Below, one piece after another: positions 1-64,000 of a DNA stretch of 64,000 nt. The position numbers and the translations under genes are program-made. Numbering within the stretch: the stretch's first letter is position 1; every line of letters starts with the position of its first letter. The notes below the pieces were generated by a model, which saw nothing but the letters and a program-made list of their open reading frames with translations, did not search any database and was not told where the DNA came from. This stretch comes from Acetobacteraceae bacterium (GTDB taxonomy: Bacteria > Pseudomonadota > Alphaproteobacteria > Acetobacterales > Acetobacteraceae). The stretch covers positions 1,060,557 through 1,124,556 of the forward strand of contig OZ251994.1 of NCBI GenBank assembly GCA_965246925.1, read 5' to 3'.

Positions 1-5
1 CTGCA

Positions 6-1085
6 ATGCCTAGTCTGACGATTGGAAGCAGGGCGCTAATGGGCCTGCGCGGTATCGCAGCCTTGCTTGTGGTGTTCCATCATCTGTACTTGCGTGAACA
101 TCTCGATATACCTTACGTGAACACGCTGGCGATGCGCGGCTACTTGGCCGTGGACTTGTTCTTCGTTTTGAGCGGCTTCGTCATGGCGCTCTCGTATGGC
201 GCTTGGTTTACCGGCCAGTGGCGGCTCCGGGAGTATGCGGAGTTCCTGAAGCGCCGGGTCGCCAGGCTCTGGCCGTTGCACAGCGCGGTCGTGCTTGCCG
301 TCCTCGCCTACGTCACCCTCAACGACCCGGGTAGCCACGCGTTCTGGCCGAAGATGATCGCCAGCAACCTGCTCATGCTTCAAAGCTGGGGCTGGAGCCA
401 GGTGATCGTCCCGCCGAGCTGGTCCGTCAGCACCGAGCTGCTGGCTTACGTGCTATTCCCTGCTTTGGCGGCAATGGCCCTGCACGGGCGGCCCGCCACA
501 GCCTGGGTGACGGCATCGCTCGCCGCGGCGGCGCTGATCGCCTGCATGATGATGGCACCGGACCGGGGTGCGGGGCGGCGCGGCGTGCTGGACATCTACG
601 ATAATTGGAGCCTGCTTCCCGCTGGGCGGTGCGTGGCCGGCTTCACCTTTGGCTTGCTCGCCTTCCGCGCGCTGGCGACGCCGTGGATACTGTCGCTCGC
701 GCGCCGGCCCCTTTCCGCCCTCGTCACTGTGCTGGTGGTCACGGTGGCACTCATGGGCGGCGCGCCCGATCTGGCGGCCTATGCAGTATTTCCCATTCTG
801 ATCGTCACGATATTTGCCGGTGACGGTCAGGTGCAACGGGCCCTGTCTGCACCACCGCTGTATCAAACCGGCGTGCTGTCCTTTGCCATCTACCTCGTGC
901 ACTACCCAGTCCTTGAGTTTCTACTGCGCCAGGCCGGCACGCGCACTTCGGTTTTAGTGCCCCTTTTCTTGCTCTGCACAGCCGCCGCCGCCGCCGCCGC
1001 CCATTGGTGGATCGAGCTGCCTGGTCAGCGGATGCTGCGCCGGCTCCGTACTCCGTTCGGGCTGTCCCGCGCCGGAGCGAACTAG
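6..1085 (+). CDS. Acyltransferase family 3 (OafA/NolL-like membrane O-acyltransferase)
   Basis: 359-aa polytopic membrane ORF. N-terminal GLRGIAALLVVFHHL and DLFFVLSGFV motifs are typical of acyltransferase_3. Poly-Ala run near the C-terminus is encoded by (GCC)7. Confidence 0.8.
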   Translation: MPSLTIGSRALMGLRGIAALLVVFHHLYLREHLDIPYVNTLAMRGYLAVDLFFVLSGFVMALSYGAWFTGQWRLREYAEFLKRRVARLWPLHSAVVLAVLAYVTLNDPGSHAFWPKMIASNLLMLQSWGWSQVIVPPSWSVSTELLAYVLFPALAAMALHGRPATAWVTASLAAAALIACMMMAPDRGAGRRGVLDIYDNWSLLPAGRCVAGFTFGLLAFRALATPWILSLARRPLSALVTVLVVTVALMGGAPDLAAYAVFPILIVTIFAGDGQVQRALSAPPLYQTGVLSFAIYLVHYPVLEFLLRQAGTRTSVLVPLFLLCTAAAAAAAHWWIELPGQRMLRRLRTPFGLSRAGAN

Positions 1086-1186
1086 CCCTGCAAGGTCCGG
1101 TCCACCATTGAGCCTGCGAGACGGCAGAGACTCACCTGCAGCAATGGACGACTTTCGCTTCCCTCCGTCCCGGGCCTGTCCGAAGC

Positions 1187-2359
1187 CTACCCCGAACTCA
1201 GTTCCTGCTCCACCAGCGTGGCCCAAAACGCCGCGCCGAGCGGAAGGACATCGTCATTGAACTCATACCGGGAATTGTGGGCGGACACGGCGAACCGGTC
1301 CCCGTCCCGCATGCCGATCCGCACGAAACAGCCCGGCACGCGCTGCGCCATGTAGGAGAAATCCTCACCGCCCATGCGCGGCACCGCCTGCGTCACCACC
1401 CGGCCCGCGCCCAGCACGCGCTCGGCCGCCAGCACCGCGCGGGCGGTGACGGCGGCATGGTTGATCACGCTGGGATAGCCGCGCTCATATCGCAGTTCGG
1501 CCACCGCACCATGCGCCTGGGCGGTCAGCCGCACGATCTCGTCCATCCGCCGCTCCGTCTCGTCCCGCACGACGGCGTCCAGGGTGCGGACGGTGCCATG
1601 CAGCACGGCCGTCTCCGGGATCACGTTGCCCGCGCTGCCCGCATGGAACTCGCAGATGCTCAGCACCGCGCTCTCGAGCGGATCGGTGCCGCGGGCGACG
1701 ATGGTCTGCAGCGCCAGCACGATATGCGAGCCGATGACCACCGGGTCGATCGCGCGGTGCGGACGGGCCGCGTGGCCGCCCCGGCCGTGGATGTGCACCC
1801 AGAAATCATCCGCCGCCGCGTTCACCTGCCCGACCGTCGCCTGCATCGTGCCGGCCGGCAGCTCGGTATCGTTATGTGCGCCGAACACCTGGTCGCACGG
1901 GAAGCGGTAGAACAGGCCCTCCTCCACCATCACCCGCCCGCCGCCGCCATCCTCCTCGGCCGGCTGGAAGATGAAATGCACCGTGCCGTCGAAATGACGC
2001 GTCTCCGCCAGGTACCGCGCCGCGCCCAGCAGCATGGTGGTGTGCCCGTCATGCCCGCAGGCATGCATCCGGCCCGGCACCACCGAGCGGTAGGGCACGT
2101 CCAGCTCCTCCTGCATCGGCAGGCAGTCCATGTCCGCGCGCAGGCCGATCGCACGCGCCGAGGTGCCGGCGCGGAGCGTGCCCACGAGCCCCGTGCCGGC
2201 GATGCCCCGCGTCACCTCGATCCCCCAGGACTCCAACTTGTCCGCCACGATCTGGCTGGTGCGGTGCTCCTGGAAGGCGAGCTCCGGATGCGCATGCAGG
2301 TCGTGCCGCCAGGCGGTGAGGTCGGGGGCCAGCATGGCGATGCGGTTCTGGACGGGCAC
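1187..2359 (-). CDS. M20D-family amidohydrolase (hippurate hydrolase / N-acyl-amino-acid amidohydrolase-like)
   Basis: 390 aa. HAHPELAFQEHRTS and MHACGHDGH metal-ligand motifs and overall length fit the M20D family. Confidence 0.85.
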   Translation of the reverse strand: MPVQNRIAMLAPDLTAWRHDLHAHPELAFQEHRTSQIVADKLESWGIEVTRGIAGTGLVGTLRAGTSARAIGLRADMDCLPMQEELDVPYRSVVPGRMHACGHDGHTTMLLGAARYLAETRHFDGTVHFIFQPAEEDGGGGRVMVEEGLFYRFPCDQVFGAHNDTELPAGTMQATVGQVNAAADDFWVHIHGRGGHAARPHRAIDPVVIGSHIVLALQTIVARGTDPLESAVLSICEFHAGSAGNVIPETAVLHGTVRTLDAVVRDETERRMDEIVRLTAQAHGAVAELRYERGYPSVINHAAVTARAVLAAERVLGAGRVVTQAVPRMGGEDFSYMAQRVPGCFVRIGMRDGDRFAVSAHNSRYEFNDDVLPLGAAFWATLVEQELSSG

Positions 2360-2415
2360 GGGGCGCTCCTATACGGGACGGCGCAGTTGATCACGCGGGC
2401 CGGGGACTGAACAGG

Positions 2416-3027
2416 ATGTTGAAGGGCGCCGGCACCGCCGCCTTGCTGGCCGGGACGGCCGGGTATGTGAACGCGGTGGCCTATCTCGGCCTGCACGCCT
2501 TCGTGGCGCCCATGACCGGCACGGTGATCGCCGCCGGCTTCGCCCTGGCGGACGCCGATTGGACCGAGGCCGGGCACGGGTTGCTGGTCGCCGCCGCTTT
2601 CACCCTAGGCGTGATCCTGGCCCGGCTGCTCCGCCGCTTGGGCCGCGGCCCGGCGCCCTGCTGGCTGTTGTCGGCCGCGCTGCTAGCCGCCTCCGCGTTC
2701 CGCCCGCTGGACGGTTTGGTGTCGCTTATCCCGATCGCCGCCGCGGTCGGTTGCCTGAACGGGTCCGAGACGCGGTTCGGCACCGTGGTGCTCAACACCA
2801 CCTTCATCACTGGCAACTTGGAGCGCATCGGCGAGGCCCTGGCCGACCGGGGCTTCAAGGGCCGCCGCGCACAGCTGACGATGATCGCCTGCATCCTCCT
2901 GGCCTATCTGGCCGGCGCCACGGCCGGCGCCCGGGCGGCGCACGTCCTGACCTGGCCCCTCCTGGTGCCGGCCGCGGTGCTGTTAGCGGCAGGAATGGTC
3001 ACAACCTTGCGGCTTCGTCCGAACTGA
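2416..3027 (+). CDS. YoaK/DUF1275 family membrane protein
   Basis: 203-aa hydrophobic ORF with GYVNAVAYLGL...APMTGT, resembling the DUF1275 N-terminal signature. Confidence 0.7.
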   Translation: MLKGAGTAALLAGTAGYVNAVAYLGLHAFVAPMTGTVIAAGFALADADWTEAGHGLLVAAAFTLGVILARLLRRLGRGPAPCWLLSAALLAASAFRPLDGLVSLIPIAAAVGCLNGSETRFGTVVLNTTFITGNLERIGEALADRGFKGRRAQLTMIACILLAYLAGATAGARAAHVLTWPLLVPAAVLLAAGMVTTLRLRPN

Positions 3028-3058
3028 GCCAGTCTCAGCCGGCTGAAACGGGGGGCGC

Positions 3059-3850
3059 ATGAGCCTGAATGCCTTGAAGCGCGGGCCGTTGCCGCAGGAC
3101 GTCGCGTCTGCCTACCAAGTACTGGACGGCATGACCGGCTCGCGCGCCGCCACATTGGACCTGATTAACGATCTGCGCTGGCCGGGACTTGCGATGTCGG
3201 GCGCAGGAGCCCTACGCCGCCGTCCCATCCGCTTCGCCCAGGCCGCGACCGGCACGATGAGCGATGTTCTGCCAACCTTCCGGGGCCTGACGATCCCCAA
3301 GGGCGCCGTACTTATAGAAGGCGTCATCGTGACGGCCGCGATCGTGTTGACGGAGATCGACAACGCGCGAGAACGAGCCGCAGTCAATGAGGTGATCCAG
3401 CGCTACGGGCTCAATCGTAGTTTGGCCGCCGACATGCTGGCCGCCCGCGCTTACGTATGGACCGTTAATTATGGCCCCTGGAAGAACTGGGCAATCCCCT
3501 ACTCCGGTCCGGCCAATACGCAGGCAGCCGAAAGCGTCATGCGGTATGAGCAGTCGCACCCGGGAACGGTGGGTTTAGCGGTTTCGGGCCGAAGCCGCGA
3601 AGCTGACGACGTTCTAACAGTGCTTCTAGAGGACGCGGTGCCAGGAATTACCTGTAATGGAGCCGCTCGAGCGCACCTCAGCCGTCAACCCGGCACTAAG
3701 CACATCATCGTCCAGGGCACGAGCAATCCTCGGGTTGCAAGCAATGCAGCTATGGGTAGCACACCATTTAATACCGTTCGGCGTCGTTGCGTCGCTCTCT
3801 GTTCCCGTACAACAAGCGATTGCGATTTCCGGTTGGGAAATGGACTCTGA
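3059..3850 (+). CDS. Hypothetical protein, probably the N-terminal part of the downstream AHH toxin (frame conflict)
   Basis: ATG at 3059 follows a G-rich SD. No domain recognised. The last ~65 codons overlap the AHH ORF in another frame and look non-protein-like (RRRCVALCSRTTSDCDF), so the true reading frame probably leaves this ORF between ~3630 and ~3740. Confidence 0.45.
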   Translation: MSLNALKRGPLPQDVASAYQVLDGMTGSRAATLDLINDLRWPGLAMSGAGALRRRPIRFAQAATGTMSDVLPTFRGLTIPKGAVLIEGVIVTAAIVLTEIDNARERAAVNEVIQRYGLNRSLAADMLAARAYVWTVNYGPWKNWAIPYSGPANTQAAESVMRYEQSHPGTVGLAVSGRSREADDVLTVLLEDAVPGITCNGAARAHLSRQPGTKHIIVQGTSNPRVASNAAMGSTPFNTVRRRCVALCSRTTSDCDFRLGNGL

Positions 3851-4094
3851 TGAAAACCTGATTGCACTGCCGGCAAATCAACAGGCTTGGCTTAACCAGC
3901 CATACCGCCCTCGCCGGCCATTTCAGTTGGGACCTCATCCCGTTTATGACGTTCTCACCCGCAATTCCTTGGCTCCCGTGATCGCGGCGGCCGGAATCCT
4001 GCCTGGCCCGGCTCTTCGCCCTCTACTGCGTGCAACAGAGACATCAATGCGAAGGCTAATTGAAAGCGGGACCCTTAACCCGCGACTACGATGA
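3657..4094 (+). CDS. AHH-family (HNH/EndoVII-fold) nuclease toxin domain protein
   Basis: WVAHHLIPF ... DENLIALP ... LGPHPVYD occur in the order expected for the AHH toxin nuclease signature. This frame is open only from 3630 (stops at 3615 and 3627). The stop overlaps the next gene's start. Confidence 0.7.
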   Translation: MEPLERTSAVNPALSTSSSRARAILGLQAMQLWVAHHLIPFGVVASLSVPVQQAIAISGWEMDSDENLIALPANQQAWLNQPYRPRRPFQLGPHPVYDVLTRNSLAPVIAAAGILPGPALRPLLRATETSMRRLIESGTLNPRLR

Positions 4095-4798
4095 GCGGAT
4101 CGAAACTTTGGGAGGTGCTTCCTCCCACTACAGCAATCCCGACTCTCTCGCGCGTGTTCGATGTTGATAGCGAAGGTCATGCGGCTGTTGACCTGCTCAA
4201 CTATGACGACCTTCTCTTAAACTGGTTCCAGGTCGAGAACGGAATTCCGGATCATGAGACTTGGGATCAAGAGACTATGAGATTTCGCACTGACCCTACC
4301 CACATTTTGCAGGTGCAAGACCCCGATTTTGATCTAGACTATTTTTCGATCCGAAATACCTACGCATCTGCCCATCTGCGAGAGGTTTTTGCGCTCGGAC
4401 CTGATCAGGTTATGTATCACGAGATCGATACTAGACATTGTGCAGCGAAGGCAAAGGCAAAGGACTATCAGACCTTCCTTCCTCGGATCGTAGCGAACCC
4501 ATTTGACCCTTCAAGGATGCCAGGGCGCGTGCGTTCAGTTAGGCAAGAGAACGGCTCGCTAAAAGATGAATGGATGCTGGAGCCGCTTACTATCGATACG
4601 AGCGTCTCGCCTTTCTACTTCAGGCCGGACTTCATCCCCCCTGCACCGCTGTTCCGAACGATAGTTTTCGGCTTCGTGCTGGCAACAGAGGAGTTCGCCG
4701 ACCGTGTGACCCGTGCTGGAGTGACCGGCATCGGTTTCCGGGAAGTCGAAGGCGAGCGTGCCTCAAAGGAAGTTACCTACCGCGAGCCTTTGCCATGA
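4091..4798 (+). CDS. Putative cognate immunity protein (Imm11/DUF1629-like)
   Basis: ATGA start/stop overlap with the AHH ORF (4091-4094). Acidic 235-aa cytoplasmic protein. The C-terminal LFRTIVFGFVLATEEFADRVTRAGVTGIGFREV resembles the conserved tail of Imm11/DUF1629 proteins (recalled, not searched). Confidence 0.55.
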   Translation: MSGSKLWEVLPPTTAIPTLSRVFDVDSEGHAAVDLLNYDDLLLNWFQVENGIPDHETWDQETMRFRTDPTHILQVQDPDFDLDYFSIRNTYASAHLREVFALGPDQVMYHEIDTRHCAAKAKAKDYQTFLPRIVANPFDPSRMPGRVRSVRQENGSLKDEWMLEPLTIDTSVSPFYFRPDFIPPAPLFRTIVFGFVLATEEFADRVTRAGVTGIGFREVEGERASKEVTYREPLP

Positions 4799-4811
4799 GA
4801 ATCGGACGGCA

Positions 4812-5408
4812 ATGACAGTATTAAGGAAATTAAAACTGGGCGCTCGGCCGTGGCCTGTACGTCTTGCCGCGGTCATGGCATTTGCCTTCTATACACATTC
4901 AGGCTCTGCGGCCGAGGCCGTTGACCCTATACTGGCCGTAACCGGTGGTTGTAGTCCGAAATACAGCCGCTACGTGACCGCGATCAATCACCACATGCAG
5001 AGTGCGATAGAAACGCCTCTCGTTTGTAATCGGGCGGTCGTCACTCAATCGCCTGATGGACGCGTCACCTTCCGGTTCAAGAACAGCGGCGCTCAGGACC
5101 GTAACGTGGCAGCCTTCGTGGGGTTCGGGCCTACCGGCTTCCGGTTGAATGCCGTCGAGGAGGGAGTGATCTTGCTTGACATCGATCAGTTCACCTTGCC
5201 GGATACCGAAACCTTCTCGCCAGCAGGATTCGGCAACTGCAAACTGACCTTCGGCGGCGGCCAATTGCTTGATCTCTGGTGTGCGGCGAAGCTGCTCGAA
5301 GGCACGCTGATCAGATCGATGACTGTCACATTCGACATCGTCCCCGGCGCGTCCGACGTCCCGCCAGCCGCGGGAGCGCCCCGCGTCCCGATCAAAGGAC
5401 ATCCGTAG
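4812..5408 (+). CDS. Secreted hypothetical protein
   Basis: The internal ATG at 4812 gives MTVLRKLKLGARPWPVRLAAVMAFAFYTHSGSAAEA, a plausible Sec signal peptide. Four Cys in the mature part. No family recognised. Confidence 0.5.
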   Translation: MTVLRKLKLGARPWPVRLAAVMAFAFYTHSGSAAEAVDPILAVTGGCSPKYSRYVTAINHHMQSAIETPLVCNRAVVTQSPDGRVTFRFKNSGAQDRNVAAFVGFGPTGFRLNAVEEGVILLDIDQFTLPDTETFSPAGFGNCKLTFGGGQLLDLWCAAKLLEGTLIRSMTVTFDIVPGASDVPPAAGAPRVPIKGHP

Positions 5409-5438
5409 GGCGGATCAGCGCAGCGCCATCCGCCCTAC
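5405..5438. repeat. REP-like palindromic element / hairpin between convergent genes
   Basis: GTAGGGCGGAT-cagcgcagcgcc-ATCCGCCCTAC forms an 11-bp perfect stem. It shares the ...GCGCCATCC(R)CC core with the elements at 13401-13483. Confidence 0.5.
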
Positions 5439-5448
5439 CCTGGACGGG

Positions 5449-5943
5449 TCAGAAGCTGCCGATGAAATCCCGCTTGCCCACGTCGACGCCATTATGCCGC
5501 AGGATGGCGTAGGCTGCCGTCGCGTGGAAATGCAGGTTCGGCAGCACGAAATGCAGCAGATACGCTTGGCCCTTGAAGTGCATCTCCTGCCCGGCGATCT
5601 TCAGCACGATCTCACGCTCTTCCGACCCATCGATCTGCGCCGGCGTCAGCGTCTTGATGAAATCGATCGTGCTGGCCAGCCGCGCCTTCAGCTCCGGGAT
5701 CGTCGTCTCGGTGTCGGCGTGCTTCGGCGCCTCCACCCCCGCCAGCCGCGCGCAACCGCCCTTGGCGAAGTCCGCCGCGATCTGCACCTGGCGCTGGCAC
5801 GCGAACATCGTGGGATACAGCCGGGCGGTGAGCAGGATGGCCGGGTCGAATTTATGCGTCTCCGCATGCGCCGCCGCCTTGTCCAGCACGCCCTGCAGCG
5901 CACCCAGCACCTGCAGACAGGACGGCACGGCAACCTGGAACAT
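5449..5943 (-). CDS. DUF1993 domain-containing protein
   Basis: MFQVAVPSCLQVLGALQGVLDKAAAHAE... matches the usual DUF1993 N-terminus. ATG at 5943 is preferred over the TTG at 5952, which overlaps the argG stop. Confidence 0.75.
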   Translation of the reverse strand: MFQVAVPSCLQVLGALQGVLDKAAAHAETHKFDPAILLTARLYPTMFACQRQVQIAADFAKGGCARLAGVEAPKHADTETTIPELKARLASTIDFIKTLTPAQIDGSEEREIVLKIAGQEMHFKGQAYLLHFVLPNLHFHATAAYAILRHNGVDVGKRDFIGSF

Positions 5944-5948
5944 GGAAA

Positions 5949-7175
5949 TCAAAGCGAACCCCCCTTACGGCCGATCGCAGCGCCCAAACGGAGGCGCAGC
6001 GCATTCAGCTTGATGAAACCCTGCGCGTCGAACTGGTCATACGCGCCCTGATCGTCCTCGAACGTGACGGTCTTGCTCGAATAAAGGCTATGCGGGCTGT
6101 CCCGCCCGACGCAGCTCACGTTACCCTTATACAGCTTCATGCGCACCTCCCCGGTGACGCTCGCCTGGCTCGCGTCGATCGCAGCCTGCAGCATCCGGCG
6201 CTCCGGGCTGAACCAGAACCCGTTATAGATCAGCGCGGCGTAGCGCGGCATCAGATCGTCCTTCAAATGCGCCGCCTCCCGGTCCAGGGTGATGCTCTCG
6301 ATCGCCCGGTGCGCCGCGAGCCAGATCGTGCCGCCCGGCGTCTCATACACGCCGCGGGACTTCATCCCGACGTAGCGGTTCTCCACCAAATCCAGCCGGC
6401 CGATGCCGTTATCATGGCCGAGCTGGTTCAGCGTCGAGAGCAGAGACGCCGGGCTGAGCCGGACGCCGTCGATGGACACGGGGTCCCCCTGCTCGAACCC
6501 CACGCGGATCACCGTCGCGCGGTCCGGCGCGTCCTCGGGCCGGATGGTGCGCTGATACACGAACTCGGGCGCCTCTTCGGCCGGGTCCTCGAGCACCTTG
6601 CCCTCGCTCGAGCTGTGCAGGAGGTTGGCGTCCACGCTGAACGGCGCCTCCCCCATCTTGTCGCGGCTGACGGGGATCTGGTTCTGCTCGGCGAATTCCA
6701 GCAGGCGGGTGCGGCTGGTGAGGTCCCATTCGCGCCAGGGCGAGATCACCTTGATATCGGGGCGGAGCGCGTAATAGGCGATCTCGAACCGGACCTGGTC
6801 GTTGCCCTTGCCGGTGGCCCCGTGCGCCACGGCGTCCGCACCCACCATCTCGGCGATCTCGATCTGCCGCTGAGCAATCAAGGGCCGGGCGATGCTGGTG
6901 CCCAGTAAGTATTGGCCTTCATACACGGTGTTGGCGCGGAACATCGGGAAGACGAAGTCGCGCACGAAGGTCTCACGCAGGTCATCGACGAAGATCTCCT
7001 TCACGCCGAACATCTCGGCCTTGCGCCGCGCCGGCTCCAGTTCTTCGCCCTGACCGAGGTCGGCGGTGAACGTCACGACCTCGCACTGGTAGTTGGTCTG
7101 CAGCCACCGGAGGATCACGCTGGTATCGAGCCCGCCGGAATACGCCAGCACGACCTTCTTCACGTCCTTCTGCAT
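5949..7175 (-). CDS. argG: Argininosuccinate synthase
   Basis: 408 aa. [18 protein letters not shown]-binding motif and full-length similarity to type-I ArgG. Confidence 0.97.
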
Positions 7176-7313
7176 TACGCTCTCTCTCGTTCCGGGGGTG
7201 GGCTAGCACGGGCCCCTGCAAAAATCATCCCATCCCCGCCCGGACGGGGGGCGGCGGCTGTCACGAAACCTTCGCCCGACCGCGGCGCCGCTCCCTTGTA
7301 GGGTCGTCCCGTT

Positions 7314-8615
7314 ATGATGGGGATGACGATGAACGGACCGGCACGGATTACGGCGATCTTGCTTACGCTCGCGGCCACACCGGCGCTGGCGGATCAGACC
7401 GCACTCGGCCCCTGGAATGCCGAGGCCGCGAGGCTCGCCGGCGGCTCCGCGCTCGTCACCTCCGCCATGGCGTATATCCGCGCCACCGCCGCCACCCTGC
7501 ATGATCCCGTGATCAAGCGGGAGACCGAGGACGCGGTGTTCAACGCCGACACCTGCGTCCGCAGCCGCGCCAGCCTCACCGCGGAACGGAAGCAGCAGAT
7601 CGTGGCGCAGCTGGTGAGCGAGGGGCTGATCGACGAGACCGAGGCCGGGCGGATCCCCGGTGGCCTGGTCGCCGGCGTGTTCCCGGGCCTGCGCGAAGAC
7701 GGCTCCGCCTGCCCCAAACTGCCGCAGCCCTACGGCAGCGCGCCGGGCAGCGTGTTCGGCGGCCATCATTCCGAGCCCGGCGGCCTGCCGATGCACGTCG
7801 CCGTCAACATGACCAGCGGCATGCACCTGGCCGACACCTATCGCCAGGTGTACGGCATGCTGGACGGGCGCGGCCTGCCGGTGGTGCAGGCGGGCGGCAC
7901 GCCGGATCCCGACCTGTTCATCGACCAGGACATCGCGGCCGGCACGCCCATCTGGCATGACTGGGCCAAGACGATGGTGTTCCAATGGAACGCCGACGGC
8001 TCCGAATACATCGAGATGAACTTCGGCGGTAACGGCAAGACCGACGCCTGGGGCGCCGCGGGCAGCACCAAGACCGGCGGCCACCACCTGATCGGCATCG
8101 CCGAGGGCATGGCGCGCGGCATGCCCCCCGCCTTCCTGATCGCCCACGCCTCCGCCCACGCCGCCCCCACCGCGGGTAACGAGTTCAGCGTGGTGAACTG
8201 GATCCGCACCGCCGGGATCATGACCGGGATCGACCCGGTGGAGCGCGGCTACCTGATCAAGGACGCCATCGGCCGCCTCCGCCTCGCCCCCGTCCGCCAG
8301 CTCGGCTCCATCAACGTCCTGGCCAGCCTGCCGAACCAGTCCAACCTGCTGTACGAGTATGTGCTGCAGAACCTGTCCGATGCGGACTTCACCTATACCG
8401 GCCCGGCGGTCGTTCAAAGCGAGCTGATCCTTCGCACCCTCGCCCCGAAGTTCGGCTACGACCCGGCGGACGCCACCCGCTACAACACCCAATACCGCAA
8501 CCCCACCCTCACCCACCTCTCGGCCGAACGCGTCTTCATTCTCTACGCCAACGGCGGCATCGCCCGCGTGGAAGCGGAGCTGGCTAAGCTAAAAACGGCC
8601 GGACTTCTGCAATGA
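7314..8615 (+). CDS. Secreted hypothetical protein (possible metal-dependent hydrolase)
   Basis: Signal peptide ARITAILLTLAATPALA. His-rich motifs GGHHSEPGGLPMH, IWHDWAK and GGHHLIG. No family assigned with confidence. Confidence 0.6.
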   Translation: MMGMTMNGPARITAILLTLAATPALADQTALGPWNAEAARLAGGSALVTSAMAYIRATAATLHDPVIKRETEDAVFNADTCVRSRASLTAERKQQIVAQLVSEGLIDETEAGRIPGGLVAGVFPGLREDGSACPKLPQPYGSAPGSVFGGHHSEPGGLPMHVAVNMTSGMHLADTYRQVYGMLDGRGLPVVQAGGTPDPDLFIDQDIAAGTPIWHDWAKTMVFQWNADGSEYIEMNFGGNGKTDAWGAAGSTKTGGHHLIGIAEGMARGMPPAFLIAHASAHAAPTAGNEFSVVNWIRTAGIMTGIDPVERGYLIKDAIGRLRLAPVRQLGSINVLASLPNQSNLLYEYVLQNLSDADFTYTGPAVVQSELILRTLAPKFGYDPADATRYNTQYRNPTLTHLSAERVFILYANGGIARVEAELAKLKTAGLLQ

Positions 8616-8725
8616 CTTTGGCGTCAGTGCGTCTCGAGCCCAGCCCCAAATTTGCCGGTCCTGGGCGTTTCGCAGGACGGCACAGCAGGATCATCCGACA
8701 ACTCAAAGGTTAAGCTCTGGGACCC

Positions 8726-9640
8726 CTATACCCGGGCCCGCCAGTCTTCCAGCACGTCTCGCAACGTGGTTTCCCATAGGATGGCGGGTGACCAGCCCAG
8801 TAGCTCGCGGGCACGCCTCGCGTTGCCGGTGGCGGTGGGGATGTCCGTGGGGCGGATGCGGGTGGCGTCGGTTCGGATGTCGGGCTCGATGCCGGCGAGC
8901 GCGATGAGGGTGGCCAGGATGTCGCCCACGCGGCGCGGCACGCCCGAAGCGAGGTTCAGCACGGTGCCGGGCGCCAAGTTGGCGGCGAGGCAGGCGGCGT
9001 AACCGGCGCAGACGTCCCGCACGTCGAGGAAATCCCGGAACGGAGTGAGGGAGCCCACGTGCAGCACCGGCTCCTGCTGGCCGGCGGCGATGCGCGCGAC
9101 CTGCCGGGCGAAGGCGGGGACGACGAAGGCGTCGGACTGGCCGGGGCCGGTGTGGTTGAAGGGGCGGACGCGGATGGCGCGCAGGCCCTCGGCCGCCATG
9201 GCGCCCAGCGCGAGGTCGGCGGCGGCCTTGGTAGCGGCATAGGTGTTGAGCGGGGCCAGGGCCGCATCCTCGTCCAGCGCCTGTCCGGTGCGGAAAGTGG
9301 CGCCGTAGAGGTCCGCCGTGCTGGCGAATAGCAGGGTGCAGGCGGGCGCGGCTGCCAGTACGGCGCGGGCGAGGTTCAAGGTACCGTGCAGATTGACGCG
9401 CCAGGCCTGGTCCGGATCGGCGCGGGCGTCCTGGATGGCGGCGATGGCGGCCAGATGCACCACCGCGTCCGGACGCACCGCCGCGATCTCGGCCTGCAGC
9501 GCCGCCGGGTCGGTGACGTCGGCGGCAAGGCCCGCCAGGTCGGCCCCTGGATAGGCGGTGCGCAGCGCCGGCATCAGGTGCCCGCCCACGAAACCCGCGG
9601 CGCCGGTGACCAGAATGCGCTGCGGCATCGTGGGCAGCAT
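8726..9640 (-). CDS. rmd: GDP-4-dehydro-6-deoxy-D-mannose reductase (GDP-D-rhamnose synthesis)
   Basis: 304-aa SDR. ILVTGAAGFVGGHL Rossmann motif and VRPFNHTGPGQSDAFVVPAFARQVARI are very like Pseudomonas Rmd as recalled. Lies immediately downstream of gmd. Confidence 0.8.
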   Translation of the reverse strand: MLPTMPQRILVTGAAGFVGGHLMPALRTAYPGADLAGLAADVTDPAALQAEIAAVRPDAVVHLAAIAAIQDARADPDQAWRVNLHGTLNLARAVLAAAPACTLLFASTADLYGATFRTGQALDEDAALAPLNTYAATKAAADLALGAMAAEGLRAIRVRPFNHTGPGQSDAFVVPAFARQVARIAAGQQEPVLHVGSLTPFRDFLDVRDVCAGYAACLAANLAPGTVLNLASGVPRRVGDILATLIALAGIEPDIRTDATRIRPTDIPTATGNARRARELLGWSPAILWETTLRDVLEDWRARV

Positions 9641-9646
9641 GGGGTG

Positions 9647-11124
<1,478 letters not shown>

Positions 11125-11184
11125 AGCACTTACCGACCAGGCGGAATCGCCTGGACGGTAGTAGTGCCCGCCAAACTTGAAAAA

Positions 11185-11235
11185 CTAGAGCCCAAGCCGA
11201 CCCACTTCGGTCGGATTGGGCTCTAGCCTTTTTCC
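11185..11235. terminator. Bidirectional rho-independent terminator
   Basis: CTAGAGCCCAAGCCGACC-CACTTC-GGTCGGATTGGGCTCTAG is a long hairpin flanked by GAAAAA on one side and CCTTTTT on the other. It sits between convergent genes and contains the stop codon of the minus-strand gene. Confidence 0.6.
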
Positions 11236-12335
11236 GGCTCGGCCGCGTTGATCAGCGTCGGCGGCTTGATGGGCGGCAGGTCCCGCACCTGGTCCGGCAG
11301 CGGCGCGCGAAGGCGGCGATACGGTGGCAGGCTCTGCGCCCGTCCGGTCAGCAACGCCTGCTCGATGGCCAGGATGACCCGGACATCCAGCAACCCCTCC
11401 TCACCATCCGGCTCCGGGTCGAGCCCGTTCAGGATGCAGTCCGAGAAATAATGCGTCTCACCGCCGAACTGGTCGGTGGCGGGAAAGTCGCTCTTGGTCT
11501 TGCTGCTACCGACACGAAGTTGTTGCGCGAGCGCGCCGCGGAGCGTGAACCCCGGGTTCACCAGCAGATCGGCGTCCGTGCCGACGACGCGGTATTCGTT
11601 GATGGCATTCAAGCCATAGGCCACGGTGAACTGCGCCATCCGGTCCCCGGGAAAGCGGAGCATGACGCTGACGGTATCATCGAAATCCCAGCCCTGCGTG
11701 CGCAGGCCCCAAGCCATTACCTCCACCGGCTCGGCGGCGAACAGCATGCGGGCGGCGTTGATGGGGTAGGGCCCCATATCAGCCACCGGCCCAGCCCAGA
11801 AGCCATGCTGCGCCCGGTGATTGCTGTCGGACACGTGCTGCGTGAACGTGGAGGTGAACAGCCGGGCGTGGCCCAGATGCTGGCCCCGCACGAGGCGCAG
11901 CGCTTCGAGCGTCGCAGGCTCGAAGTGCAAGCGATAGGCGATCATCAGCTTGGCGCCGGTCTTGTCCGCCGCGGCCTGGATGGCCTTGCAATCCGCCTCG
12001 CTCACCTCCATCGGCTTTTCCAACAGAACATGCAGCCCGGCCTCGAGCGCGGGCACGGCGAACTCGCGGTGGCGCCAGTTGGGGGTGGCGATATAGACGG
12101 CGTCGAACCCGCCGCTGTCGATCGCGGCCTGCCAGGCGTCGTAGTGATATAGACGCTGGATGCCATAGCGGCGTCCGAGTGCCTCGGCCTTGTCGCTGTC
12201 GCTGGTGACTAGCGCGGTCATCTCGGAATTGCCGGTGTGGTCAACGCCGGGCATGAAGGCGGCTTGGCTGATCCAGCCGGCACCGACCACGGCGTAGCGC
12301 ACTTTCCGGCCCTCGACCTTTACTGCCATCATCAC
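11223..12335 (-). CDS. Gfo/Idh/MocA family oxidoreductase
   Basis: VRYAVVGAGWISQ Rossmann motif, EKP motif (LLEKPM), 370 aa. Confidence 0.85.
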   Translation of the reverse strand: MMMAVKVEGRKVRYAVVGAGWISQAAFMPGVDHTGNSEMTALVTSDSDKAEALGRRYGIQRLYHYDAWQAAIDSGGFDAVYIATPNWRHREFAVPALEAGLHVLLEKPMEVSEADCKAIQAAADKTGAKLMIAYRLHFEPATLEALRLVRGQHLGHARLFTSTFTQHVSDSNHRAQHGFWAGPVADMGPYPINAARMLFAAEPVEVMAWGLRTQGWDFDDTVSVMLRFPGDRMAQFTVAYGLNAINEYRVVGTDADLLVNPGFTLRGALAQQLRVGSSKTKSDFPATDQFGGETHYFSDCILNGLDPEPDGEEGLLDVRVILAIEQALLTGRAQSLPPYRRLRAPLPDQVRDLPPIKPPTLINAAEPEKG

Positions 12336-12380
12336 ACTCCCTTGCCGGGACAGGAGCGCACGGGGCGCGGCCGGGTTGCG

Positions 12381-12827
12381 TTACGGCATGATGTCGGGTG
12401 CGGCGCAGGACGCTGGAATAAGGGCGTCGGCGTCGAGACGGCCGGCTTTGTAGTCCTCCAGCCGGGCGCGGAAAGCGCGGTAGGCATCGGTAGCCTGCTG
12501 CGCGCGGCAGGTCATGCTCATGCCGTCGAGCTGGAGAGGCAGGCCTCCGATGCGCTCGACGGTTTGCTCCCGCCACTCGCGCGCATAGGCGGCCTGGGCG
12601 CGGGTGCGCTGCGCGTAGGCCGTGCGGGCGGATGCGGAAAACGGGCACGTGGCGAAGCGGGCGGCCAGCGCCTGACGGAACATACGCCCGGCCAGCGCGT
12701 CCCCGCAGGCGTCGAACTGGTATAGCGAGAGGGCATAGGCGTGCTCGAACGCTTCCGGATTATCGAGCGTGGGTTCCGCCCAGGCGGGTCCGGCGCAGAG
12801 CAGCGCGGCGAGGGCGAGGCGCCTCAT
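12381..12827 (-). CDS. Periplasmic hypothetical protein
   Basis: Signal peptide MRRLALAALLCAGPAWA. The start overlaps the cytochrome c stop (ATGA). No family recognised. Confidence 0.5.
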   Translation of the reverse strand: MRRLALAALLCAGPAWAEPTLDNPEAFEHAYALSLYQFDACGDALAGRMFRQALAARFATCPFSASARTAYAQRTRAQAAYAREWREQTVERIGGLPLQLDGMSMTCRAQQATDAYRAFRARLEDYKAGRLDADALIPASCAAPDIMP

Positions 12828-13393
12828 GGATAGGCCGCCAGGAATTCGGCGAGGGCGCCGATATCGGTGTCGGACAGGCCGGAAGCGGCCTCGGACATGG
12901 CGGCCACGCCCACGCTGGGCCGGGCGCCGCTGCGGTAGTCGATGAGGGCTTTCACCAGGTAGTCCTTCTGCTGGTGGGCGACGGCGGGGGCGGCGCGGTT
13001 CCCGGCGAAATTGTCGGTATGGCAGGACGAGCAGCGATGCTGGGCGGCGATCTCGGCGCCGGATTGCTGCAGCGCCGGGTCGGTAGCGGGATGCGGTGAG
13101 GGGGGAGTCAGAGTGGCGTAGTAAGCGCCGATGTTGCGGACGTCCTCATCGGTCAGGCCGGCAGCGAGCGGACCCATGATCTCGTTTACCCGGCGTCCGG
13201 AGCGGAAGAACACCAATTGCCATTGCAGGAAGTTGTCCTTCTGCCCGGCGAGCGACGGTATGGAGGAGACGGCAGAGATGCCTTGCGCGCCATGGCAGGC
13301 CTTGCAGGTTTGTGCCCGGGCCTCACCGGCGGCCGGGTCCGCGGCGTAGGCGGGCGCGGCCAATACTAGGAAGACGACAGCCGCAAGCCGCAT
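12824..13393 (-). CDS. Dihaem c-type cytochrome (c4-like)
   Basis: Signal peptide plus two CxxCH motifs (CKACH, CSSCH). Confidence 0.85.
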   Translation of the reverse strand: MRLAAVVFLVLAAPAYAADPAAGEARAQTCKACHGAQGISAVSSIPSLAGQKDNFLQWQLVFFRSGRRVNEIMGPLAAGLTDEDVRNIGAYYATLTPPSPHPATDPALQQSGAEIAAQHRCSSCHTDNFAGNRAAPAVAHQQKDYLVKALIDYRSGARPSVGVAAMSEAASGLSDTDIGALAEFLAAYP

Positions 13394-13400
13394 AGGACCC

Positions 13401-13483
13401 CCAAGAACGGTAGGTGGACAAGCGTAGCGCCATCCACCTCTTTAAAGGGCGACCGCCGTAGGGTGGATGGCGCCACGCTTACC
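13401..13483. repeat. Pair of inverted REP-like elements (BIME-like)
   Basis: Arm 13410-13428 (AAGCGTAGCGCCATCCACC) is the reverse complement of 13452-13470 with one mismatch. A second hairpin pairs 13446-13456 with 13473-13483 (CCGTAGGGTGG/CCACCCTACGG). The two foldings are mutually exclusive. Confidence 0.5.
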
Positions 13484-13501
13484 CACCCTACGGAAGAAGT
13501 G

Positions 13502-14767
13502 TTACTTACTATAGCTGATCCGATAGATCGCCCCGGCCCAGTCATCCGCAATCAAGATCGAGCCGTCTTTGGCCTGAATGATGTCCGCCGGGCGACCGCT
13601 ATAGTCCTGATCGCCGGTCAGCCAACCCTGGGCGAATACCTCCTGCCGGGCATTCTTGCCGTCCGCATCGACCACGACCCGCTCGATCCGGGCACCCTGA
13701 TATTTGTGCCGGTTCCAGGACCCGTGCTCGGCCACGAAGATATTGTTCTTATACTCGGCCGGGAACATGTCGCCGGTGTAGAACTTCATGCCCAGCGGCG
13801 CGACGTGCGCGCCAAGGTTCACGACCGGGGGCGTGAACTCACTGCATTTATGTCCGCGGGCGAACTTGGGGTCCGGCAGGTCACCCTGGTGGCAATAGGG
13901 ATAGCCGAAATGCTCGCCGATCTTGGTGATGTGGTTCAGCTTGTCGCTGGGAATGTCGTCGCTCATCCAGTCCCGCGCGTTCTCGGTAAACCAATACTCG
14001 CCCGTACGCGGATCGATATCGCCGCCCACGCTGTTGCGCACACCGAGCGCCACGATTTCCGCCAGGCCCGTCTTGGGATCCACCCGGCGGATCTGCGACA
14101 GGCTCGTGGGGGCGATGCCGACGTTGAACGGGGGGCCAAACGGCAAATACATTTCACCGGAGGTCTTGTCCGTCACGATGTATTTCCAGCCATGCGCCAC
14201 ATAGGACGGCATGTCGTCATAGGCGACGACCGGGGCCGGCATGTGATCCAGATTGGCTTCCGGGTTGTCATAGCGCAGCAGCTTGTCGATCGCGACCACG
14301 TACAACGATCCGTCCCGCACCGCGAGACCGGTGGGCATATTGAGGCCCTTCAGAATGGTCTTCACACTCTTAGTGCCGTCGGTGCCCGTTGTCACAGCAT
14401 AGACGTTGGTGGCGTTATACGAGCCCACGAACAGGGTGCCGTTGTCACCCCACGCCATCTGCCGCGCCTCGGGTAAGCCGGAGGCATAAACCTCGATCTT
14501 GAAGCCGGCGGGAAGGGTGATCTTCTTGAGATTGTCCTGCAGCTCCGCCAATGGCGTGGGGGTGGCGGGTCCAGAGGGCGGGGCGAGGCCCTTCATGCTT
14601 TCGGTTTCGTCACCAAGGAACCAATCCGGCGGCGGCTTCTGCCAGAAGCTGGGCTTGCTGCTGTCATAGCTTTTCAGGTCTGCGGCATGCGCCGCGGTGA
14701 CACAGAACCCGGCGATCGCCAGGGAGGCGAGCGCGGTGGTCGAACGCGCCAGGAGTATCGTTTTCAC
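13502..14767 (-). CDS. PQQ-dependent sugar dehydrogenase (sorbosone dehydrogenase family)
   Basis: Beta-propeller-type sequence with GEHFGYPYCHQG and RNSVGGDIDPRTGEYWFTENARD motifs. GTG at 14767 behind GGAG gives a signal peptide (VKTILLARSTTALASLAIAGFCVTAAHA). The ORF could extend to 14809. Confidence 0.8.
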   Translation of the reverse strand: MKTILLARSTTALASLAIAGFCVTAAHAADLKSYDSSKPSFWQKPPPDWFLGDETESMKGLAPPSGPATPTPLAELQDNLKKITLPAGFKIEVYASGLPEARQMAWGDNGTLFVGSYNATNVYAVTTGTDGTKSVKTILKGLNMPTGLAVRDGSLYVVAIDKLLRYDNPEANLDHMPAPVVAYDDMPSYVAHGWKYIVTDKTSGEMYLPFGPPFNVGIAPTSLSQIRRVDPKTGLAEIVALGVRNSVGGDIDPRTGEYWFTENARDWMSDDIPSDKLNHITKIGEHFGYPYCHQGDLPDPKFARGHKCSEFTPPVVNLGAHVAPLGMKFYTGDMFPAEYKNNIFVAEHGSWNRHKYQGARIERVVVDADGKNARQEVFAQGWLTGDQDYSGRPADIIQAKDGSILIADDWAGAIYRISYSK

Positions 14768-14941
14768 GATGTTGGGCTCCGCTTCCTCGATGCGCGGCTT
14801 GATTGCCACGTCCCGGTTAACGGATCATGGGCCCGGTTGTATTGCAACACTAACTCACGCCACCGCCGTTATTTTTCGGGTGAGGGTTGCGTTCCTTGGC
14901 GCGAGGGCCATTTCGATTCGCGACCGCTCCTTTGTTTCCGC

Positions 14942-15166
14942 CTAGGATTTTGCAGAATGTTTGGGGGCTGCCGGGCCGTGGCGGCCGGAGGGGCGGGTGC
15001 CGCCGTCGGGTGGGCCTTGGTGGGCGCCGCTGTCGTTCTTGCCCTTCTGCTGCGCCTTCTCCTTGGCGTCGTGATGGTGCGTCTCTGGCTTGTCGGCATT
15101 CTGCTTGCTGCTGCCCGGTCCGCCTACGGTGCGGTCGGCGTGTTCGGTCTTGGTGTTCGTCATCAT
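14942..15166 (-). CDS. Small hydrophilic low-complexity protein
   Basis: An AGGAGG SD lies 5 nt upstream of ATGATG (MMTNTKTEHADR...). Lys/His/Gly-rich, 74 aa. Four other ORFs overlap here, so coding status is uncertain. Confidence 0.45.
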   Translation of the reverse strand: MMTNTKTEHADRTVGGPGSSKQNADKPETHHHDAKEKAQQKGKNDSGAHQGPPDGGTRPSGRHGPAAPKHSAKS

Positions 15167-15216
15167 CGGTCCTCCTGCGGGCACAACGCCTCAGACCGCA
15201 TCCGGATTGGCGGCCA

Positions 15217-15513
15217 TCACTCGTTGAAGTAAGCATCGATATCGCGTCGGCCGTCGAGCACGTTGATGATCTCTATGGTGCCCTCTTTGTATGTGAACAA
15301 AATAACATAGCCTTTGTATGCCCAACTTCGCATGTTTGGTAGCAATTCCGCCCTAGAGCGCCCCAGCGTTCCAGGAAGGGTTGCAATATTCTGGCATTGC
15401 TGACGGAGCTCGTTGGTGAAAGTAACGGCCCGGGTCGGATTATCGCGACCGATATACTCTAAGATTGCCTCGAGATCAGCGCTGGCAGCCTCCCGAAACA
15501 GAAGGTTACGCAT
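15217..15513 (-). CDS. parE: Type II toxin, ParE/RelE family
   Basis: 98 aa. The FREAASADLEAILEYIGRDNPTRA ... YVILFTY pattern is typical of ParE. Overlaps the upstream antitoxin by 8 nt. Confidence 0.85.
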   Translation of the reverse strand: MRNLLFREAASADLEAILEYIGRDNPTRAVTFTNELRQQCQNIATLPGTLGRSRAELLPNMRSWAYKGYVILFTYKEGTIEIINVLDGRRDIDAYFNE

Positions 15514-15757
15514 CCCTGCTCAAGCCGAGCGCCAGCGCACGCCTTTCGAGCCTGCGGCCAACCTCCTCATCACTGATGGATGGACGGGGATCGTTGATGG
15601 ATGCTAGCAGCGTCGCCCGCAACGCCTCCAGCTTCGCCTCCCGTTCCTGCACGAGCCGCAAGCCTTCGCGGACGACTTCGCTGGCGGAGGCGTAGCGGCC
15701 GCTCTTGACGGCAGCCTCGACAAATCCCTCTAGACCGTCGCCAATCGATACGTTCAT
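15506..15757 (-). CDS. parD: Type II antitoxin, ParD family (ribbon-helix-helix)
   Basis: 83 aa. GRYASASEVVREGLRLVQERE is the ParD/CopG-type RHH signature. Confidence 0.8.
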   Translation of the reverse strand: MNVSIGDGLEGFVEAAVKSGRYASASEVVREGLRLVQEREAKLEALRATLLASINDPRPSISDEEVGRRLERRALALGLSRDA

Positions 15758-15840
15758 GAATGCCCTCCAAGCCTTGCAACCTTCTTATAACAAAGAATGC
15801 ACGATCTTTGTCATCCGATTTTGCCCAAAGGAGACCGGAC

Positions 15841-17040
15841 ATGCCTGAGGCCTTCATCTGCGACGCCATCCGCACCCCCATCGGACGCTACGCCGGCGCA
15901 TTGAAGGACGTCCGGGCCGATGATCTTGCGGCAAACCCCATCCGGGCCCTCATCGCCCGCAATCCGGGCGTGGATTGGGAGCAGCTGGACGACACCATCA
16001 TGGGCTGCGCCAATCAGGCCGGAGAGGATAACCGCAACGTGGCGCGAATGGCGACGCTTCTGGCCGGCCTTCCCCTCACCGTGCCCGGCGCCACCGTCAA
16101 CCGGCTCTGCGGCTCCGGCCTCGACGCCATCGGCACCGCCGCTCGTGCCATCCGCGCCGGCGAGGCCCATCTCATGCTCGCCGGCGGCGTGGAGAGCATG
16201 ACCCGCGCCCCGTTCGTCATGGCGAAATCGACCGAGGCCTTCGCCCGGCAGGCCGAGATCCACGACACCACCATCGGCTGGCGCTTCGTGAACGGCCTCA
16301 TGAAGACCATGTACGGCACCGACAGCATGCCTGAAACCGGCGAGAACGTGGCCGAGCAGTTCCAGATCACCCGCGCCGCCCAGGACGCGTTCGCGCTGCG
16401 CAGCCAAGAGAAATGCGCCGCCGCTCAAGCATCCGGCTACCTCGCCGCCGAGATCGCCCCCGTCACCATCAAGGGCCGCCGCGGCGACACGGTGGTGGAC
16501 CGGGACGAACATCCCCGCGAAACGACGCTGGAGGCCCTGGCCGCGCTCAAGACGCCGTTCCGCACGCCGGGCACGGTGACGGCCGGGAACGCGTCGGGCG
16601 TGAATGACGGCGCGGCCATGCTGATCCTCGCCAGCGAAGACGCCGCCCGGCGCCACGGCCTCACGCCCCGCGCCCGGGTGGTCGGCATGGCGACGGCCGG
16701 GGTGGCGCCGCGCATCATGGGCGTGGGCCCGGTGCCCGCCGTGCAGAAGCTGCTGGCCCAGACCGGCCTCACGCTGGGCGAGGTCGACGTCATCGAGCTG
16801 AACGAGGCCTTCGCCGCCCAGGCGCTGGCCGTGTTGCGGCAGCTCGGCGTGGCCGACGACGACCCGCGCGTGAACCCGCACGGCGGGGCGATCGCGCTGG
16901 GCCACCCGCTCGGCGCATCCGGCGCCCGCCTCGCCATGACGGCGGTGCACGCGCTCCAAACCACCGGCGGCCGCCGCGCCATTATCACGATGTGCATCGG
17001 CGTCGGTCAGGGCATCGCAGCGTTGGTGGAGCGGGTCTAA
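15841..17040 (+). CDS. pcaF: 3-oxoadipyl-CoA / acetyl-CoA C-acyltransferase (thiolase)
   Basis: MPEAFICDAIRTPIGRYAGALKDVRADDLAA is typical of PcaF/PaaJ. NRLCGSGL active-site Cys and C-terminal CIGVGQG are present. AAGGAG SD precedes ATG 15841. PcaF versus PaaJ cannot be resolved here. Confidence 0.9.
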   Translation: MPEAFICDAIRTPIGRYAGALKDVRADDLAANPIRALIARNPGVDWEQLDDTIMGCANQAGEDNRNVARMATLLAGLPLTVPGATVNRLCGSGLDAIGTAARAIRAGEAHLMLAGGVESMTRAPFVMAKSTEAFARQAEIHDTTIGWRFVNGLMKTMYGTDSMPETGENVAEQFQITRAAQDAFALRSQEKCAAAQASGYLAAEIAPVTIKGRRGDTVVDRDEHPRETTLEALAALKTPFRTPGTVTAGNASGVNDGAAMLILASEDAARRHGLTPRARVVGMATAGVAPRIMGVGPVPAVQKLLAQTGLTLGEVDVIELNEAFAAQALAVLRQLGVADDDPRVNPHGGAIALGHPLGASGARLAMTAVHALQTTGGRRAIITMCIGVGQGIAALVERV

Positions 17041-20000
17041 ACCGCAAACGCAACCCGCCCCTCCGCCTGTCCGAACGCCACGAAATGCAGCAGCGGATCC
17101 ACTCCAGCCGCCCGGATGTCAGCGTAGGCGGCGAGGTATTTGCTGGTGCTGAATTGCGCCGACGGATCGCGGCCTTCTCGCCAGCCGTTGGCCTCGTAGT
17201 GCAGCAGCGGATCGATGTGCGCGGCCGCCACGTCCGGGTTGTGGCTTAGGTAATAAGCCGTGTTGAAATACGCGTCCGGGTTCAGCCCGCGCTGCCAGCC
17301 CACCGCATCGTAGCTCGCCGCCGCCTGCTGCTGCGCCGCCACGCCGGTCGGAATGAGGGTGGCACCCAACTGGGGGTCGTAATACGCCGCCTGCACCAGC
17401 GGATCCGCCGCGGCGGACGGGCCAGACAGGAACGCGGCGCGGCCCTCGTTCTGGCCGCTTTGCACGTAATGCAATAGCGGATCGATCCCCGCCGCCGCCA
17501 CGTCCGGATTGGCGGCGAAGTATTTGGCGTCGGAGAACAGAAGGCTCGGGTCCCGCGCCTCCCGCCAGCCATTCGCCTCGAAATGCAGCAGCGGATCGAT
17601 ATGGGCGGCGGCGATGTCCGGGTTCTGGGTCAGATAGAAATTCGTGTCGAACAGCGCGTCGGGATTGCGCCCCTCCATCCACCCGCTGCTGAGGTAGTGC
17701 GTCGCCGCGTCCACTCCGGCCGCCTTCACGTCCGGGTTGTGCGCGTAATAATACGCTGCATCCACCAGCGGATCGGTCAGCGTGCCGACCGCGAACGCCG
17801 CCCGCCCCTCGGCCTTGCCGCTCTGCACATAATGCAACAACGGATCGATCCCCGCCGCCTTCACATCCGGGTTGGCGGCCAGGTAGTCGCTGGTGCTGAA
17901 CGAAGCCGACGGATCACGCCCGGCCTGCCAGCCGCCATTCTCGAAATCCTGCAGCGGGTTCACGCCGGGGGTGATGGGATTGTGCGCCAGGTAGTAGCCG
18001 GTGCTGAACAGGGCGCTGGGATCCCGGCCTTCCTTCCAGCCCAGGGTGACGTAGTGCTGGTAGGGGTCGATGCCGGCGGCGGCGATGTCCGGGTTGTGTG
18101 CGAGGTAGTACACCGGGTCGAACAATGGATCGCCCGCCACCAGCTTCTGCCCGCCCGCGCCATCGGCGACCAGGGTGACGCTGACGCCGGGGGCGAGGCC
18201 GGCCAGCGTCTCCGTCCCCACGACCGAGGCGCCCTGGCGCACCGTGATGACGCTGCCGGCCAGTGAAGCCGCGAGCCCGGCGCCGAAATCCAGCGCGTCC
18301 CCGATCGCGAAGCCGGTGACCTGTCCATTGCCGGCCAGCGCATTGACTCTGATGACCGAGTTCAACCCGCTGAACTGCAGCGTCTGCCCGCCCAATCCGC
18401 CCAGCACCAGCGTGCCGCCGTTGGCGCCCAAGGTGCCGGTGCCGCTCACGCTATCGACCGACAAGGTGCCGCCCGTGGCGGTAACGGCGCCATTGACTCG
18501 CACGGACGCGTGCACCGTGCCGGCGCCACCAAGGGTCGCGCCCTGGTCCACAGTCAGCAGCCCTGCCGTCCCGGCGCTGGCGCCGATCACGCCGGTGCCC
18601 GTCCCATCGACCGTCAATGACGACCCGGCGAAGCTGGACAGGTTGGCCGCCCGGAACAGGCCGCCGGACATGACGGAGAGCGTGCCCGTGCCGCCCGCCG
18701 CCAGCCCCGATCCGGGATTGCCGCCGCCCAGCACGGCGAGCCCCGCCGCATTCAACATAGACCCGGCGCCGGATACGGTCACGGTGCCCACGCCCCCGGC
18801 CAACGAGCCGACATTCAGCGCCGATTCCGTGTCGGCATACGCGGCGCCGGAGGTGACGGTTCCGCCCGCCAGCACCGACAGCGTGCCGGTCCCGGCGCGC
18901 CCGACCGACAGCCAGTCTCCACTGGTGGTGAGGGATGAGCCGGCGCCGGTCACAGTGACGGTGCCGCTGGTGCCGGCATCGTTGCCCAGCACCGCGCCGG
19001 GCGTGGCCAGCACGTGCAATCCGCCCGCCTTTAGCGTGCCGCCGCCCTGGATGGTGACGGTGCCGGTGCCGCCGGGCCGGTCGACGCCGGAACCAACGAG
19101 CAGCTGTGCGTCCACCAGGACACGGCCCGCCGTGTCCACCGTGACGGAGCCGGAGGTGCCGCGCCGCCCTACGTCTAGATTGCCGAGGGTGTGCAGCATC
19201 GCGCCATTGCTGACCCGCGCCGTGCCCGTTCCGCCGAACAGCAGCGGGCTGTTGGGCATACCGTTTGCGCCCAGCGTGGGGGTGCCGTCGCCGATGGTGA
19301 CGGCGTATTCCAAGGCCGTGCCGCCGGCCCCCTGCCCGCCCGTGAAGGTGCCTCCCTGATCCACGATCAGCGTCCCTGTCCCGGCACGCCCGACGAAAAC
19401 GTAGCCTGACGCCGTATAGCTGGAACCCATGCCCGAAACCGTCAGCAACCCGGCGGCGCCGGCAGTTCGCCCGATGGCCAGCGCCGCGTTGACCGCGCTA
19501 TCGGCCGACGACGACCTAACCGTCCCCCCGCCCGACACCGTCGCGCTGCCGGTGCCGCTATAGCCGATCGCCACGCCGTTGGCACCGGAATCGAGGGTCG
19601 CGCCCGCGCCGTTGACCGTAAGGATCCCAGACGTACTGGCTGAGTTTCCCACCACGACATAGTATTTGCTGGTGTCACCGGCCGCAGTGAGCGCGACGTT
19701 GCCGCCATCCTGCACGCTCAGGCTCCCGGCGCCGTTCGGGTTGGTGGTGCCGCTTCCCAGGAAGAGCTGGCCGCCGAGATTAAGCCGGCTGCCGACGCCG
19801 GCCACCAGCACGGAACCGCTATCGCCTTGATTGCCCGCCACCAGCGTGTTTTCCAGCGTCGCTACCCCGCCCAGCAACACGCTGAAGCTGCCGGAGCCGC
19901 CAAACGCGGCAACACCGTTGATGGTGCCGCCCGCGCCGATAGTGTTCTGGTCCGTGGCCACGACGGAGGTCTGCGTCAGGACGCCGGCGTTGCTGACCGT

Positions 20001-20696
20001 GACCGATCCGGACGCGCCCGACGCCCGCCCGGCGTAGAAGCCGCCGCTCAGCAGGAGCTTACCGCCATTGACCGCGACCGACCCGGTCCCGCCCCGCCCG
20101 ACGGCGAGCGCCGCAACGCCGCCATTGGTTGGATCGGGCGTGCCCAGCCGCGCCGTGCCGCCTGCCAGCACGGAGAGGGTGCCGTTGCCAGTGTTCCCGA
20201 CCGCGGCCGCGTTGCCGTTAAGATCCAATAACGATCCCGTGCCCAGCACGGTGACTGAGCCAGTGGAGTTGGTGGAGCCGATGGCCAGGATGTAGTTCTG
20301 GTTCTGGGCCGCGATAGTGGTGTTGAACACGCCGCCCGCGCCGATGTTCAGCGTGCCGAGGCTCGTGCCATTGCCCGCGGCATTGCCCACCAGCGCCGTC
20401 CCGCCCGTCAGCGTCAGGGTGCCGCCGCTTACGACGTTGAGCAGGGTCTGTATGGTAAAGCCGCCGGCCGAAAGCTGACCGGGCCCGAACGTCCACGCCG
20501 TGCTCGGCCCGGCCAGGAACTGCGCCTGCGCGACGGTGGCGGTGCCGGTGATGGCCGCGCCTGACGTGGCAGAGAACTGCGCCGTGTCGGCGATGCCGGG
20601 CACGGTGGTCTCGGGCGATTCAGGAGTGGTGAGATTGGTCCAATCGGCCGCAAGAGCCAGGTCCGTCCGCACGCTGGTGAACTTATAGACGGCCAT
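17037..20696 (-). CDS. Large repeat protein: beta-helix-like Gly/Thr/Ala-rich N-terminal ~855 aa plus nine C-terminal ~37-aa repeats
   Basis: 1219-aa ORF. Periodic segments such as GSVTVxGxGSxLxxxG...GTLSVLAGG. The C-terminus carries repeated YLxxNPDVAAAGIDPLLHYxxxGWxEGRDPS units. No N-terminal signal peptide and no C-terminal beta-barrel. Confidence 0.8.
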   Translation of the reverse strand: MAVYKFTSVRTDLALAADWTNLTTPESPETTVPGIADTAQFSATSGAAITGTATVAQAQFLAGPSTAWTFGPGQLSAGGFTIQTLLNVVSGGTLTLTGGTALVGNAAGNGTSLGTLNIGAGGVFNTTIAAQNQNYILAIGSTNSTGSVTVLGTGSLLDLNGNAAAVGNTGNGTLSVLAGGTARLGTPDPTNGGVAALAVGRGGTGSVAVNGGKLLLSGGFYAGRASGASGSVTVSNAGVLTQTSVVATDQNTIGAGGTINGVAAFGGSGSFSVLLGGVATLENTLVAGNQGDSGSVLVAGVGSRLNLGGQLFLGSGTTNPNGAGSLSVQDGGNVALTAAGDTSKYYVVVGNSASTSGILTVNGAGATLDSGANGVAIGYSGTGSATVSGGGTVRSSSADSAVNAALAIGRTAGAAGLLTVSGMGSSYTASGYVFVGRAGTGTLIVDQGGTFTGGQGAGGTALEYAVTIGDGTPTLGANGMPNSPLLFGGTGTARVSNGAMLHTLGNLDVGRRGTSGSVTVDTAGRVLVDAQLLVGSGVDRPGGTGTVTIQGGGTLKAGGLHVLATPGAVLGNDAGTSGTVTVTGAGSSLTTSGDWLSVGRAGTGTLSVLAGGTVTSGAAYADTESALNVGSLAGGVGTVTVSGAGSMLNAAGLAVLGGGNPGSGLAAGGTGTLSVMSGGLFRAANLSSFAGSSLTVDGTGTGVIGASAGTAGLLTVDQGATLGGAGTVHASVRVNGAVTATGGTLSVDSVSGTGTLGANGGTLVLGGLGGQTLQFSGLNSVIRVNALAGNGQVTGFAIGDALDFGAGLAASLAGSVITVRQGASVVGTETLAGLAPGVSVTLVADGAGGQKLVAGDPLFDPVYYLAHNPDIAAAGIDPYQHYVTLGWKEGRDPSALFSTGYYLAHNPITPGVNPLQDFENGGWQAGRDPSASFSTSDYLAANPDVKAAGIDPLLHYVQSGKAEGRAAFAVGTLTDPLVDAAYYYAHNPDVKAAGVDAATHYLSSGWMEGRNPDALFDTNFYLTQNPDIAAAHIDPLLHFEANGWREARDPSLLFSDAKYFAANPDVAAAGIDPLLHYVQSGQNEGRAAFLSGPSAAADPLVQAAYYDPQLGATLIPTGVAAQQQAAASYDAVGWQRGLNPDAYFNTAYYLSHNPDVAAAHIDPLLHYEANGWREGRDPSAQFSTSKYLAAYADIRAAGVDPLLHFVAFGQAEGRVAFAV
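17040..18131 (-). repeat. Coding tandem repeats: 3 x (3 x ~37 aa) module
   Basis: The last 364 aa form three ~120-aa super-repeats, each made of three NPD(V/I)AAAG(I/V)DPLLH(Y/F)...G(W)xEGR units. The third unit of each set ends in (A/N)EGR(A/V)AF. Confidence 0.75.
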
Positions 20697-20905
20697 GAGC
20701 CAACCTCGGATGATGCGATGTCATAACAAATAGCGGCTGTTTCGCGAAGTGCAAGCTACTTTGTTGTTGGGTGGCTCATGCGTGTGCATGACGGAATGCG
20801 GCGGACATTCACCCCACGATTGCGAGCCCGCTGAAGCGAGTAAGCCAGGGCCTCAAAAGGATAGCTTCGGCCAGCGCCCTCGCGATGGTGGGGGTGTGAT
20901 GGCGT

Positions 20906-22498
20906 CTATCCGGCCACGACATCCAGCACTGTGGTGGCTGGCGCCGTGTTGCCGCGCCAGGCGACGTGCTGATCGGGCCTGATCAGGGCGTAGCGGGCCT
21001 GATACAGCGAGGGCAGCCGCTCATCGTGCAGCACGAAGACCGTGAGCGGAAGGCCGCGCGTTTGAGCCGCAGCCTGGAACGGCGCAACGTCCGGTCCTGC
21101 TTCCCCGAGCACCAGTAGGGTGAATCCTGTGCCGAAATGGTCATACAGCGACGACCCGTCCTGTAGCCACGCGTGCGGTGCCAGGCAGCCCGGCGTGGCG
21201 GAGGGCACATAATGCACCGGGTCCTCCGGCGGCGCGTCCGTGCCGTCCGGGATCAGCAGCGGGGAGCCGGCGTAGTGGGCGCCAAGGACGATGCCGAGCG
21301 TGTCGAACTCGCGCCGTTTGGTGCGCCGGATGATCTCGCCCACCTCTTGGCGGACCTCGTCGCCCTCGGGCCCGTCCACCTCAAGCCCTGGCCGCACCAG
21401 CTGGTTGCCGAGCGTGTTGTAGTTGATCTTCGCCTCCGCGATCACCCGCTCGTGCACCGGACGCCGCTCCTGCTGGTAGGAGGGCAGCAGCGCCGGGCCG
21501 CCCCAGCCCTGTAGCGTGGCGGCGAGCTTCCAGCCCAGATCGACCGCGTCGCCGATGCCCATGTTCATCCCGAAGCCGCCGAACGGCGGATGCAGGTGGC
21601 AGGCGTCGCCGGCCAGGAACACGCGGCCCCGGCTATAGATATCGGCGATCTTGCTCTGCGCCACCCAGGGGTCGGTCCGCACGATCTCGATCCCGAGGTC
21701 CGGGAACCCTGTGCCGCGGCGGATCAGCGCGACCGGGTCCACCGTCGCCGGGTCCACGTCATGCGGCAGCTTGGTCGCCATGAAGAACCACAGCCCGTGC
21801 ATGTCCATGGGGCCCAGCAAAGCCGGCACGTCCTGGTTGACCAGCCAATACATGATGGCCTCGGCGTGGGTGTGCCGGGTGGGCAGGTCCGGGGCGCGGA
21901 AGATGATGCTGTAGTTCTTCAGCGCCGGAGTCTCGCCCTCGAGCAGGGCGCCGATGGCATCCCGCACGAAGCTCCGCCCGCCATCGGCCCCCACCAGATA
22001 CCGGCTGCGCAGCGTGTGGGTCAGGCCGGTGGCGAGGGTGCGGATGGTGCTGGTGACTCCCTCCGCGTCCTGTTCCACGCCGCAGATCTCGTCGCCGAAC
22101 TGGATGCTGACGCCGGGCAGGGAGAGGGCGTGCTGGCGCAAGACGTCCTCCAGCGTGTATTGCGGCACCCACTGGCTCTCCTCGGAAAACAGCTCGTTCC
22201 GCTCCCGCCGTCCGTGCATGCCGTTCTCGAACCGCGCCAGCTCGTGCCCGTTCATGCGGGTCGCGAATAGGACGTTGGGTGGGTAATCCGGATGGATGGG
22301 TGAGGCCTGGCGCAGCGTGTCCGCGATGCCCCAGCGGCGCAGGTGCTCCCGGGTGCGGACGTTGGTGGTCTTGGCGCGCGGGCTGTATCCCACGCGGTCA
22401 TTGCGTTCGATCACCGTGCACGGCACGCCGCGGTGGCCCAGTTCGATGGCGAGCGACAGCCCGACCGGCCCGGCGCCGGCGATCAGCACGGCAACCAT
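20906..22498 (-). CDS. FAD-dependent aromatic-ring monooxygenase (PheA/TfdB-like)
   Basis: VLIAGAGPVGLSLAIEL GxGxxG motif, GRVFLAGDACHLHPPFGGFGMN FAD motif, 530 aa. Confidence 0.85.
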   Translation of the reverse strand: MVAVLIAGAGPVGLSLAIELGHRGVPCTVIERNDRVGYSPRAKTTNVRTREHLRRWGIADTLRQASPIHPDYPPNVLFATRMNGHELARFENGMHGRRERNELFSEESQWVPQYTLEDVLRQHALSLPGVSIQFGDEICGVEQDAEGVTSTIRTLATGLTHTLRSRYLVGADGGRSFVRDAIGALLEGETPALKNYSIIFRAPDLPTRHTHAEAIMYWLVNQDVPALLGPMDMHGLWFFMATKLPHDVDPATVDPVALIRRGTGFPDLGIEIVRTDPWVAQSKIADIYSRGRVFLAGDACHLHPPFGGFGMNMGIGDAVDLGWKLAATLQGWGGPALLPSYQQERRPVHERVIAEAKINYNTLGNQLVRPGLEVDGPEGDEVRQEVGEIIRRTKRREFDTLGIVLGAHYAGSPLLIPDGTDAPPEDPVHYVPSATPGCLAPHAWLQDGSSLYDHFGTGFTLLVLGEAGPDVAPFQAAAQTRGLPLTVFVLHDERLPSLYQARYALIRPDQHVAWRGNTAPATTVLDVVAG

Positions 22499-22499
22499 A

Positions 22500-23699
22500 T
22501 CAGTGCCGGGCCGGCGGCATCATGAAGGTGAGCAGCACGATCACCAGCGCCGCCGCCGCGAACAGCAGCGCGCCGGGCTGATAGCTGCCGAACCGCTCAT
22601 AGGCGGCGCTGGCCAGCACCGGGCCGGTGCCGGTGCCGATCAGGAATACGCCGAATGCCAGGCCATAGAGCCTCCCGAACACGGCACCACCGAAATACCG
22701 CCGGACGAAGAAGGCGGTAAAATCCACCTCCGCCCCCACCACGGCTCCTAGCAAGGCCGCGATCAGGTAGCCGGCGCCCGGAAAATCGCCATAGGCCATC
22801 AGCAGGAACGCGCCCAGCGCCAGCGTGGCGACGGCGGCCACCACGGTGGGCGGATGCACCCGGTCCAGCACCCAGCCAATCCCGCCCCGGCCCAGTATGG
22901 CCGCAATCCCGGTCAGCCCGGCGATCCCGGCCGCATCCTGCGGTGAGAACCCGCGCCCGATCATGACCGGCACGATGCTCGTCAGCGCGCCGATCGAGGT
23001 GATGCCCAGCAGCAGGAAGATCACGCACATCAGCACGAAGGCCCGGCTGGTGATCAGCGGCCATAGCGGCGTCCGCAGCGTGCCCGGCACCAGCCGCGCC
23101 ACCGGCCCGGTCCCGCGTGTGGCGATCAGCGCGGCGGGCAGGGTGCAAACGAGCGTCAGCAGCCCCAACGCCGCATACGCCTCGCGCCAGCCAAAATCGG
23201 CCATCAGCCGCCCGGTGAGCGGCGGCAGGATCGCGGCGCCGATCCCCACCCCCATGAGCGCCAGCCCCAGCGCCAGCCCCAGATGCCGGTCGAACCGCCG
23301 CACCAGGACCGCCAAATAGCCGATCGGCGACGCCCCGCCCGCCAGGAACGAGATGGCCGCGAACGTCAGATAATATTGCGGCAAGCTGTTCAGTAACGCG
23401 AGCGACGCGACCAGCGCCGAGATGCACAGCACCGAGGACACGATCACCGGACGCGGCCCGAACCGATCGATCAGCAGCCCCCACACCGGCGCGGACACGG
23501 CAAAGGTGTATTGCGACACGGCCAGCGCCCCGGCCAACTGCGTCCGGCTCCAGCCGAACTCCGTCACGAGCGGGCGGACGAAAACGCCGAAGGTATAGAG
23601 CAGAAGGGTTCCGAGCGAGAAAACCAGCCCCACGGTACACGCGGCGACGATCCCCCAGCCCCGGTCCATCGCGGCGTCATCCACAAGCGGAGCCTGCAT
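22500..23699 (-). CDS. MFS transporter
   Basis: About 12 hydrophobic segments. The start is uncertain (ATG 23699 or 23669). The stop abuts the monooxygenase start. Confidence 0.8.
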   Translation of the reverse strand: MQAPLVDDAAMDRGWGIVAACTVGLVFSLGTLLLYTFGVFVRPLVTEFGWSRTQLAGALAVSQYTFAVSAPVWGLLIDRFGPRPVIVSSVLCISALVASLALLNSLPQYYLTFAAISFLAGGASPIGYLAVLVRRFDRHLGLALGLALMGVGIGAAILPPLTGRLMADFGWREAYAALGLLTLVCTLPAALIATRGTGPVARLVPGTLRTPLWPLITSRAFVLMCVIFLLLGITSIGALTSIVPVMIGRGFSPQDAAGIAGLTGIAAILGRGGIGWVLDRVHPPTVVAAVATLALGAFLLMAYGDFPGAGYLIAALLGAVVGAEVDFTAFFVRRYFGGAVFGRLYGLAFGVFLIGTGTGPVLASAAYERFGSYQPGALLFAAAALVIVLLTFMMPPARH

Positions 23700-23826
23700 T
23701 GATTGCGACGACACCGTCCAAGCCTCCCTTTTATTGACGAAGACCATGCGGGAGTGTGGCACGACCGGAAAGATGGAAGGATGCGCTGACCGATGCCGGA
23801 ACCGCATCGCCCCGGCCGCACAAGGC

Positions 23827-24717
23827 TCACGCGATTCGAGTGCGGCGGAGCAGGTCGAGAAAAAAGTTGGCCGCCGGGGTTAGCACCAGGTCCGCCCGCT
23901 TGATCACCACGATCGGCGGAGCCTCCAGCTCTTCGTGCACCTTGATCGTGGACAGCATACCGCGCGCCAGCGGGAACTCGCTCCATTGCACCGGCACCAT
24001 GGACAGGAAGTCGGTGTTCAGCAGGCATGTGAGCAACGTCAGCGCCGATTGGCTGCGCAGCGCGACTCGCGGGCGCGGAAGGCCATGCTGGACGAAGACG
24101 GCGGTGATCTCCTCCTCGTCGGCCAGGGTGATGGAGTTGGTGGCCCAGCTCGCCCCGGCCAGTTGCGCTAGCGTCGTAGAGCCAGCCAACGGATGGCCGG
24201 TCCGGCACAATACGGTCCGGCGGTTGGGGCTCAGCACCTCCCGCTCCAACTCCGGTGCTACGCGGGGGCCGGGGTCCACGCCCAAGTAGAAATCGACGCT
24301 GCCATCGCGGAGGCCGGGTTCGAGCGTGGGGTAGAACCCCTCGACGATATGCAGCTTGGCCTTCGGATAACGGCGCGCGAACGGGCGAAGGGCGGAGGGC
24401 AAATAGGCGAGGTGCGCGGCGATCGACAGGCCGGCCGTCACAGTCCCGGTGGTGGCGCCGCCGAGCTGGTCCACCTCGTCCCGGGCGCGGCGCATCTCGT
24501 TCACGATGGAGGCAGCCCGGCGGACGAACAGCTCACCCAGCGGCGTCGCGACCACGCCGCGCGCCCGGCGCTCGAACAGGGACGCGCCTAGCTCGCGCTC
24601 CAGCTCCGCCAGATTCCGCGTCAGCGCCGGCTGGCTGGTGCCTAGCGCGCGCGCCGCCGCCCGGATGCTGCCCTGCCCGGCGATCGCGACCACGTCCCGC
24701 AGATGGCTGAGCTTCAT
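23827..24717 (-). CDS. LysR-family transcriptional regulator
   Basis: MKLSHLRDVVAIAGQGSIRAAARALGTSQPALTRNLAELE is the LysR HTH. The start was moved to ATG 24717. Confidence 0.9.
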   Translation of the reverse strand: MKLSHLRDVVAIAGQGSIRAAARALGTSQPALTRNLAELERELGASLFERRARGVVATPLGELFVRRAASIVNEMRRARDEVDQLGGATTGTVTAGLSIAAHLAYLPSALRPFARRYPKAKLHIVEGFYPTLEPGLRDGSVDFYLGVDPGPRVAPELEREVLSPNRRTVLCRTGHPLAGSTTLAQLAGASWATNSITLADEEEITAVFVQHGLPRPRVALRSQSALTLLTCLLNTDFLSMVPVQWSEFPLARGMLSTIKVHEELEAPPIVVIKRADLVLTPAANFFLDLLRRTRIA

Positions 24718-24727
24718 GCCCCGGAGG

Positions 24728-26230
24728 TTAGGAGATCCAGCGCCGCCGGGCCAGGGCCGAGCCGTCGATGAATTCGAAACCGCCACCGCTGTTCAGGGTA
24801 TGGAGGCGGCGGCCGGGCCAGAGCGGGCCGGCGGTCAGCACGGTTTCGACCTGCTGCGCGAACCCATCCTCGTCCAGCCGGTCCACCCGGGCGATGCCGA
24901 GCGCGGCGCCGTAGCCCTGGCTGCAGTCCTGCACCGGGCGCAGCAGCACGCCGTCCCGCACCACCATACGCCCGGCCGGGCGGGCGGAGGCGATATCGAT
25001 CAGCACCGGATTGCCGGCGTGCGCCACCCAAGGGCCGCGGAAATCGTCCGCATACCAAAGGTGCAACGTGTCGGAGTAGGCGCCGCCGTCGCGTACGGTG
25101 GCGAACATCCACCAGCGCCCGCCATGCTGGGTCAGGGTAGCGTCACTGGCGATGACGTCTTGCACGAGCGTGGCTTCCCGCACCCAGCCACCCGGGAAGG
25201 CGGTGGCGCGGAATAGGTCAATCTGCCCAGCGGCACAGCTTTCGGGGATCATCCACATCTCGCCATCGGCGGGGAACACGAACGGGTAAGAGAGGTGCCC
25301 CGGCTGCTCGAGCACCATCTCCGGGCGGCCTTCCGGGCCGTTCTGGCCCATAACCACGGCCGAGATCACGCCTTTACCGGCCCGGTGCGGAAATTCTTCG
25401 AGGAACAGGGTGGTGCGGCCGTCATGCTCGACCGGAAAAGGGTCGGCATAGAAGCGGCGGCCGTCATCCGGCAGAGTGTGCCAGCCCGTGTCCGGATGCC
25501 GGCGCAGGTCGAACAGGTCTGGCCCGTCCAGCCTACGCCAGCCGACCTGCCAGTGGGGTGAGTCGAACCAGAGCCGGTAGCCTTGGCGCAGCACTTTGGA
25601 AACGGCACGCCGGGCGGCTGTCCGCGCGGGTGTGGCGGCTTGCCGGCCCGCGCCCGATCCAGGCACGGGCGGGGTGCGGGCGGTGCCGTCCAGCGCCGAG
25701 AGAATCAGGGTCACGGCCCGCGCCTGGTAATCCTTTAGCGCCGCCTGCACCGTGCCGCCGTATTCGGTGCCGAGCCGGCCCGCGGCGATGACCTGCTCAC
25801 CCTCACGGAGGACCGCGACGGGTGGCTGCCCGGTTAGCAGCATATCCAGGAGTCCCGAGAGGCCCGGGCGGCCATCCTCCCCATCGAGCCCCCGCCCGAA
25901 GGTGAGCCGCCATACCCGGCCCGGCCCTAGTGCTGGATCTCCGCACAAATCGATCGCAAGGTCCGGCGGGCTGGAAAGCTTCTGTAGGTATGGACTGAGA
26001 TCGGCTTTGGACGAACCTGCCGATCCGTCCAGGGCCGCATCGAAGCGGAGCAGCCACCCGGCCTGCCGTGATAGGCGGCCAGCGCCCGGGCTGATATCTG
26101 CCGTGACCGAAGTGTCGGGACGTTTAGCAAGACGTTGCAGCAGGTCCAGGTGCCAGAGTTCGGCATGGGGACCGTCGAGACGGACGGTGAGACGCACGGG
26201 TGAAATCCTCGAAGTAACGAAATGGCTCAA
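24728..26230 (-). CDS. Hypothetical protein of polysaccharide loci (C-terminal GH43-like / glucosamine-inositolphosphorylceramide-transferase-like domain suspected)
   Basis: 500 aa. The C-terminal half (YADPFPVEHDGRTTLFLEEF ... GGRWWMFAT ... LHLWYADDFRGPW) recalls a conserved bacterial family seen next to EPS genes. Assignment is from memory only. Confidence 0.6.
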   Translation of the reverse strand: MSHFVTSRISPVRLTVRLDGPHAELWHLDLLQRLAKRPDTSVTADISPGAGRLSRQAGWLLRFDAALDGSAGSSKADLSPYLQKLSSPPDLAIDLCGDPALGPGRVWRLTFGRGLDGEDGRPGLSGLLDMLLTGQPPVAVLREGEQVIAAGRLGTEYGGTVQAALKDYQARAVTLILSALDGTARTPPVPGSGAGRQAATPARTAARRAVSKVLRQGYRLWFDSPHWQVGWRRLDGPDLFDLRRHPDTGWHTLPDDGRRFYADPFPVEHDGRTTLFLEEFPHRAGKGVISAVVMGQNGPEGRPEMVLEQPGHLSYPFVFPADGEMWMIPESCAAGQIDLFRATAFPGGWVREATLVQDVIASDATLTQHGGRWWMFATVRDGGAYSDTLHLWYADDFRGPWVAHAGNPVLIDIASARPAGRMVVRDGVLLRPVQDCSQGYGAALGIARVDRLDEDGFAQQVETVLTAGPLWPGRRLHTLNSGGGFEFIDGSALARRRWIS

Positions 26231-26286
26231 GCGCGTGCAGGTATGTCACGCAAACATACATTTTATGTTAACGTAAGCCAATTAAG
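26231..26286. promoter_or_regulatory. A+T-rich divergent promoter region
   Basis: CATACATTTTATGTTAACGTAAGCCAATTAAG lies between divergent genes in an otherwise G+C-rich context. No specific boxes are claimed. Confidence 0.4.
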
Positions 26287-28497
26287 ATGGAACTTGGCAA
26301 CTTGGACCCTTCAATGAGACAGCTGGTTTCCGCATCGTCCCCTTCCGGGGACCTCACGCTTTCGGCGTTGTCGCAAGGGTTTGCGCAGCCGGAGGGGACG
26401 GCGTCGGCCGGAGATCTATGGCGCATTCTGTGGCGCCGCCGCTTGTCGATCGGCGCGGTGACCTTGCTGCTGTTGGGGCTAACGCTCGCCTACTGCCTGC
26501 TGGCGCCACCGCTTTATACGTCGTCGTCCGAGCTGCTGATCGATCCGCGGGACCGCGTCGTCGTGGTGAACGATATCAATCCATCGACGGTCGCCCCGGA
26601 TGGCGGCATCACGCAGATCGAAAGCCAGGCACGGGTTATCGAATCATCGAGCGTCCTTCTGCGTGCCATTCAGCAGACCCACCTCACGGAAGACACCGAT
26701 TTCAACGGGGACGGTAAATGGGACCGCTTCGTGGAGATGATCAATCTCGGCCCGGCGAAGCCGCGGACGGAGGAGTCGGTTCTGGAGACGACGCTGGGCA
26801 GCTTGAAACGGCGGCTGTCGGTGAAACGGGCGGATAAAGTCTTTGTGATCGAGGTGATCATCAGCGCGCGGACGGCGGAGAAATCGGCGCGGCTGGCAAA
26901 TGCGATCGCCGAGGCCTACCTGGCGGACCTAGGGGCGGCGCGGGCGCAGTCTGGGGAGCGCGCGGCAAACGCGCTAGCGGCCAAGCTCGAGGCGCAGCAC
27001 GCGCGGGTGGACGAGGCGGAGAACGCCATCCAGGATTACAAACAGGAAAACGGCATCGTCACCGCGAGCGGGCAATTGCTGGGCGATCAGAAGCTGATCG
27101 AACTCAGCACCATGCTGACATCGGCGCAGAGCCGTAGTTCGGGCTTGCGGGCCAAGATCGATCAGGTGGACCAGGTCAGGCGATCCCAGGGCGCGGCCGA
27201 CGCAACGGCGGAGGCACTGCAATCCCCGGTGATCGGCAAGCTGCGTGAGCAGGAATCTGGCTTAGTGCAACAGAAGGCCGATCTGGAAGCGCGGCTGGGG
27301 CCCAATCATCCCGCGCTGGCCAACAACCGCGCTCAGCTGAATGACGTCCGCCGGCTGATCGGTGCCGAACTCACGCGTATCGCGACCTCGACCCGGGCGG
27401 ATTATGAACGGGCACTCAGCGATGAGCGGTTGCTGTCGGGCCAGATTCAACGGATTCAGAACTCGGCCAACGCCGTAAACCAGGCGATGGTCGGGCTGCG
27501 GGCGCTGGAGCGGGATTTGGACGCCCGGCGAAGCGTCTATACCGCTTTCCTGGTCCGCTCGCAGGAGATCCGGGAGCAGGCCGGAATCGACACGAGCAAT
27601 GCCCGGGTCATCACGCGGGCCATGCCGCCGTCTAAAAAGAGCTGGCCGTTGACGGGCATCCTGCTCGCGGGTGCCTTGGGCAGCGGGCTTGGGCTAGGGG
27701 GCGGACTGGCGCTCATACGGGAATATGCCCGGCCGACGCTGCTGGGGCCGCGGCAGGTGGAGCAGGCGGCTGGCGCGCGGGTGGTGGCGGTCTTGCCGGG
27801 ACGGGCGGGAAAGCACGCCGCCGGGGCGCTTCCGGCATTGCAGCGCACCGCGGATATACCCGGGCCGGGGGAGGACCGGGCGATCGGCAGCCTCGGCCTG
27901 GCGCTGCGCCGCATGCTGGATTTGCACGAGAGTGCGGAAGAACAGGTGGCGGTCCAAACCTTGGTCATCACGTCCGGCGCGGGTGACCTCAGCTCACGGC
28001 GCCGGGTCTGCACCCTGTTTGCGGCGGCCGCAGCCCGGCGGGGCGACCGGGTGCTGCTGGTGGAGGCCGGCCAGATCGGCACCGTGTTCAGCCAGGAGCC
28101 GGGGTTGATGGATGTGTTGCGCGGAGACCAGAAATTGGCGGCAGCGGTGCAACGGCCGGCTTCGTCCGGTCCCGCCCGTCTTGGTCCCGGACGCGCCTCG
28201 CAGCAGGACGGGACGACGCTTCAGGATCTGAGCCTCGGGCGGCGGGGTCAGCGGGAGAACGCCGCCTGGCGCATGCTGGTCGAGGCGCGAAACCTGTTCG
28301 ACCTCGTGATCATCGACGGCGGTGTTCTCACGGATAACCTGGCCGTGGCGCCCTTGCTTTCGGCGGCCAACGAAGTGGTGTTCGTCGCCCATTTGGCGCG
28401 GACGACGCTGCACGATCTGCGGGTGCTGGCGGACGCGGCCATGATTATGGGGCACCCGCTTTCGGCCGCGGTGCTGATCGATGACCGGATTGGCTAG
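26287..28497 (+). CDS. GumC/Wzz-type polysaccharide co-polymerase with degenerate C-terminal BY-kinase-like domain
   Basis: N-terminal TM, a long coiled-coil periplasmic region, a second TM (WPLTGILLAGALGSGLGLGGGLALI), then a P-loop-NTPase-like domain lacking GK(S/T). Confidence 0.8.
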   Translation: MELGNLDPSMRQLVSASSPSGDLTLSALSQGFAQPEGTASAGDLWRILWRRRLSIGAVTLLLLGLTLAYCLLAPPLYTSSSELLIDPRDRVVVVNDINPSTVAPDGGITQIESQARVIESSSVLLRAIQQTHLTEDTDFNGDGKWDRFVEMINLGPAKPRTEESVLETTLGSLKRRLSVKRADKVFVIEVIISARTAEKSARLANAIAEAYLADLGAARAQSGERAANALAAKLEAQHARVDEAENAIQDYKQENGIVTASGQLLGDQKLIELSTMLTSAQSRSSGLRAKIDQVDQVRRSQGAADATAEALQSPVIGKLREQESGLVQQKADLEARLGPNHPALANNRAQLNDVRRLIGAELTRIATSTRADYERALSDERLLSGQIQRIQNSANAVNQAMVGLRALERDLDARRSVYTAFLVRSQEIREQAGIDTSNARVITRAMPPSKKSWPLTGILLAGALGSGLGLGGGLALIREYARPTLLGPRQVEQAAGARVVAVLPGRAGKHAAGALPALQRTADIPGPGEDRAIGSLGLALRRMLDLHESAEEQVAVQTLVITSGAGDLSSRRRVCTLFAAAAARRGDRVLLVEAGQIGTVFSQEPGLMDVLRGDQKLAAAVQRPASSGPARLGPGRASQQDGTTLQDLSLGRRGQRENAAWRMLVEARNLFDLVIIDGGVLTDNLAVAPLLSAANEVVFVAHLARTTLHDLRVLADAAMIMGHPLSAAVLIDDRIG

Positions 28498-29857
28498 CCC
28501 GGCCGGCCGGCCAACCGGGGCCGCGTTCGGCCTCCTGATGCTGCTGATCACGTTCGTCGTGATCGGCGTGTCCGGCGGCATGCTCTGGCTGGTTGGCTAC
28601 AACTACGACGGGCTGACGGGCGGCGTGGTGACGAAGCTTCATCCATCCACCTTTCTCATTTTCGCCGCCTTCCTGTTCCGCGCCGTGAGCGCGGGAAATC
28701 CCGTGCGCTACGCGGTAGAAGGGGCCTGGTCGAGGCCGGGCAGTTTCTTTCTGATACTGGCCGCGCTGGTGATGTTCATCCAGATCGTAGCCCGCGCCGG
28801 CACCGGCATCGCCGGCACGATCGACACCTTCATGCCGGCCGCGCTGCTGCTGATCTTGATGGCGGATGTGGATGACCGGACGGCGGGGCGGATGGAGAAC
28901 CTGCTACATGTGCTCATGTTCATCAACGCCGTGCTGGCGCTGGTGGAGTTCGGCGGCCATGTGCGGATTTTCCCCTACCGGCTGGACGGGAAAGTGTTCC
29001 CGCTCGAGACGCGGTCCGCCGGTCTGCAAGGGCATCCGCTGATGGGAGCGGCCATCACCGCTTGCTATAGTTTGGGCCTTGTGAACGGCGCCCGGTCTCT
29101 GCCGGGCTGGTTCCGATTGGCGATGCTCGCGCTACAAGGCGCCGCGCTCATCACCTTCGGCGGACGGGCGGCGACGGTCATGACCCTCGCAATGATGGCC
29201 GTGTTCTTCGCCGGTGAAACGCACCGGCTGTTCCGCGCGGGCGCGGTCCCGATATTGGGAGCAGCATTTGCCTTGTTCGTCGCTGCGATCGTGCCGGCCG
29301 TGGCAGGGATCCTGATCGAGCGTGGCTTCTTCGATGCCTTGCTGATGCGGTTCGTTCGGGATGGCGGCAGCGCCAACGCGCGTGTCGAAATGTTCAGCCT
29401 CTTCGGGTCCATTCCGTTTCGGGACCTGCTGGTGGGGCCCGATACTGGCTTGGTCGAGAGCTTACGCCGGGTCAGCGGCCTGGAATGGGGAATCGAGCAG
29501 CCGATCGTGAACACACTGCTGCATCAGGGCGTAATGATTACGCTACTCATGACAGCCGCCATGGCCGGCTTCCTCACGGAGGTCGGACGGCGGGCTGGCC
29601 ACGGGGTTTGGCTGCCGATGCTCACGTTTGTGATCGTAATGCAAACGTCAGAAAGCGTTTCGAGCAAGACGACGATGCTGACCAAGTTCACGCTAATGAT
29701 GATGTTGCTATACCGGCCCCGGGCTCACCCGGCGGTGCGGAGGCCGAGCGCCTCGATCATGGCGGGGTCGAGCGCGCGGGTAGTGTCGTCCATGAGGCCC
29801 ATGCCGTCGAATAGGTTCCAGAAGGCCCACCCGAACCCGAAACCCTCTGCCATCTGA
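28481..29857 (+). CDS. O-antigen ligase/Wzy-like polysaccharide polymerase
   Basis: Polytopic membrane protein with RSAGLQGHPLMGAAIT, resembling the Wzy_C R-x-x-G-x-x-x-H-P-N loop. The last ~45 codons overlap the convergent GH5 gene and look non-native. Confidence 0.6.
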   Translation: MTGLASPAGRPTGAAFGLLMLLITFVVIGVSGGMLWLVGYNYDGLTGGVVTKLHPSTFLIFAAFLFRAVSAGNPVRYAVEGAWSRPGSFFLILAALVMFIQIVARAGTGIAGTIDTFMPAALLLILMADVDDRTAGRMENLLHVLMFINAVLALVEFGGHVRIFPYRLDGKVFPLETRSAGLQGHPLMGAAITACYSLGLVNGARSLPGWFRLAMLALQGAALITFGGRAATVMTLAMMAVFFAGETHRLFRAGAVPILGAAFALFVAAIVPAVAGILIERGFFDALLMRFVRDGGSANARVEMFSLFGSIPFRDLLVGPDTGLVESLRRVSGLEWGIEQPIVNTLLHQGVMITLLMTAAMAGFLTEVGRRAGHGVWLPMLTFVIVMQTSESVSSKTTMLTKFTLMMMLLYRPRAHPAVRRPSASIMAGSSARVVSSMRPMPSNRFQKAHPNPKPSAI

Positions 29858-30948
29858 CGGACATCACGCACGTAGCGCGCCCGGTCTGGGGCGGGGGCGG
29901 CGGTATAGCGCTGATCGGTGCGGAGCGCGCCGAACTCCCCCATGACGAGCCGGGCGGAGGGTATGCCGTGCTTTGTGCCCCAGTCCGCGACCGCGCCCAG
30001 ATATTGCCTCAGAAAGGGGCGGTCCGGTTGCGCGGCGAAATAGACGCCCAGGACTTTCTCGGTTTCCTGCATGGCCGCGCGCCGCTCATCTGCACTTGTG
30101 CCGTGATCTTCGCTCATGCGGCGGCGGACCGAGGCCAGCGTTTGCTGCAACGACCCGGCGGAGGCTGGCCAGGGCACATTATTCAGCGCGCGATACACCG
30201 GCTCCCGCATCCAGGGCGCGCCCTGATGGCTAAACAAATAGGGCTCGTAGAAGTGGAAGGCATAGAGCAACGGCTCGAGCGGATGAAGTGGGGCCGGGTC
30301 TAGAGCGACAAGGCCGCTGGGCATGCTGCCGCAGGCGCCGGTAGCAACCAATGTCAGGCCTGGCGCGGCCCGGCGAGCGGTGGATAGTAACTGTATTTGC
30401 AGTCCGGCCCACTCCGCCGATACGCAGGCCTGCGGCGGTTCGTTCACCGGTTCCAGCGCCACGCGGGCAAGGTCAAGGCGGCCCAGTCTGGCCGCGAAAG
30501 CCTCAACCAACAGGAGGTAGGGGTTCAGAGCCGGGGCGGTATGCGCCGAATACATTCTGTCCGGCGTCCAATGATGGGTAGCCCCATTGCCGTGTAGGTT
30601 GACGATCACCGACAATCGTTCGGAAAGCGCGGACTGAACGGCCTCCATGACGTCCTGCAGCAACGCGCCACGCTTGGCTTCATCAAAGGCAAGGAATGGC
30701 CCGGGATCGACGGGGATGCGGATAAAGTCAAAGCCGGCCTGGCGCAGTCTCCGCAAATCTGCCCTGCCCGGCACGGCGCGCTGCGCCTGCCAGGGAGGCC
30801 AAGGGTAGTCTGTCCGGGGTGCCGGATATTCACGGGTGAGCGAGAACCACGGCCAGGTATTCACCCCGCGGCGGAAAGACGATCCCGTCGGTGCAGTTAG
30901 CGGCGCCGCGGCCAAGAGTTGGGCCGCGCGCCGCCGGGTTAGTCTCAA
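29725..30948 (-). CDS. Glycoside hydrolase family 5 (endoglucanase-like), exported
   Basis: Tat-like RRRAAQLL signal. GFDFIRIPV, NLHG, EPVNEP (acid/base), FHFYEP, MGEFG (nucleophile). Confidence 0.8.
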   Translation of the reverse strand: MRLTRRRAAQLLAAAPLTAPTGSSFRRGVNTWPWFSLTREYPAPRTDYPWPPWQAQRAVPGRADLRRLRQAGFDFIRIPVDPGPFLAFDEAKRGALLQDVMEAVQSALSERLSVIVNLHGNGATHHWTPDRMYSAHTAPALNPYLLLVEAFAARLGRLDLARVALEPVNEPPQACVSAEWAGLQIQLLSTARRAAPGLTLVATGACGSMPSGLVALDPAPLHPLEPLLYAFHFYEPYLFSHQGAPWMREPVYRALNNVPWPASAGSLQQTLASVRRRMSEDHGTSADERRAAMQETEKVLGVYFAAQPDRPFLRQYLGAVADWGTKHGIPSARLVMGEFGALRTDQRYTAAPAPDRARYVRDVRQMAEGFGFGWAFWNLFDGMGLMDDTTRALDPAMIEALGLRTAG

Positions 30949-32117
30949 CCCACTTCCTGCCCGACCAGGGCGGATGCACGCGTCCGGCCCTCAATGAGCG
31001 ATAGGCCTAAAAGCTCGGCCGCCTCCGTCTCATACGCGGCGAGCACGTCGTCCCACACGAACTCTTCCCGGGCCCGGCGGCGGGCGGCGCTTTGGGCATC
31101 GGCGATAAAAGCGTCATCCTCGATGGCGCGCACCATGCAGGCCTCACACTGTGCTGCAGTGTCGAAATAGGCTCCAGCGTCGCCCGCGGTCCAACGGTTG
31201 AACGGGTTGTCATGGGCGATGACGGCGTTCCCGGCCCAGAGCGCTTCCACGAGGGACGGGTTGGTCCCCCCTACCATATGGCCATGGAGGTAGGCCCGCG
31301 CGTGGAACCGTATCGCGCTCACGGCCGTGGCGTCATAGATGGCGCCCGGAAAAACCACCTCGTCGCTCGCAGCCTCCATCACTTGGCGATGGTATGCGCG
31401 TTCCATGTCCAGCGTGCCGACCACGACGAGCTTGCATCCCCGCTTCTCCTTGGAGAACGCTTCGACGAAGGCGGCGATATTATTGTCCGGCTCGATCCGG
31501 GCAATGGAGAGCAAGTAGTTGCCAGGCTCGAGTCCTAAATCCCACACTGGTCCGGTTCCAGCCTGAGTGACCGGGTGGCCACCATAGGGAATCATGCGGA
31601 TGGCGTCCCGCCCGCGGCGGGTGGCGACGTGCTTTGCAATGGCAGGATGATCTGCAATGAGGCGGTGAGAGGTCCAGGCGGCAATCCATTCGTTCACCCA
31701 GAACCAGCTTCGCGCGGCCATGCCCCATTTCGGGCGCTTCCACTCGATACCGTCCATGTTCGTCATCACCTTACGGCCATACAACCGAAGGTAGGGCAGG
31801 AACGCGGCACCATTATAACCAAGCACCAGGCATACGCCAGGGCGCCGCGCCGCGTCTTTGACGCAATGCCAGTCAAACTCCAGCGTAGCACGAGGGCCGG
31901 AGGAGCTGACGCTGACGTGCCGCCGCTCGATCCCGCGCCAGCGGTCAGACACGATCCGGTCCACGACGATAGGGACTTCGGACTGACAGTAAACGGTCAC
32001 ATCCCAGCCGCGTGATACCAAAAACAGCGCAAGCTTCTCGGCAAACGTCTCAAATCCGCCATGCGAGGCCGGTATCCCCCGCGTGCCCAAGATCTGAATG
32101 GCAGCCCGAAACTTCAC
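30945..32117 (-). CDS. Glycosyltransferase (DUF1972 N-terminal domain + GT1/GT4 C-terminal domain)
   Basis: ILGTRGIPASHGGFETFAEKLALFLVSRGWDVTVYC is the DUF1972 signature. The C-terminal region is GT-B-like. Confidence 0.8.
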   Translation of the reverse strand: MKFRAAIQILGTRGIPASHGGFETFAEKLALFLVSRGWDVTVYCQSEVPIVVDRIVSDRWRGIERRHVSVSSSGPRATLEFDWHCVKDAARRPGVCLVLGYNGAAFLPYLRLYGRKVMTNMDGIEWKRPKWGMAARSWFWVNEWIAAWTSHRLIADHPAIAKHVATRRGRDAIRMIPYGGHPVTQAGTGPVWDLGLEPGNYLLSIARIEPDNNIAAFVEAFSKEKRGCKLVVVGTLDMERAYHRQVMEAASDEVVFPGAIYDATAVSAIRFHARAYLHGHMVGGTNPSLVEALWAGNAVIAHDNPFNRWTAGDAGAYFDTAAQCEACMVRAIEDDAFIADAQSAARRRAREEFVWDDVLAAYETEAAELLGLSLIEGRTRASALVGQEVG

Positions 32118-32279
32118 GATGATGTCCCAATCAGCTCAGGTTAATAATAATCTCTTAAACTAGACGGAAGTAAGCGAGTTTTATTACAGCGATGGTTGAG
32201 TAATATGAGACATTACCACCAGGGCTATGTCTTGCGCAAGCCCTATGGCATAGCACGCGGGATTTAACGGATTTGTCCG
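32118..32279. promoter_or_regulatory. A+T-rich divergent promoter region between the two glycosyltransferase genes
   Basis: TTAATAATAATCTCTTAAACTAGAC... is the most A+T-rich intergenic segment of the EPS locus. No boxes are claimed. Confidence 0.4.
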
Positions 32280-33386
32280 ATGCGCATCGCCTGCGTCCAC
32301 CAAGGGTATGAACTGTACGGTTCAGATCGCTGTTTTGCTGAAAGCGTGGCGGCGCTGCGAGTTGCCTACCCAGCGGCCGAAATCGACGTCGTGCTGCCCC
32401 GGCCGGGTCCGCTGGCAACTTATCTGGGCCCGACCGCCACGCGCATCCTGTTCGAGCGGCTATGGATCCTACGGCGGCGTGACCTCAAAACCTTGATGAC
32501 CATCGGGCTCCTCAGGCTTCCAGCCGCATTGATGCGCGCCGCACGGCGCTGCCGAAGTTATAACCTAGTTTACATCAACACGTCCGTCGTCACCGATCAC
32601 ATCCTAGCCGCGCGGATCGCCCCATCCCGCGTCTTGCTGCACGTGCACGAAATCCCCGAGGGCCTCACGCTTACCATCCTGCGCAGCTTGGTGCGGTGGA
32701 GCCACGCGCAGATCATCTTCAACTCGCATGCGACCGAAGCGGCCTTCGCCTTACCCACTCGAGCCCGGGCACAGGTCATCTACAATGGCATCACCGGGCC
32801 GCAGGCGGCTGAGCCGTCCGGCTATGACGGCACTCGTCCGCTCCGGCTGCTGCTCCTGGGACGCATCAACCGGATCAAGGGTCAAGAGGTTTTGCTCGAG
32901 GCAATGGCCGCCCTGCCCGATGCTACCCGTGCACGGATCGAGGTCAGGATGGTCGGTAACGCTTTCGAGAGCCCGGACAGCGAAGCGGCCCTGCATGCGC
33001 TGAAAGACCGCCTCAACCTCTCCAGCACGGTGTCGATCGAGCCGTTCGCCGAAGACACCGCCCCGCTTTACCGCTGGGCCGATTGGGTGATCGTGCCGTC
33101 CCGCCGTCCGGAATCGTTAGGCCGGGTCGCGATCGAGGCGATGGCGTATGCGCGTCCGGTGCTGGCCTCTGCGATCGGCGGGTTGAAGGAGGTCGTGCTG
33201 GACGGGCAGACCGGGTGGCTCATTCCGCCAGACCGCGCCGACGCGTTGGCCGAGCGGCTGCAGCATATCATCGGGGAGCCGGCGTCGTGGCAGGGCTTCG
33301 CCGCCGCGGCCCGCCAGCGCTACCTCGAATTGTTCAGCGACCAGGCTGCCGCGCAGGCGTTGGCCACGCTTGTCCGGGCCATGTAG
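32280..33386 (+). CDS. Glycosyltransferase family 4 (GT-B)
   Basis: RINRIKGQEVLLEA..., VPSRRPESLGRVAIEAMAYARPVLASAIGGLKEVV (E-x7-E region). Confidence 0.85.
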   Translation: MRIACVHQGYELYGSDRCFAESVAALRVAYPAAEIDVVLPRPGPLATYLGPTATRILFERLWILRRRDLKTLMTIGLLRLPAALMRAARRCRSYNLVYINTSVVTDHILAARIAPSRVLLHVHEIPEGLTLTILRSLVRWSHAQIIFNSHATEAAFALPTRARAQVIYNGITGPQAAEPSGYDGTRPLRLLLLGRINRIKGQEVLLEAMAALPDATRARIEVRMVGNAFESPDSEAALHALKDRLNLSSTVSIEPFAEDTAPLYRWADWVIVPSRRPESLGRVAIEAMAYARPVLASAIGGLKEVVLDGQTGWLIPPDRADALAERLQHIIGEPASWQGFAAAARQRYLELFSDQAAAQALATLVRAM

Positions 33387-33396
33387 TGCCGCACGC

Positions 33397-34677
33397 ATGA
33401 TCACCCTGATCCGTCACGTCGCCCGCCGCATGATCATCGTCGTGAGCGGCGAGGCCGCGCAGAGCGGGGTGCACTTCGTGTTGAACCTCGGCCTGCTGCA
33501 CCGGCTGCCGCCGCGCGAGTATGGCGTGTTCGCGCTGGTGATGGTGATGGGCGGGCTGGGCCTTACGTACGTCCGGTCGCTTACGGCCATGCCGGCCAGC
33601 ATCTGGATCGGGCGCAGCCGGACCATAAGGGAGGCGGACGCTTACGATGTGACGTTCGGGTCCGCGGCGCTCATCCTGTCCGCCATGATCGCGGTCATCG
33701 TCGTCCTGATCCTGCACGGCTGGGGCGAAAGCGGTGCTGCACTCGGAGGTTTCTTCGTCGGCTTCTGGTCCCTACGCAGTCATATGCGCACCGCGACGTT
33801 CGCCCGGGGGGAGATCATGCCGGTCGCGGTCAGCGACGCGGTCTTCACCATATGCGGCCTCGGCCTATCCATCGTGGTCTTGGCCTGGGACGAAGGGCAA
33901 CTGCAGAAGGACGTGTTCGCGCTGCTGAGCCTGGCGAACGTCCTGGGTATCGGCGCCCTGATCGTCGCCCGGGGCAATCCCGTGCGGATCAGCCTGGGCC
34001 GCAGCGTCCGGCGCCGCTATCTAGGGCTTTGGCGTCCGCTGAGCTGGTCCGGCGTCGGCATCACCACCACGAACCTCCAAGGGCAGGGACTGGCCCTGGT
34101 CGTGGCGGCCTTGGCGGGCCCGGCAGGCTATGCGCCGATCGCGGCCAGCGTGGTATTGTTCGTGCCGGTGCGCATCTTTTCGGCGGCGCTGGTCAACATC
34201 GTCCAAGCCCAGCTCTCCGCCGTCGTGGGACGGGGGGAATGGGCCCGGGTGTGGCAACAGGCGCTAACGTGGACCGCGGTTCTGGGCGGCGTCAGCCTGT
34301 TATACGGTGCGGCCGTCGTCACATCGTTGCCGTTGCTGCATCTGCAAATCTTCAATGACGCCCCGGTTTGGATCGTCGGTTCGTTCGCTTGGGCAATTTC
34401 GTGCGCGACCATGCTGTACGTCATGCCGCGCATCATCCTAGAGGCGGTCGGTGCATTGCGGATGATCGCCTTCATCTCGGCAATTAGCGCCGTCATCGGC
34501 ATCTCAACGGTTGCGGGACTGTTGCTCGTTTCAACCCCAGCCTGGTCGATGGCAGGTGGTTTGTTGTCCGAGTTGACAGTTTTGATCGGTTCTTGGCTGG
34601 CGCTGCATCGTTGGAAGGATCAAAGACGTGTCCCAGCAGGCCTCGGGTGGACGGGGCTGCCGCGGAGAGTGCCTTGA
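33397..34677 (+). CDS. Polysaccharide flippase-like membrane protein (Wzx/MOP-like)
   Basis: About 12 predicted TM segments in an EPS locus. ATG 33397 lies 10 nt after the upstream stop. Family assignment is by context and topology only. Confidence 0.55.
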   Translation: MITLIRHVARRMIIVVSGEAAQSGVHFVLNLGLLHRLPPREYGVFALVMVMGGLGLTYVRSLTAMPASIWIGRSRTIREADAYDVTFGSAALILSAMIAVIVVLILHGWGESGAALGGFFVGFWSLRSHMRTATFARGEIMPVAVSDAVFTICGLGLSIVVLAWDEGQLQKDVFALLSLANVLGIGALIVARGNPVRISLGRSVRRRYLGLWRPLSWSGVGITTTNLQGQGLALVVAALAGPAGYAPIAASVVLFVPVRIFSAALVNIVQAQLSAVVGRGEWARVWQQALTWTAVLGGVSLLYGAAVVTSLPLLHLQIFNDAPVWIVGSFAWAISCATMLYVMPRIILEAVGALRMIAFISAISAVIGISTVAGLLLVSTPAWSMAGGLLSELTVLIGSWLALHRWKDQRRVPAGLGWTGLPRRVP

Positions 34678-34680
34678 TGG

Positions 34681-35832
34681 GTGGACTGGATGGTTGAAGG
34701 GGCCGCGATGTCGACGAACCTTTCAGCATCGGGCGTCGTTGGGGTGCGGGGGTTGCAGCGATGCGACATTCCGCAGGTGTGCGAGCTGTTCGTCCGCACG
34801 TTCCGTAAGAAAGCCACAGGCCGTCCAGAGGGGCTCGCGACGGCGCTGACCGATACGTTTCTGGACGCGCCCGGCGTCATCCCGGGCGCCGGTTCGCTCG
34901 TGCACGTGGACGCCGGCGGGCTGATCAACGGCTTCTACGGCATCATCAATCTAACGCTCCGCCTCCGTGAACGGACGCTGCGGCTGGGCCTATTGTGCTC
35001 CTACATGGCCGATAGCCCGGCCGATAACCCGACGATCGGCGTCAAGTTGATGCGCAAGGCGCTCCAGCTGCCGCTCGATCTCATCTTTACCGACACGGCC
35101 AACAGCACCTCGCTCGACATCGGCCGCGCGCTCCGCGCCGTCACCCTTCCGCTGCAGAGTATGGAATGGGCCAAGATCCTGCGCCCGGCCGGGACGGCGG
35201 CGTTCATGGTGGGGCGGCGCTGGCCAGTGCTGCGCGATGTAACGCCGCCGGTGGGCCGCACGCTGGACATCGTGGCCAAGGGTGTTGCCAGCTTGAAGGT
35301 GAACACGCGCAACCTGACCGGCGTCACGGACCAAGCGATCCCGTTAGCCGATTTCGTGGATGGCGCCCCGGCCCTCCTGGACCAGGCCGCCCTGCGGCCA
35401 GGCTGGGACCGGCAGGAACTGACATGGCTGATCACCCAGGCCGGGCTCAAGACCAAGAATGGACCGCTGCATATCCGTGAGGTGCTGGATCGTAACGGGC
35501 GCCGGGCCGGGCTGTATCTGATCTACCTGCGGCCCGGCGGCGTAGCGGCCTCGCTCCAGACCTTGGCCCGGGAAGGCAAGGAGGAGATCGTCGTGGCCAG
35601 CATGCTGCGCTTTGCGCATGAGTCGGGCGTGGTGGCCGTCAAGGGTGCGGCATCGCAATGCGTCGTGCTAGGCTTGATGCATCAAGAAGGCACGTTCTAC
35701 CGCACGACCATGGCCGCCCAGGCCTGGACCGCCGACCCGGAGATCGCCGCGGCGCTACGGGCCGGCAACGTCGTGCTCGGCGGCCTCACCGGGGAGACCT
35801 GGACGCGCATCTATTCGGACGTGTTCGAGTAG
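34681..35832 (+). CDS. GNAT-like acyltransferase (two-domain)
   Basis: N-terminal segment with an acetyltransferase-like pattern (IPQVCELFVRTF ... LINGFYGIINL ... IGVKLMRKAL). Alternative starts at 34690 and 34708. Confidence 0.45.
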   Translation: MDWMVEGAAMSTNLSASGVVGVRGLQRCDIPQVCELFVRTFRKKATGRPEGLATALTDTFLDAPGVIPGAGSLVHVDAGGLINGFYGIINLTLRLRERTLRLGLLCSYMADSPADNPTIGVKLMRKALQLPLDLIFTDTANSTSLDIGRALRAVTLPLQSMEWAKILRPAGTAAFMVGRRWPVLRDVTPPVGRTLDIVAKGVASLKVNTRNLTGVTDQAIPLADFVDGAPALLDQAALRPGWDRQELTWLITQAGLKTKNGPLHIREVLDRNGRRAGLYLIYLRPGGVAASLQTLAREGKEEIVVASMLRFAHESGVVAVKGAASQCVVLGLMHQEGTFYRTTMAAQAWTADPEIAAALRAGNVVLGGLTGETWTRIYSDVFE

Positions 35833-35837
35833 CGGCC

Positions 35838-36704
35838 TCACGAGCCGAACATCGTCCGCTCGGAATACGCCATGTCACCCGGACGCGGGCGGTGGGGGCC
35901 CCGGAAGAATTTAGGCTTGTTGGGGCGATACACCCCGGCTAGGCCCGGCACCTCCGCGTCCGCGTCCATGGCCACCAACAGAAACCCGCGCGCCGCCAAA
36001 GCACGGCCCAGTGGCCCCGCGAACCGCGCGACCTCGGCCACATCCCGGCAATAGGCCAGCATCGCCAGCCCAACCAGGCCATATTTCCGGCGCGGAGCGA
36101 ACACGAAAGGCGTGTGCCGCCCGGCGTCGATCCCCACCAGGCTGACGCAGCCATCTCCGGCATGGTCGGCGAGCAACTGCCGCTCCGCCTCCGACAGGCC
36201 CGGCGACGGCAGATCCGGGCGGTAGCGCACGGCCCGCAGCGGCCCCAACCGCTGGCGCAAAAGCGGCACCGCCACGAACTGCCCCTGGCAATACCGGGCA
36301 TAGCCCTGCGCCTCCAGGATGGGAAAGGTATGCGGGACGGCGGTGAGGTTCACATACGTCGCCTCCCGGTGCCGCAACGCGCGGGTCACCAGCAGCGCGG
36401 CGTAGGGCTGATACGCGGGGCGGACGTGCCAGCTCGATACGCTGCAGCGCACGACGGGCTCTGGGCCGGTTTCGAGACAGGTGAAGATCAGCAGCAACAC
36501 GCCTACCACGTCCGCGCCGTGCTCCAGCAGATAGCCGAAGCGTGGAAAGCCGTCCGGCGCCGGGTGGCGGGCCAGGCGGGCGAGCGCCCGGTCCCAAAAC
36601 GCGCGCCGGCGCTGGCTGCGGAACCCTTCCGTCAGAAGGGCCGCAACCCCGGGCAGATCCGCCTCCTCGACCATCCGGCACCGCAACGAGGGCTGGGCCG
36701 CCAT
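35838..36704 (-). CDS. GNAT-like acyltransferase
   Basis: MVEEADLPGVAALLTEGF ... GYLLEHGADVVGVLLLIF ... SSWHVRPAYQPYAALLV is a GNAT-fold pattern. The start was moved to ATG 36704, 7 nt after the upstream stop. Confidence 0.5.
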   Translation of the reverse strand: MAAQPSLRCRMVEEADLPGVAALLTEGFRSQRRRAFWDRALARLARHPAPDGFPRFGYLLEHGADVVGVLLLIFTCLETGPEPVVRCSVSSWHVRPAYQPYAALLVTRALRHREATYVNLTAVPHTFPILEAQGYARYCQGQFVAVPLLRQRLGPLRAVRYRPDLPSPGLSEAERQLLADHAGDGCVSLVGIDAGRHTPFVFAPRRKYGLVGLAMLAYCRDVAEVARFAGPLGRALAARGFLLVAMDADAEVPGLAGVYRPNKPKFFRGPHRPRPGDMAYSERTMFGS

Positions 36705-36711
36705 CACCCGG

Positions 36712-37576
36712 CTACGACAGCCTGAGGCGTGGCAGGAAGTCCATGACGATGCGGTTGAATAGGAAAGGCTGCTCCAAATGGGCCATGTGTCCGGTGCCGG
36801 GCATCTCGGCATAGCGGGCGCCGGGGATGCGGCTGGCCATGCGCTCCATGCCGGCCGGCGGCGCACTGTCGTCTTTCGCGCCGGATAGGACCAGGACCGG
36901 AACGGTGATGTGCGGCAGGACGTCCCGCTGATCGAAGCCTGGCATGGCGTGCAGGCTGTCGCGGTAGGTGCTGGACGGGCGTCTGGCTGATGAGATCGGC
37001 CGCGAGCGCAACCCCGGACGGGTCCGCGCCATCCGCCACCATGGACGCCACCATAGCCGGCGCCAACTCCGCCAAACTGTGCCCTGCGTCGAGCGGAGCA
37101 AGGCGGTCTTGCAGGAACTCCGCCGCCCAGGCCGGGTCGCGGGAGCCGAAAACCGCGCTGGTTTGCGACAGCACTGCCGCCCGCGCGCCGTGCTTGGCGT
37201 GCGCCAAAAGCGTAAGCAGCACCATCCCGCCAAGGCTATGCCCCACCAGGATAGGCCGGTCCAGCGCCAAGGCCTGAATGAACCCGGCGAGCGCCGCTGC
37301 CAGCGCGTCCATGGTCACCAGCGGTAGCGGGGATGAGCCGCCATAGCCCGGCATGTTCCAGGCCAGCGCCCGGTAACCGGCGCCGCCGAAGAAGCTCAGC
37401 TGCGGCTCGAACTGCCCGGCGCCGGCGCCTAGGCCGTGTAGGAACAGGATGGGCGTGCCATCGGCCGGCCCGTGCTCGAGGTAGGTGATGCCGCCCGCGG
37501 TCGGCGCCTGCTCCGTCTCCTGCTGCGTCTGCTGGTGATCGGGCTCGGCGATGGCGATGCAGCGCTCGGTGGTCAT
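36712..37576 (-). pseudogene. Alpha/beta hydrolase (enol-lactonase-like) interrupted by a frameshift near 36975-36990
   Basis: N-terminal ~195 aa (ILFLHGLGAGAGQF, GHSLGG nucleophile elbow) are in one frame. The expected C-terminus (VPVLVLSGAKDD ... GTGHMAHLEQP catalytic His) is in the 36712..37233 frame. Confidence 0.7.
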
Positions 37577-38709
37577 GGCAATAGACGGTAGGCGCCGGCG
37601 CGGATCTCTACCATCACCTGGCTGCCCGCGTCGGCGCCGCTATGGTCGGCGGGGCTGAGGTTGAACACCGCCTCGGCCCCGGCCAGGCCCTGTGCACGCT
37701 CCATCCCGTCCCGGAGCGCGGCGCGGAACGGTGCGGTGCCGGGCGCGCCGGCCTGCAGTGCCGCGGGCACGGCCTGGGCCATCAGCAGCCAGCCGTCCCA
37801 CAGCGTCGCGCCGAACAGGCTCCGGCTGCCCGGCCCCTGCGCGGCCTCGTAGGCGTGGACGTAGGCGAGTGCCGGGGCCTTCACCGGATGCCCGTCCGCC
37901 AGCTGTTCGGCCACCAGCACCGGCACGCTGCTGAACATGACCCCGTCCAGCGCCCGCCCGCCCACGCGCAGCGCGTCCGGCCCGGCGATGCCCATGACGG
38001 TGTAGATCGGCCCGGCATAGCCCCGCGCCCGCAATTCCAGGATGGGCGTCGTGGCCGGCGTGGCGCTGGCGGCGACGAAGATCGCATCCGGCCGCGCCTG
38101 GAGCAGCCGCAGCACCTGCGGCGTCACGCTGGCGTCGCCCGGCGCATACCGCACTTCGGCGACGGTCTGTATGCCGCGCTCGGCCGCCTGCGCCGTCAGG
38201 GCGTTGATGTAACCGTCGCCCAGCGCAGTGCTGAAGCCGATCTGCCCTAGGGTACGCTGGCCCGCCGCCACCATCCGCTCCACGATCTGCACCGTCGCCA
38301 CGCGCTCGCCGGGGATCAGCTTGAACGCCCAGCGGCGGCTCCCCTCCATCGGCTCGATCACGGCGGACGAGCCCGATAGGCTCACCATCGGCACCCCCGC
38401 CTCCGCCACCGTGCCCAGGATCGCGACCGAGTTGGGCGTGTTGCTGGGGCCGAGGATGGCGTCGACATGCTCCTCCTCGATCAGCTTCTTGGTCACCCGC
38501 ACCGCCTGCGCCGGGTCACTGCCGTCATCGAGCACGACGAACCGCACGGCCTGCCCGCCCACCTCACGCGGCAGCAGCTCGACCGTCCGCGCCTCGGGTA
38601 TCCCCAGCCCGGCGCTAGGCCCCGTCAGCGACAAGACGGCCCCCACGGTAATCTCGGCCCGGGCCGTGACGGTGAGCAGCAGGAGGGCGATGAGGGTGCG
38701 CATGGGCAT
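37573..38709 (-). CDS. ABC transporter substrate-binding protein (LivJ / branched-chain amino-acid family)
   Basis: Signal peptide MRTLIALLLLTVTARA, ITVGAVLSLTGPSAGLG motif. The stop overlaps the hydrolase start (ATGA). Confidence 0.85.
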   Translation of the reverse strand: MPMRTLIALLLLTVTARAEITVGAVLSLTGPSAGLGIPEARTVELLPREVGGQAVRFVVLDDGSDPAQAVRVTKKLIEEEHVDAILGPSNTPNSVAILGTVAEAGVPMVSLSGSSAVIEPMEGSRRWAFKLIPGERVATVQIVERMVAAGQRTLGQIGFSTALGDGYINALTAQAAERGIQTVAEVRYAPGDASVTPQVLRLLQARPDAIFVAASATPATTPILELRARGYAGPIYTVMGIAGPDALRVGGRALDGVMFSSVPVLVAEQLADGHPVKAPALAYVHAYEAAQGPGSRSLFGATLWDGWLLMAQAVPAALQAGAPGTAPFRAALRDGMERAQGLAGAEAVFNLSPADHSGADAGSQVMVEIRAGAYRLLP

Positions 38710-39085
38710 GCAATGCCAGGGAGCGGGCGGGGTGGGAAGGCCGCTTTTCATTTCTGATACCCCGCTTCAAGGCTTCTAGAACCGTCCCGCCCAAAATCTC
38801 GGCTTCGAACACGCCGCTACAAGCGCGCGGGATGCGCCCCGTCTTGCCAGCCACCAGCCCCTCGCCCGCCGGACCAGCCCTGTCCGGCAAACGAACCCTG
38901 GCGGACACTGCGCCGGGCGTAGACCTTGCGTCCTGCAAAACAATTGGGCAGCGTTGGTTAGTTCGCTCGATCCCGTCAGGGAAATATGAAAACCGCCCGC
39001 TTTCCCGGATAGCAAGTCCCAGGCTGGAAGGCGGGGGCCAAAAGTGGCGAGCGAAGTGGCAAGAACAGCTTTGGGAGAGATCTTG

Positions 39086-39724
39086 ATGTACGATTGGCAG
39101 CATTGGTCCCTCGTCCTGGGTGCCGCGCTGGCCCTCAACATTTCGCCGGGGCCGGACGCCCTGTTCATCCTGTCGCGGACGCTCGCCCACGGGCGCCGTG
39201 TCGGCCTTGCATGCAGCCTCGGGGTATGCACGGGTGCTCTCGTTCATGTCTGCGCCGCAGCCGTTGGCGTCTCCGCCCTCCTTGCCACATCGGCCCTGGC
39301 CTTTGCCGTGGTGAAGTGGGTCGGCGCAGCCTACCTCGTCTATCTTGGCATCCGGACCGTGCTTTTCGCCCATCGGGAAGCCCTTCTGGACGGCACGGCC
39401 TCCTCCACCCACCTCACCTTTGGAACCGCCTTCCGGCAAGGAGTCGCGGTGGACGTGCTCAACCCGAAAGTGGCCGTGTTCTTTATGGCGTTCCTGCCGC
39501 AGTTCATCGTGCCCGAGCTGGGTCACTTTCCAGGGCAACTCGTTTTCAACGGATTAACCGTCATTGCGGTCGGGCTTGCCTGGAGTTGCCTCCTCGTGCT
39601 GGTTGCCGGAGGCCTCACGAGTGTCCTCCAGCAGCGACCCGCGGTTGGAATATGGGTGAGGCGTGCTGTGGGTGGCGTCTTGGTAGGCTTGGGGATCAGG
39701 CTGGCACTGCTTGAGCGGGCTTGA
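39086..39724 (+). CDS. LysE/RhtB family amino-acid exporter
   Basis: LALNISPGPDALFILSRTLAHGRR is the LysE signature. ATG 39086 is preceded by GGGAGAG. Confidence 0.85.
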   Translation: MYDWQHWSLVLGAALALNISPGPDALFILSRTLAHGRRVGLACSLGVCTGALVHVCAAAVGVSALLATSALAFAVVKWVGAAYLVYLGIRTVLFAHREALLDGTASSTHLTFGTAFRQGVAVDVLNPKVAVFFMAFLPQFIVPELGHFPGQLVFNGLTVIAVGLAWSCLLVLVAGGLTSVLQQRPAVGIWVRRAVGGVLVGLGIRLALLERA

Positions 39725-39943
39725 CCCACTGTGGTGTGCCATGGGGCCCGGCGTACTGACGCCAGCGCCCCGAACCAGGACCTGATCCCGCTCCCCTGAC
39801 CAGCTATTCAGTGCCTACGCGGCCTTGCCGCAGCCCAAGCCGTTCCCGTCCGGTTTCAAGATAACCTGGCAGCGAAGCCTAGGGCTAGATTCACCCCCGC
39901 ACATCCCTCTAGGGTGCGCCTCCATCATCCAAGGCTGCCCGGC

Positions 39944-40882
39944 ATGCTGAATATTGCGGTCCAGATGGACCCGATCGAGAGCGTCAATATCGATGGGGAC
40001 AGCACCTTCGCCCTCATGATCGAGGCGCAGCGGCGCGGGCACCGCATGTGGCATTACGAGGTGCGCGACATGTCGCTGCTCGGCACCGCCCTCACCGCCG
40101 TGGCCCGTCCGGTGACGGTGCAGCGGGTGCGCAACGATCACTACAAGTTCGGCGAGGCCGCCACCCACGACCTCGGCACCATGGACGTGATCCTCATGCG
40201 GCAGGACCCGCCATTCGACATGGCCTACATCACCGCCACCCACATGCTGGAGCACATACAGCCCAAGACCCTGGTGGTGAACGACCCCGCGCAGGTGCGG
40301 AACGCGCCCGAAAAGCTGCTGGTCACGCACTTCCCCGGCCTCATGCCCCCCACCCTCATCACCTGGGACGCCGCCGCCATCCGCGCCTTCCGGGCCGAGC
40401 ACCGGGACATCATCGTCAAACCCCTGTTCGGCAACGGCGGCGCCGGGGTGTTCCGCATCAAGCCGGATGACGAAAACCTCGCCAGCCTCCTGGAAATGCA
40501 CTTCGCCCGCTCGCGTGAACCCTTGATGATCCAGCGCTACGAGCCGGCGGTCCGCCAGGGCGACAAGCGCATCATCCTGATCGACGGTGAGCCGCGCGGC
40601 GCCGTGAACCGCGTGCCCGCCGCGGGCGAAGCACGCAGCAACATGCACGTCGGCGGACGGCCCGAACGGTCGGAACTCACGCGGCGCGAGCGGGACATCT
40701 GCGCCCAGATCGGCCCATACCTGCGGAACAACGGCCTGATCTTCGTCGGCATCGACGTGATCGGTGACTACCTGACCGAGATCAACGTCACCTCCCCCAC
40801 CGGCCTGCAGGAGATCGCGCGGTTTGACGGCACGGACCTGGCGGCGGAGATTTGGGACGTGATCGAGAGGAAGCGCGCATGA
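39944..40882 (+). CDS. gshB: Glutathione synthetase
   Basis: [33 protein letters not shown] is the canonical GshB N-terminus, followed by an ATP-grasp C-terminal region. Confidence 0.95.
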
Positions 40883-42615
40883 TCCGCCACGCCCTAGCCC
40901 TGGCCATGCTCACCGGCACCGCCCACGCCGTCTCCGCCCCGGCCGTGGAGGCCGGGCAGGGCATGGTCGTGACCTCGCAACGTCTGGCGTCCGAAGCCGG
41001 GGTCGCCATCCTGGCCCGGGGCGGCAACGCCGTCGATGCCGCGGTCGCGGTCGGCTACGCGCTGGCGGTCGTGAACCCCTGCTGCGGCAACATCGGCGGC
41101 GGCGGCTTCATGGTGCTCCATCTCGCGGACGGGCGCGACCGCTTCCTCAATTTTCGGGAGACCGCGCCCGCCGCAGCCACCGCGGACATGTACCTGGACC
41201 CCACCGGCAAGCCCGTGCCGGATAGCAGCCTGTATGGCGCCAGGGCGGCAGGGGTGCCGGGCACGGTGGCCGGGCTGGAGCTGGCGCGCGCGACCTACGG
41301 CACGCTGGACCGCGCCACCCTGATGGAGCCGGCCATTCGCCTCGCGCGGGACGGCTTCGTGCTGACCCGGGGCGATACCGACATCCTGGACGCCAAGGCC
41401 GACCGGTTCCGCAAGGCGCCCAGCGTCGCCCGCATCTTCCTCCGCCCGGACGGCAGCACCTTCGTGCCCGGGGACCGCCTGACCCAGCCGGACCTCGCCC
41501 GCACCCTGCAATCCATCGCCGATACCGGCGCGGACGCGTTCTACAAAGGTCATGTGCCCGAGGCGGTGGAGGCCGCGTCCCGCGCCGAGGGCGGTATCCT
41601 GACCGCCGCCGACTTCGCGTCCTACAAGGCCGTGGATACCGAGCCGCTGCGGTGCGGCTACCGCGGCACCGTGGTCATCTCGTCCCCACCGCCCTCCTCG
41701 GGCGGAACCACGCTATGCGAGATCCTGCAGGTGCTGGAGGGCTATGACCTGCCCGGCCTCGGCTTCCACTCTGCCCAATCCGTCCATCTGCTGACGGAGG
41801 CGATGCGGCACGCCTATCTGGACCGCAACACCTACCTCGGTGACCCCGCCTTCGTGCGCAATCCGGTCGAGCGGCTGCTGTCCCCGGGCTACGCCGCCAG
41901 CATCCGGGCGCAGATCACGGACCGCGCCACCCCGTCCAAGGACCTCCGCCCCGGTGTCGCGCCGCACGAGATGCCGGAGACGACGCATTACAGCATCGTG
42001 GACGCCGCCGGTAACGCCGTCAGCACGACCTACACCATAAACGGCAGCTTCGGCGCCGTCAGCATCGCCGGCGACACCGGGTTCCTGCTGAACAACGAGA
42101 TGGACGATTTCACCATTAAGACCGGCGTGCCAAACCTCTACGGCCTGGTGCAGGGCCAGGCCAACTCCATCGCGCCGGGCAAGCGTCCGCTCTCCAGCAT
42201 GGCCCCCACGGTCGTGACCCGGGACGGCAAGACCATCCTCGTCACCGGCTCCCCCGGCGGCAGCCGCATCATCACCATCACCCTGCAGAGCATCCTCAAC
42301 GTCCTGGACCACGGCATGGCCCCGCAGGAGGCCGTGGACGCCCCGCGCATCCACCACCAATGGCTGCCGGACACGCTGTACGCCGAACCCTTCGCCCTAT
42401 CCCCGGACACGCAGGCGATGCTGCGCCAGATGGGCTACACCATCACCGAACAGGTGCCCTGGGGCGCGGCGGAACTGGTAGCGGTCGGGCAGAAACGGAC
42501 CGAGACGCTGGGCCAGGCCGCCAACGACAGCGCCCTGTCCGGGCAAATGCGCCCGGGTCTGCTATACGGCGCCAACGACGACCGCCGCCCAGCGGGGGCG
42601 GCGGTCGGCCGCTAA
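40879..42615 (+). CDS. ggt: Gamma-glutamyltransferase
   Basis: Signal peptide. The TTHYSIVD autoprocessing Thr site and GSPGGSRII motif are present. The ATG overlaps the gshB stop (ATGA). Confidence 0.95.
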
Positions 42616-42646
42616 CATGAAACTCTCTGATCAGGCTAGATAACCC

Positions 42647-43390
42647 ATGCCAGCACACTACCCAGACCTCGCCGGAAAGATCGTCCTCGTCACCGGGGGT
42701 GCCACCGGCATCGGGGAGGCCATCGTCCGGCGCTTCGCCGCGCAGGGGTCCAAGGTTGCGTTCCTGGATATCAACGACGCCGCCGGGCAGGCGCTCGCGG
42801 CGGAAACAGGGGCGCGTTATGGGCACGCCGATCTCACCGATATCCCTGCGCTGCGGCAGGCCGTCGGCACCGTCGCGGAGGCGCTTGGCCCCATCCAGAT
42901 CCTGGTCAACAACGCCGCACATGATGAGCGGCACCGGACGGAGGACGTGACGCCCGAGTACTGGGACGGGCGCATCGCCGTGAACCTTCGGCACCAGTTC
43001 TTCACCGCGCAGGCCGTGCTGCCCGGTATGCAGAAGGCGGGCGGCGGGGCGATCGTGAACTTCGGCAGCACCTCCTGGATGGTCGGCCAGGGCGGCATGG
43101 CGGCCTACACCGCGAGCAAGAGCGCCGTGCTGGGCCTTACCCGCTCACTCGCGCGGGATTACGGGCCGGACAACATCCGCGTGAACGCCATCGCACCGGG
43201 CTGGATCATGACGGAGCGGCAAAAGACGCTGTGGCTGACCCTGGAGGGCGAGGCCGAGCTGATGCAGCGCCAATGCCTGAAGCGGCATCTTCTGCCGGAC
43301 GAGGTCGCGGCGCTGACGTTGTTCTTATCGTCGAGCGACGCCTCGGCCTGCACCAACCAGCACTACATCGTGGATGGCGGCTGGGTCTGA
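42647..43390 (+). CDS. SDR-family oxidoreductase (FabG-like)
   Basis: VTGGATGIGEAI cofactor motif, YTASKSAV catalytic YxxxK, 247 aa. Confidence 0.9.
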   Translation: MPAHYPDLAGKIVLVTGGATGIGEAIVRRFAAQGSKVAFLDINDAAGQALAAETGARYGHADLTDIPALRQAVGTVAEALGPIQILVNNAAHDERHRTEDVTPEYWDGRIAVNLRHQFFTAQAVLPGMQKAGGGAIVNFGSTSWMVGQGGMAAYTASKSAVLGLTRSLARDYGPDNIRVNAIAPGWIMTERQKTLWLTLEGEAELMQRQCLKRHLLPDEVAALTLFLSSSDASACTNQHYIVDGGWV

Positions 43391-43409
43391 CCACCGCCCG
43401 CCCATCACA

Positions 43410-44072
43410 TCACATCCGCTGGCGCGCCCGGCCCAGCAGCAGCAGGCTGGCGCTTAGCACGAGGATGGACGCAGGCTCCGGCACCGCTGTGCCGGCCAGC
43501 GTGATGTTGCCCAGCACGAAATCACCATCCGGCGCCGAGGCGGCGGTGCCGGTGATGCGGACCGAAGTGATCGGGGTCGTGGACATCGCCGCCAAGATGG
43601 CCGGGGCGGCGCCGTTATCCGCCAGGCTCGAGGCGGTGATGGTGCCCAGCAGCGCCGCGCCGCCGAACGCCTGCAGGCTGAAGGTGTACAGCTGCGTCGT
43701 GTCGAAATCGTCGGCGCTGATGCTGAAACCCGTGACGGGCTGGGCGAAGGTGATGGTGGTTGCCCCGCCCGGCGCGCAGCTGCCCAGCCCCGTAAACCCG
43801 CACTGGGCGATCAGCTGCGTGTTGTTGGCGAAGTTGCTGTCAAGGTAGCTGGTGTTGGCCTGGTTCCGCTCGAGCACATTGCCCGCGCTCGTGCTGAAGG
43901 TCGCGGCGGGATACACGGCAGGCATCGTATAGACCGTGCCCACCGCGTCGTTGAACGTGAACGGGGTGGCGTCCGGCAGCGTGGTGACCTGCATGAACGC
44001 GGCATGGGCGGAGGACAGGCCCAGCATCGTGGCCACGCCGGCCAGGGTCAGGGTGCGGAAGTTGCTCATCAT
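43410..44072 (-). CDS. PEP-CTERM sorting-domain protein
   Basis: Signal peptide. The C-terminal VPEPASILVLSASLLLLGRARQRM has the PEP motif, a TM segment and a basic tail. Confidence 0.8.
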   Translation of the reverse strand: MMSNFRTLTLAGVATMLGLSSAHAAFMQVTTLPDATPFTFNDAVGTVYTMPAVYPAATFSTSAGNVLERNQANTSYLDSNFANNTQLIAQCGFTGLGSCAPGGATTITFAQPVTGFSISADDFDTTQLYTFSLQAFGGAALLGTITASSLADNGAAPAILAAMSTTPITSVRITGTAASAPDGDFVLGNITLAGTAVPEPASILVLSASLLLLGRARQRM

Positions 44073-44078
44073 CGGTTC

Positions 44079-46235
44079 CTAGTTCTTGGTCTGGCTCGGG
44101 CGAGCGAAGAAGTCGGCAGGAGGCGGATTGCTGAGGCCCAGCTGCGTATCGAGCGGTGTGATGCCCAGCGCGGTGCAGCCCGCGCCGTTATAGTGCGGCA
44201 GCGTCAGGACCGTCGTCATGTCGATCATGGCGTAGCTGGCCGGCAGCGGCGCCGCGGTGCCGAGTAGGCGGGCCGGGTCGAATGCGCTCAGCAACGCGCC
44301 CTGACCCGGCGTCGGGTTCTGCACGCCGTCATGCGGCCCCAGCTGGGTCTGCGTCACGCCCGCGGTCGCGAACCGTGCCGCCTGCCCCGCCACCTTGGCC
44401 GTCGCCTCGTCCGGCAAATCCGCCAGCGGGTTCAAGCCGAAGACCGAGTTCACGAGGCCGATGACCGAGTTGTGGTCACCCTCCTCATGGCTCACCACGT
44501 GGGCGCGGGCGAAGGGGGAGATCACGATCATCGGGATGCGCGGACCGCGGCTGAGCGGCAGGCCCGCCGGGTCATAGGACAGGATACGCGGTGGCACGTG
44601 ATCGTAGTCGCCCTCGCTCTCGTCATACGTGATGACGATGGCGCTCTGGCTCCAATACGGGCTGGCGGCGATGGCGTTGATCTGGCTCGCGACCGCCGCC
44701 TCGCTGATCTGGCTGTCGGAATAGGCCGGGTGGTCGTCGTCACCCAGGAAGTTGGCCGAAACGTAGGCCGCGTCCGCCGCCGGGGTGACCGCACCGAAGC
44801 CGGTGGCGTTGGCCGTGTTGGGCACGAGGCCCTGGATGTTGTCGTACCCGCCGCGCACGTAGAACACGCCGCCCGATGGCGGCAGCGCCTGGTTCTGGAC
44901 ATCGGCGAAGAAGTCGCCCAGCCCGTGCTGGTTCGCGGCCTCGGCCGGGTTGTTCGTCACGTAGCCGAAATACTGCGGGCCGTTGTGATGGCCGATGTAG
45001 CTGGAGTGCGGGGTCGATGCGATGCCGTTGGCCGCCGGCAGGTTCGGCTCCGCATTGTATCCGTTCTGGTACCAGCCCCATTTATAGCCGGGCGTGTTCT
45101 TGGTCATGATGGCCTGCAGGTCGCTCTGCACATCGGCCAGGTCGGCGCCGGGGTTGGTGTCGGTCGCGGTCATCTGCATCACCGTCCGGCCCGCCAAGGT
45201 GAGCGGCAGGCTGGCGAAGGTGAGGTTCGGCGCCACGTTGCTGGCCGCGCCGAACTCGTTCTTGCGCTGCGGCGTGCCCGTGGCTGCGCCGGTGTTAGCC
45301 GTTGCGACCAGATTGGTCGGCTGGCTCGGGTTGCCGGAATACTCCACCGTGCCGGCACCCGGTAGCCCAGGGATCGGGTCGTTCACGATCGGCACCGCGA
45401 TCGAGCCGAAGGTCGTCGCGGACGTCGTTTCCGGGTGCTTCACCCACTGCGTCTCGCCCGCCTGCCCGGCGATCATCGCGATCGCGTTCGGCGTGGACGG
45501 GCCGACCGTGGTCTGGAAGATGTTGTCGAACAAGGTGAACCGGTTGGCATAGTTCCACAGGAATGGGATAGTATCGCAATCGACATACCCCATCGCGAGC
45601 TGCCCCCACTGCTTGGACGCAAGCGTGGGCGCGGCCGGGATCTGTGCCGCCGTGGGGTTGATCGGGGAGCCGGGGAACCGCTTGGCCTGCTCGTTCAGCG
45701 CGAAGCGGTCCATCAGCGGCGTGCCAGTGCCGCCCGGCAGGTTCATCTTGGCGGCCATGCGGGTGTGGCTATGGTCCACGTCATCGAGGTCGGACGCGTT
45801 CTGCGCCGTGCCCATCCGGAACGGAGCGATCGTGCCCGCCGTCCCATCCGTGTTGTATAGCACCTGCGTGTTGCTACGCGCGGCCGGGGTGCGGAGCCGG
45901 GGCGTGGCGGACGCATCCGCATACAGGCCGTTGGCGCCCGGGAAGGTGCCGAAATAATGGTCGAAGGAGCGGTTCTCGCTGAATAGCACGAACACGTATT
46001 TGACCCGGTGCCGCAAGAGGCTGATCAGCTGCGCGTTGCTGAGGTTGGTGTCGGACGCAGGGTCGCGGAACACGCCCTGGATGGCCGGGCTAAAGCCGGA
46101 CGCGGCCGTCAGCGGCTGGGCCGTCACCACAGGCGTCGAGGCCGTCAGCGCATAGGCGGGGGCCGCCAGCATCGGCTGCAACAGGGAGGCGGCCGCGATC
46201 CAAGCCGTAGTTGACTTCAACAGCATCCGTCGCAT
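44079..46235 (-). CDS. Phosphoesterase family protein (phospholipase C / AcpA acid phosphatase family), exported
   Basis: VKYVFVLFSENRSFDHYFGTFPGANG is the hallmark of the PLC/AcpA phosphoesterase family. 718 aa with a signal peptide. Confidence 0.85.
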   Translation of the reverse strand: MRRMLLKSTTAWIAAASLLQPMLAAPAYALTASTPVVTAQPLTAASGFSPAIQGVFRDPASDTNLSNAQLISLLRHRVKYVFVLFSENRSFDHYFGTFPGANGLYADASATPRLRTPAARSNTQVLYNTDGTAGTIAPFRMGTAQNASDLDDVDHSHTRMAAKMNLPGGTGTPLMDRFALNEQAKRFPGSPINPTAAQIPAAPTLASKQWGQLAMGYVDCDTIPFLWNYANRFTLFDNIFQTTVGPSTPNAIAMIAGQAGETQWVKHPETTSATTFGSIAVPIVNDPIPGLPGAGTVEYSGNPSQPTNLVATANTGAATGTPQRKNEFGAASNVAPNLTFASLPLTLAGRTVMQMTATDTNPGADLADVQSDLQAIMTKNTPGYKWGWYQNGYNAEPNLPAANGIASTPHSSYIGHHNGPQYFGYVTNNPAEAANQHGLGDFFADVQNQALPPSGGVFYVRGGYDNIQGLVPNTANATGFGAVTPAADAAYVSANFLGDDDHPAYSDSQISEAAVASQINAIAASPYWSQSAIVITYDESEGDYDHVPPRILSYDPAGLPLSRGPRIPMIVISPFARAHVVSHEEGDHNSVIGLVNSVFGLNPLADLPDEATAKVAGQAARFATAGVTQTQLGPHDGVQNPTPGQGALLSAFDPARLLGTAAPLPASYAMIDMTTVLTLPHYNGAGCTALGITPLDTQLGLSNPPPADFFARPSQTKN

Positions 46236-46319
46236 CGGTGGGCTCCTTGATTTAGCTGCCGCAATCTCGCCAGGACCGGCTTCGGCGACAATGCAAATTG
46301 CATGTTTCTATTGTGACAC

Positions 46320-47273
46320 TTATTCGACCGACGGGGCGGTCATGGTCCCACCCTGCTGCCAGCCGGCGTTCAGGCCCGGCGGCAGGCCGAGCGGGGAGCC
46401 CTCCCCCAGGGTCCGGCGCATCATGGCGGCAAAACCGCCCTGCGCCGCGATCCTCGTCTGCCAGTCCCGGTCGAGGCCGAGCCAGGACCCGGCCACCGGT
46501 AGCGGGCTCCCATCGCCCGCCAGCACGGTATCGACCGACCACGTGACCACCTGGCTCCAAGGGCCGTCCGCCGGGGTCACGGCCATGATGGATGCGGCGG
46601 ATAATGGTTCGTCCAGAATACGGGCCGGATGCCCGCCCTGTCCGGCACCGAGCCTCAGCGCGGCCAAGGCCGTCTCCTCGCCCACCACCGCCGGGCAGCG
46701 GCCCGCGGCGAAGGCGTCCATCATCTCCTCCAGCTCCATCCAGCCGGAGAAGTTGACGGTCCATTGGTGCCTCACGGCATAGGCGTTGAGCGCACGCTCC
46801 GCAGTGGTGCCCGGCTCGGCGCATACCATCGTATGGCCGACCTCGCCTATGGCATGGATCGGGCTCGCGTCCGGGACCATAAGGCGGGTCGTGAGCTGAT
46901 ACACGGTGGGACCGGTGAGCACCGCGCCGAACAGCTCGTTGGCAAACAGCTCGGTCGTGGTCAGGAACGCGACATCATCCGCACCGGTGCCGATCCGCCG
47001 GAAGTCGCGGCCTAGGGCGTAGCCGGTGAACTCGATCTTGCCGGGGTCGCCCAGCACGGCGGCGGCGATCGCGCGGCACAGCTCCACGTGCAAGCCATAC
47101 CAGCTGTGATCGGTGGCCGGAAACGCGAGGCCGGGGCGGATGGCGCTGCCGCACCGCAAGACACCGGCCTGCATCACCCGCGCCAGCGTTGGCTCCTGCT
47201 CCGCGGCCTGGGCATGCCAACAGCGCGTTGCAGACATCATCAGCATCAGCAAGAACAAGGTGATCCGGCGCAT
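46320..47273 (-). CDS. Amino-acid ABC transporter substrate-binding protein (family 3, AapJ-like)
   Basis: Signal peptide and SBP_bac_3-like pattern (LRCGS ... PGLAF ... GLHVELCRAIAAAVLGDP). AAGGAG SD lies 5 nt upstream of ATG 47273. Confidence 0.7.
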   Translation of the reverse strand: MRRITLFLLMLMMSATRCWHAQAAEQEPTLARVMQAGVLRCGSAIRPGLAFPATDHSWYGLHVELCRAIAAAVLGDPGKIEFTGYALGRDFRRIGTGADDVAFLTTTELFANELFGAVLTGPTVYQLTTRLMVPDASPIHAIGEVGHTMVCAEPGTTAERALNAYAVRHQWTVNFSGWMELEEMMDAFAAGRCPAVVGEETALAALRLGAGQGGHPARILDEPLSAASIMAVTPADGPWSQVVTWSVDTVLAGDGSPLPVAGSWLGLDRDWQTRIAAQGGFAAMMRRTLGEGSPLGLPPGLNAGWQQGGTMTAPSVE

Positions 47274-47284
47274 TGGCGCTCCTT

Positions 47285-47323
47285 TGGTGCTAACGGATGG
47301 TGCTAACGGGTGATGCTAACGGG
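47285..47323. repeat. 13-bp tandem repeat x3
   Basis: TGGTGCTAACGGA / TGGTGCTAACGGG / TGATGCTAACGGG. It lies immediately upstream (minus strand) of the SD of the 46320..47273 gene and covers the stop of the 47316..47891 gene. Confidence 0.85.
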
Positions 47324-47891
47324 CAGAAATCTGCGGCGGGCCGGGGTTGCCCGCGCGGAGCGACGCCACGCTCGGGACGGCCGCGAAGATGGCCGGATTG
47401 ACCGGGATGGGCGCCATCGCGTCGAAGCTCGGCCGCACTGTGCGCATGCCCTGCGCTCCCTCGAGCGTCACCTGCCCTGGCCTAATGTCCCGGACCGTCA
47501 TTCCCGCAATCACCGCACCCTCTTGCACCAGCAGCGGCTTGCCAGCCGGTCCGGCAAAGATGGCGCGGCGGACCGCACCATCGATCAGTACGCCCGTCAG
47601 GCGTGGTAACGGCAGGGCAACGGCGGCAGGTGCGGCGGCCACGACGGCCGGTGCGGGCGGCCGCCGGGCAGGCGAGAACAGCGGACGATCCAGCATCGCC
47701 GCCTGCCACTCGGCAACAGGAGCCGGACGCCCGGGCCGGGCTGCCACGTCCGGGATCACCGCGGCCGGCAAGGGCTGCTCCCTTGTATCTGCCGGCCCGC
47801 TAGGGTCGCGCAGCTCTAGGGCAAGGCCGCCCGCCAGCAAGGCCGCAAGCGCGGCCAGCACGGTAAGGCGGACGGGAGGCTGAGCCAGCAT
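47316..47891 (-). CDS. Single-pass membrane protein, GspC/PilP-like C-terminal segment
   Basis: N-terminal TM, Pro/Ala-rich linker, then LTGVLIDGAVRRAIFAG...PLLVQEGAVIAGMTVRDIRPGQVTL, a pattern seen in GspC-HR/PilP-type domains. Weak assignment. Confidence 0.5.
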   Translation of the reverse strand: MLAQPPVRLTVLAALAALLAGGLALELRDPSGPADTREQPLPAAVIPDVAARPGRPAPVAEWQAAMLDRPLFSPARRPPAPAVVAAAPAAVALPLPRLTGVLIDGAVRRAIFAGPAGKPLLVQEGAVIAGMTVRDIRPGQVTLEGAQGMRTVRPSFDAMAPIPVNPAIFAAVPSVASLRAGNPGPPQISAR

Positions 47892-47960
47892 GATGACGTC
47901 CTACGACGAAGCCTCTTCCGGGTAAGCCGCAGTTCCATGACAAATCGTGAAACCGTCATA

Positions 47961-47990
47961 CACAGGTGAACCGTGCCCGGATAACCTGTG
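47961..47990. promoter_or_regulatory. Inverted repeat (candidate operator) upstream of the metallophosphoesterase-SPFH-ATPase genes
   Basis: CACAGGT-N16-ACCTGTG, embedded among three GTGAA(A)CCG direct repeats at 47947, 47966 and 48005. Confidence 0.25.
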
Positions 47991-48015
47991 CACCTCATTT
48001 CGTGGTGAACCGGCA

Positions 48016-49467
48016 ATGGCGCGTGTAGTATTGGGCTTTGGCAGTGCGGCAATGGCCTGCATTCTCGTAACCGCCCCGGCCCGGGCGGACGTGATCAACC
48101 AATGGGTTCAGTTCGCGCCCGATAATACGGTCCTGCTTCGCGCGATCGAATCTCTGCCCGCCAATGGCTGCCCGGCCGCTACGGTGGACGGCGCCTCCGT
48201 CACGCTGTCCCCCCGCGGTGACGTTACCACCCCGGCCACGGCGCCCCTCACATCCTATCCGGTCCTCATGTGCGAAAGCGCGCCGCTGCCGGCCTTCGGC
48301 CATAGCTCGGCCAGCGTCGCGGGTGTTCCGCTCAAGATGCCGGTGGCCAACCCGCGCCGCATCATGTTCATCGGCGACACGGGCTGCCGCGTCGCCGCCA
48401 CGCTGACCGGCACGCAGAATTGCAATGACCCGGCGCAGTTCCCGCTCAACTTCCTGGCCAACTACGCCGCCACGTTCCAGCCGGACCTCATCGTCCACAC
48501 CGGTGACTTCTTCTACCGCGAGCAGCCGTGCCCCACCGGCTTCACCGGATGCGCCGGGACCCCCGCTTTCGACAACTGGGACTCCTGGTATGCCGACTGG
48601 TTCGGCCCGGCGAAAAGCCTGATCCAGGCCGCCCCGCTCGCACTGTCCCGCGGCAATCACGAAAGCTGCAACCGCGGCGCCCGCGGCTGGTTCCGCCTGT
48701 TGGACGTGCACGCCTACGACGCCAATGCGGTGAACTGCACCGGACCCTACACGCCCATGGCGGGCGCGCCCGGCGCCAAGGGACCGCTCACCCCTTATGA
48801 CTACACCCCGCCCTATACCGTAAATGCGGGCCAGGTCACTCTGCTGATGTTCGACTCGAGTGACAGCAATACCAGCGCGGTCGATACCACGACCCTTTCG
48901 ACCGACGGACGGACGGTGAAGCAGATCTATACCGCGCAGCTGACTGCCGCACTGGCCCCGCTATCGGGCGCCAACGTATTCTATGTGACGCACAAGCCCA
49001 CCTATGATATCCGCCCAGCCAAGGTGAACGGCAACCTGGCGGGAGGCGACTATACGCAGCAATCCGTGTTCGAAGGCATAAGCCCCGGCGGCGTGCCCGC
49101 CCCGATCAAGCTATTGGTCTCCGGCCATGATCACCAGTTCCAGATGGTCAATTTCGGCGCCAACTATGCGCCGCAGCTAGTGGTGGGCAACTCGGGCACG
49201 CTGCTGGACAACAACTCCGGCGCGCAGCCGCAGGCGTTCACGCCGGACGTCACTGGCACCAACAACGGCGCCACCTACGCCCTGCCCGGCGTCGCGCTGA
49301 CCGCCACCACGACCATCCGCGCTACCGCGGACCGTTCCGAATACGGCTTCACGGTGATGGACGCCATCAACAATGGCTATGTGGCGAACGTGTATAACCT
49401 CGCCTCCAACAAGCTCGCCCGCTGCGTCATGACGCTGTATCCGCGCAGCATGGCCTGCACCCCCTAG
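48016..49467 (+). CDS. Secreted calcineurin-like metallophosphoesterase
   Basis: Signal peptide MARVVLGFGSAAMACILVTAPARA. Metallophosphoesterase motifs IGDTG, GDFFY, GNHE and GHDHQF occur in order. Confidence 0.8.
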   Translation: MARVVLGFGSAAMACILVTAPARADVINQWVQFAPDNTVLLRAIESLPANGCPAATVDGASVTLSPRGDVTTPATAPLTSYPVLMCESAPLPAFGHSSASVAGVPLKMPVANPRRIMFIGDTGCRVAATLTGTQNCNDPAQFPLNFLANYAATFQPDLIVHTGDFFYREQPCPTGFTGCAGTPAFDNWDSWYADWFGPAKSLIQAAPLALSRGNHESCNRGARGWFRLLDVHAYDANAVNCTGPYTPMAGAPGAKGPLTPYDYTPPYTVNAGQVTLLMFDSSDSNTSAVDTTTLSTDGRTVKQIYTAQLTAALAPLSGANVFYVTHKPTYDIRPAKVNGNLAGGDYTQQSVFEGISPGGVPAPIKLLVSGHDHQFQMVNFGANYAPQLVVGNSGTLLDNNSGAQPQAFTPDVTGTNNGATYALPGVALTATTTIRATADRSEYGFTVMDAINNGYVANVYNLASNKLARCVMTLYPRSMACTP

Positions 49468-49469
49468 CA

Positions 49470-51311
49470 GTGAACGCCGTCCACCCAGTCATCGCAGAGG
49501 AAAACACGGTCACAACCCCGTCCTGGCCCAATACGGCCGGGACGGTCCGGCTGTTGCGCCGCCTGCTGACACTCTACCTCCTGGCCGCATCAGCGCTGAT
49601 AGCCGCAGGGTTGACGATGCATCCGCTGGCGGCCGAGGCGCGGCAGTCAGGCCTGCTCGGCGTGGCGGTCGCCGGGCTGACCCTGGCCGCCGCAGGCCTT
49701 GCCGCATGCTTGATCATGGCCCAGGCCCGGCACCGCGCCGGGACGTTCGATCCGGACGCGCTTTCCGCATTGGGCCGTATGGCGCGGCGTCCGCAGGGCG
49801 TGGTGATCCCTGTGCTCACCGGCCTCGCCATGGCAGCAGCCTGGGCCGGGCGGGCGCACGCGCCGGACCTATATGCCCAAGCGGCGCTGCTGGGCGGCGG
49901 CATGATCGTGCTCACCTTCCCGCTGCTGGTGGCCGAGCGGATGGTGGCCGGCCTATCGCCGCTGGCCTTACCCGAAGCGCCTTCGCTACAGGCGCTGATG
50001 TTCGTCCCCGTGCTGACTTGGCCGCTCGCGGGGACCCTGCATATCCTGGGCTCGCTCGGCCTGCCTTGGGCGGGCGGACTGATGGCGGTGCCGGCGCTGA
50101 TCACCGGCGTAGCCGCGCTCGAACTCATGGTCCGCTCCTTGGCGGTATGGTTCATGCTGCCGCCCAGCCCGCTGCTGGCCCGGGCCGCCATCGCCAGCCT
50201 GTCCGCCGCGCTGCTGCAGCCCGGACGGCTGGCCGGGTCCGGACTGGCATCCCCGGTGCAGACCCATCTCGGTATCGACTTCTCGCGCAGCTGGGCGCTG
50301 CGCTATCTCAGCGGCGCGGTTCTGCCGGTGGCGGCGCTGGTGGCGCTGCTGGCCTGGGGCCTGACCGGCGTGGCGTTGGTGCCGCTGGACCGCCGGGCGG
50401 TGTATGAACGGCTGGGCGTGCCGGCGTCCATCTGGCAGCCTGGCCTGCACGCGGGCCTGCCGTGGCCGCTCGGCCAGGCGCGGATAGTGGAGATGGGCGT
50501 CGTCCACGCCGTACCGCTCGGCGCCAGCCTGCCCGGCGCGGCCGGCCCCGCCGAGGCGTTCGCGCCGGAGGGAGCCGACCGGCTTTGGGACCAGCCGCAC
50601 CCCGGCGAAATCGCCCTCCTGACTGCAAGCCAGGGCAGCACCGGTGAGCAGGGGTTCCAGAGCGTGAACGTGGACCTCACGGTCCTGTACCGCTTCGCAC
50701 TGGATGATCATGGCGCGCTCGAAGCGGCCTATGCGCAGAACGATCCGGACCAGCTCGTCCGTTCCGAAGCCAGCCGGCTCCTGGTGCAGCTCTGCGCCGG
50801 GCGCACGCTCGACAGCCTGCTAGGCGAAGACCGCGCCAGCGTCGCCGGCGGCGTAGGCCTGGCGCTCGGCCAGGAGCTGGAACGGCTCGGCAGCGGCATC
50901 GAGCTGTTGGGCATCGAGATCGAGGCGATCCACCCGCCCGCCAGCGCCGCCAGCGCCTATCACGCGGTTCAGGCCGCCGGCATCGTCGCCAGCACGGCGA
51001 TCGCGACCGAGGCCGGGCGCGCCCAAGCCGCCGCCAGCCTATCCCGCCAACAGGCCGCCACCCTTATGGACGAAGCACGCGCTAGCGGGGCCGAAGCCGT
51101 GGGCGCGGCGGAAGTCGGCTTGCGGCAGTTCACCGCCGACCACGCCGCCGATAGCGAGGCGTTCCGGCTGGAGCGCACCCTTGCCAACCTGTCATCCGCC
51201 CTGCCCCGCATGCCCCTGATCATCATCGATCACCGGCTGCAGGGTGCGTCCGCCCCCGTCATCGACCTCCGCCCCGGTAACGCCCCCTCCGGCGCCCCGG
51301 CGGACGAGTAG
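49470..51311 (+). CDS. SPFH/Band-7 (HflK-like) protein fused to a ~310-aa polytopic N-terminal membrane domain
   Basis: GTG start 2 nt after the upstream stop. Multiple TM segments, then an SPFH pattern (RRAVYERLGVPASIWQPGLHAGLPWP ... GIELLGIEIEAIHPP). Confidence 0.75.
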   Translation: MNAVHPVIAEENTVTTPSWPNTAGTVRLLRRLLTLYLLAASALIAAGLTMHPLAAEARQSGLLGVAVAGLTLAAAGLAACLIMAQARHRAGTFDPDALSALGRMARRPQGVVIPVLTGLAMAAAWAGRAHAPDLYAQAALLGGGMIVLTFPLLVAERMVAGLSPLALPEAPSLQALMFVPVLTWPLAGTLHILGSLGLPWAGGLMAVPALITGVAALELMVRSLAVWFMLPPSPLLARAAIASLSAALLQPGRLAGSGLASPVQTHLGIDFSRSWALRYLSGAVLPVAALVALLAWGLTGVALVPLDRRAVYERLGVPASIWQPGLHAGLPWPLGQARIVEMGVVHAVPLGASLPGAAGPAEAFAPEGADRLWDQPHPGEIALLTASQGSTGEQGFQSVNVDLTVLYRFALDDHGALEAAYAQNDPDQLVRSEASRLLVQLCAGRTLDSLLGEDRASVAGGVGLALGQELERLGSGIELLGIEIEAIHPPASAASAYHAVQAAGIVASTAIATEAGRAQAAASLSRQQAATLMDEARASGAEAVGAAEVGLRQFTADHAADSEAFRLERTLANLSSALPRMPLIIIDHRLQGASAPVIDLRPGNAPSGAPADE

Positions 51312-51317
51312 AGAACC

Positions 51318-52346
51318 ATGCACCTGCACAACCACGATCACGCCCATCACGACCACGGCCATCACGGACACGGCCATCACGGACACGGCCACGATGGCCC
51401 GGCGCCGGGCAGGACGCGGGTCTTCCTGCGCTTCCTGGGTGCCGGCCTCGTTCTGGCCGCGGCAGTGTTCGCCTCCTGCTCGGTCATCGTGCCCGCCGGG
51501 CAGGCGGTGGTGGTGACGCGGTTCGGGGACCTCAGCCGCGTCCTAGTGTCTCCCGGCCTCGCCTGGAAATGGCCCGCGCCAGCCGAGACGGGCATTTCGG
51601 TCGATCTTCGCCTCCGCACCACCTCCACCGGCCTGCAGGACGTCGGCACCAAGGACGGGCTCCGCATCCTGGTGCAAGCCTTCGTCGCCTGGCAGGTCCC
51701 GGCCGACCCCGGCGCCATCCGCACCTACCTCCGCGCCGTGCGCGAGCCGGACGAGGCGGCGCGCCAGCTGCGGAGCCTCACCGGCGCCGCCCTGCAGGTG
51801 ACCGCCAGCGGGTTCGACTTGCAGGATCTGGTCGATACCGACACCGGACGCCAGCGCCTACCGGCGTTCGAATCCCGCCTCCTGGAACAAATCCAGCGCC
51901 AAGCCGCGGAAGTGTATGGCGTCAAGATCGTGCAAGCCGGGATCGAACGCCTGAGCCTGCCGGACGCCACCCTCGCCGCCACCGTGTCCCGCATGCGGGC
52001 CGAGCGGGAGACGGCCGCCGCCGCCCGCACGGCGGAGGGGCTGCGCGCCGCCGCCGAACTCCGCTCCCGCGCCACCAGCGAGTCCCGCATCCTGGTCGCC
52101 CACGCCCGGACGGAGGCGGCCGGGATCGAGGCCGCCTCCCGCCAGCAAGCCGCCGCCATCCAGTCCCACGCCTACGCGATCGATCCGGAGCTGTATGCCA
52201 TGCTCCGCTCCCTCGATACGCTCGGTAGCGTCGTCGGCCCCAACACGCGCATGGTGCTCCGTACGGACTCGGCGCCGTTCAACATGCTCATCGGGCCGCC
52301 CCGCACCACCCCGGCCATCGGCGCTGCGACCGCGAGCGCGCCGTGA
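51318..52346 (+). CDS. SPFH/Band-7 (HflC-like) protein with His-rich N-terminus
   Basis: MHLHNHDHAHHDHGHHGHGHHGHGHDG, then a TM segment, then an SPFH pattern (GQAVVVTRFGDLSRVLVSPGLAWKWP ... VKIVQAGIERLSLP). Confidence 0.8.
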   Translation: MHLHNHDHAHHDHGHHGHGHHGHGHDGPAPGRTRVFLRFLGAGLVLAAAVFASCSVIVPAGQAVVVTRFGDLSRVLVSPGLAWKWPAPAETGISVDLRLRTTSTGLQDVGTKDGLRILVQAFVAWQVPADPGAIRTYLRAVREPDEAARQLRSLTGAALQVTASGFDLQDLVDTDTGRQRLPAFESRLLEQIQRQAAEVYGVKIVQAGIERLSLPDATLAATVSRMRAERETAAAARTAEGLRAAAELRSRATSESRILVAHARTEAAGIEAASRQQAAAIQSHAYAIDPELYAMLRSLDTLGSVVGPNTRMVLRTDSAPFNMLIGPPRTTPAIGAATASAP

Positions 52347-53377
52347 ACCCGGGTGGCGAGAACTCGAATGGTGAACCGGCGGGCCCTATCGTCCAGGCCA
52401 TCACCACCGCCTTCCGCGCCGTATGGGCGGCTGTGTTCCTGCTTGCGGCCGGCTGGGCCGCCTCGAGCTGGCGGCAAGTCCCGGCGGACAGCCAGGCCGT
52501 GATGCTGCGGTTCGGCCGGGTCGTGGGGGTGCAGCAGGCCGGGCTCGCCCTATCCTGGCCGCGCCCCATCGGCGGCATGGCATTGGTGCCGGGCCGGGCG
52601 CGCCAGCTCACGCTACGCACCCAGGCCACCGCCCGGCGGGAGGGGCTATCCGACCTGTTCACCCAGGCCTCGGGCGCCGAACTGCCCGACGGCGCCGGCA
52701 GCTATCTCACGGGTGACGGCAGCGTCGTACTGCTATCGGCCGACATGACCTATCAGGTGACGGATGCGGAGCACTATTACCTCGCTCAGGATCACGTGCC
52801 CCCGGCACTGCAGCGCGTGTTCCAGGCCAGCGCCATCGCCATCCTCGCCCGGCTCGACCTGGATGACGTCCTGGTCGCCCGCCCGGACCGGCAGACGCCG
52901 GAGCAAGCCGCGGCGGCGGAAGACCGGCGGCGCGGGCTGCGCGATGCCATCCTGGCCGAGATGAACCACCGGCTGGCGCCCCTGTCCCTGGGTGTCGAAA
53001 TCAGCCGGCTCGACCTCGACCCGGCGCTTCCGCCCGCCGCGAAGATCGCTTTCGACGGGGTGCTGGTATCGGTGCAACTGGCCGAGCAAGCGATTGCCGC
53101 AGCGCGGACCGAGGCGCTGCGTATCGCCCAGGCCGCCGGCCGGGAGCAGGACCGGCTCATGGACGCCGCCCGGGCCGGCGCCGCCGAGCGGGTGAGCGAA
53201 GCCTCACGCCAGACCGCCCCTATCCTGGCGCTAGAGGCCGGCATGACCGCCGCCACCCGGCCCGCGATCCTCGATCACGCCTACCGCGACGGGCTCGCGG
53301 CGTTCATGCCAAGGGTGGGCCGGGTCATGGCCGTCGATGCCCAGGGCACCCGCATCCTGTTGCCCGGCGCGCCATGA
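52343..53377 (+). CDS. SPFH/Band-7 (HflK-like) protein
   Basis: 4-nt overlap with the upstream gene. A TM segment, then QAVMLRFGRVVGVQQAGLALSWPRP ... LGVEISRLDLDPALPP. Confidence 0.75.
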   Translation: MNPGGENSNGEPAGPIVQAITTAFRAVWAAVFLLAAGWAASSWRQVPADSQAVMLRFGRVVGVQQAGLALSWPRPIGGMALVPGRARQLTLRTQATARREGLSDLFTQASGAELPDGAGSYLTGDGSVVLLSADMTYQVTDAEHYYLAQDHVPPALQRVFQASAIAILARLDLDDVLVARPDRQTPEQAAAAEDRRRGLRDAILAEMNHRLAPLSLGVEISRLDLDPALPPAAKIAFDGVLVSVQLAEQAIAAARTEALRIAQAAGREQDRLMDAARAGAAERVSEASRQTAPILALEAGMTAATRPAILDHAYRDGLAAFMPRVGRVMAVDAQGTRILLPGAP

Positions 53378-53469
53378 GCGCGCCCCTTCAAGTTATGGCC
53401 GCGCCATGAGCGCGCCCCTTCAAGTTACGGCCGCGCCATGAGCGCGCCCCTTCACGTCACGGCCACGCC
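53374..53469 (+). repeat. 32-bp tandem repeat x3 (plus a partial fourth copy forming the ATPase start)
   Basis: ATGAGCGCGCCCCTTCAAGTTA(T/C)GGCCGCGCC at 53374, 53406 and 53438 (the third copy has 4 substitutions). Each copy reproduces the CCATGA stop/start junction. Confidence 0.9.
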
Positions 53470-55353
53470 TTGAGCGCGTCCGCCTCCATCGCCGCGCCGC
53501 TGCTAGCCTGGCGGGAGCGGGGGGCGCTCGCGGTGCAGCTCACGCTCGCGCTGCTGGCCGCCGGGCTGCTGATCCTGGCCGTGCTGTGGCAGGCGCTGGT
53601 GCCGGAGGGGCGCGCCCTGTCCGACCTCGTCGCCGGCGGCGCGGCGCTGCTGGTGGCCGTCCCGGTCATCACTGCCGCCTGGGACAGCCTCCGCCACCCC
53701 AGCCTCCATGGCGTCACCGACCGGCTGATCAGCATCGCGCTGGTGGCCGCCTGGGCCAGCGGCGACCTCATGACCGCCGCCGTTCTGCCGATCATCATGA
53801 TCCTGGGCCACGTGCTGGAGGAGCGCAGCCTGCTCGGCTCCCGCGAAGCCATCCGCGCGCTGGGCCGGCTCGCGCAGACCGAAGCGCGGCGGATCGGCCC
53901 GGACGGCGCCGTCACGCCCGTCGCCACCAAGGAGCTGCGCCTAGGTGACCGCGTGCTGCTGCTGGCCGGTGACCAGCTGCCGGCGGACGGCATCATCCGG
54001 GACGGAGAGGCCAGCCTCGACATGGCCTCCCTGACCGGGGAGAGCGTGCCGGTGGACGTGGGCGTGGGTTACGCCGCGCTGGCCGGCTCTATCAACACCA
54101 ACGGACGGCTCGAGCTCGAGGTGACGCGCCTGGGCGCGGACACGACGCTGGGCAAGATCATCGCCCTCATGCGCGATGCGGAGCGGGCCAAGCCGCCCGT
54201 GTCCCGCCTGCTGGAGCGGTATGCCGGGCACTATATGGCGCTGGTGCTGCTGATCGCGGCCGGCACGTGGTTCGCCACCAATGACACCGCCGCGGCGCTG
54301 GCGGTCCTAGTCGCGTCCTGCCCCTGCGCGCTGGTGCTGGCAGCACCCGCCACCTCCATCGCCGCCATCGCCGTCGCGGCCCGGCTGGGCATCCTGATCA
54401 AGGGCTCCGCCTTTCTCGAGCAACTGGCCGAGGTCACCTCCGTGGTGTTCGACAAGACCGGCACGCTCACCACCGGTGAGCTGACGTTGCTCACCTTCGA
54501 GCCGGCGCCCGGCACCGATGCGGAATGGGCGCTCCCGCTCGCGGCGGCGCTGGGCGCAGCCAGCAACCATCCCGTCAGCCGCGCCGCCGCCCGCGCCGGG
54601 TCCGGCTGGCGTCCGCATCTGGACAACATTCATGAGGCCAGCGGCTTCGGCGTGAGCGCCACGGTCGATGGCGTTGGCGCCTCCATGGGCCGCCCGGAGA
54701 TGTTCGCCGATCTGGACCCTGGCCCGCCGCCCGCCCATGACGGCCCGATCGCCGGGCTGGGCTTTGGCGGCCGCTTCCTGGGCTGGCTGCTATTCGCCGA
54801 CCGCCCCCGCCCGGAATCCCGCGCCGCCATCCTGGAGCTGCGCGCCTTGGGACTCGACCGGCAGGTCCTGCTGACCGGGGACCGCGCGGCAGTGGCGGAG
54901 CGCGTGGGCGCCGAACTCGGCATCGCCGACATCTGCGCCCAAGCCTTGCCGCAGCAGAAGATGGCCCGCGTCCTGCAAGAGATCGCGTCCGGCTATAAGC
55001 CCATGGTGGTCGGCGACGGCATCAACGACTCGCTGGCGCTGAAGGTGGGCGCGGTGGGCGTGGCCATGGGCGCGCAGGGCACGGACGTGGCCCTGGCCTC
55101 GGCCGACCTGGTGCTCATGACGAGCGACCTGCGCCGGCTCGCGACCTGTATCCGCCTGAGCCGCCGCTGCCGCCGCACCATTCATGTGAACGTCGCCGTG
55201 GGGCTCGGCTGGACCGGGGTATTGATCGCGCTGGCGGCGTTCGGCGCTTTGGGGGCGGAGGGCGCAATCATCGCCGCCCTGCTGCACAACCTCAGCACCT
55301 TCATCGGCCTCGGCAATGCCGGGCGGCTGCTGCTGTTCGATGAGCCGCTTTGA
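53470..55353 (+). CDS. P1B-type (heavy-metal) P-type ATPase lacking an N-terminal metal-binding domain
   Basis: TGES, CPC (ASCPCALVLAAP), DKTGTLT, SNHP and GDGINDS are all present. 627 aa, beginning directly in membrane segments. TTG start at 53470. Confidence 0.9.
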   Translation: MSASASIAAPLLAWRERGALAVQLTLALLAAGLLILAVLWQALVPEGRALSDLVAGGAALLVAVPVITAAWDSLRHPSLHGVTDRLISIALVAAWASGDLMTAAVLPIIMILGHVLEERSLLGSREAIRALGRLAQTEARRIGPDGAVTPVATKELRLGDRVLLLAGDQLPADGIIRDGEASLDMASLTGESVPVDVGVGYAALAGSINTNGRLELEVTRLGADTTLGKIIALMRDAERAKPPVSRLLERYAGHYMALVLLIAAGTWFATNDTAAALAVLVASCPCALVLAAPATSIAAIAVAARLGILIKGSAFLEQLAEVTSVVFDKTGTLTTGELTLLTFEPAPGTDAEWALPLAAALGAASNHPVSRAAARAGSGWRPHLDNIHEASGFGVSATVDGVGASMGRPEMFADLDPGPPPAHDGPIAGLGFGGRFLGWLLFADRPRPESRAAILELRALGLDRQVLLTGDRAAVAERVGAELGIADICAQALPQQKMARVLQEIASGYKPMVVGDGINDSLALKVGAVGVAMGAQGTDVALASADLVLMTSDLRRLATCIRLSRRCRRTIHVNVAVGLGWTGVLIALAAFGALGAEGAIIAALLHNLSTFIGLGNAGRLLLFDEPL

Positions 55354-55417
55354 CGCATAAACGTCGCAAACAAGGCCGTCCCATTCTGCTAGCGTTTCCG
55401 AAATCGGAGACATCGAC

Positions 55418-56086
55418 ATGAAATTCTGGACTATCCCTGCGCTTGCCCTCCTGCTCGCAGCGGCCCCAGCCGCGGCTACGACCCTCACCAGCAGCCTCTC
55501 GGCATTCCAGGCCGGCGCGGGCGCGGTGACCGTGACCCGGCTCACGGGCCTGTATGACCCCACGGCGCTGATCCTGCCGGTGGTGAGCAGCGTTCCATTG
55601 AGCGGCGGCGGCAGCCTGGCCGTGAACCAATCGGTGCAGATCGTGCAGACCCCGGCGGGCGGCGGCGGCTTCCCCTACACTCTGACGGACGGTTTCAACG
55701 GTGACCTGCTGATCCCGGTGGATGCCAGCGGCAACCAGCTGACGTCGGAGACCATCAACACCGCCGGGCTCAGCGGATTGGGGATCGAGGTCGCGCCGTT
55801 CTCCAGCAGCTTGGGTGGCCCCTACACCATCACGATCACGGGCTCGAACGGCCAGACGCTATCCACGGCCGCCCCCGGCGGCAGCTTCGCCACCGGCGCC
55901 ACCGCCCCGGTCTTCCTAGGCTTCTTCGGCGGCGGCGTGAGCACGATCACCATCAGCACCACCGACCCGAACGGCTTCGCCTTCGGCAATATCCGCACCC
56001 CGGCGCCCGTCCCCGAGCCCGCCTCCCTAGCCCTACTCGCCGCCGGCACGCTCGCCCTCTACACCGCCCGCCGCCGTTACCTCTGA
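55418..56086 (+). CDS. PEP-CTERM sorting-domain protein
   Basis: Signal peptide MKFWTIPALALLLAAAPAAA. C-terminal VPEPASLALLAAGTLALYTARRRYL. Confidence 0.8.
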   Translation: MKFWTIPALALLLAAAPAAATTLTSSLSAFQAGAGAVTVTRLTGLYDPTALILPVVSSVPLSGGGSLAVNQSVQIVQTPAGGGGFPYTLTDGFNGDLLIPVDASGNQLTSETINTAGLSGLGIEVAPFSSSLGGPYTITITGSNGQTLSTAAPGGSFATGATAPVFLGFFGGGVSTITISTTDPNGFAFGNIRTPAPVPEPASLALLAAGTLALYTARRRYL

Positions 56087-56190
56087 AACCTGCATGACCT
56101 GCAGCGCCTTCACAGCAATGTCAGGTCGTTACACGTTGCCGCCTATTCCTGGCTGTGCCTCTATCGCGGGCCGACACAGAAGGCTTCGCC

Positions 56191-56616
56191 ATGCACCGCG
56201 CCGCGCAACTGTCTTGCTTCGTGCTGATCGCGGTCCTGCCAGCCGCGTGTCACCGGGCGCCCCCGCCCCAGGCCTACCCGGTGGCCCAGCCCGCACCGGT
56301 CCAGCGCTATGACGCGGCGGTGGCCGTAGGGACGGCGCAGTTCCGCGGCAGCTTCGCCGGCGGCAGGGCGGACATGACCGTGACCGCGCTCAGCAACGGC
56401 ACCGCGCAATACGTGCTGACCGGCAATGGCGGACGCCGGTGCAATTACCAGGTGAACGGCACCGGGCCCGCCACGCCCGGGCCATTCGTGCTGGACAACT
56501 TCGCCCAGATGACGCCGACATCGTCCGGCTGGGCCTTCGCCGAGATCATCCGCCCCGGTGGCTTCGCCAGTCAGCCGCAATGCACGTTCCAAGGCTTCCT
56601 GCAGCGGACCCGGTAA
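56191..56616 (+). CDS. Putative lipoprotein
   Basis: MHRAAQLSCFVLIAVLPAAC is lipobox-like (LPAAC). GAAGG SD precedes ATG 56191. No family recognised. Confidence 0.5.
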   Translation: MHRAAQLSCFVLIAVLPAACHRAPPPQAYPVAQPAPVQRYDAAVAVGTAQFRGSFAGGRADMTVTALSNGTAQYVLTGNGGRRCNYQVNGTGPATPGPFVLDNFAQMTPTSSGWAFAEIIRPGGFASQPQCTFQGFLQRTR

Positions 56617-57361
56617 GCGCGCTGCACGCCGCGATCACCCGTAGCGCCATCACCGACCCGGCCGCCTCGCCCTTCTCGAAATCGTCGCCGTCCTGCTGGC
56701 CCATGGTGTTGGTGACATGGGCCATGCAGATCACCGGCAGGCCCTTCGCGGCCGCCAAGGCATACAGCGCCGCCGCCTCCATCTCGACCGCCAGCGCCCC
56801 TTGGCCGGCGGCGTAGGCGATCGCCGCCTCCGTCTCCCGGTACGGCGCGTCCGTGGTCCAGCTGGTACCGCGGCGGATGCCGGGCAGCGCCGCCTCCACC
56901 CGGTCCAGCAACGCCGGATCCGGCGCGTCGATCGCCGGGCTGGGCGGGACGTAATGCGCGCTGGTCCCCTCATCCCGCAGCGCCCGGTCGATCAGCACGA
57001 TGGCCGGCAGCGGCCCGAGCTCGCCGATCTGGCCGGCCGACGTGATGCTCAGCAACAGGCGGCAGCCCGACGCGAACAGCTGCTCGGCCACCAGCACCGC
57101 GAACGATGCCCCGACCGCGCAGCCCAACACCCCCACCGCGGTCCCGTCCGGCAGCGTGAACTCGGTCAGCTCCGTGTGATAGCACGCCCAGCCCGCATGA
57201 AGCCGGCCCTGCCCCGTCCGGTGCAGGTGGCGCACCAGGTCGCCATCCGGGTCCAGCACGCAGAACGCGGGCACGTCCAGCGCCGGCAGGCCCTTCTGCC
57301 GCCGGGCTTCGCGCAGCAGATGGCCGGGCTGAAAGACGGACGGCGCGGCGTAGTCCTTCAG
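56546..57361 (-). CDS. PNP/UDP-family nucleoside phosphorylase-like protein
   Basis: [19 protein letters not shown] ... [11 protein letters not shown] ... [30 protein letters not shown] is the PNP_UDP_1 pattern. The start is unresolved: CTG 57361 overlaps the selD stop (CTGA), ATG 57526 would overlap selD by 169 nt, and internal GTGs are possible. Confidence 0.65.
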
Positions 57362-58416
57362 AGCGCGACCTCGATCCCGGACCCCGCCTGCATGGTGCCG
57401 ATCACAGCCGCCTGGTCGAAGCCCGCGCTCTGCACATGCGCCAGCACGGCGTCCGCGCCCCCTGGCGTCACCGCGATCAGCAGTCCGCCGCTGGTCTGCG
57501 GATCGCACAGCAAACCGCGCTGCCAATCCGCCATACCCGGCGCCGACACGTCCACGCCGTAGCTGGTCCAGTTGCGCGCCGCCGCCCCCGTGCCCACGCC
57601 GTCCTGCGCCAGCGCCGCGGCGCCCGGCAGGATCGGCATGTCCGGCATACGCAGCGTGGCCGACAGACCAGCCCCCCGCGCCATCTCCAGCGCATGGCCC
57701 AGCAGGCCGAAGCCGGTCACGTCCGTCATGGCGTGCACGCCCGGCATGGCGGCGATGGCGGTCCCCACGCTGTTCAGCCGGGTCATGCTGCCGATCATGG
57801 TGCGGTAATCGGCGTCACCGATACGCTCCTGCTTCAACGCCGCGCTGAACACGCCGACGCCCAGGCCCTTCGTCAGGATCAGCACGTCGCCCGCCCGCGC
57901 ATGGCTGTTCCGCTGCACCCGGTCCGGATGCACGGTACCGAGGGCCACCAGCCCATAGATCGGCTCCGCACTATCAATGGAGTGGCCGCCGGCGATCGGG
58001 ATGTTGGCCGCCTTGCACACCGCGGCACCGCCGGCCAGGATCAGCCCCACATCCGCCGTGCTGATCTTACCCAGCGGCATGCCCAGCAGCGCCAGCGCCA
58101 TGATCGGCGTCCCGCCCATGGCGTAGATGTCGGACAGCGCGTTGGTGGCGGCGATGCGCCCGAACTCGTAGGGGTCGTCCACGATCGGCGTGAAGAAATC
58201 CGTGGTGGCCACCAACGCCAGCTCGTCCGTAAGCCGGTACACCGCCGCATCGTCCGCGGTCTCACTGCCGACCAGCAGGTTGGGGAACGCCGCCGCGGCC
58301 GGCATGTTGGCCAGCAACTCCTGCAGCACCGCCGGCGCCAGCTTACACCCACACCCCCCGCCATGCGCGAGCGACGTGAGGCGTGCCGAAATCTGATCCA
58401 CGGGTGGGTGCTCCAT
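57358..58416 (-). CDS. selD: Selenide, water dikinase (selenophosphate synthetase), Cys-type
   Basis: [14 protein letters not shown] glycine-rich active-site loop with Cys (not Sec), and an AIR-synthase-like fold pattern. ATG 58416 is preferred. Confidence 0.9.
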
Positions 58417-58501
58417 TGCTGACCCGGCGGACGCTAGCACGGGCGCGGCCCAAGCCCCATACGCCATGGGGGGGACCGCACGCGCGGATCGTGCGGGGCT
58501 C

Positions 58502-60441
58502 CTACGGCTGGAACGACACCAGCACCGCCCCTTCCTCCACCTGGTCCTCCACCCCGTAATGCACCGCTTCCACCACCCCGTCCGCCGGGCAGGTGATGCG
58601 CATCTGCGTCTTCATCGCCTCCAGCACCATCAGCACCGCGCCCCGCTCCACCGCCTGACCCGGCGTCGCCGAGACGCTCACGATGCGGGCGGGCATGGGC
58701 GCGCGCAGGCTGCCAGCCGCCTCCGCGCTGGCCGCCGGCGGGGCGAGCGGGTCCTGCAGCATGACCGTATAGGAGCGGCCACGATACGTGACATGGATGG
58801 CATCGCCATTCCGGATGACCGGCACCGCCGACTTCACCCCATCCAGCGAAACGTGATCGGCCTCCCGCTGTGGGCCCAGCAGGCCGATGCCCTCCAGCAG
58901 CGTGCCGCCCGGCGCGGAGGTGGCGCGGATCGCGTGTTTCTGGAAATGCACCATGCGATGCCCGCCCCCGCCGAGCCGCCAGGACCGCATCGTGGACCAC
59001 GGCGAATACGGGTCGCCCGGCACCACCCGCGGCGGCTCGTCCAGCACGCACTGCGCCGCCGCCGCCAGGACCTCGGGCGGCGGCGGGCCGGCGGGCGGCA
59101 ACAGCGCGTCCCAGTGCCCGGCGATGAACCCCGTCTCGACCTGCCCGGCGGCAAAGGCCGGGTGGGTCACGATGGCGTGCAGAAAGGCGATGTTGCTGCT
59201 GATCCCCACCACGGCGCAGGCCTCGAGCGCGCCCGCCATCCGCGCCAGCGCCGCCGGGCGGTCATGATCCCACACGATCAGCTTGGCGATCATGGGGTCG
59301 TAATGGCGCGAAATGGCGTCCCCGCTCCGCACGCCGGTGTCGATCCGCACGTGCGGTCCGGGGGCGGGGGTCCGGAAATGAGCGATGGTGCCGATACTCG
59401 GCAAAAAATCCCGCTCCGGATCCTCGGCATACAGCCGCGCCTCGATCGCGTGACCGGTGATCCCGGGATGCAGCTCCGGCAGGGGCTGCCCGGCGGCGAC
59501 GCGGAGCTGCCATTCGACCAGGTCCTGGCCGGTGATCATCTCCGTCACCGGATGCTCCACCTGCAGCCGCGTGTTCATCTCCATGAAATAGAACGCGTCG
59601 CCCTCGGCGATGAACTCGACCGTCCCCGCGCCCACATAGCCCACGGCGCGGGCCGCCGCGCACCCGGCCTCCCCCATCGCCCGCCGCCGCTCGGGCGTGA
59701 GGCCCGGGGCCGGCGCCTCCTCCAGCACCTTCTGATGCCGGCGCTGGATCGAGCAATCCCGCTCGAACAGGCTGACCATGTTGCCGTGGGTGTCGCCGAA
59801 CACCTGGATCTCGATGTGGCGCGGATGGGTCAGGTAGCGCTCCACCAGCACCTGGTCGTCGCCGAACGAGGACCGCGCCTCACCCTGCGCCAGGCCCAGC
59901 GCCGCCTCGAACCCGGCGGCGTCCTGCACGATCCGCATCCCCTTACCGCCCCCGCCGGCGGAGGCCTTGATGATCACCGGGTAGCCGATCTGATCGGCCG
60001 CACCGCGCAGGGTATCGAGCGACTGGTCCGTTCCGTGGTAGCCGGGCACCAGCGGCACGCCGGACGACGCCATCAGCGCCTTGGCCGCCGATTTGCTGCC
60101 CATGGCGCGGATGGCCGCGGGCGGCGGGCCGATGAACACCACGCCAGCGGCGGCGCAGGCCTCCGCGAACTCGGCATTCTCACTGAGGAAGCCATAGCCC
60201 GGATGGATCGCCTCCGCCCCGGCGCGCCGGGCGACGTCCAGGATGACGTCCCCGCGCAGGTAGCTCTCGCGCGCCGGCGCCGGGCCGATCGAATAGGCCG
60301 CGTCCGCCATCGCCACGTGCCGGCTGCCGGCGTCGGCCTCGGAATAGACCGCGACCGTGCGGATGCCCATGCGCGCCGCCGTCAGCATGACCCGGCAGGC
60401 GATCTCGCCCCGGTTGGCGATCAGGATGGCGCGGAACATCG

Positions 60442-60445
<4 letters not shown>
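58502..60445 (-). CDS. mccA: Methylcrotonyl-CoA carboxylase alpha subunit (biotin carboxylase + BCCP)
   Basis: [20 protein letters not shown]-grasp motifs, C-terminal EAMKTQ (biotinyl-Lys MKT/M). Paired with an MCCase-type beta subunit. Confidence 0.85.
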
Positions 60446-62046
<1,601 letters not shown>

Positions 62047-62079
62047 AGGCTACTCCCGAGTGGCCCCGGAGTTAACGGC

Positions 62080-63318
62080 CTAACCCCTGCCTGAGACAAG
62101 GGGGGCCAGCCGCGCCTGCACCGCCGCAGCCGCCCGCCGGGCGATGCCGGACTGCCCGGCCCAGCGCGGCCATCCCTGGATCGCGTCCCTGACCTGGGCG
62201 TCGACCGCCACCGCCACCCCGCGCGGGATCGACGCCGCCACCGCCGCCCGGGCGAAGTGCTCCGCCCCTGGCGCCCGGCCCTCCCCGGCCACCGCCAGGT
62301 TATGCTGACCTCCCGGACCGTCCGACAGCGTGAGGTCATAGGCCGGGGACAACCGCCACACGCCGTCCCGGCCCATGATGAAGGCGTGGTTCTTCGCGTG
62401 GTCGTCCCGGTTATGCGCCAGCACGTTGAACACCATGCGCCGGTACGCCTCCGTCACATGCGCCACGTCCCGCGTCAGCAGCCGCGTGACCTTCAGCAGG
62501 TCGGTATAATCGAGCGACGGCAGGCGGAAATCGGCGTGCAGCAAGCCTGCCAGCGTATGCACATGAATGCGGCCAGCCGGCCCCCGGTCAAACCGGCGCA
62601 CGGCAAAATACGCATCCCGCCCCGGCAACAACCGCGTCTCCGGCATGGTGATTCCCGCCGCCCGGGCCATGAGAGCGTAGGCATGCTCGACCCGCCCGGC
62701 GTGCCGGCCGTCCGCGCGGGATGGAAGCTTTACCAGCCAAGCCTCACCCTCGTCCTCCCCGGTATCGGCCCGCATGGCGCCGGTCACCGGGTCAAGCGTC
62801 ATGAGCAATTTCGGCCGCGCCCCGGCCGAGCCGCCGTTTGCGCGTAACAAGGCATCCAGCCCCGCCGCCGCCCGCCCGGCTTCGAGCGCCCGGGCCTCCC
62901 GCGCATACCAGTCGAGGTCATCTGGCGCTTCGCCCGAGGCTAGCACCCGCTCCGGCAGGAAAGTCAGCGCGCCCATCCCGCGCGATCCAACGAAGGCGAG
63001 ACGGTCCAGCGGTGAGAGCGCCCCCGGTTCTCCGCCGGCCGCCGCCACGCTGCGATCGACCAGCAGCCTACCCCACCCATCCGGCAGGCTATCGGCGAAC
63101 AAGCCATGCAGCCCTTCGAAAGGGGTGGGCGGGCCCATGATCAAACCGGGCCGCAGCCTGAGCCGGAACGGGGACAGATCCAGTCCGCGCGCCAGGAACG
63201 CCGGATCCAGCTCGAACGCCGCGACCCGGTCCCGCTCCGACCATGCCAGCGTGCCGGCCGGAATGACCTCGCCTTCCAAATCGAGGCCGACGGCCAGCCG
63301 GGTCACAATGGGGCGCAT
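62080..63318 (-). CDS. hipA: Type II toxin HipA-family serine/threonine kinase
   Basis: N-terminal coupling domain and C-terminal RRMVFNVLAHNRDDHAKNHAF catalytic motif. 412 aa. Confidence 0.9.
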   Translation of the reverse strand: MRPIVTRLAVGLDLEGEVIPAGTLAWSERDRVAAFELDPAFLARGLDLSPFRLRLRPGLIMGPPTPFEGLHGLFADSLPDGWGRLLVDRSVAAAGGEPGALSPLDRLAFVGSRGMGALTFLPERVLASGEAPDDLDWYAREARALEAGRAAAGLDALLRANGGSAGARPKLLMTLDPVTGAMRADTGEDEGEAWLVKLPSRADGRHAGRVEHAYALMARAAGITMPETRLLPGRDAYFAVRRFDRGPAGRIHVHTLAGLLHADFRLPSLDYTDLLKVTRLLTRDVAHVTEAYRRMVFNVLAHNRDDHAKNHAFIMGRDGVWRLSPAYDLTLSDGPGGQHNLAVAGEGRAPGAEHFARAAVAASIPRGVAVAVDAQVRDAIQGWPRWAGQSGIARRAAAAVQARLAPLVSGRG

Positions 63319-63319
63319 G

Positions 63320-63613
63320 TCAGCCTGAAGCTCGCTGCCGCTGGCGGGGTGTTAGGAGATCCTCGATGCGCTGCGGTGCCGGGCTAGGGATCAGATCGGC
63401 GAACACATCCTCGAGCCCGAGCGTCCAGGCCACCAGCAACAGGTGCTCGATCGACCCGCGTCCCCCGGCTTCGAGCCGCTTGACCGTGGGCACCGACACC
63501 CCCGCCCGCCTGGCCAGCTCCCGCTGGCTCACATTCTGCGCCAGCCGATGCTCCTTGAGACGCTGCCCAATCGCCAGCGCCGCCTCGTGCGGAGAGATCA
63601 GAACCTTTCCCAT
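63320..63613 (-). CDS. hipB: HTH (Xre-type) antitoxin/regulator HipB
   Basis: LKEHRLAQNVSQRELARRAGVSVPTVKRLEAG is an Xre HTH. The stop lies 1 nt before the hipA start. Confidence 0.8.
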   Translation of the reverse strand: MGKVLISPHEAALAIGQRLKEHRLAQNVSQRELARRAGVSVPTVKRLEAGGRGSIEHLLLVAWTLGLEDVFADLIPSPAPQRIEDLLTPRQRQRASG

Positions 63614-63785
63614 GGTGCCAGATATGGCCTTTAAGGGATCACATTGCGACTCTTACTACCAAAGCTCATGACAGAAGACGCTTTCGCCCGGACAGGTGAT
63701 CTCGTAGGGCGCTCATTCCTAGTCTAAGGGAGCTCAAACCCGTTCAGGCTGAATTGGCTTCTGAAATGATCAGGTAAGAAAGAAT

Positions 63786-64000
63786 CTAGGCGGCTTGCTG
63801 GGTGAAAACCATGAGTTTGTTGCCGTCGGGGTCGCGGAAGTAGGTGCGGTAGAGGTCGCCGGGATCACTCCTACGGTTACCCGGTCCGCCTTCGTCTGTG
63901 GCGCCCAGTTCAAGTGCCTTCGCATATGCCGCCCGGACCCCGTCGCGCGAGGAGACGACCAGGGCAATCATGCTGCCATTGCCCACGGTCGCTGGCTGGC
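63786..64000 (-). CDS. VOC/glyoxalase-family protein (5' end beyond the window)
   Basis: The C-terminal YFRDPDGNKLMVF motif is typical of VOC proteins. The ORF stays open to the window edge. Confidence 0.6.
   Translation of the reverse strand, partial: QPATVGNGSMIALVVSSRDGVRAAYAKALELGATDEGGPGNRRSDPGDLYRTYFRDPDGNKLMVFTQQAA

Follow-up and report, generated by a model that had tools for sequence, protein, structure and literature searches.

AHH nuclease toxins are known to pair with Imm11 immunity proteins: the combination is listed in PMC3482391, and PMC12077181 describes tests of it in Myxococcus. In Myxococcus xanthus, MXAN_0050 and MXAN_0049 (structure 6a4c) form a T6SS-delivered kin-discrimination pair, in which a toxin with a C-terminal AHH domain is followed by an Imm11-family gene.

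Other described systems combine a polymorphic C-terminal toxin with different N-terminal parts. In the Agrobacterium Tde2-type example, a DUF4150-Ntox15 protein is accompanied by GAD-like immunity. The T6SS-effector architecture in question, consisting of a DUF4150 (PAAR-like) domain and a polymorphic C-terminal toxin, has been described (PMC8546570). Besides, temperate phages encode MuF polymorphic toxins, with a Phage_Mu_F N-terminus and a variable tip, and, finally, orphan or decayed toxins with a kept immunity gene are known from Rhs/CDI orphan modules and polyimmunity loci.

The locus presented here belongs to a 64-kb stretch of a contig of ~4.1 Mb, and this whole stretch is hereafter called the window. 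Like the Myxococcus pair, it has a C-terminal AHH domain and then an Imm11-family gene, but the toxin differs from MXAN_0050 by a different, uncatalogued N-terminal module, by the lack of any visible T6SS link and by a frameshift. Textbook polymorphic toxin-immunity cassettes are of this kind, and it is therefore no surprise to find one here. In our reading, the locus is probably an acquired islet with an AHH toxin/Imm11 cassette, whose toxin gene has been broken by a one-base insertion and whose immunity gene is intact. The features are the following:

3059..3655, plus strand: 5' part of the toxin gene (frame 2, 199 codons), from homology to P0002-P0005
3646..3658, plus strand: frameshift site, one base longer than in intact homologues
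3656..3850, plus strand: out-of-frame tail of the 263-aa ORF (64 codons, then TGA), homologous to nothing
3657..4094, plus strand: 3' part of the toxin gene, AHH nuclease domain (frame 0, 145 codons), from family homology
4091..4798, plus strand: Imm11-family immunity gene (235 aa), from conserved pairing, Pfam and fold model
4812..5408, plus strand: ORFan of 198 aa from ATG (216 aa from GTG 4758), from codon-position G+C
5405..5438, no strand: perfect hairpin with 11-bp arms, where the ORFan and DUF1993 genes converge
5449..5952, convergent with the ORFan: DUF1993 gene, between the islet and argG
3300..5400, no strand: low-G+C islet, from G+C and GC3 scans

The toxin gene and its two halves

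The sequence-only reading saw a toxin with an unrecognised N-terminal region. Actually, the toxin is not one ORF here: 3059..3850 (frame 2) and 3657..4094 (frame 0), which overlap by 194 nt, are a single toxin gene in two frames, frameshifted and not intact as sequenced. The intact homologues P0002-P0005 (343-344 aa) are colinear with the repaired toxin, with 100% coverage, 55-61% identity and no gap at the junction, and the homology, which frame 2 carries as far as DAVPG, continues in frame 0 from EPLERTS. Compared with these intact homologues, a single extra base maps to 3646-3658, where the DNA alignment with loci L001 and L002 has a lone 1-nt gap in both homologues. The simplest reading of the sequence would be that the A of GTAATG has been doubled (3656/3657), and deletion of base 3656 yields a product of 344 aa, the length of P0002. 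In frame 0, a TAG (3627-3629) stands upstream of the frameshift, while the ATG of 3657..4094 starts 10 nt 3' of an AGGA (3643-3646). The frameshift falls exactly at the junction preceding the AHH domain. P0001, under which the 263-aa ORF is found in the database, matches only the first 199 residues of the repaired protein (58% coverage), and the match of the N-domain profile stops at residue 198. The frameshifted gene is either a pseudogene or a sequencing error.

The AHH signature claimed for 3657..4094 was found there as WVAHHLIP ... NLIALP ... HPVYD, and this ORF keeps every invariant column of the toxin family. In the numbering of the repaired protein, the motif residues are A234-H235-H236, N266 (NLIALP), H293 and Y296 (HPVY). 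When compared with the motif set [AG]HH, N, H, H, Y (PMC3482391, Table 2), 6 of the 7 residues are present; the His of the consensus LPxH, after NLIALP, is Gln here (PFQLGPHP). Gln is probably a tolerated variant, since it also occupies this position in 11 of 58 relatives, the other 47 having His. With the Pfam model PF14412 (AHH), the window copy scores 13.1 bits (E=0.096), below the gathering threshold of 22.3 bits. Homologues that align with it across the whole domain pass that threshold (P0003, 22.6; P0007, 25.7; P0030, 28.5; P0057, 32.5; P0080, 37.7; P0101, 42.7 bits), and scores across the relatives span 20.6-42.7 bits. Using the AHH part as query, tblastn found L002 (E 2.6e-38) and L001 (E 4.4e-32). 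The AF2 model of the domain has a pLDDT of 80-97, with strands at 232-236 and 267-271 followed by helices. A Foldseek search of the PDB with the whole two-domain toxin model returned nothing below E 0.7 and no HNH-fold structure, and when the profile of the toxin family was run against the PDB sequences, the matches were at chance level only. As a family member, the 3' part of the toxin is assigned to the AHH (HNH/EndoVII-type) nucleases, with DNase as its probable activity.

The N-terminal half had been said to match nothing recognised. It has no model match in Pfam, NCBIfam, PADLOC or PHROGs, but a profile of this N-domain matched 159 representative proteins and reveals a widespread pre-toxin module. 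Residues 1-199 are colinear with the N-terminal 199 residues of P0002-P0005 (56-63% identity) and comprise two parts: (i) a poorly structured leader (residues 1 to ~90) with the conserved motifs RWPG and LAQAxTGTM; and (ii) a helical pre-toxin core of ~110 aa (residues ~91-199). The AF2 helices of the core lie at 93-116, 123-142, 151-166, 170-176 and 180-193 (pLDDT ~80-91), and its consensus reads ...LTAAxLLxExxxxxERAxVxxAIxRFGLDxxxAADVLAARAYVW...LPxSGPxxxRxAExxMRYERxxPGTxGLAxRG.

Among 175 collected proteins, 89 end in an AHH tip and others in different or unrecognised tips. The core is found upstream of AHH, Col-Pyo_DNase, EndoU, Tox-REase-5, Ntox15, Colicin_E5 and Tox-ART-HYD1 tips, and downstream of Tox-PAAR-like (T6SS), Phage_Mu_F, PT-HINT or unrecognised leaders. 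The identifiable tips directly downstream of the core are nucleases (DNases, RNases) or an ADP-ribosyltransferase (ART). One criterion of Zhang et al. (2012) for a polymorphic toxin system is that a conserved N-terminal part is fused to C-terminal toxin domains of different kinds, and this is seen in the family.

It is tentatively suggested that the ~110-aa core might be an undescribed pre-toxin domain, independent of the delivery route and serving a shared post-delivery step. This step could be the passage of the tip into the cytoplasm of the target, a role like that of the cytoplasm-entry domains of CdiA-CT regions, or the core could be a processing or chaperone site. In any case, the core connects PAAR-like toxins of the T6SS, MuF toxins of phages and toxins processed by HINT, and it offers a handle on a step common to delivery routes.

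The immunity gene, the conserved pair and the delivery route

The immunity gene was said to start on the stop of the toxin, and the ATGA overlap is indeed there (ATG at 4091-4093, TGA at 4092-4094); through it, the gene is predicted to be translationally coupled to the toxin. The sequence-only reading also proposed an Imm11-like tail. The score of the window protein itself against PF07791 (Imm11/DUF1629) does not bear this out, being 18.3 bits (E=0.0015) for a threshold of 22.1 and covering residues 173-220 only, that is, 48 C-terminal residues. The family assignment nevertheless holds, owing to homologues, pairing and the 6a4c fold. PF07791 is present in 10 of 16 database homologues of the partner, two of which are named imm11/DUF1629 by NCBI, and the partner in L006 reaches 40.4 bits over profile positions 62-193, above the threshold.

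The model of the immunity protein has a pLDDT of 90.7 and a pTM of 0.86. When this model was compared with the PDB by Foldseek, rank 1 was 6a4c (MXAN_0049, the Imm11 prototype; E 7e-5, probability 1.00, 181 columns, TM 0.38/0.41), which is the sole significant PDB match, as rank 2 has an E of 0.77; yet identity over the fold match is 19%, with a TM of 0.38-0.41. In sequence, profile A2 matched 6a4c alone in the PDB, and weakly (E 0.27). As a family member, the partner is an Imm11-family immunity protein, which, by analogy with MXAN_0049, would neutralise the toxin by binding. Both the AHH and the Imm11 calls stand on family-level evidence, as the window's own sequences alone give no significant profile match. 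Taken formally, that outcome would have counted as a refutation by the standard set in the sequence-only reading. PADLOC, NCBIfam and PHROGs hold no model for either the toxin or the partner.

The pairing is conserved. In 8 other distinct loci (L001, L002, L003, L004/5, L006/7, L090, L091 and L092), the toxin gene is immediately followed by one that encodes a partner homologue of 223-235 aa. In three of these 8 (L001, L003 and L090) the pair is cargo of Tn7-like elements, with HTH/Peptidase_M78, deaminase, restriction-modification-like and HD genes as neighbours, and in L092 it is carried by a resolvase/MobA element. The subfamily is small (~30 clusters among 5.8 billion proteins), and no relative of the toxin was found in 2.9 million viral contigs. 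Across the 8 loci, it always appears as a free-standing mobile two-gene cassette, often as Tn7-like cargo and never with an adjoining secretion system, which makes its export of interest.

Concerning delivery, the earlier statement that no T6SS, T7SS, Rhs or CDI genes are nearby agrees with a Pfam scan of the 37 large ORFs of the window, where none was found. Likewise, no PAAR, VgrG, Hcp or adaptor is fused to the window toxin or neighbours it among those 37 ORFs, and no secretion-system genes occur within 8-10 kb of the module in the 8 other loci. Because no secretion-system gene adjoins the module, export is deduced from domain sharing only. The N-terminus of the window toxin has no trafficking domain in Pfam, NCBIfam or PHROGs (PAAR-like, MuF and PT-HINT are found in relatives only) and its residues 1-25, read directly, have no hydrophobic signal-peptide-like start.

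Of the relatives of the core, just 6, all of them more distant, have a PAAR-like domain. In P0104, P0090, P0106, P0117, P0092 and P0069, a Tox-PAAR-like domain is followed by the core and a tip (e.g. Ntox15, ART-HYD1), and a GAD-like gene comes after P0104. The contigs of P0104 and P0101 end too close to these genes for secretion genes to be visible around them. By contrast, the window toxin has ~90 poorly structured residues in place of the PAAR-like domain, and vgrG/tap genes are found neither in its neighbourhood nor in that of its 8 closest relatives. The relative P0132 is built as a MuF toxin (Phage_Mu_F, then core, then Colicin_E5 RNase), whereas the window toxin is without MuF domain and the viral contigs are without relatives of it. 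Since the core stands behind PAAR-like, Phage_Mu_F and PT-HINT domains, it would point to polymorphic toxins that are exported, but not to any single route of secretion. The delivery route, which had been called open, is narrowed by these relatives but not settled; for the short 344-aa form of the toxin, being T6SS cargo is the leading guess.

Proposed origin of the frameshifted toxin gene

In the favoured explanation, a horizontally acquired islet (~3030-5440) would have come to lie between the DUF1275/YoaK gene and the DUF1993-argG pair, its core being a two-gene polymorphic-toxin cassette. The ancestral toxin would have been a protein of ~344 aa made up of (i) a ~90-aa leader; (ii) a ~110-aa helical pre-toxin domain; and (iii) a C-terminal AHH metal-dependent DNase. 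By analogy with MXAN_0050/MXAN_0049, the Imm11 protein would bind the AHH domain and block the nuclease in the producer and its kin. The insertion at ~3656, in the linker between pre-toxin and AHH domains, would separate the nuclease from the N-terminal half, and the full-length deliverable toxin would no longer be made. What would then be made is a truncated protein of 263 aa that ends in a junk tail, accompanied at most by a separate AHH domain of 145 aa started at the internal ATG. Presumably, the intact immunity gene would remain useful against toxin-firing kin and any residual AHH domain. The frameshift appears to be recent, given that the AHH frame is otherwise free of lesions and all invariant residues are kept.

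The locus resembles the orphan and decayed toxin loci, as here too the immunity gene is intact and the toxin disabled, and the cassette is likewise foreign in composition, with a G+C step in the toxin gene upstream of the tip. It differs from orphan and polyimmunity loci in being a single cassette, not an array, and from 5'-truncated orphan tips in that the toxin keeps its own 5' end and start codon. A toxin gene apparently decaying with its immunity kept, and with the lesion between the delivery and killing halves, bears on the origin of orphan immunity.

The frameshift might instead be a sequencing or assembly error, in which case the organism would have an intact 344-aa AHH toxin and a fully functional toxin-immunity pair. 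We consider this unlikely, even if several facts fit it well: there is one lesion only, followed by 145 open codons with every invariant residue kept, the removal of one base gives the exact length of the homologues, and the immunity gene is intact and apparently translationally coupled. Nevertheless, the site is not a homopolymer of the kind affected by long-read indels, as GTAATG has just an AA dinucleotide, and the window is rich in long uninterrupted ORFs (up to 1219 aa), so the assembly does not seem to be indel-ridden. In polymorphic toxin systems, moreover, the decay of toxin genes beside kept immunity genes is common. A broken toxin gene is hence preferred, but its two halves could conceivably be a functional split, the free 145-aa AHH domain from ATG 3657 and Imm11 being an intracellular addiction module that stabilises the islet. 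That none of the full-length close homologues spanning the junction is split makes this very unlikely, as do the family-variable position of the Met codon, the lack of any sign of a lower stability of the immunity protein relative to the toxin, and the description of AHH domains as largely confined to exported polymorphic toxins (PMC3482391). In its favour, the ATG has a Shine-Dalgarno-like AGGA and coincides exactly with the domain boundary, the AHH frame is unbroken, and related modules reside on Tn7-like elements and a mobilisable element, where addiction would pay.

The presence of the pair in Tn7-like cargo in 3 of the 8 other loci could also suggest that this mobile-element cargo is a defence system, acting against phages or by abortive infection, instead of an interbacterial weapon. 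This is highly improbable, given that neither protein matches any PADLOC model, that the core is common to PAAR-like, MuF and PT-HINT toxins bearing classic exported tips, and that the tested AHH-Imm11 pairs (PMC12077181) act in kin discrimination via T6SS or outer-membrane exchange. Regulation of toxin production by a programmed +1 ribosomal frameshift is scarcely credible and was rejected: the AGGA upstream of the shift region recalls prfB-type +1 sites, but the site is without a slippery codon plus in-frame stop or a hungry codon, the Shine-Dalgarno-like spacing is unsuited to prfB-type stimulation, and the compared intact homologues encode the protein in one frame. The broken toxin gene beside an intact immunity gene remains the preferred reading.

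Composition, borders and third ORF of the islet

The A+T-richer stretch of the sequence-only reading was recovered by windowed G+C and GC3: G+C is 0.517 at 4001-4600, the lowest stretch of the 64-kb window (mean 0.677, sd 0.041), and GC3 is 0.53-0.56 in the AHH part and the immunity gene versus 0.87-0.91 in flanking genes. The change takes place inside the toxin gene, at codons ~150-170, where GC3 drops from 0.75-0.8 to 0.5-0.6. Homologous modules in the 8 other loci have a GC3 of ~0.59-0.91, mostly nearer the G+C of their hosts. Horizontal acquisition, as had been suggested, is in agreement with the lowest G+C of the window, the unrelated contexts of the module elsewhere and its absence beside DUF1993-argG in L008 and L009.

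As for the flanks, which had been given as YoaK and argG, yoaK is a DUF1275 protein gene, but argG does not adjoin the islet, as the DUF1993 gene is between them. For synteny, the DUF1993 protein was scanned through 185,579 species genomes, a set without the genome of the window itself. The nearest ones, L008 (a Rhodospirillales MAG, 84% nucleotide identity) and L009 (an Acetobacteraceae MAG, 79%), have only argG-DUF1993 in common with the window, the homology ending at window position 5446, and the YoaK gene is not nearby in either. The islet is absent from both genomes; a clean empty site between yoaK and argG is not demonstrable because synteny past DUF1993 is not conserved in them. At the islet borders, a search for flanking direct or inverted repeats gave short chance-level matches only, and the promoter/terminator scan was at background level.

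The third ORF had been described as a secreted unknown after the immunity gene. An ORF with a signal-peptide-like N-terminus (MTVLRKLKLGARPWPVRLAAVMAFAFYTHSGSAAEA) is present, a putative gene whose codon-position G+C (0.60/0.50/0.66) is more in line with this frame than with the antisense ORF. It is an ORFan, with no homologue among 5.8 billion proteins (the exact look-up was also empty) and no match in Pfam, NCBIfam, PADLOC or PHROGs. It is no regular companion of the module, being downstream of it in none of the 8 other loci; it is inside the low-G+C islet and outside the conserved module.

The hairpin expected at the end of the block exists (dG -27.7 kcal/mol, z -3.3), but the REP-like label is unsupported, as GGGCGGAT-N(4-20)-ATCCGCCC has one occurrence in the 64-kb window. 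It has no U-tract. The hairpin belongs to the islet side, because nucleotide homology with L008 begins only at 5446; in L009, a different hairpin is found at the corresponding place.

Islet layout and the interrupted toxin gene

Four ORFs, all on the same strand, make up the islet; these and the flanking genes are as follows:

2416..3027, DUF1275/YoaK gene (Pfam E 4e-27), flank of the islet
3059..3850, frame 2, same strand as the other three islet ORFs, toxin 5' ORF (263 aa)
3657..4094, frame 0, same strand as the other three, toxin 3' ORF (145 aa)
4091..4798, same strand as the other three, Imm11-type partner gene (235 aa)
4812..5408, same strand as the other three, third ORF (198 aa counted from its ATG)
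5449..5952, convergent to the islet ORFs, DUF1993 gene (E 1e-56), overlapping argG
5949..7175, argG, overlapped by the DUF1993 gene

The first two islet ORFs overlap by 194 nt in differing frames and, judging from their homologues, are one gene split by a single surplus base. A conceptual fusion of 344 aa (3059..3655 joined to 3657..4094) matched 31 protein clusters in a search of 5.8 billion proteins; the four top foreign matches (P0002-P0005) are 343-344 aa long and align with 100% coverage of the fusion, 55-61% identity and an ungapped junction. A TAG at 3627-3629 blocks frame 0, and the homology passes from frame 2 (...DAVPG) into frame 0 (EPLERTS...), which places the lesion within 3646-3658. 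In a DNA alignment, the window has exactly one surplus base versus two intact homologues, the simplest reading being a duplicated A in GTAATG. With a one-base lesion and this switch in homology, the 263-aa ORF, which is on record as a called protein of a 4.1-Mb NCBI contig (P0001), therefore consists of 199 genuine and 64 out-of-frame residues.

The lesion is either recent or a sequencing error, since all 145 codons 3' of it are open (145/145) and all invariant family residues are retained. The surplus base lies outside any homopolymer and the window is elsewhere rich in long intact ORFs; a true mutation is considered the probable explanation, with sequencing error clearly the weaker candidate. 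As sequenced, the toxin would be disarmed by the frameshift. An ATG with AGGA 10 nt upstream is located exactly where the AHH part begins, so that a free putative nuclease domain could still be made.

An AHH toxin and its Imm11-type partner

The sequence-only reading had proposed an AHH nuclease toxin followed by an Imm11-like immunity gene, and this core reading holds on the basis of family homologues, recurrent pairing and a structural match. The signature WVAHHLIP...NLIALP...HPVYD is indeed present in the 145-aa ORF, and the overlap of the 235-aa gene start with the stop of that ORF (ATGA) is seen in the sequence. Taken literally, the significant profile match on which that reading had made itself depend is lacking for the window's own proteins: both score below the Pfam cut-offs, the toxin for AHH (13.1 bits; cut-off 22.3) and the partner for Imm11 (18.3 bits over the C-terminal 48 residues only; cut-off 22.1). 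Several of their homologues, however, pass these cut-offs, and this family-level evidence overrides the shortfall.

Regarding the toxin, relatives whose alignment spans the entire domain exceed the cut-off, with scores from 22.6 to 42.7 bits. The AHH motif, i.e. [AG]HH, N, H, H and Y (Zhang et al., PMC3482391), is present in the window toxin with the sole exception of a Gln in place of one His (consensus LPxH), which accounts for the low AHH score. Since 11 of 58 relatives, spread over several subclades, share this Gln, we read it as a probably tolerated variant. Foldseek gave no support for an HNH fold in the window toxin.

Regarding the partner, each of eight further distinct loci has a homologue of 223-235 aa directly 3' of its toxin gene. 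The homologue in L006 reaches an Imm11 score of 40.4 bits, and PF07791 is present in 10 of 16 database homologues. The confident model of the window partner (pLDDT 90.7, pTM 0.86) has a single significant PDB match, 6a4c (MXAN_0049; E 7e-5, prob 1.00), the next having an E of 0.77. MXAN_0049 is the experimentally characterised prototype of Imm11 and neutralises the AHH nuclease MXAN_0050 (PMC12077181). The system is of a known kind, an AHH-Imm11 polymorphic toxin-immunity cassette, of which the window holds a divergent, horizontally acquired copy.

A recurrent pre-toxin core

No model for the N-terminal half of the toxin is held in Pfam, NCBIfam, PADLOC or PHROGs. The earlier statement that this region matches nothing recognisable is nevertheless to be corrected, as its profile matched 159 proteins in an exhaustive search of 1.84 billion representatives. 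The conserved stretch is a helical core of ~110 aa (residues ~91-199; model pLDDT ~80-91). About half of the matches carry an AHH tip, and others carry: (i) Col-Pyo_DNase (P0068, P0076, P0095, P0160 and others); (ii) EndoU (P0088); (iii) Tox-REase-5 (P0056); (iv) Ntox15 (P0104); (v) Colicin_E5 (P0132); (vi) Tox-ART-HYD1 (P0069); or (vii) tips without an assigned family. Upstream of the core there are: (i) Tox-PAAR-like/DUF4150 (six proteins); (ii) Phage_Mu_F (P0132); (iii) PT-HINT (P0133); (iv) two uncharacterised leader classes, A (26 proteins) and B (14 proteins); or (v) in further matches, a short leader of ~90 aa, as in the window toxin.

Such a variety of leaders and tips argues that the window protein is, by its predicted architecture, a bona fide polymorphic toxin and its core a promiscuous pre-toxin module. 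Being common to T6SS-type, phage-type and HINT-processed toxins, the core is not diagnostic of an export route; more likely, it serves a step that all three share. Processing or cytoplasmic entry of the toxin tip is a tentative, rather doubtful candidate for that role. What is new is mainly this pre-toxin module, absent from the catalogues, and the puzzle of how a free-standing, often transposon-borne subfamily would be exported.

Neither leader class has a Pfam match. Class A (26 representatives, including P0057, P0074, P0101, P0056, P0068 and P0088) shows a conserved N-domain plus a NPDEPRDERGRWT / PRxPxGxxxGGQW motif, and class B (14 representatives, including P0095, P0135, P0140 and P0142) begins with WxYQGRQxHMWFGHGT; both may mark further delivery routes. 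The leader of the toxin family (e.g. P0009, P0012, P0018) contains one to four repeats R-[IL]-A-Q-A-G-x-G-T-[IM], a possible docking or recognition peptide; the window leader has a single one (RFAQAATGTM, residues ~55-70), and class-A proteins have a similar hydrophobic-A-[QS]-A strand 5' of the core. P0139 combines the core with an Imm11 domain (28 bits in Pfam), and P0066, by eye, has an Imm11-type domain, then a class-A leader and then the core; in both, neighbouring toxin-immunity cassettes in tandem may have been fused or read through.

Composition, mobility and surroundings

The islet had been described as less G+C-rich than its flanks, and windowed G+C places it as the lowest-G+C stretch of the whole window. 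GC3 is 0.72 in the toxin 5' part, 0.53 in the AHH part, 0.56 in the immunity gene and 0.66 in the third ORF, an ORFan, against 0.87-0.91 in the flanks. The drop inside the toxin gene (codons ~150-170) suggests, but does not prove, a mosaic origin. The module is missing beside argG-DUF1993 in the two nearest genomes (a Rhodospirillales MAG and an Acetobacteraceae MAG), but no clean empty site is found because both also lack YoaK there. In the Acetobacteraceae MAG (L009), two adjacent same-strand ORFs of 241 and 270 aa (10548..12119, minus strand), which may be two halves of one gene, lie downstream of DUF1993.

At the eight other loci, the composition of the homologous modules is mostly nearer that of the host. 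These are unrelated sites: Tn7-like (TnsA/TniB/TniQ) cargo in three, resolvase plus MobA in one, and between housekeeping genes in four. In the Tn7-like loci (L001 11157-17032; L003 1-5581; L090 4113-9001) the cassette sits in or next to TnsA-like, Mu-transposase/rve, TniB and TniQ genes, in L090 among the first genes 3' of tniQ, and its neighbours are conflict-type genes (HTH/Peptidase_M78, deaminase, Eco57I-like methylase, HD protein). As noted before, no T6SS, T7SS, Rhs or CDI genes lie nearby, with zero among 37 scanned window ORFs; likewise, none occurs within 8-10 kb of the module in any of the eight other loci (0/8).

The third ORF (4812..5408), earlier called a secreted unknown, begins with a plausible signal peptide, and its G+C pattern resembles that of coding DNA. 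It is never beside the module in other loci, and the search of 5.8 billion proteins returned no homologue of it. It is a putative gene carried as islet cargo. The hairpin at 5405-5438, stable and between convergent genes, had been termed REP-like. That label is not supported, as the hairpin is unique in the window and has no U-tract; an unrelated hairpin occupies the same position in L009, and the structure looks like a local terminator-type element rather than a demonstrated REP.

Elsewhere, the longest ORF of the window (1219 aa; 17037..20696, minus strand) has no Pfam match at E<=1e-5 and may be either a gene or an antisense artefact of G+C richness. Three tandem SPFH/Band 7 genes (49470..53377, plus strand; 613, 342 and 344 aa) precede a P-type ATPase gene (53470..55353). 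A second toxin gene, unrelated to the AHH toxin, encodes a HipA-like serine/threonine kinase (62080..63318, minus strand; HipA_C E 1.6e-46, plus Couple_hipA). Another low-G+C patch lies at 14.8-15.9 kb (14800-15900), and two more (26.1-26.8 kb and 31.6-32.7 kb) fall within a polysaccharide gene cluster (~24700..35800) with GINT1_N-like, Wzz/GNVR, GH5 cellulase and GT4 glycosyltransferase genes.

What the first reader, a model, noticed from the sequence alone, without database searches (positions are those of the whole stretch)
17037..20696. 1219-aa beta-helix-like repeat protein with no signal peptide, no autotransporter barrel and no RTX repeats
The N-terminal ~855 aa are Gly/Thr/Ala/Ser-rich with recurring ~45-50-aa segments (G(S/T)(V/L)T(V/L)xGxGSxLxxxG ... 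GTLSVLAGG). These are reminiscent of autotransporter-associated beta-strand repeats and pectate-lyase-like beta-helices. Three expected features are missing:
- The protein starts MAVYKFTSVRTDLALAADW with no cleavable signal.
- It has no C-terminal beta-barrel.
- It has no GGxGxD nonapeptides.

Its secretion route, if it is secreted, is therefore unclear. No T1SS or TPS partner gene is adjacent. Its stop overlaps the stop of the convergent thiolase gene (CTAA).
Basis: partly seen in the sequence, partly recalled or inferred. Interest (0 to 1): 0.6.

Follow-up and report, generated by a model that had tools for sequence, protein, structure and literature searches.

The report
Signal-less beta-helix adhesin with helical-repeat tail
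This is a real gene for a long, Ag43-like beta-helix surface protein that lacks every usual export tag and ends in a 364-residue helical-repeat cassette that is in no domain or structure database; related bacteria attach the same cassette to many different signal-less exoenzymes, so it is probably an undescribed export and/or surface-anchoring device.

Summary
The ORF is real but lies on the minus strand (17037-20696, 1219 aa).

**N-terminal part.** Residues 1-855 match NCBIfam TIGR04393 (T5SS/PEP-CTERM-associated repeat). They model confidently as a beta-helix whose closest solved folds are the autotransporter passengers Ag43 and TibA.

**C-terminal part.** Residues 856-1219 are nine ~38-aa helical repeats arranged 3x3.
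- They have no Pfam match, no PDB sequence match and no PDB fold match.
- The repeat family is very large, about 21,000 clusters at 50% identity.
- It occurs in two settings: arrays inside giant glycosyltransferases, and this 3x3 cassette at the extreme C-terminus of signal-less proteins.
- The proteins carrying the cassette have about 26 kinds of N-terminal domain, including serralysin, subtilase, lipase, GH16, CAP, peroxidase, RTX and beta-helices. Almost all end ...GQAEGRxAFxV.

**Reading.** Relatives of the beta-helix elsewhere carry an autotransporter barrel, PEP-CTERM or RTX instead. The genome has HlyB/HlyD/TolC. T6SS is missing from 7 of 10 cassette-bearing genomes.

Best reading (about 0.5): a T1SS-type exported adhesin whose cassette carries the export signal, surface-glycan anchoring, or both. 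Secretion and expression remain untested.

The parts
17037..20696 (-). Whole gene, 1219 codons plus a TAG stop. Product is acidic (pI 4.68) and has no cysteine.
   Evidence: Collinear homologues at 45-72% identity.
20697..20720 (-). Translation start region: GAGG Shine-Dalgarno 7 nt before the ATG at 20696-20694. The 209-bp intergenic region upstream gave no sigma-70 consensus hit.
18132..20696 (-). Residues 1-855: right-handed beta-helix passenger-like domain built of TIGR04393 (T5SS/PEP-CTERM-associated) repeats. It begins with the conserved MAxYxW...GDLGLAADW cap.
   Evidence: 6 stretches, E=3e-29. (AF2 pLDDT 90.4, pTM 0.86, all beta). (Ag43 7koh E=3.7e-7, TibA 4q1q, 4kh3). (relatives carry PF03797, PF07589 or PF00353 instead of the C-module).
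17040..18131 (-). Residues 856-1219: C-terminal cassette of nine ~38-aa helical repeats arranged 3x3. Consensus is F(D/S)xxxYLxxNPDVAAAGxDPLxHYxxxGWxEGRxPS. The third unit of each triplet ends GQAEGRxAF.
   Evidence: AF2 pLDDT 91.9, three short helices per unit. No Pfam hit, no PDB sequence hit, no PDB fold hit. 21,401 representative clusters.
17802..18131 (-). Triplet 1: units 1-3, aa 856-891, 892-927 and 928-965.
17439..17801 (-). Triplet 2: units 4-6, aa 966-1010, 1011-1048 and 1049-1086.
17055..17438 (-). Triplet 3: degenerate unit 7 with a long inserted helix (my split of the 90-residue segment aa 1087-1176 at about aa 1138), then unit 8 (to aa 1176) and unit 9 (aa 1177-1214).
17040..17054 (-). 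Extreme C-terminus VAFAV-COOH. In 159 of 172 C-terminal-cassette proteins the chain ends at most one residue past the cassette, and their tails give the consensus GQAEGR(T/A)AF(A/T)V. Candidate part of an uncleaved C-terminal export signal (inferred).
17037..17040 (.). CTAA: overlapping convergent stop codons, TAA of the thiolase gene 15760-17040 (+) and TAG of this gene (-).

Best explanation
The gene encodes a cell-surface or extracellular beta-helix protein. It is most likely an adhesin or self-associating protein of the Ag43/TibA structural type. It is made without a Sec/Tat signal and exported by a C-terminal, type I (HlyB/HlyD/TolC) route encoded elsewhere in the genome.

The N-terminal 855 residues are the functional passenger. 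The C-terminal 364 residues are a self-contained 3x3 helical-repeat cassette, which a set of Acetobacteraceae attach to the extreme C-terminus of many unrelated exoproteins. The cassette stands where other bacteria place an autotransporter barrel, a PEP-CTERM tag or RTX-plus-signal on the same kind of beta-helix.

I infer that the cassette's last unit(s) carry the uncleaved export signal. The same 38-aa repeat also decorates cytoplasmic and giant-virus glycan-building enzymes. From this I infer that the body of the cassette binds a glycan and so holds the exported protein on the cell's own polysaccharide coat.

**Shown:** gene, fold, repeat anatomy, cassette distribution, absence of other export tags, presence of T1SS genes.

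**Inferred:** export itself, the T1SS route, and glycan binding.
For: 1. **No N-terminal signal.** This holds for the query and for all 118 homologues tested. Their maximum hydrophobicity is 1.67, against 2.3-2.7 for the periplasmic controls.
2. **Cassette position.** The cassette is at the extreme C-terminus in 172 of 238 best hits. In 159 of these the chain ends at most one residue past it, and those tails give the consensus ...GQAEGRxAFxV.
3. **Conserved as a unit.** The cassette is 55-80% identical across proteins whose N-terminal parts fall into 26 unrelated groups.
4. **Exoprotein-type partners.** Those groups include typical T1SS/exoprotein domains: Peptidase_M10 plus M10_C (serralysin), RTX in 6 of 34, S8, Lipase_3, GH16, GH113, CBM60, Big_13/6, CAP and haem peroxidase.
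5. **Swappable C-terminal devices.** Relatives of the N-terminal beta-helix carry PF03797 barrels, PF07589 PEP-CTERM, PF00353 RTX or Hint_2 at their C-termini.
6. **T1SS-like composition.** The product is acidic (pI 4.68) and has no cysteine.
7. **T1SS genes present.** The genome has a HlyB-type ABC transporter (TIGR01846, 540 bits over the full length), HlyD (362 bits, over cut-off) and TolC (317 bits, over cut-off).
8. **T1SS in all cassette genomes.** HlyD is present in all 10 cassette-bearing genomes tested.
9. **Other routes excluded or unlikely.** T6SS is absent from 7 of the 10, including the complete genomes G021 and G007. There is no VirB4 in the own genome.
10. **Glycan link.**
  - The repeat occurs in two giant glycosyltransferases of the same genome, one of them directly next to a cassette protein.
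  - Many of the longest proteins (1,500-2,500 aa) in the representative search carry N-terminal or internal arrays. Earlier scan notes and one named hit (P0010) identify such arrays in giant glycosyltransferases.
  - It occurs in giant-virus GT2, FkbM and GT proteins by fold.
  - An EPS locus lies 4 kb away in the window.
Against: - **No linkage to T1SS genes.** None lies within 10 kb of this gene or of 80 related loci, or in 5 further contexts.
- **Co-occurrence says nothing either way.** HlyD is present in 25 of 25 family genomes, with or without the cassette.
- **The repeat folds in the cytoplasm elsewhere.** It also sits in presumably cytoplasmic glycosyltransferases, so the repeat as such is not a secretion signal. 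It evidently folds at cytoplasmic calcium levels, which is awkward for a T1SS substrate that must stay unfolded.
- **ABC transporter type.** It is of the HlyB type with an N-terminal C39-like region, which in studied systems recognises RTX regions. This protein has none.
- **Glycan binding is inferred only from domain company.**
Confidence: 0.5

Rival explanations
1. The protein is extracellular or surface-located, but the cassette is only a retention or glycan-binding domain. Release is by some other, unidentified route such as outer-membrane vesicles, lysis or an undescribed exporter, and T1SS plays no part.
For: - No T1SS linkage in more than 85 contexts.
- The repeat folds in cytoplasmic enzymes.
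- The conserved ...EGRxAFxV end also occurs inside the cassette at the end of each triplet. Its conservation may therefore reflect a domain boundary and not a signal.
Against: - The partner domains (serralysin M10 plus M10_C, RTX, haem peroxidase, lipase) are classic T1SS cargo.
- The strict extreme-C-terminal position in 172 of 238 hits is what an uncleaved C-terminal signal predicts.
- T1SS is the only signal-independent exporter found in all ten cassette genomes tested.
Confidence: 0.22
2. The protein is not exported. It is a cytoplasmic or inner-membrane-associated part of polysaccharide assembly. The helical repeats dock it to the same machinery or polymer as the repeat-bearing glycosyltransferases, and the beta-helix acts on the nascent glycan in the manner of a lyase or epimerase.
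For: - The repeats are shared with giant glycosyltransferases in the same genome. One of these (C1:2031479-2035210) directly precedes a cassette-bearing beta-helix protein (C1:2035680-2038919).
- An EPS locus lies 4 kb upstream in the window.
- There is no export tag.
- Lower-ranked fold hits include PL6 alginate lyases and tailspikes.
Against: - The best fold matches are adhesin passengers, not enzymes.
- No catalytic family is detected.
- The cassette partners CAP, serralysin, subtilase, GH16 and RTX make sense only outside the cell.
- Relatives of the beta-helix are autotransporters or PEP-CTERM proteins.
- Only 3 of 80 related loci have a second repeat-bearing gene nearby.
Confidence: 0.13
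3. It is a phage- or gene-transfer-agent-related fibre or tailspike-like protein, released by lysis. The cassette would attach it to a particle or to host capsule.
For: - The paralogue at C1:1923642-1927532 is followed by a 467-aa ORF that I read as terminase-like from synteny; this ORF was not scanned. Its orthologue P0023 sits next to a terminase (PF03237/PF17289) followed by about ten genes with no Pfam hit, which I read as phage-like.
- Single cassette proteins carry a phage tail-collar domain or a GTA_TIM domain.
- Tailspikes appear among weak fold hits.
Against: - The only PHROG match is a negligible one: 18 bits over 12 residues.
- The viral fold hits of the cassette are giant-virus glycosyltransferases, not tail proteins.
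- This gene has no phage genes around it.
- Protease, lipase, peroxidase and CAP partners do not fit.
Confidence: 0.05
4. It is a T6SS cargo effector, with the cassette as a loading marker.
For: - The genome has a T6SS (TssC, 694 bits).
- T6SS effectors lack signal peptides and include lipases and glycoside hydrolases.
Against: - T6SS is absent from 7 of 10 cassette-bearing genomes, including complete ones with full cassettes.
- Known T6SS markers (MIX, FIX, RIX, PAAR) are N-terminal (from knowledge).
- No VgrG, PAAR or adaptor gene is nearby.
Confidence: 0.03

Closest known systems
Self-associating autotransporter passengers of the AIDA-I type (Ag43, TibA; PDB 7koh, 4kh3, 4q1q)
   Same: - Long right-handed beta-helix of Gly/Thr/Ser/Ala-rich rungs.
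- These are the top Foldseek hits, E 4e-7 to 1e-6, prob 1.0.
- Sequence relatives of the N-domain are annotated autotransporters with PF03797 and PF12951.
   Different: - No Sec signal, no autochaperone or beta-barrel translocator, and 12-15% identity only.
- The C-terminus is a helical-repeat cassette.
- TM-scores are low (0.2-0.66) because helix length and bend differ.
TIGR04393 'T5SS/PEP-CTERM-associated repeat' proteins
   Same: Six significant copies of the 49-aa repeat (100.7 bits against a cut-off of 23).
   Different: By name and, the family's members normally end in an autotransporter barrel or a PEP-CTERM tag and begin with a signal peptide. This one has none of these.
RTX / T1SS substrates (serralysins, HlyA, LapA-type adhesins) exported by HlyB-HlyD-TolC
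   Same: - No N-terminal signal, and a conserved element at the extreme C-terminus.
- Acidic and cysteine-free.
- The cassette's partners include serralysin M10 plus M10_C and RTX.
- HlyB/HlyD/TolC are present in the genome.
   Different: - No GGxGxD nonapeptides.
- The C-terminal region is a folded helical solenoid-like array, not a beta-roll plus a disordered signal.
- No linkage to T1SS genes.
Rhizobium leguminosarum PrsDE substrates (Rap adhesins, PlyA/PlyB glycanases) and Caulobacter RsaA
   Same: - T1SS cargo encoded away from the exporter.
- They act on, or are held by, the cell's own EPS, CPS or O-antigen (PMC9298526 abstract; otherwise from knowledge).
- This is the best functional analogy for 'exported, then held on surface polysaccharide'.
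   Different: - Different domains: Ra/CHDL, heptapeptide repeats, and RsaA's own fold.
- No sequence or fold relationship to the cassette. RsaA 5n8p is only a weak hit to the beta-helix (E 0.33).
38-aa helical repeat arrays of giant polysaccharide glycosyltransferases (unnamed; WbsX/GT2/GT4 fusions; giant-virus GTs)
   Same: - The same repeat family. HMM hits reach the own-genome glycosyltransferases at C1:2031479-2035210 and C1:2638367-2641405.
- Fold hits reach Hyperionvirus and Fadolivirus GT2, FkbM and GT proteins at 20-25% identity.
   Different: - There the array is N-terminal or internal, of variable length, with a PHPLFD-type linker, in proteins expected to be cytoplasmic.
- Here it is a fixed 3x3 cassette at the extreme C-terminus of exoprotein-type domains.

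Membership tests
TIGR04393 T5SS/PEP-CTERM-associated repeat proteins | Match to the 49-position repeat model above its curated cut-off (23 bits) | tested here: met
   100.7 bits, E=3.2e-29, 6 stretches, best at aa 568-616.
Classical autotransporter (T5aSS) | Cleavable N-terminal Sec signal peptide | tested here: not met
   No hydrophobic h-region: best 12-residue Kyte-Doolittle mean 0.82, against 2.3-2.7 for periplasmic controls. This is a crude measure; no dedicated predictor was available.
Classical autotransporter (T5aSS) | C-terminal 12-stranded beta-barrel translocator (PF03797) | tested here: not met
   No Pfam hit. The C-terminal 364 aa model as short helices with pLDDT 92.
Classical autotransporter (T5aSS) | Beta-helical passenger | tested here: met
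   AF2 model all beta, pTM 0.86. Foldseek hits Ag43 and TibA at prob 1.0.
RTX proteins / T1SS substrates | Tandem GGxGxD calcium-binding nonapeptides (PF00353) | tested here: not met
   No motif by regex. No PF00353 hit.
RTX proteins / T1SS substrates | Uncleaved secretion signal in the last about 50-60 residues, recognised by the ABC/MFP pair | not testable with these tools
   There is no consensus to score. Indirect support only: the extreme-C-terminal cassette ends in a conserved ...GQAEGRxAFxV in 159 of 172 proteins.
RTX proteins / T1SS substrates | A HlyB/PrtD-type ABC transporter, HlyD-type adaptor and TolC in the genome | tested here: met
   - ABC transporter: TIGR01846 540 bits (below its curated cut-off of 725).
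- HlyD: 362 bits, over cut-off.
- TolC: 317 bits, over cut-off.
-. None is adjacent to the gene.
Two-partner secretion TpsA (haemagglutinin-like) | N-terminal signal peptide plus TPS domain (PF05860), with a TpsB partner | tested here: not met
   No Pfam hit, no signal peptide, and no TpsB-like neighbour.
PEP-CTERM / exosortase substrates | C-terminal PEP motif, transmembrane helix and basic tail (PF07589) | tested here: not met
   No PF07589 hit. The chain ends ...GQAEGRVAFAV.
Unnamed 38-aa helical repeat family (glycosyltransferase-associated) | Tandem ~38-aa units with YLxxNPD...DPLxHY...G(W)xEGRxP, three short helices each | tested here: met
   Nine units. AF2 helices. 21,401 related clusters. 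Shared with own-genome glycosyltransferases.

The most novel reading that the evidence does not exclude
The 3x3 helical-repeat cassette is a new, RTX-independent class of C-terminal export-and-retention domain for type I secretion. Its last unit would be the signal. Its body would be a glycan-binding solenoid that fixes a whole repertoire of enzymes and adhesins to the cell's own polysaccharide coat. The same 38-aa repeat would serve as the polymer-binding element of bacterial and giant-virus glycan polymerases.
Probability: 0.3. Interest if true: 0.75.

Novelty: new variant of a known kind. Interest (0 to 1): 0.6.

Why it matters
- **A new way to display a known passenger.** Beta-helix adhesins are known, but only with T5SS barrels, PEP-CTERM tags or RTX tails. 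Here the same passenger, and about 25 other exoprotein types, carry a conserved 364-aa helical cassette that no domain or structure database describes.
- **Annotation.** If the cassette is an export and/or anchoring device, it defines the secreted and surface proteome of a group of Acetobacteraceae. By the record titles, most related loci come from uncultured Acetobacteraceae or Rhodospirillales MAGs, at least one of them from a lichen. These proteins are currently annotated as 'hypothetical' with no predicted localisation.
- **T1SS biology.** It would add an RTX-free substrate class.
- **Glycobiology.** It would give a function to a repeat found in about 21,000 protein clusters, including giant glycosyltransferases.
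- **Applied use.** A portable C-terminal tag that exports and displays enzymes would be useful.

Tried and rejected
- **Plus-strand reading of the coordinates.** Full of stops; the gene is on the minus strand.
- **Domain and structure databases.**
  - Pfam on the whole protein: nothing.
  - PADLOC was not tried.
  - PHROGs: nothing meaningful.
  - PDB sequence profile of the cassette: nothing.
- **Linkage to T1SS.**
  - tblastn with the genome's own ABC transporter and HlyD against 80 related loci (1.2 Mb) found no HlyD and only generic ABC nucleotide-binding-domain hits.
  - Five look-ups of encoding contigs showed no T1SS genes either.
- **Phylogenetic co-occurrence with T1SS.** Uninformative, because HlyD is in 25 of 25 family genomes.
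- **T6SS route.** Rejected.
- **T4SS.** No VirB4 in the genome.
- **Literature.** Searches for the TIGR04393 name, for repeat motif strings, and for T1SS with Acetobacteraceae or lichen found nothing on this cassette.
- **Promoter and terminator scan.** Nothing upstream of the gene.
- **Second repeat-bearing gene near cassette genes.** Only 3 of 80 loci, so glycosyltransferase adjacency is not a general rule.
Full report
**Observation**

- The coordinates hold a 1219-codon ORF, but on the minus strand. The plus strand is closed.
- The ORF starts at ATG 20696 behind a GAGG Shine-Dalgarno.
- It ends in a TAG that overlaps the TAA of the convergent thiolase gene, as CTAA at 17037-17040.
- Full-length collinear homologues at 45-72% identity exist in metagenomes and MAGs, so it is a real conserved gene.
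- The first 855 residues are G/A/T/S-rich. There is no GGxGxD motif.
- Pfam finds nothing in the whole protein: no autotransporter barrel, no TPS domain, no PEP-CTERM, no RTX.
- The N-terminus lacks a hydrophobic h-region. Its best 12-residue Kyte-Doolittle mean is 0.82, against 2.3 and 2.7 for a cytochrome c and a GSDH-family (glucose/sorbosone dehydrogenase) protein of the same window.
- The neighbours are a thiolase, an FAD monooxygenase, an MFS transporter and a LysR regulator.

**The N-terminal part**

- NCBIfam TIGR04393, the 'T5SS/PEP-CTERM-associated repeat', matches six times (100.7 bits against a cut-off of 23).
- AlphaFold2 was run on an alignment of nine collinear homologues (A2). 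It gives an all-beta model with pLDDT 90.4 and pTM 0.86.
- The best solved-structure matches are the self-associating autotransporter passengers:
  - Ag43 (7koh, E=3.7e-7)
  - TibA (4q1q)
  - 4kh3
  - all at probability 1.0.
- Pertactin, Hbp, EspP, tailspikes and PL6 lyases follow far behind.
- A second database search restricted to residues 1-850 shows that relatives of this beta-helix end in different devices:
  - PF03797 autotransporter barrels (many)
  - PF07589 PEP-CTERM
  - PF00353 RTX
  - PF13403 Hint_2
  - the module described next, in the closest relatives.
- The passenger is therefore a known kind. What varies is the C-terminal device.

**The C-terminal part**

- Residues 856-1219 (window 17040-18131) are nine units of about 38 residues.
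  - The consensus is F(D/S)xxxYLxxNPDVAAAGxDPLxHYxxxGWxEGRxPS.
  - The units are arranged as three triplets. The third unit of each triplet ends GQAEGRxAF.
  - Unit 7 is degenerate, with an inserted helix.
- AlphaFold2 on a 19-sequence alignment gives pLDDT 91.9, with three short helices per unit.
- The module is unknown to every library tried:
  - no PDB sequence match
  - no PDB fold match, best Foldseek E=3.2
  - no Pfam model.
- The repeat family is nevertheless very large. A full HMMER scan of 1.84 billion representatives gives 21,401 clusters at E<=1e-3 and 2,639 at E<=1e-30.
- I found no paper that names it.

**Two architectures of the repeat**

- I classified the 238 best proteins by where the repeat lies.
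  - In 172 the module is at the extreme C-terminus.
  - In 29 it is N-terminal.
  - In 37 it is internal.
- The N-terminal and internal arrays belong mostly to proteins of 900-2,500 residues. Where annotated, these carry glycosyltransferase or methyltransferase domains (P0010). Earlier scan notes describe the same thing.
- The window's own genome has two such enzymes:
  - C1:2031479-2035210, whose 1243-aa sequence I read as a multi-domain glycosyltransferase; it was not scanned against Pfam
  - C1:2638367-2641405, with a C-terminal region that I read as GT4-like; also not scanned.
- Against predicted viral structures, the module's only hits are giant-virus GT2, FkbM-methyltransferase and other glycosyltransferase proteins, at 20-25% identity.
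- The C-terminal class is different. The whole 364-residue 3x3 unit is conserved at 55-80% identity as a block.
- In 159 of the 172 the chain ends at most one residue past the module, and those tails give the consensus G-Q-A-E-G-R-T-A-F-A-V.

**What the C-terminal cassette is attached to**

- The N-terminal parts of 168 cassette proteins fall into 26 unrelated groups.
- The largest group (96 proteins) is Gly/Thr-rich beta-helix-like and includes the query.
- A Pfam scan of representatives finds:
  - RTX (6 of 34)
  - Peptidase_M10 plus the serralysin C-terminal domain
  - subtilase S8 and Lipase_3
  - GH16, GH113 and CBM60
  - Big_13/Big_6 and CAP
  - animal-type haem peroxidase and cyclophilin
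  - right-handed beta-helix and pectate-lyase-like domains
  - phage tail collar and GTA_TIM.
- None of 118 complete homologues has a signal-peptide-like N-terminus.
- These are the domain types that alphaproteobacteria usually export by type I secretion behind an RTX block. That statement is from general knowledge; see also the RTX review PMC3034196 listed.
- The query is acidic (pI 4.68) and has no cysteine.
- The own genome has four cassette proteins:
  - the query
  - a 1296-aa paralogue with a similar beta-helix (C1:1923642-1927532)
  - a 772-aa protein with an unknown duplicated N-domain (C1:2085878-2088196)
  - a 1079-aa protein whose N-terminus resembles the neighbouring PF13229 (right-handed beta-helix) protein (C1:2035680-2038919).
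- By the record titles, the family is concentrated in Acetobacteraceae and Rhodospirillales MAGs, at least one of them from a lichen. Some genomes have several copies.

**Export machinery**

- The genome has one bona fide T1SS.
  - The 795-aa ABC protein aligns end to end with the HlyB subfamily model, including its N-terminal region (TIGR01846, 540 bits, below the curated 725).
  - A HlyD adaptor follows directly (362 bits, over cut-off).
  - Next in the operon come a Sel1-repeat protein and glycosyltransferases.
  - A TolC lies at C1:474797-476038 (317 bits, over cut-off).
- The genome also has four or five RTX ORFs, so the T1SS is not an orphan.
- No T1SS gene lies near this gene, near 80 related loci, or in five further contexts.
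- HlyD is in all 10 cassette-bearing genomes tested, but also in all 15 others. This is consistent with T1SS but does not discriminate.
- A T6SS is present here. It is absent from 7 of the 10 cassette-bearing genomes, among them two complete single-contig genomes with full cassettes.
- VirB4 is absent.
- T1SS is therefore the only known signal-independent protein exporter that all cassette genomes tested share.

**Interpretation**

- The best-supported reading is this. The protein is an Ag43-like beta-helix surface protein made without a Sec signal. It is exported through the unlinked HlyB/HlyD/TolC system by virtue of its C-terminus.
- The 3x3 cassette is a portable export and/or retention device. 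It replaces the barrel, PEP-CTERM or RTX tail seen on related passengers.
- The same repeat sits in cytoplasmic glycan polymerases, so the repeat itself cannot be the signal. I place the signal in the last unit(s).
- I propose that the body of the cassette binds polysaccharide and holds the exported protein on the cell's own coat. The closest functional analogies are the Rhizobium PrsDE substrates (Rap proteins, PlyA/B) and Caulobacter RsaA.
- An EPS locus 4 kb upstream fits this, as does the glycosyltransferase-cassette gene pair at C1:2031479-2038919. Both are weak support: only 3 of 80 loci show such a pairing.
- Points against the reading:
  - there is no linkage to T1SS genes
  - the repeat evidently folds in the cytoplasm
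  - the transporter is of a HlyB type that normally recognises RTX
- I put the T1SS-exported adhesin reading at about 0.5.
- I put the rivals as follows:
  - 0.22 for an exported protein that uses another route, with the cassette purely an anchor
  - 0.13 for a non-exported component of polysaccharide machinery
  - 0.05 for a phage- or GTA-related fibre
  - 0.03 for T6SS cargo.

**Novelty**

- The passenger is a new member of a known kind.
- The C-terminal cassette is, as far as these libraries and the searchable literature show, undescribed. So are its fixed 3x3 form, its strict terminal position and its promiscuous fusion to exoprotein domains.
- Overall this is a new variant of a known kind. 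It opens a testable question about RTX-free type I substrates and about the function of a very common unannotated repeat.

Noticed in passing
own genome C1:2031479-2035210 and C1:2035680-2038919 (outside the window): A 1243-aa protein with N-terminal 38-aa repeats, which I read from its sequence as a multi-domain glycosyltransferase (not scanned against Pfam), lies directly upstream of a 1079-aa signal-less protein that carries the C-terminal 3x3 cassette. That second protein's N-terminus resembles the PF13229 right-handed beta-helix protein noted below. This is the only place in the genome where the two repeat architectures are neighbours. A similar pair occurs in locus L029.
   Followed up: partly
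own genome C1:3828102-3838838 (outside the window): The single HlyB/HlyD T1SS pair is followed in the same direction by four genes: a 585-aa Sel1-repeat protein, a 1021-aa TPR+GT2+GT1 protein, a 331-aa ChW-like protein with a Lys/Pro/Ala-rich tail, and a GT4. This is an unusual T1SS-glycosyltransferase cluster.
   Followed up: partly
own genome C1:1923642-1929294; locus L014:8192-13804: The cassette-bearing paralogue and its orthologue P0023 both sit head-to-head with a phage-related gene. In L014 this is a terminase large-subunit gene followed by about ten genes with no Pfam hit. In the own genome the 467-aa neighbour was not scanned. Both may mark a prophage or GTA border.
   Followed up: no
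own genome C1:2090313-2092946: An 877-aa signal-less protein (MANLTVGSGSGF...) has a right-handed beta-helix domain followed by four CBM60 modules joined by long Pro/Thr/Ala linkers. It lies 2 kb from the cassette protein at C1:2085878-2088196. It has no cassette and no recognisable export tag either.
   Followed up: partly
window 24728-35832: A Wzx/Wzy-type exopolysaccharide locus begins 4 kb upstream of the gene. It includes a GINT1_N-like 500-aa protein, a Wzz/GNVR co-polymerase, a GH5 glycanase and two GT4 enzymes, along with several ORFs that have no Pfam hit.
   Followed up: partly
model m40f70a141b97 against BFVD: The helical repeat has fold and sequence relatives (20-25% identity) in glycosyltransferase and FkbM-methyltransferase proteins of giant viruses (Hyperionvirus, Fadolivirus, Indivirus). 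The repeat therefore travels with glycan-building enzymes well beyond bacteria.
   Followed up: no
own genome C1:727637-730309: An 890-aa protein has a similar N-terminal cap (MATYAWRSGVNGSWGNAALW) and beta-helix-like repeats but no cassette. It lies about 2 kb from an HlyD-like membrane-fusion protein gene (C1:732334-733128, weak TIGR01843 hit).
   Followed up: no
own genome C1:1056480-1057445 (about 3 kb before the window's start): An 812-aa open frame with RTX nonapeptide repeats, one of only four or five RTX ORFs in the genome.
   Followed up: no

Follow-up and report, generated by a model that had tools for sequence, protein, structure and literature searches.

The window, the whole 64,000-nt stretch of Acetobacteraceae DNA that was analysed, contains a compact block of five co-directional genes (g1 to g5) with an intergenic region in front and a sixth gene (g6) behind. 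The features are as follows.

47892-48015, + strand: intergenic region ahead of the block, presumed promoter, with partial alignment to a motif shared by related Acetobacteraceae loci
48016-49467, + strand: g1, Sec-type, PAP-like metallophosphoesterase, predicted secreted, 483 aa (ATG start, TAG stop)
49470-51311, + strand: g2, 7-TM N-terminal domain fused to an HflK-like SPFH domain and coiled coil, 613 aa (GTG start)
51318-52346, + strand: g3, HflC-like SPFH protein, single TM helix, His-rich N-terminal tail, 342 aa (ATG start)
52343-53377, + strand: g4, HflK-like SPFH protein, single TM helix, 344 aa (GTG start)
53368-53478, + strand: g4/g5 junction, 32-nt tandem repeat in 3.5 copies (TRF)
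53470-55353, + strand: g5, HmtA-type P1B ATPase, 627 aa (TTG start)
55418-56086, + strand: g6, PEP-CTERM sorting-signal protein (Pfam, TIGRFAM)

The spacers are 2 nt (g1/g2), 6 nt (g2/g3) and 92 nt (g4/g5), and g3 and g4 overlap by 4 nt. An earlier, sequence-only reading of this DNA had described five same-strand genes with exactly these junctions, the last one filled with repeats; the rechecked coordinates and the TRF repeat agree with it. Profile searches likewise returned the families it had expected, Metallophos in g1, Band_7 in g2 to g4 and E1-E2_ATPase in g5. Sequences identical to the products of g2, g3 and g5 are already present in public annotation. The repeat at the g4/g5 junction (period 32, 93% match, TRF score 187) triplicates an ancestral ATGA junction made of the g4 stop and the g5 start. 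It creates three 11-codon mini-ORFs, with ATG at 53374, 53406 and 53438, which are chained through ATGA/TTGA overlaps as far as the g5 start codon, TTG at 53470; their products are MSAPLQVMAAP, MSAPLQVTAAP and MSAPLHVTATP, each ending at a stop. In most relatives the junction is one simple ATGA overlap, and an independent duplication is seen in one locus (L012).

The genes for the TM-SPFH protein, the His-tailed SPFH protein, the third SPFH protein and the ATPase are colinear in 69 of 69 related loci with enough sequence, and an order kept in every one of them lies far beyond chance. The 4-nt stop/start overlap is found between g3 and g4 in 65 of 77 loci and between g4 and g5 in 67 of 75. This four-gene core occurs across Alpha-, Beta- and Gammaproteobacteria and Acidobacteria, and comparison of the neighbourhoods of the loci revealed no other neighbour that is conserved across lineages. 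One locus (L066) counts against the coupling, with the ATPase and g2 present and no g3 or g4 nearby. The three SPFH genes and the ATPase gene are a real, tightly coupled conserved unit. The proposal that the block is conserved thus stands for these four genes, and the objection that SPFH and ATPase genes might not co-occur in relatives fails, since they do; it does not stand for g1, whose link to the core is limited to about 22 loci, all of Acetobacteraceae type. We regard g1 as a lineage-specific front gene of the operon, outside the conserved core.

Judged by sequence and gene order, the four-gene core is the already known cluster PA2439-PA2435 of Pseudomonas aeruginosa, i.e. paFlo5-7 (PA14_33070/33080/33110) plus hmtA. 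By the same comparison, g2 is the orthologue of PA2439 (PaFlo5 by gene order; 43% identity to the P. aeruginosa-group protein), g3 that of PA2438 (58.5%) and g4 that of PA2437 (39%); g5 is 62% identical over 591 aa to the P. aeruginosa-group ATPase at the PA2435 position (P0214). Three P. aeruginosa-group loci in our set (L083-L085) have the order Band_7 protein of 665 aa, protein of 343-349 aa, Band_7 protein of 346 aa, 144-aa protein, ATPase of 660 aa and DUF4946 protein, flanked on one side by genes with GcvT, serine-dehydratase and SHMT domains and on the other by LysR, PPK2, ECF sigma factor and thioesterase genes. This layout agrees with PA2439-PA2434 as listed by Pederick 2015. The sequence-only reading, which knew of no characterised system with this architecture, has to be corrected: the hmtA cluster has it, is bound by Zur, and its ATPase has already been studied.

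The P. aeruginosa cluster provides clues regarding the physiological setting. It was reported that PA2435 and PA2437-PA2439 are up 5.6- to 14-fold in a znuA mutant, that the cluster's proteins increase under zinc depletion, and that the PA2439 promoter is shifted by Zur. Against a zinc setting, hmtA mRNA stayed low throughout in one study, and adding zinc did not repress it. HmtA is reported to be an importer of Cu and Zn whose overexpression raises cellular Zn and Cu; the import claim is based on overexpression phenotypes, and a review considers that it needs confirmation. The published direction, according to secondary sources, is import under zinc scarcity and not the efflux implied earlier by analogy with a metal-binding domain. 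In the window, the region upstream of the block partly aligns to a motif of Acetobacteraceae loci (ACCGTAGCCTAAnnTTCACAG, about 20 nt, then GTATGAT). A scan of this region for a sigma-70 consensus found nothing. Searches for a Zur box of the gamma or alpha type were negative in the window and in close relatives, so that zinc control is no more than possible for this lineage. Among all loci, a Zur-like GTTATA-N3-TAAC palindrome lies at most 125 nt upstream of g2 in 20 of 84, a density of 0.77 per kb vs 0.03 per kb in the background. In other lineages the module has metal-uptake neighbours: ZIP, a ZnuB-type ABC-3 permease, an ABC/FtsX/DUF3299 set and NicO.

The ATPase itself shows TGES, DKTGT, HP, GDGIND and CPC in its translation, with Pfam matches to E1-E2_ATPase (157 bits) and Hydrolase and a TIGR01525 score of 491 bits. 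Of its eight TM helices, M4 carries CPC and M6 carries HNLST; a His-rich N-tail is absent. CPC, NV, HN..T and NAGRLL are invariant across 69 orthologues. The Pfam search found no HMA domain, so the earlier description of a pump with all catalytic motifs and CPC but no N-terminal metal-binding domain is borne out. Its best PDB matches are sCoaT (7qbz, 247 bits) and ZntA (4umv, 224 bits). Could g5 simply be an ordinary Cd/Zn/Co detoxifying exporter, with the SPFH proteins as general membrane-stress partners? The CPC motif, a TIGR01512 score (cadmium-family P1B ATPase) of 453 bits, above cutoff, and the annotation of orthologues as 'cadmium-translocating P-type ATPase' are in line with this. However, g5 carries Thr and Asn, as judged by reading the alignment, where ZntA has its M5 Lys and M6 Asp, and it lacks an HMA domain. 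Moreover, zinc depletion induces the P. aeruginosa cluster and Zur binds it, HmtA overexpression reportedly sensitises to Zn and Cu and gives no protection, and Zur-like sites and uptake-type neighbours accompany other loci. We therefore think detoxifying export very improbable.

All three SPFH proteins resemble HflK/HflC but score under the equivalog cutoffs of these families. Band_7 scores 101.7 bits in g3, 54.3 bits in g4 and 48 bits in g2 (residues 306-515); the family model matched is HflC for g3 (TIGR01932, 89 bits, under the cutoff of 134) and HflK for g2 and g4 (for g4 TIGR01933, 61 bits, under the cutoff of 159). Residues 1-300 of g2 contain seven predicted TM helices (elsewhere the extra domain is given as 6-TM). 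These residues have no Pfam match even at E<=5, and the fold of the domain has nothing significant in the PDB (best E=1), in agreement with the polytopic domain of about 310 aa and unknown family that had been noticed on the first SPFH protein. Among 1.84 billion representatives, the domain occurs in just 265 clusters; where the match is full-length, it is invariably N-terminal in proteins of about 600-690 aa. The SPFH part of the AF2 model of g2 (pLDDT 76.9) matches HflK/C best (7vhq_E, E=2.9e-10), and fold comparison of the model also yields cage subunits of stomatin, erlin and prohibitin.

These likenesses raise the possibility that the trio is an alternative HflK/HflC set that encloses and modulates FtsH under metal stress, the ATPase being merely co-regulated. 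The P. aeruginosa genes are usually annotated in this way, and transcriptome and proteome papers assume such a role; HflK and HflC models are the best family matches, and the fold is like that of HflK/C cages. In addition, an FtsH paralogue adjoins the module in two loci: in L030 it lies 180 nt upstream in the same orientation, in L079 directly beside the module. FtsH may thus be a client. However, the scores of 39-89 bits stay far below the HflK/HflC equivalog cutoffs of 134-159, FtsH is adjacent in 2-3 of 84 loci while overlap of the ATPase with the last SPFH gene is the rule, and the 6-TM domain of g2 has no HflK counterpart. P. aeruginosa also has separate canonical hflK/hflC, whose phenotypes are not seen in the paFlo5-7 triple deletion; that deletion caused mild phenotypes only, in assays without metals. 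Caging of FtsH as the main role of the trio is thus unlikely.

The N-terminus of g3 is MHLHNHDHAHHDHGHHGHGHHGHGHDG (residues 1-27, DNA 51318-51398). With 14 His in these 27 residues, the His-rich start noted earlier for the second SPFH protein is confirmed. Three Arg just ahead of the TM helix suggest an N-in topology; the positive-inside rule is ambiguous for g4, which counts against the topology proposed below. With a criterion of at least 6 His in an N-terminal window of 25 residues, the tail is present in 63 of 80 locus rows, or about four of five loci, throughout on the predicted cytoplasmic side of the g3 TM helix. Its composition resembles the Zn-binding DLHDHDH motif of PacL1. A His/Asp-rich cytoplasmic tail that is so common on g3 orthologues makes a metal-handling role plausible. 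The more specific idea that the tail is the missing metal-binding domain, supplied in trans, is weakened: in 12 loci none of the four core proteins carries a His tract, which also counts against the reading preferred below, and in P. aeruginosa HmtA has a His tract as well as PA2438. In these sequences, there is no either/or compensation between the g3 tail and the ATPase tail.

Two lineage-specific genes flank the core. The g1 translation opens with a signal-like N-terminal peptide (MARVVLGFGSAAMACILVTAPARA), has a Pfam Metallophos domain (43.7 bits) and contains the motifs GDTG, GDFFY, GNHE, VTHK and GHDH; each of the seven PAP-type metal ligands, like ten Cys, is kept in at least 95% of 22 orthologues, and no sequence match was found in the PDB. 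Downstream, g6 starts 64 nt after g5, with PEP-CTERM scores of 25 bits (Pfam) and 22 bits (TIGR02595, cutoff 16). Its homologues directly follow the ATPase in L008, L009, L012-L014, L018, L024, L033 and L043. We see g6 as a lineage-specific neighbour that may close the transcription unit.

The position of g1 is consistent with another scenario for this lineage, in which the ATPase slowly exports Zn, Mn or Fe, and g1 acquires its metal in the periplasm, possibly within an SPFH-bounded space, with the His tails as cytoplasmic donor. The g1 stop lies 2 nt ahead of g2, the protein has the signal peptide, ligands and Cys described above, and its orthologues precede the module in the loci mentioned. 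Furthermore, a gene of a different secreted-type phosphoesterase family (PF04185) replaces g1 in front of the module in L017 and L067, and one is present 1.7 kb upstream in the window; and P1B pumps of the CopA2/CcoI type are low-rate exporters devoted to metalloprotein biogenesis. On the other hand, about 60 other loci lack the phosphatase link, uptake systems neighbour the module elsewhere, the reported rise of cellular Zn and Cu upon HmtA overexpression reads as import, and co-location could be mere co-regulation. This scenario overlaps with the one preferred here, yet commits itself to export as the direction and to g1 as the client; we hold it to be possible but rather improbable.

Taken together, these observations favour, with a probability of about 0.6, an Acetobacteraceae version of a conserved module in which an SPFH cage surrounds an HmtA-type ATPase and serves zinc economy under scarcity. 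Homology with HflK/HflC makes it most likely that g2, g3 and g4 would form one hetero-oligomeric ring or cage, with g3 as the HflC-like partner and g2 and g4 as HflK-like partners, anchored by N-terminal TM helices and with the SPFH and coiled-coil parts on the periplasmic face. Like HflK/C with FtsH, the cage could confine the ATPase to a membrane patch or stabilise it there. A ring of g3 His/Asp tails, together with the 6-TM domain of g2, would adjoin the cytoplasmic side of the pump, where the tails may bind Zn(II), possibly Cu, and hand it over to the pump or receive it. The setting would be divalent-metal (zinc) economy rather than heavy-metal detoxification. Given that the gene for a secreted di-metal phosphatase is placed ahead with a 2-nt spacer, the pump may also supply the metal of this enzyme.

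The closest known system is the hmtA cluster. It shares with the window the order of the four core genes, the long N-terminal polytopic domain on the first SPFH protein, the His/Asp-rich tail on the second, and an ATPase with CPC and LLHNLST but no HMA domain. Of the two, only P. aeruginosa has an additional gene of 144 aa that separates the ATPase from the last SPFH gene, DUF4946 after the ATPase, a short His tail on the ATPase itself and a Zur-bound promoter, whereas the window has no Zur-type box and differs by the PAP-type phosphatase in front, the PEP-CTERM gene behind and the triplicated g4/g5 junction.

The HflK/HflC cage around FtsH, a zinc metalloprotease, is the precedent for enclosing a membrane enzyme. 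In E. coli HflK/HflC-FtsH (PDB 7vhq, 7wi3, 9cz2), paired SPFH proteins are likewise encoded by overlapping genes and have an N-terminal TM anchor, an SPFH domain and a long coiled coil. In the window there are three paralogues instead of two, one with a 6-TM domain and one with a His-rich tail, all scoring under the equivalog cutoffs, and the gene partner is a P-type ATPase instead of hfq-hflX or FtsH. QmcA-YbbJ (SPFH-NfeD, 8z5g) also combines an SPFH protein with a dedicated polytopic partner and has a weak fold match to the SPFH part of g2 (E=3.6e-7); the window has no NfeD gene, and its polytopic part is fused to SPFH and matches no known family. Among pumps, sCoaT (P1B-4) and ZntA (P1B-2) share the full P1B core and eight TM helices with g5. 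HNLST in M6 of g5 aligns with HEGST of sCoaT, and CPC is common to g5 and ZntA, but sCoaT combines SPC with HEGST, ZntA has an HMA domain, M5 Lys and M6 Asp, and g5 has CPC, Thr and HN..T.

The sequence-only reading had proposed that the SPFH proteins scaffold or gate the pump, with the His-rich tail as its metal-binding module; the best precedent for this idea is PacL-Ctp. PacL1 of M. tuberculosis is a small flotillin-like, membrane-anchored scaffold encoded in an operon with the P1B ATPase CtpC, which it stabilises in high-molecular-weight platforms ('effluxosomes'); its cytoplasmic DLHDHDH, which binds Zn at about 6 uM, becomes necessary only when zinc is high. Unlike the three true SPFH proteins of the window, which probably face the periplasm, PacL is a DUF1490 protein, wholly on the cytoplasmic side and restricted to Actinobacteria. 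Finally, the pumps linked to PacL are exporters induced by metal excess, whereas the module described here would belong to a setting of zinc scarcity.

The block lies on the plus strand of the window, whose G+C content is about 68%. Its five co-directional genes were reproduced from ORF coordinates with the junctions that had been described from the sequence alone. The block and its neighbours are as follows.

44079-46235, minus strand: PF04185 phosphoesterase (phospholipase C/acid phosphatase family), 1.7 kb upstream of the block
47316-47891, minus strand: 191-aa ORF, divergent from g1, no Pfam match
48016-49467, plus strand: g1, secreted metallophosphoesterase, Metallophos (Pfam)
49470-51311, plus strand: g2, TM-SPFH protein, 2-nt spacer after g1, Band_7 at residues 306-515 (48.2 bits)
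51318-52346, plus strand: g3, His-tailed SPFH protein, 6-nt spacer after g2, Band_7 (101.7 bits)
52343-53377, plus strand: g4, SPFH protein, 4-nt overlap with g3, Band_7 (54.3 bits)
53470-55353, plus strand: g5, P1B ATPase, 92-nt spacer after g4, TTG start, E1-E2_ATPase and Hydrolase
55418-56086, plus strand: PEP-CTERM sorting-signal protein, 64 nt after g5, same-position homologues in at least nine Acetobacteraceae loci

The profile searches agree with the families first named for the five proteins, and all three Band_7 scores exceed the Pfam gathering score of 23.6 bits. g5 also matches TIGR01525 (491 bits, NCBIfam). The ATPase had been described as having all catalytic motifs and CPC but no N-terminal metal-binding domain; indeed, TGES, DKTGT, HP, GDGIND and CPC can be read in its translation, and Pfam detects only E1-E2_ATPase and Hydrolase in it, with no HMA domain. 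The public annotation of one contig holds proteins identical to g2, g3 and g5, so an independent annotation chose the same starts. A defence-system reading of the block was rejected, as none of the PADLOC models matches g1-g5. Two stretches of the window are lower in G+C, 4001-6000 (0.59) and 14001-16000 (0.61).

At least 396 homologues of g2 are 600-690 aa long, and with one genome scanned for each species, at least 481 species carry a g2 relative, with representatives in Acetobacteraceae, Bradyrhizobium, Rhizobium, Xanthobacteraceae, many Pseudomonas, Janthinobacterium, Solimonas, Steroidobacteraceae and Bryobacteraceae. Every locus with at least 4.3 kb of sequence beyond g2 (69/69) continues with orthologues of g3, g4 and g5, co-directional and in unchanged order. 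The 4-nt stop/start overlap is present at g3/g4 in 65 of 77 loci and at g4/g5 in 67 of 75, which favours joint synthesis of the module proteins. On gene order and junctions, it is strongly supported that the SPFH trio and the pump are translationally coupled as a single unit, across several hundred species. The ATPase is the best conserved core protein (55-80% identity), followed by g3. Of the five-gene block first proposed, the four-gene core g2-g5 stands, whereas the membership of g1 does not: a g1-type metallophosphoesterase is joined to the module in about 22 Acetobacteraceae-type loci only. No neighbour gene outside g2-g5 was found to be common to several lineages in the sampled loci. The copy on a Rhizobium tumorigenes plasmid is annotated merely as HflK, SPFH, SPFH and heavy-metal ATPase. 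Locus L066 (1-8186) departs from the synteny: the ATPase gene comes first, then two ABC-transporter genes, then g2, and no g3 or g4 homologue was found in the 3.5 kb after g2. Separately, an FtsH paralogue (FtsH_ext, AAA, Peptidase_M41) adjoins the module in one Bryobacteraceae and one Steroidobacteraceae locus (L030, 7311-9185, and L079, 15503-17332), preceded in L030 by a His_Phos_1 gene, and in L047 (19234-21063) another lies 3.5 kb away.

The same arrangement occurs in the P. aeruginosa group, whose ATPase from the PA2435 position (P0214) was found by a search with the Pseudomonas nitroreducens ATPase of locus L050. The P. aeruginosa-group loci (L083-L085) contain, in order, a Band_7 protein of 665 aa, a protein of 343-349 aa, a Band_7 protein of 346 aa, a 144-aa protein, an ATPase of 660 aa and a DUF4946 protein. 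One flank carries genes with GCV_T, serine-dehydratase and SHMT domains and the other a LysR regulator, PPK2, an ECF sigma factor and a thioesterase; we take these flanks to be gcvT2/sdaA/glyA2 and bexR...pvdS on the PAO1 map. The gene composition agrees with that of PA2439-PA2434, the hmtA cluster, in the table of Pederick et al. 2015 (PMC4542158). Over 591 aa, g5 and P0214 share 62% identity (641 bits), and CPC (ASCPCALV) and LLHNLST are common to both; identities to the P. aeruginosa-group counterparts are 43% for g2, 58.5% for g3 and 39% for g4. A long TM-SPFH gene, a His-tailed SPFH gene and a further SPFH gene lie directly upstream of the ATPase gene in the window, in L083-L085 and in all 69 loci. 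Judged by gene order and identity, the block in the window is an orthologue of the hmtA/paFlo5-7 cluster, and the claim of an undescribed architecture fails against PA2439-PA2435. The architecture is already on record; what we infer from the comparison, and put forward as a proposal, is a functional link between scaffold and pump.

The hmtA cluster has been studied from two sides. First, in a znuA mutant PA2435 and PA2437-PA2439 are up 5.6- to 14-fold (PMC4542158), zinc depletion raises the proteins of the cluster (PMC11761036), and the PA2439 promoter is shifted by Zur only with zinc present, while hmtA mRNA is low and is not repressed by added zinc (PMC8531726). According to PMC10393844 and PMC8456098, overexpression of HmtA leads to more cellular Zn and Cu and to more sensitivity, which was interpreted as import; the import claim rests on these overexpression phenotypes, reported by Lewinson 2009. 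A review asks for HmtA import to be confirmed (PMC10393844). Second, a 2026 paper named the SPFH genes paFlo5-7, placed them in one operon and saw only mild phenotypes when all three were deleted; neither the ATPase nor metals are mentioned in it (PMC13086221). Other papers label paFlo5-7 as FtsH modulators, by annotation. The three SPFH neighbours of HmtA have been treated so far as FtsH modulators or orphan flotillins. The present comparison turns a vague association into a direct question, namely whether an SPFH cage controls a metal pump, and it raises the possibility that work on HmtA alone overlooked its SPFH partners.

As to the SPFH proteins themselves, g2 (39 bits) and g4 (61 bits) score below the cutoff of the HflK equivalog TIGR01933 (159.4 bits), and g3 (89 bits) below that of the HflC equivalog TIGR01932 (134.4 bits; both NCBIfam), so that HflK/HflC proper is rejected for all three. 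By these scores they are paralogues of the FtsH modulators, g3 being HflC-like and g2 and g4 HflK-like. Evidence at the level of fold for SPFH plus coiled coil comes from the model of g2 alone, whose SPFH part, including a 70-residue helix, matches the HflK/C cage subunit 7vhq_E at E=2.9e-10 and also the stomatin, erlin and prohibitin cages.

The polytopic domain that the sequence-only reading had left without a family is found again as residues 1-300 of g2, with seven predicted TM helices. It has no Pfam match at E<=5, and its model (DNA 49470-50369) finds nothing below E=1 among PDB folds. Six of 50 weak fold matches are CDF zinc transporters (YiiP, ZnT1, ZnT3, ZnT7, SLC30A10); with TM-scores up to 0.36 and E>1 these are not significant, and the domain lacks a conserved CDF-type His/Asp site. 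The family comprises 265 clusters at 50% identity among 1.84 billion representatives, and in full-length matches it is always N-terminal in proteins as large as the fusion, about 600-690 aa. Its most conserved motif, LGIDFSRSW, sits in loop 229-282. From the charge distribution, this Arg-rich loop, a second one (84-110) and the His tail of g3 would face the cytoplasm, and the SPFH domains would then be periplasmic, as in HflK/C; charge-based topology is ambiguous for g4. The probable assembly is a mixed ring that encloses or stabilises the ATPase, with HflC-like positions taken by g3 and HflK-like positions by g2 and g4.

The His-rich start of g3 is as described earlier, with 14 His in the first 27 residues, and a His/Asp-rich tail occupies the same place of the g3 orthologue in 63 of 80 locus rows; PA2438, with HDHDHD repeats, is among them. 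The tail had been read as the missing metal-binding domain of the pump, supplied in trans. In 12 loci it is missing (at most two His) and the other three proteins have no substitute tract, while the ATPases of P. aeruginosa, L050 and L044 carry His tails of their own. Because of both observations the tail, as far as these comparisons go, is a frequent accessory rather than an obligatory module, and the original claim is not upheld. Compensation, with a His tail on the ATPase where that of g3 is missing, was not seen across the locus rows.

A GTTATA-N3-TAAC palindrome is present within 125 nt upstream of g2 in 20 of 84 loci (0.77 per kb, compared with 0.03 per kb overall). Almost every Pseudomonas locus has this Zur-like site, as does a single locus from Janthinobacterium. 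Zinc-uptake genes often adjoin the module in unrelated lineages. Among the metal-uptake neighbours, immediately next to the module, are a ZIP transporter (L058, 811-1554), an ABC-3 (ZnuB-type) permease that follows a 233-aa ORF (L066, 1074-2530), a set of ABC_tran, FtsX and DUF3299 genes joined to g2 by successive overlaps (L061, 6381-9531) and NicO (L068, 12208-13269; L070, 15673-16770). The Zur-like sites and these neighbours argue for a role in metal acquisition or economy rather than detoxification. In the window, the palindrome was not found upstream of the block, the gamma-type Zur pattern TGTTATAWTATAACA has no match at up to three mismatches, and the Paracoccus-type pattern GTAAYRTAATAACAT has one chance-level match 33 kb upstream of the block, at 15294. 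Rfam gave no match in the window, and a promoter and terminator scan of it nothing above chance. Pho boxes looked for by eye upstream were dropped for inconsistent spacing. In close relatives (L005, L007, L008, L011, L012, L013), the promoter alignment gave a common motif ACCGTAGCCTAAnnTTCACAG upstream of g1, followed after about 20 nt by GTATGAT or GTATAAT; a diverged copy lies at 47960-48000 in the window, and the alignment pointed to no regulator for it.

Two features are local additions, namely the attached secreted phosphatase and a triplicated gene junction. g1 has a signal peptide and the blocks GDTG, GDFFY, GNHE, (Y)VTH and GHDH, which match GDxG, GDxxY, GNH(D/E), VxxH and GHxH, the blocks with seven metal ligands that define purple acid phosphatase-type metallophosphoesterases. 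The ligands D, D, Y, N, H, H, H and ten Cys are kept in at least 95% of 22 orthologues. Only Metallophos, and no PAP-specific Pfam domain, was detected in g1, and no sequence relative was found in the PDB. A lineage-specific alternative is that the pump supplies metal to secreted phosphatases. This is reasonable by analogy with CopA2/CcoI, low-rate exporters serving enzyme biogenesis (PMC3266609), and in two Acetobacteraceae-type loci without Metallophos a PF04185 gene takes the position of g1, directly before g2 on the same strand (L017, 7491-9563; L067, 28-2124); it conflicts, however, with the published import claim for HmtA.

The g4/g5 junction (53368-53478) consists of a 32-nt unit in 3.5 copies. 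It holds a mutually overlapping chain of three 11-codon mini-ORFs (starts 53374, 53406, 53438) that ends at the TTG start of g5. Here most relatives show just one ATGA overlap, and the 92-nt spacer is, by its repeat structure, a triplication of this ancestral junction; a related MAG (L012, 13728-13824) shows an independent duplication with ACCCCCTGAGC-like units. The chain may be neutral, or it may reduce the output of ATPase compared with that of the scaffold. As for the minus-strand ORF at 47316-47891, a homologue in L017 (16069-16626, plus strand) overlaps the ATPase stop by 4 nt, so this gene, too, may accompany the module occasionally. A tandem repeat of TGGTGCTAACGGA (2.9 copies, 47285-47322) spans the boundary between the intergenic spacer and the 3' end of this ORF, and a 21-nt unit is repeated 2.2 times within it (47616-47662).

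A more far-reaching reading is a dedicated SPFH cage round the pump, in which the tails act as metal-binding domains in trans, the partners tune the direction of transport, and metal is fed to secreted phosphatases. We consider this joint reading possible but doubtful, at roughly three chances in ten. If true, this would be the first bacterial SPFH cage with a transporter as its client. Up to a dozen His/Asp tails would ring the cytoplasmic mouth of the pump and form a metal-handling membrane compartment, which in Acetobacteraceae would pass metal on to the secreted phosphatases. The SPFH partners, absent from heterologous HmtA experiments, might set or reverse the apparent direction of transport, and this would resolve the long-standing oddity of a P1B 'importer'. 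How the SPFH trio is coupled to the pump is the point worth testing.

Comparison with known systems places the ATPase apart from the exporter classes considered. Like the ZntA/CadA-type P1B-2 exporters, g5 has CPC, but it has no HMA domain; in the alignment with ZntA (4umv), GLK and LADTGAT of ZntA align with GWT and LHNLSTF of g5. We take the Lys of GLK (M5) and the Asp of LADTGAT (M6) to be metal ligands of P1B-2 pumps, and with both and the HMA domain missing this Zn/Cd/Pb class was rejected. g5 also scores far below the cutoffs of the equivalog models NF008262 and NF033775. The P1B-4 class of Co/Fe/Zn exporters (CoaT/CzcP) was rejected as well, since in the alignment with sCoaT (7qbz) g5 has CPC in place of SPC and HNLST in place of HEGST. 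CPC (M4) and HN..T (M6) are conserved in at least 95% of 69 g5 orthologues. HmtA itself is a claimed importer and as such the textbook exception among P1B ATPases. For the tail of g3 the best precedent is PacL1, a membrane scaffold encoded with the CtpC pump, whose zinc-binding DLHDHDH motif (about 6 uM) matters at high zinc only (PMC9374683; PMC13460109). The likeness is functional only: PacL has DUF1490, whereas this domain has no match in the block proteins. The block is real, and by gene order and sequence identity it is of the already-known hmtA/paFlo5-7 kind rather than a new architecture.
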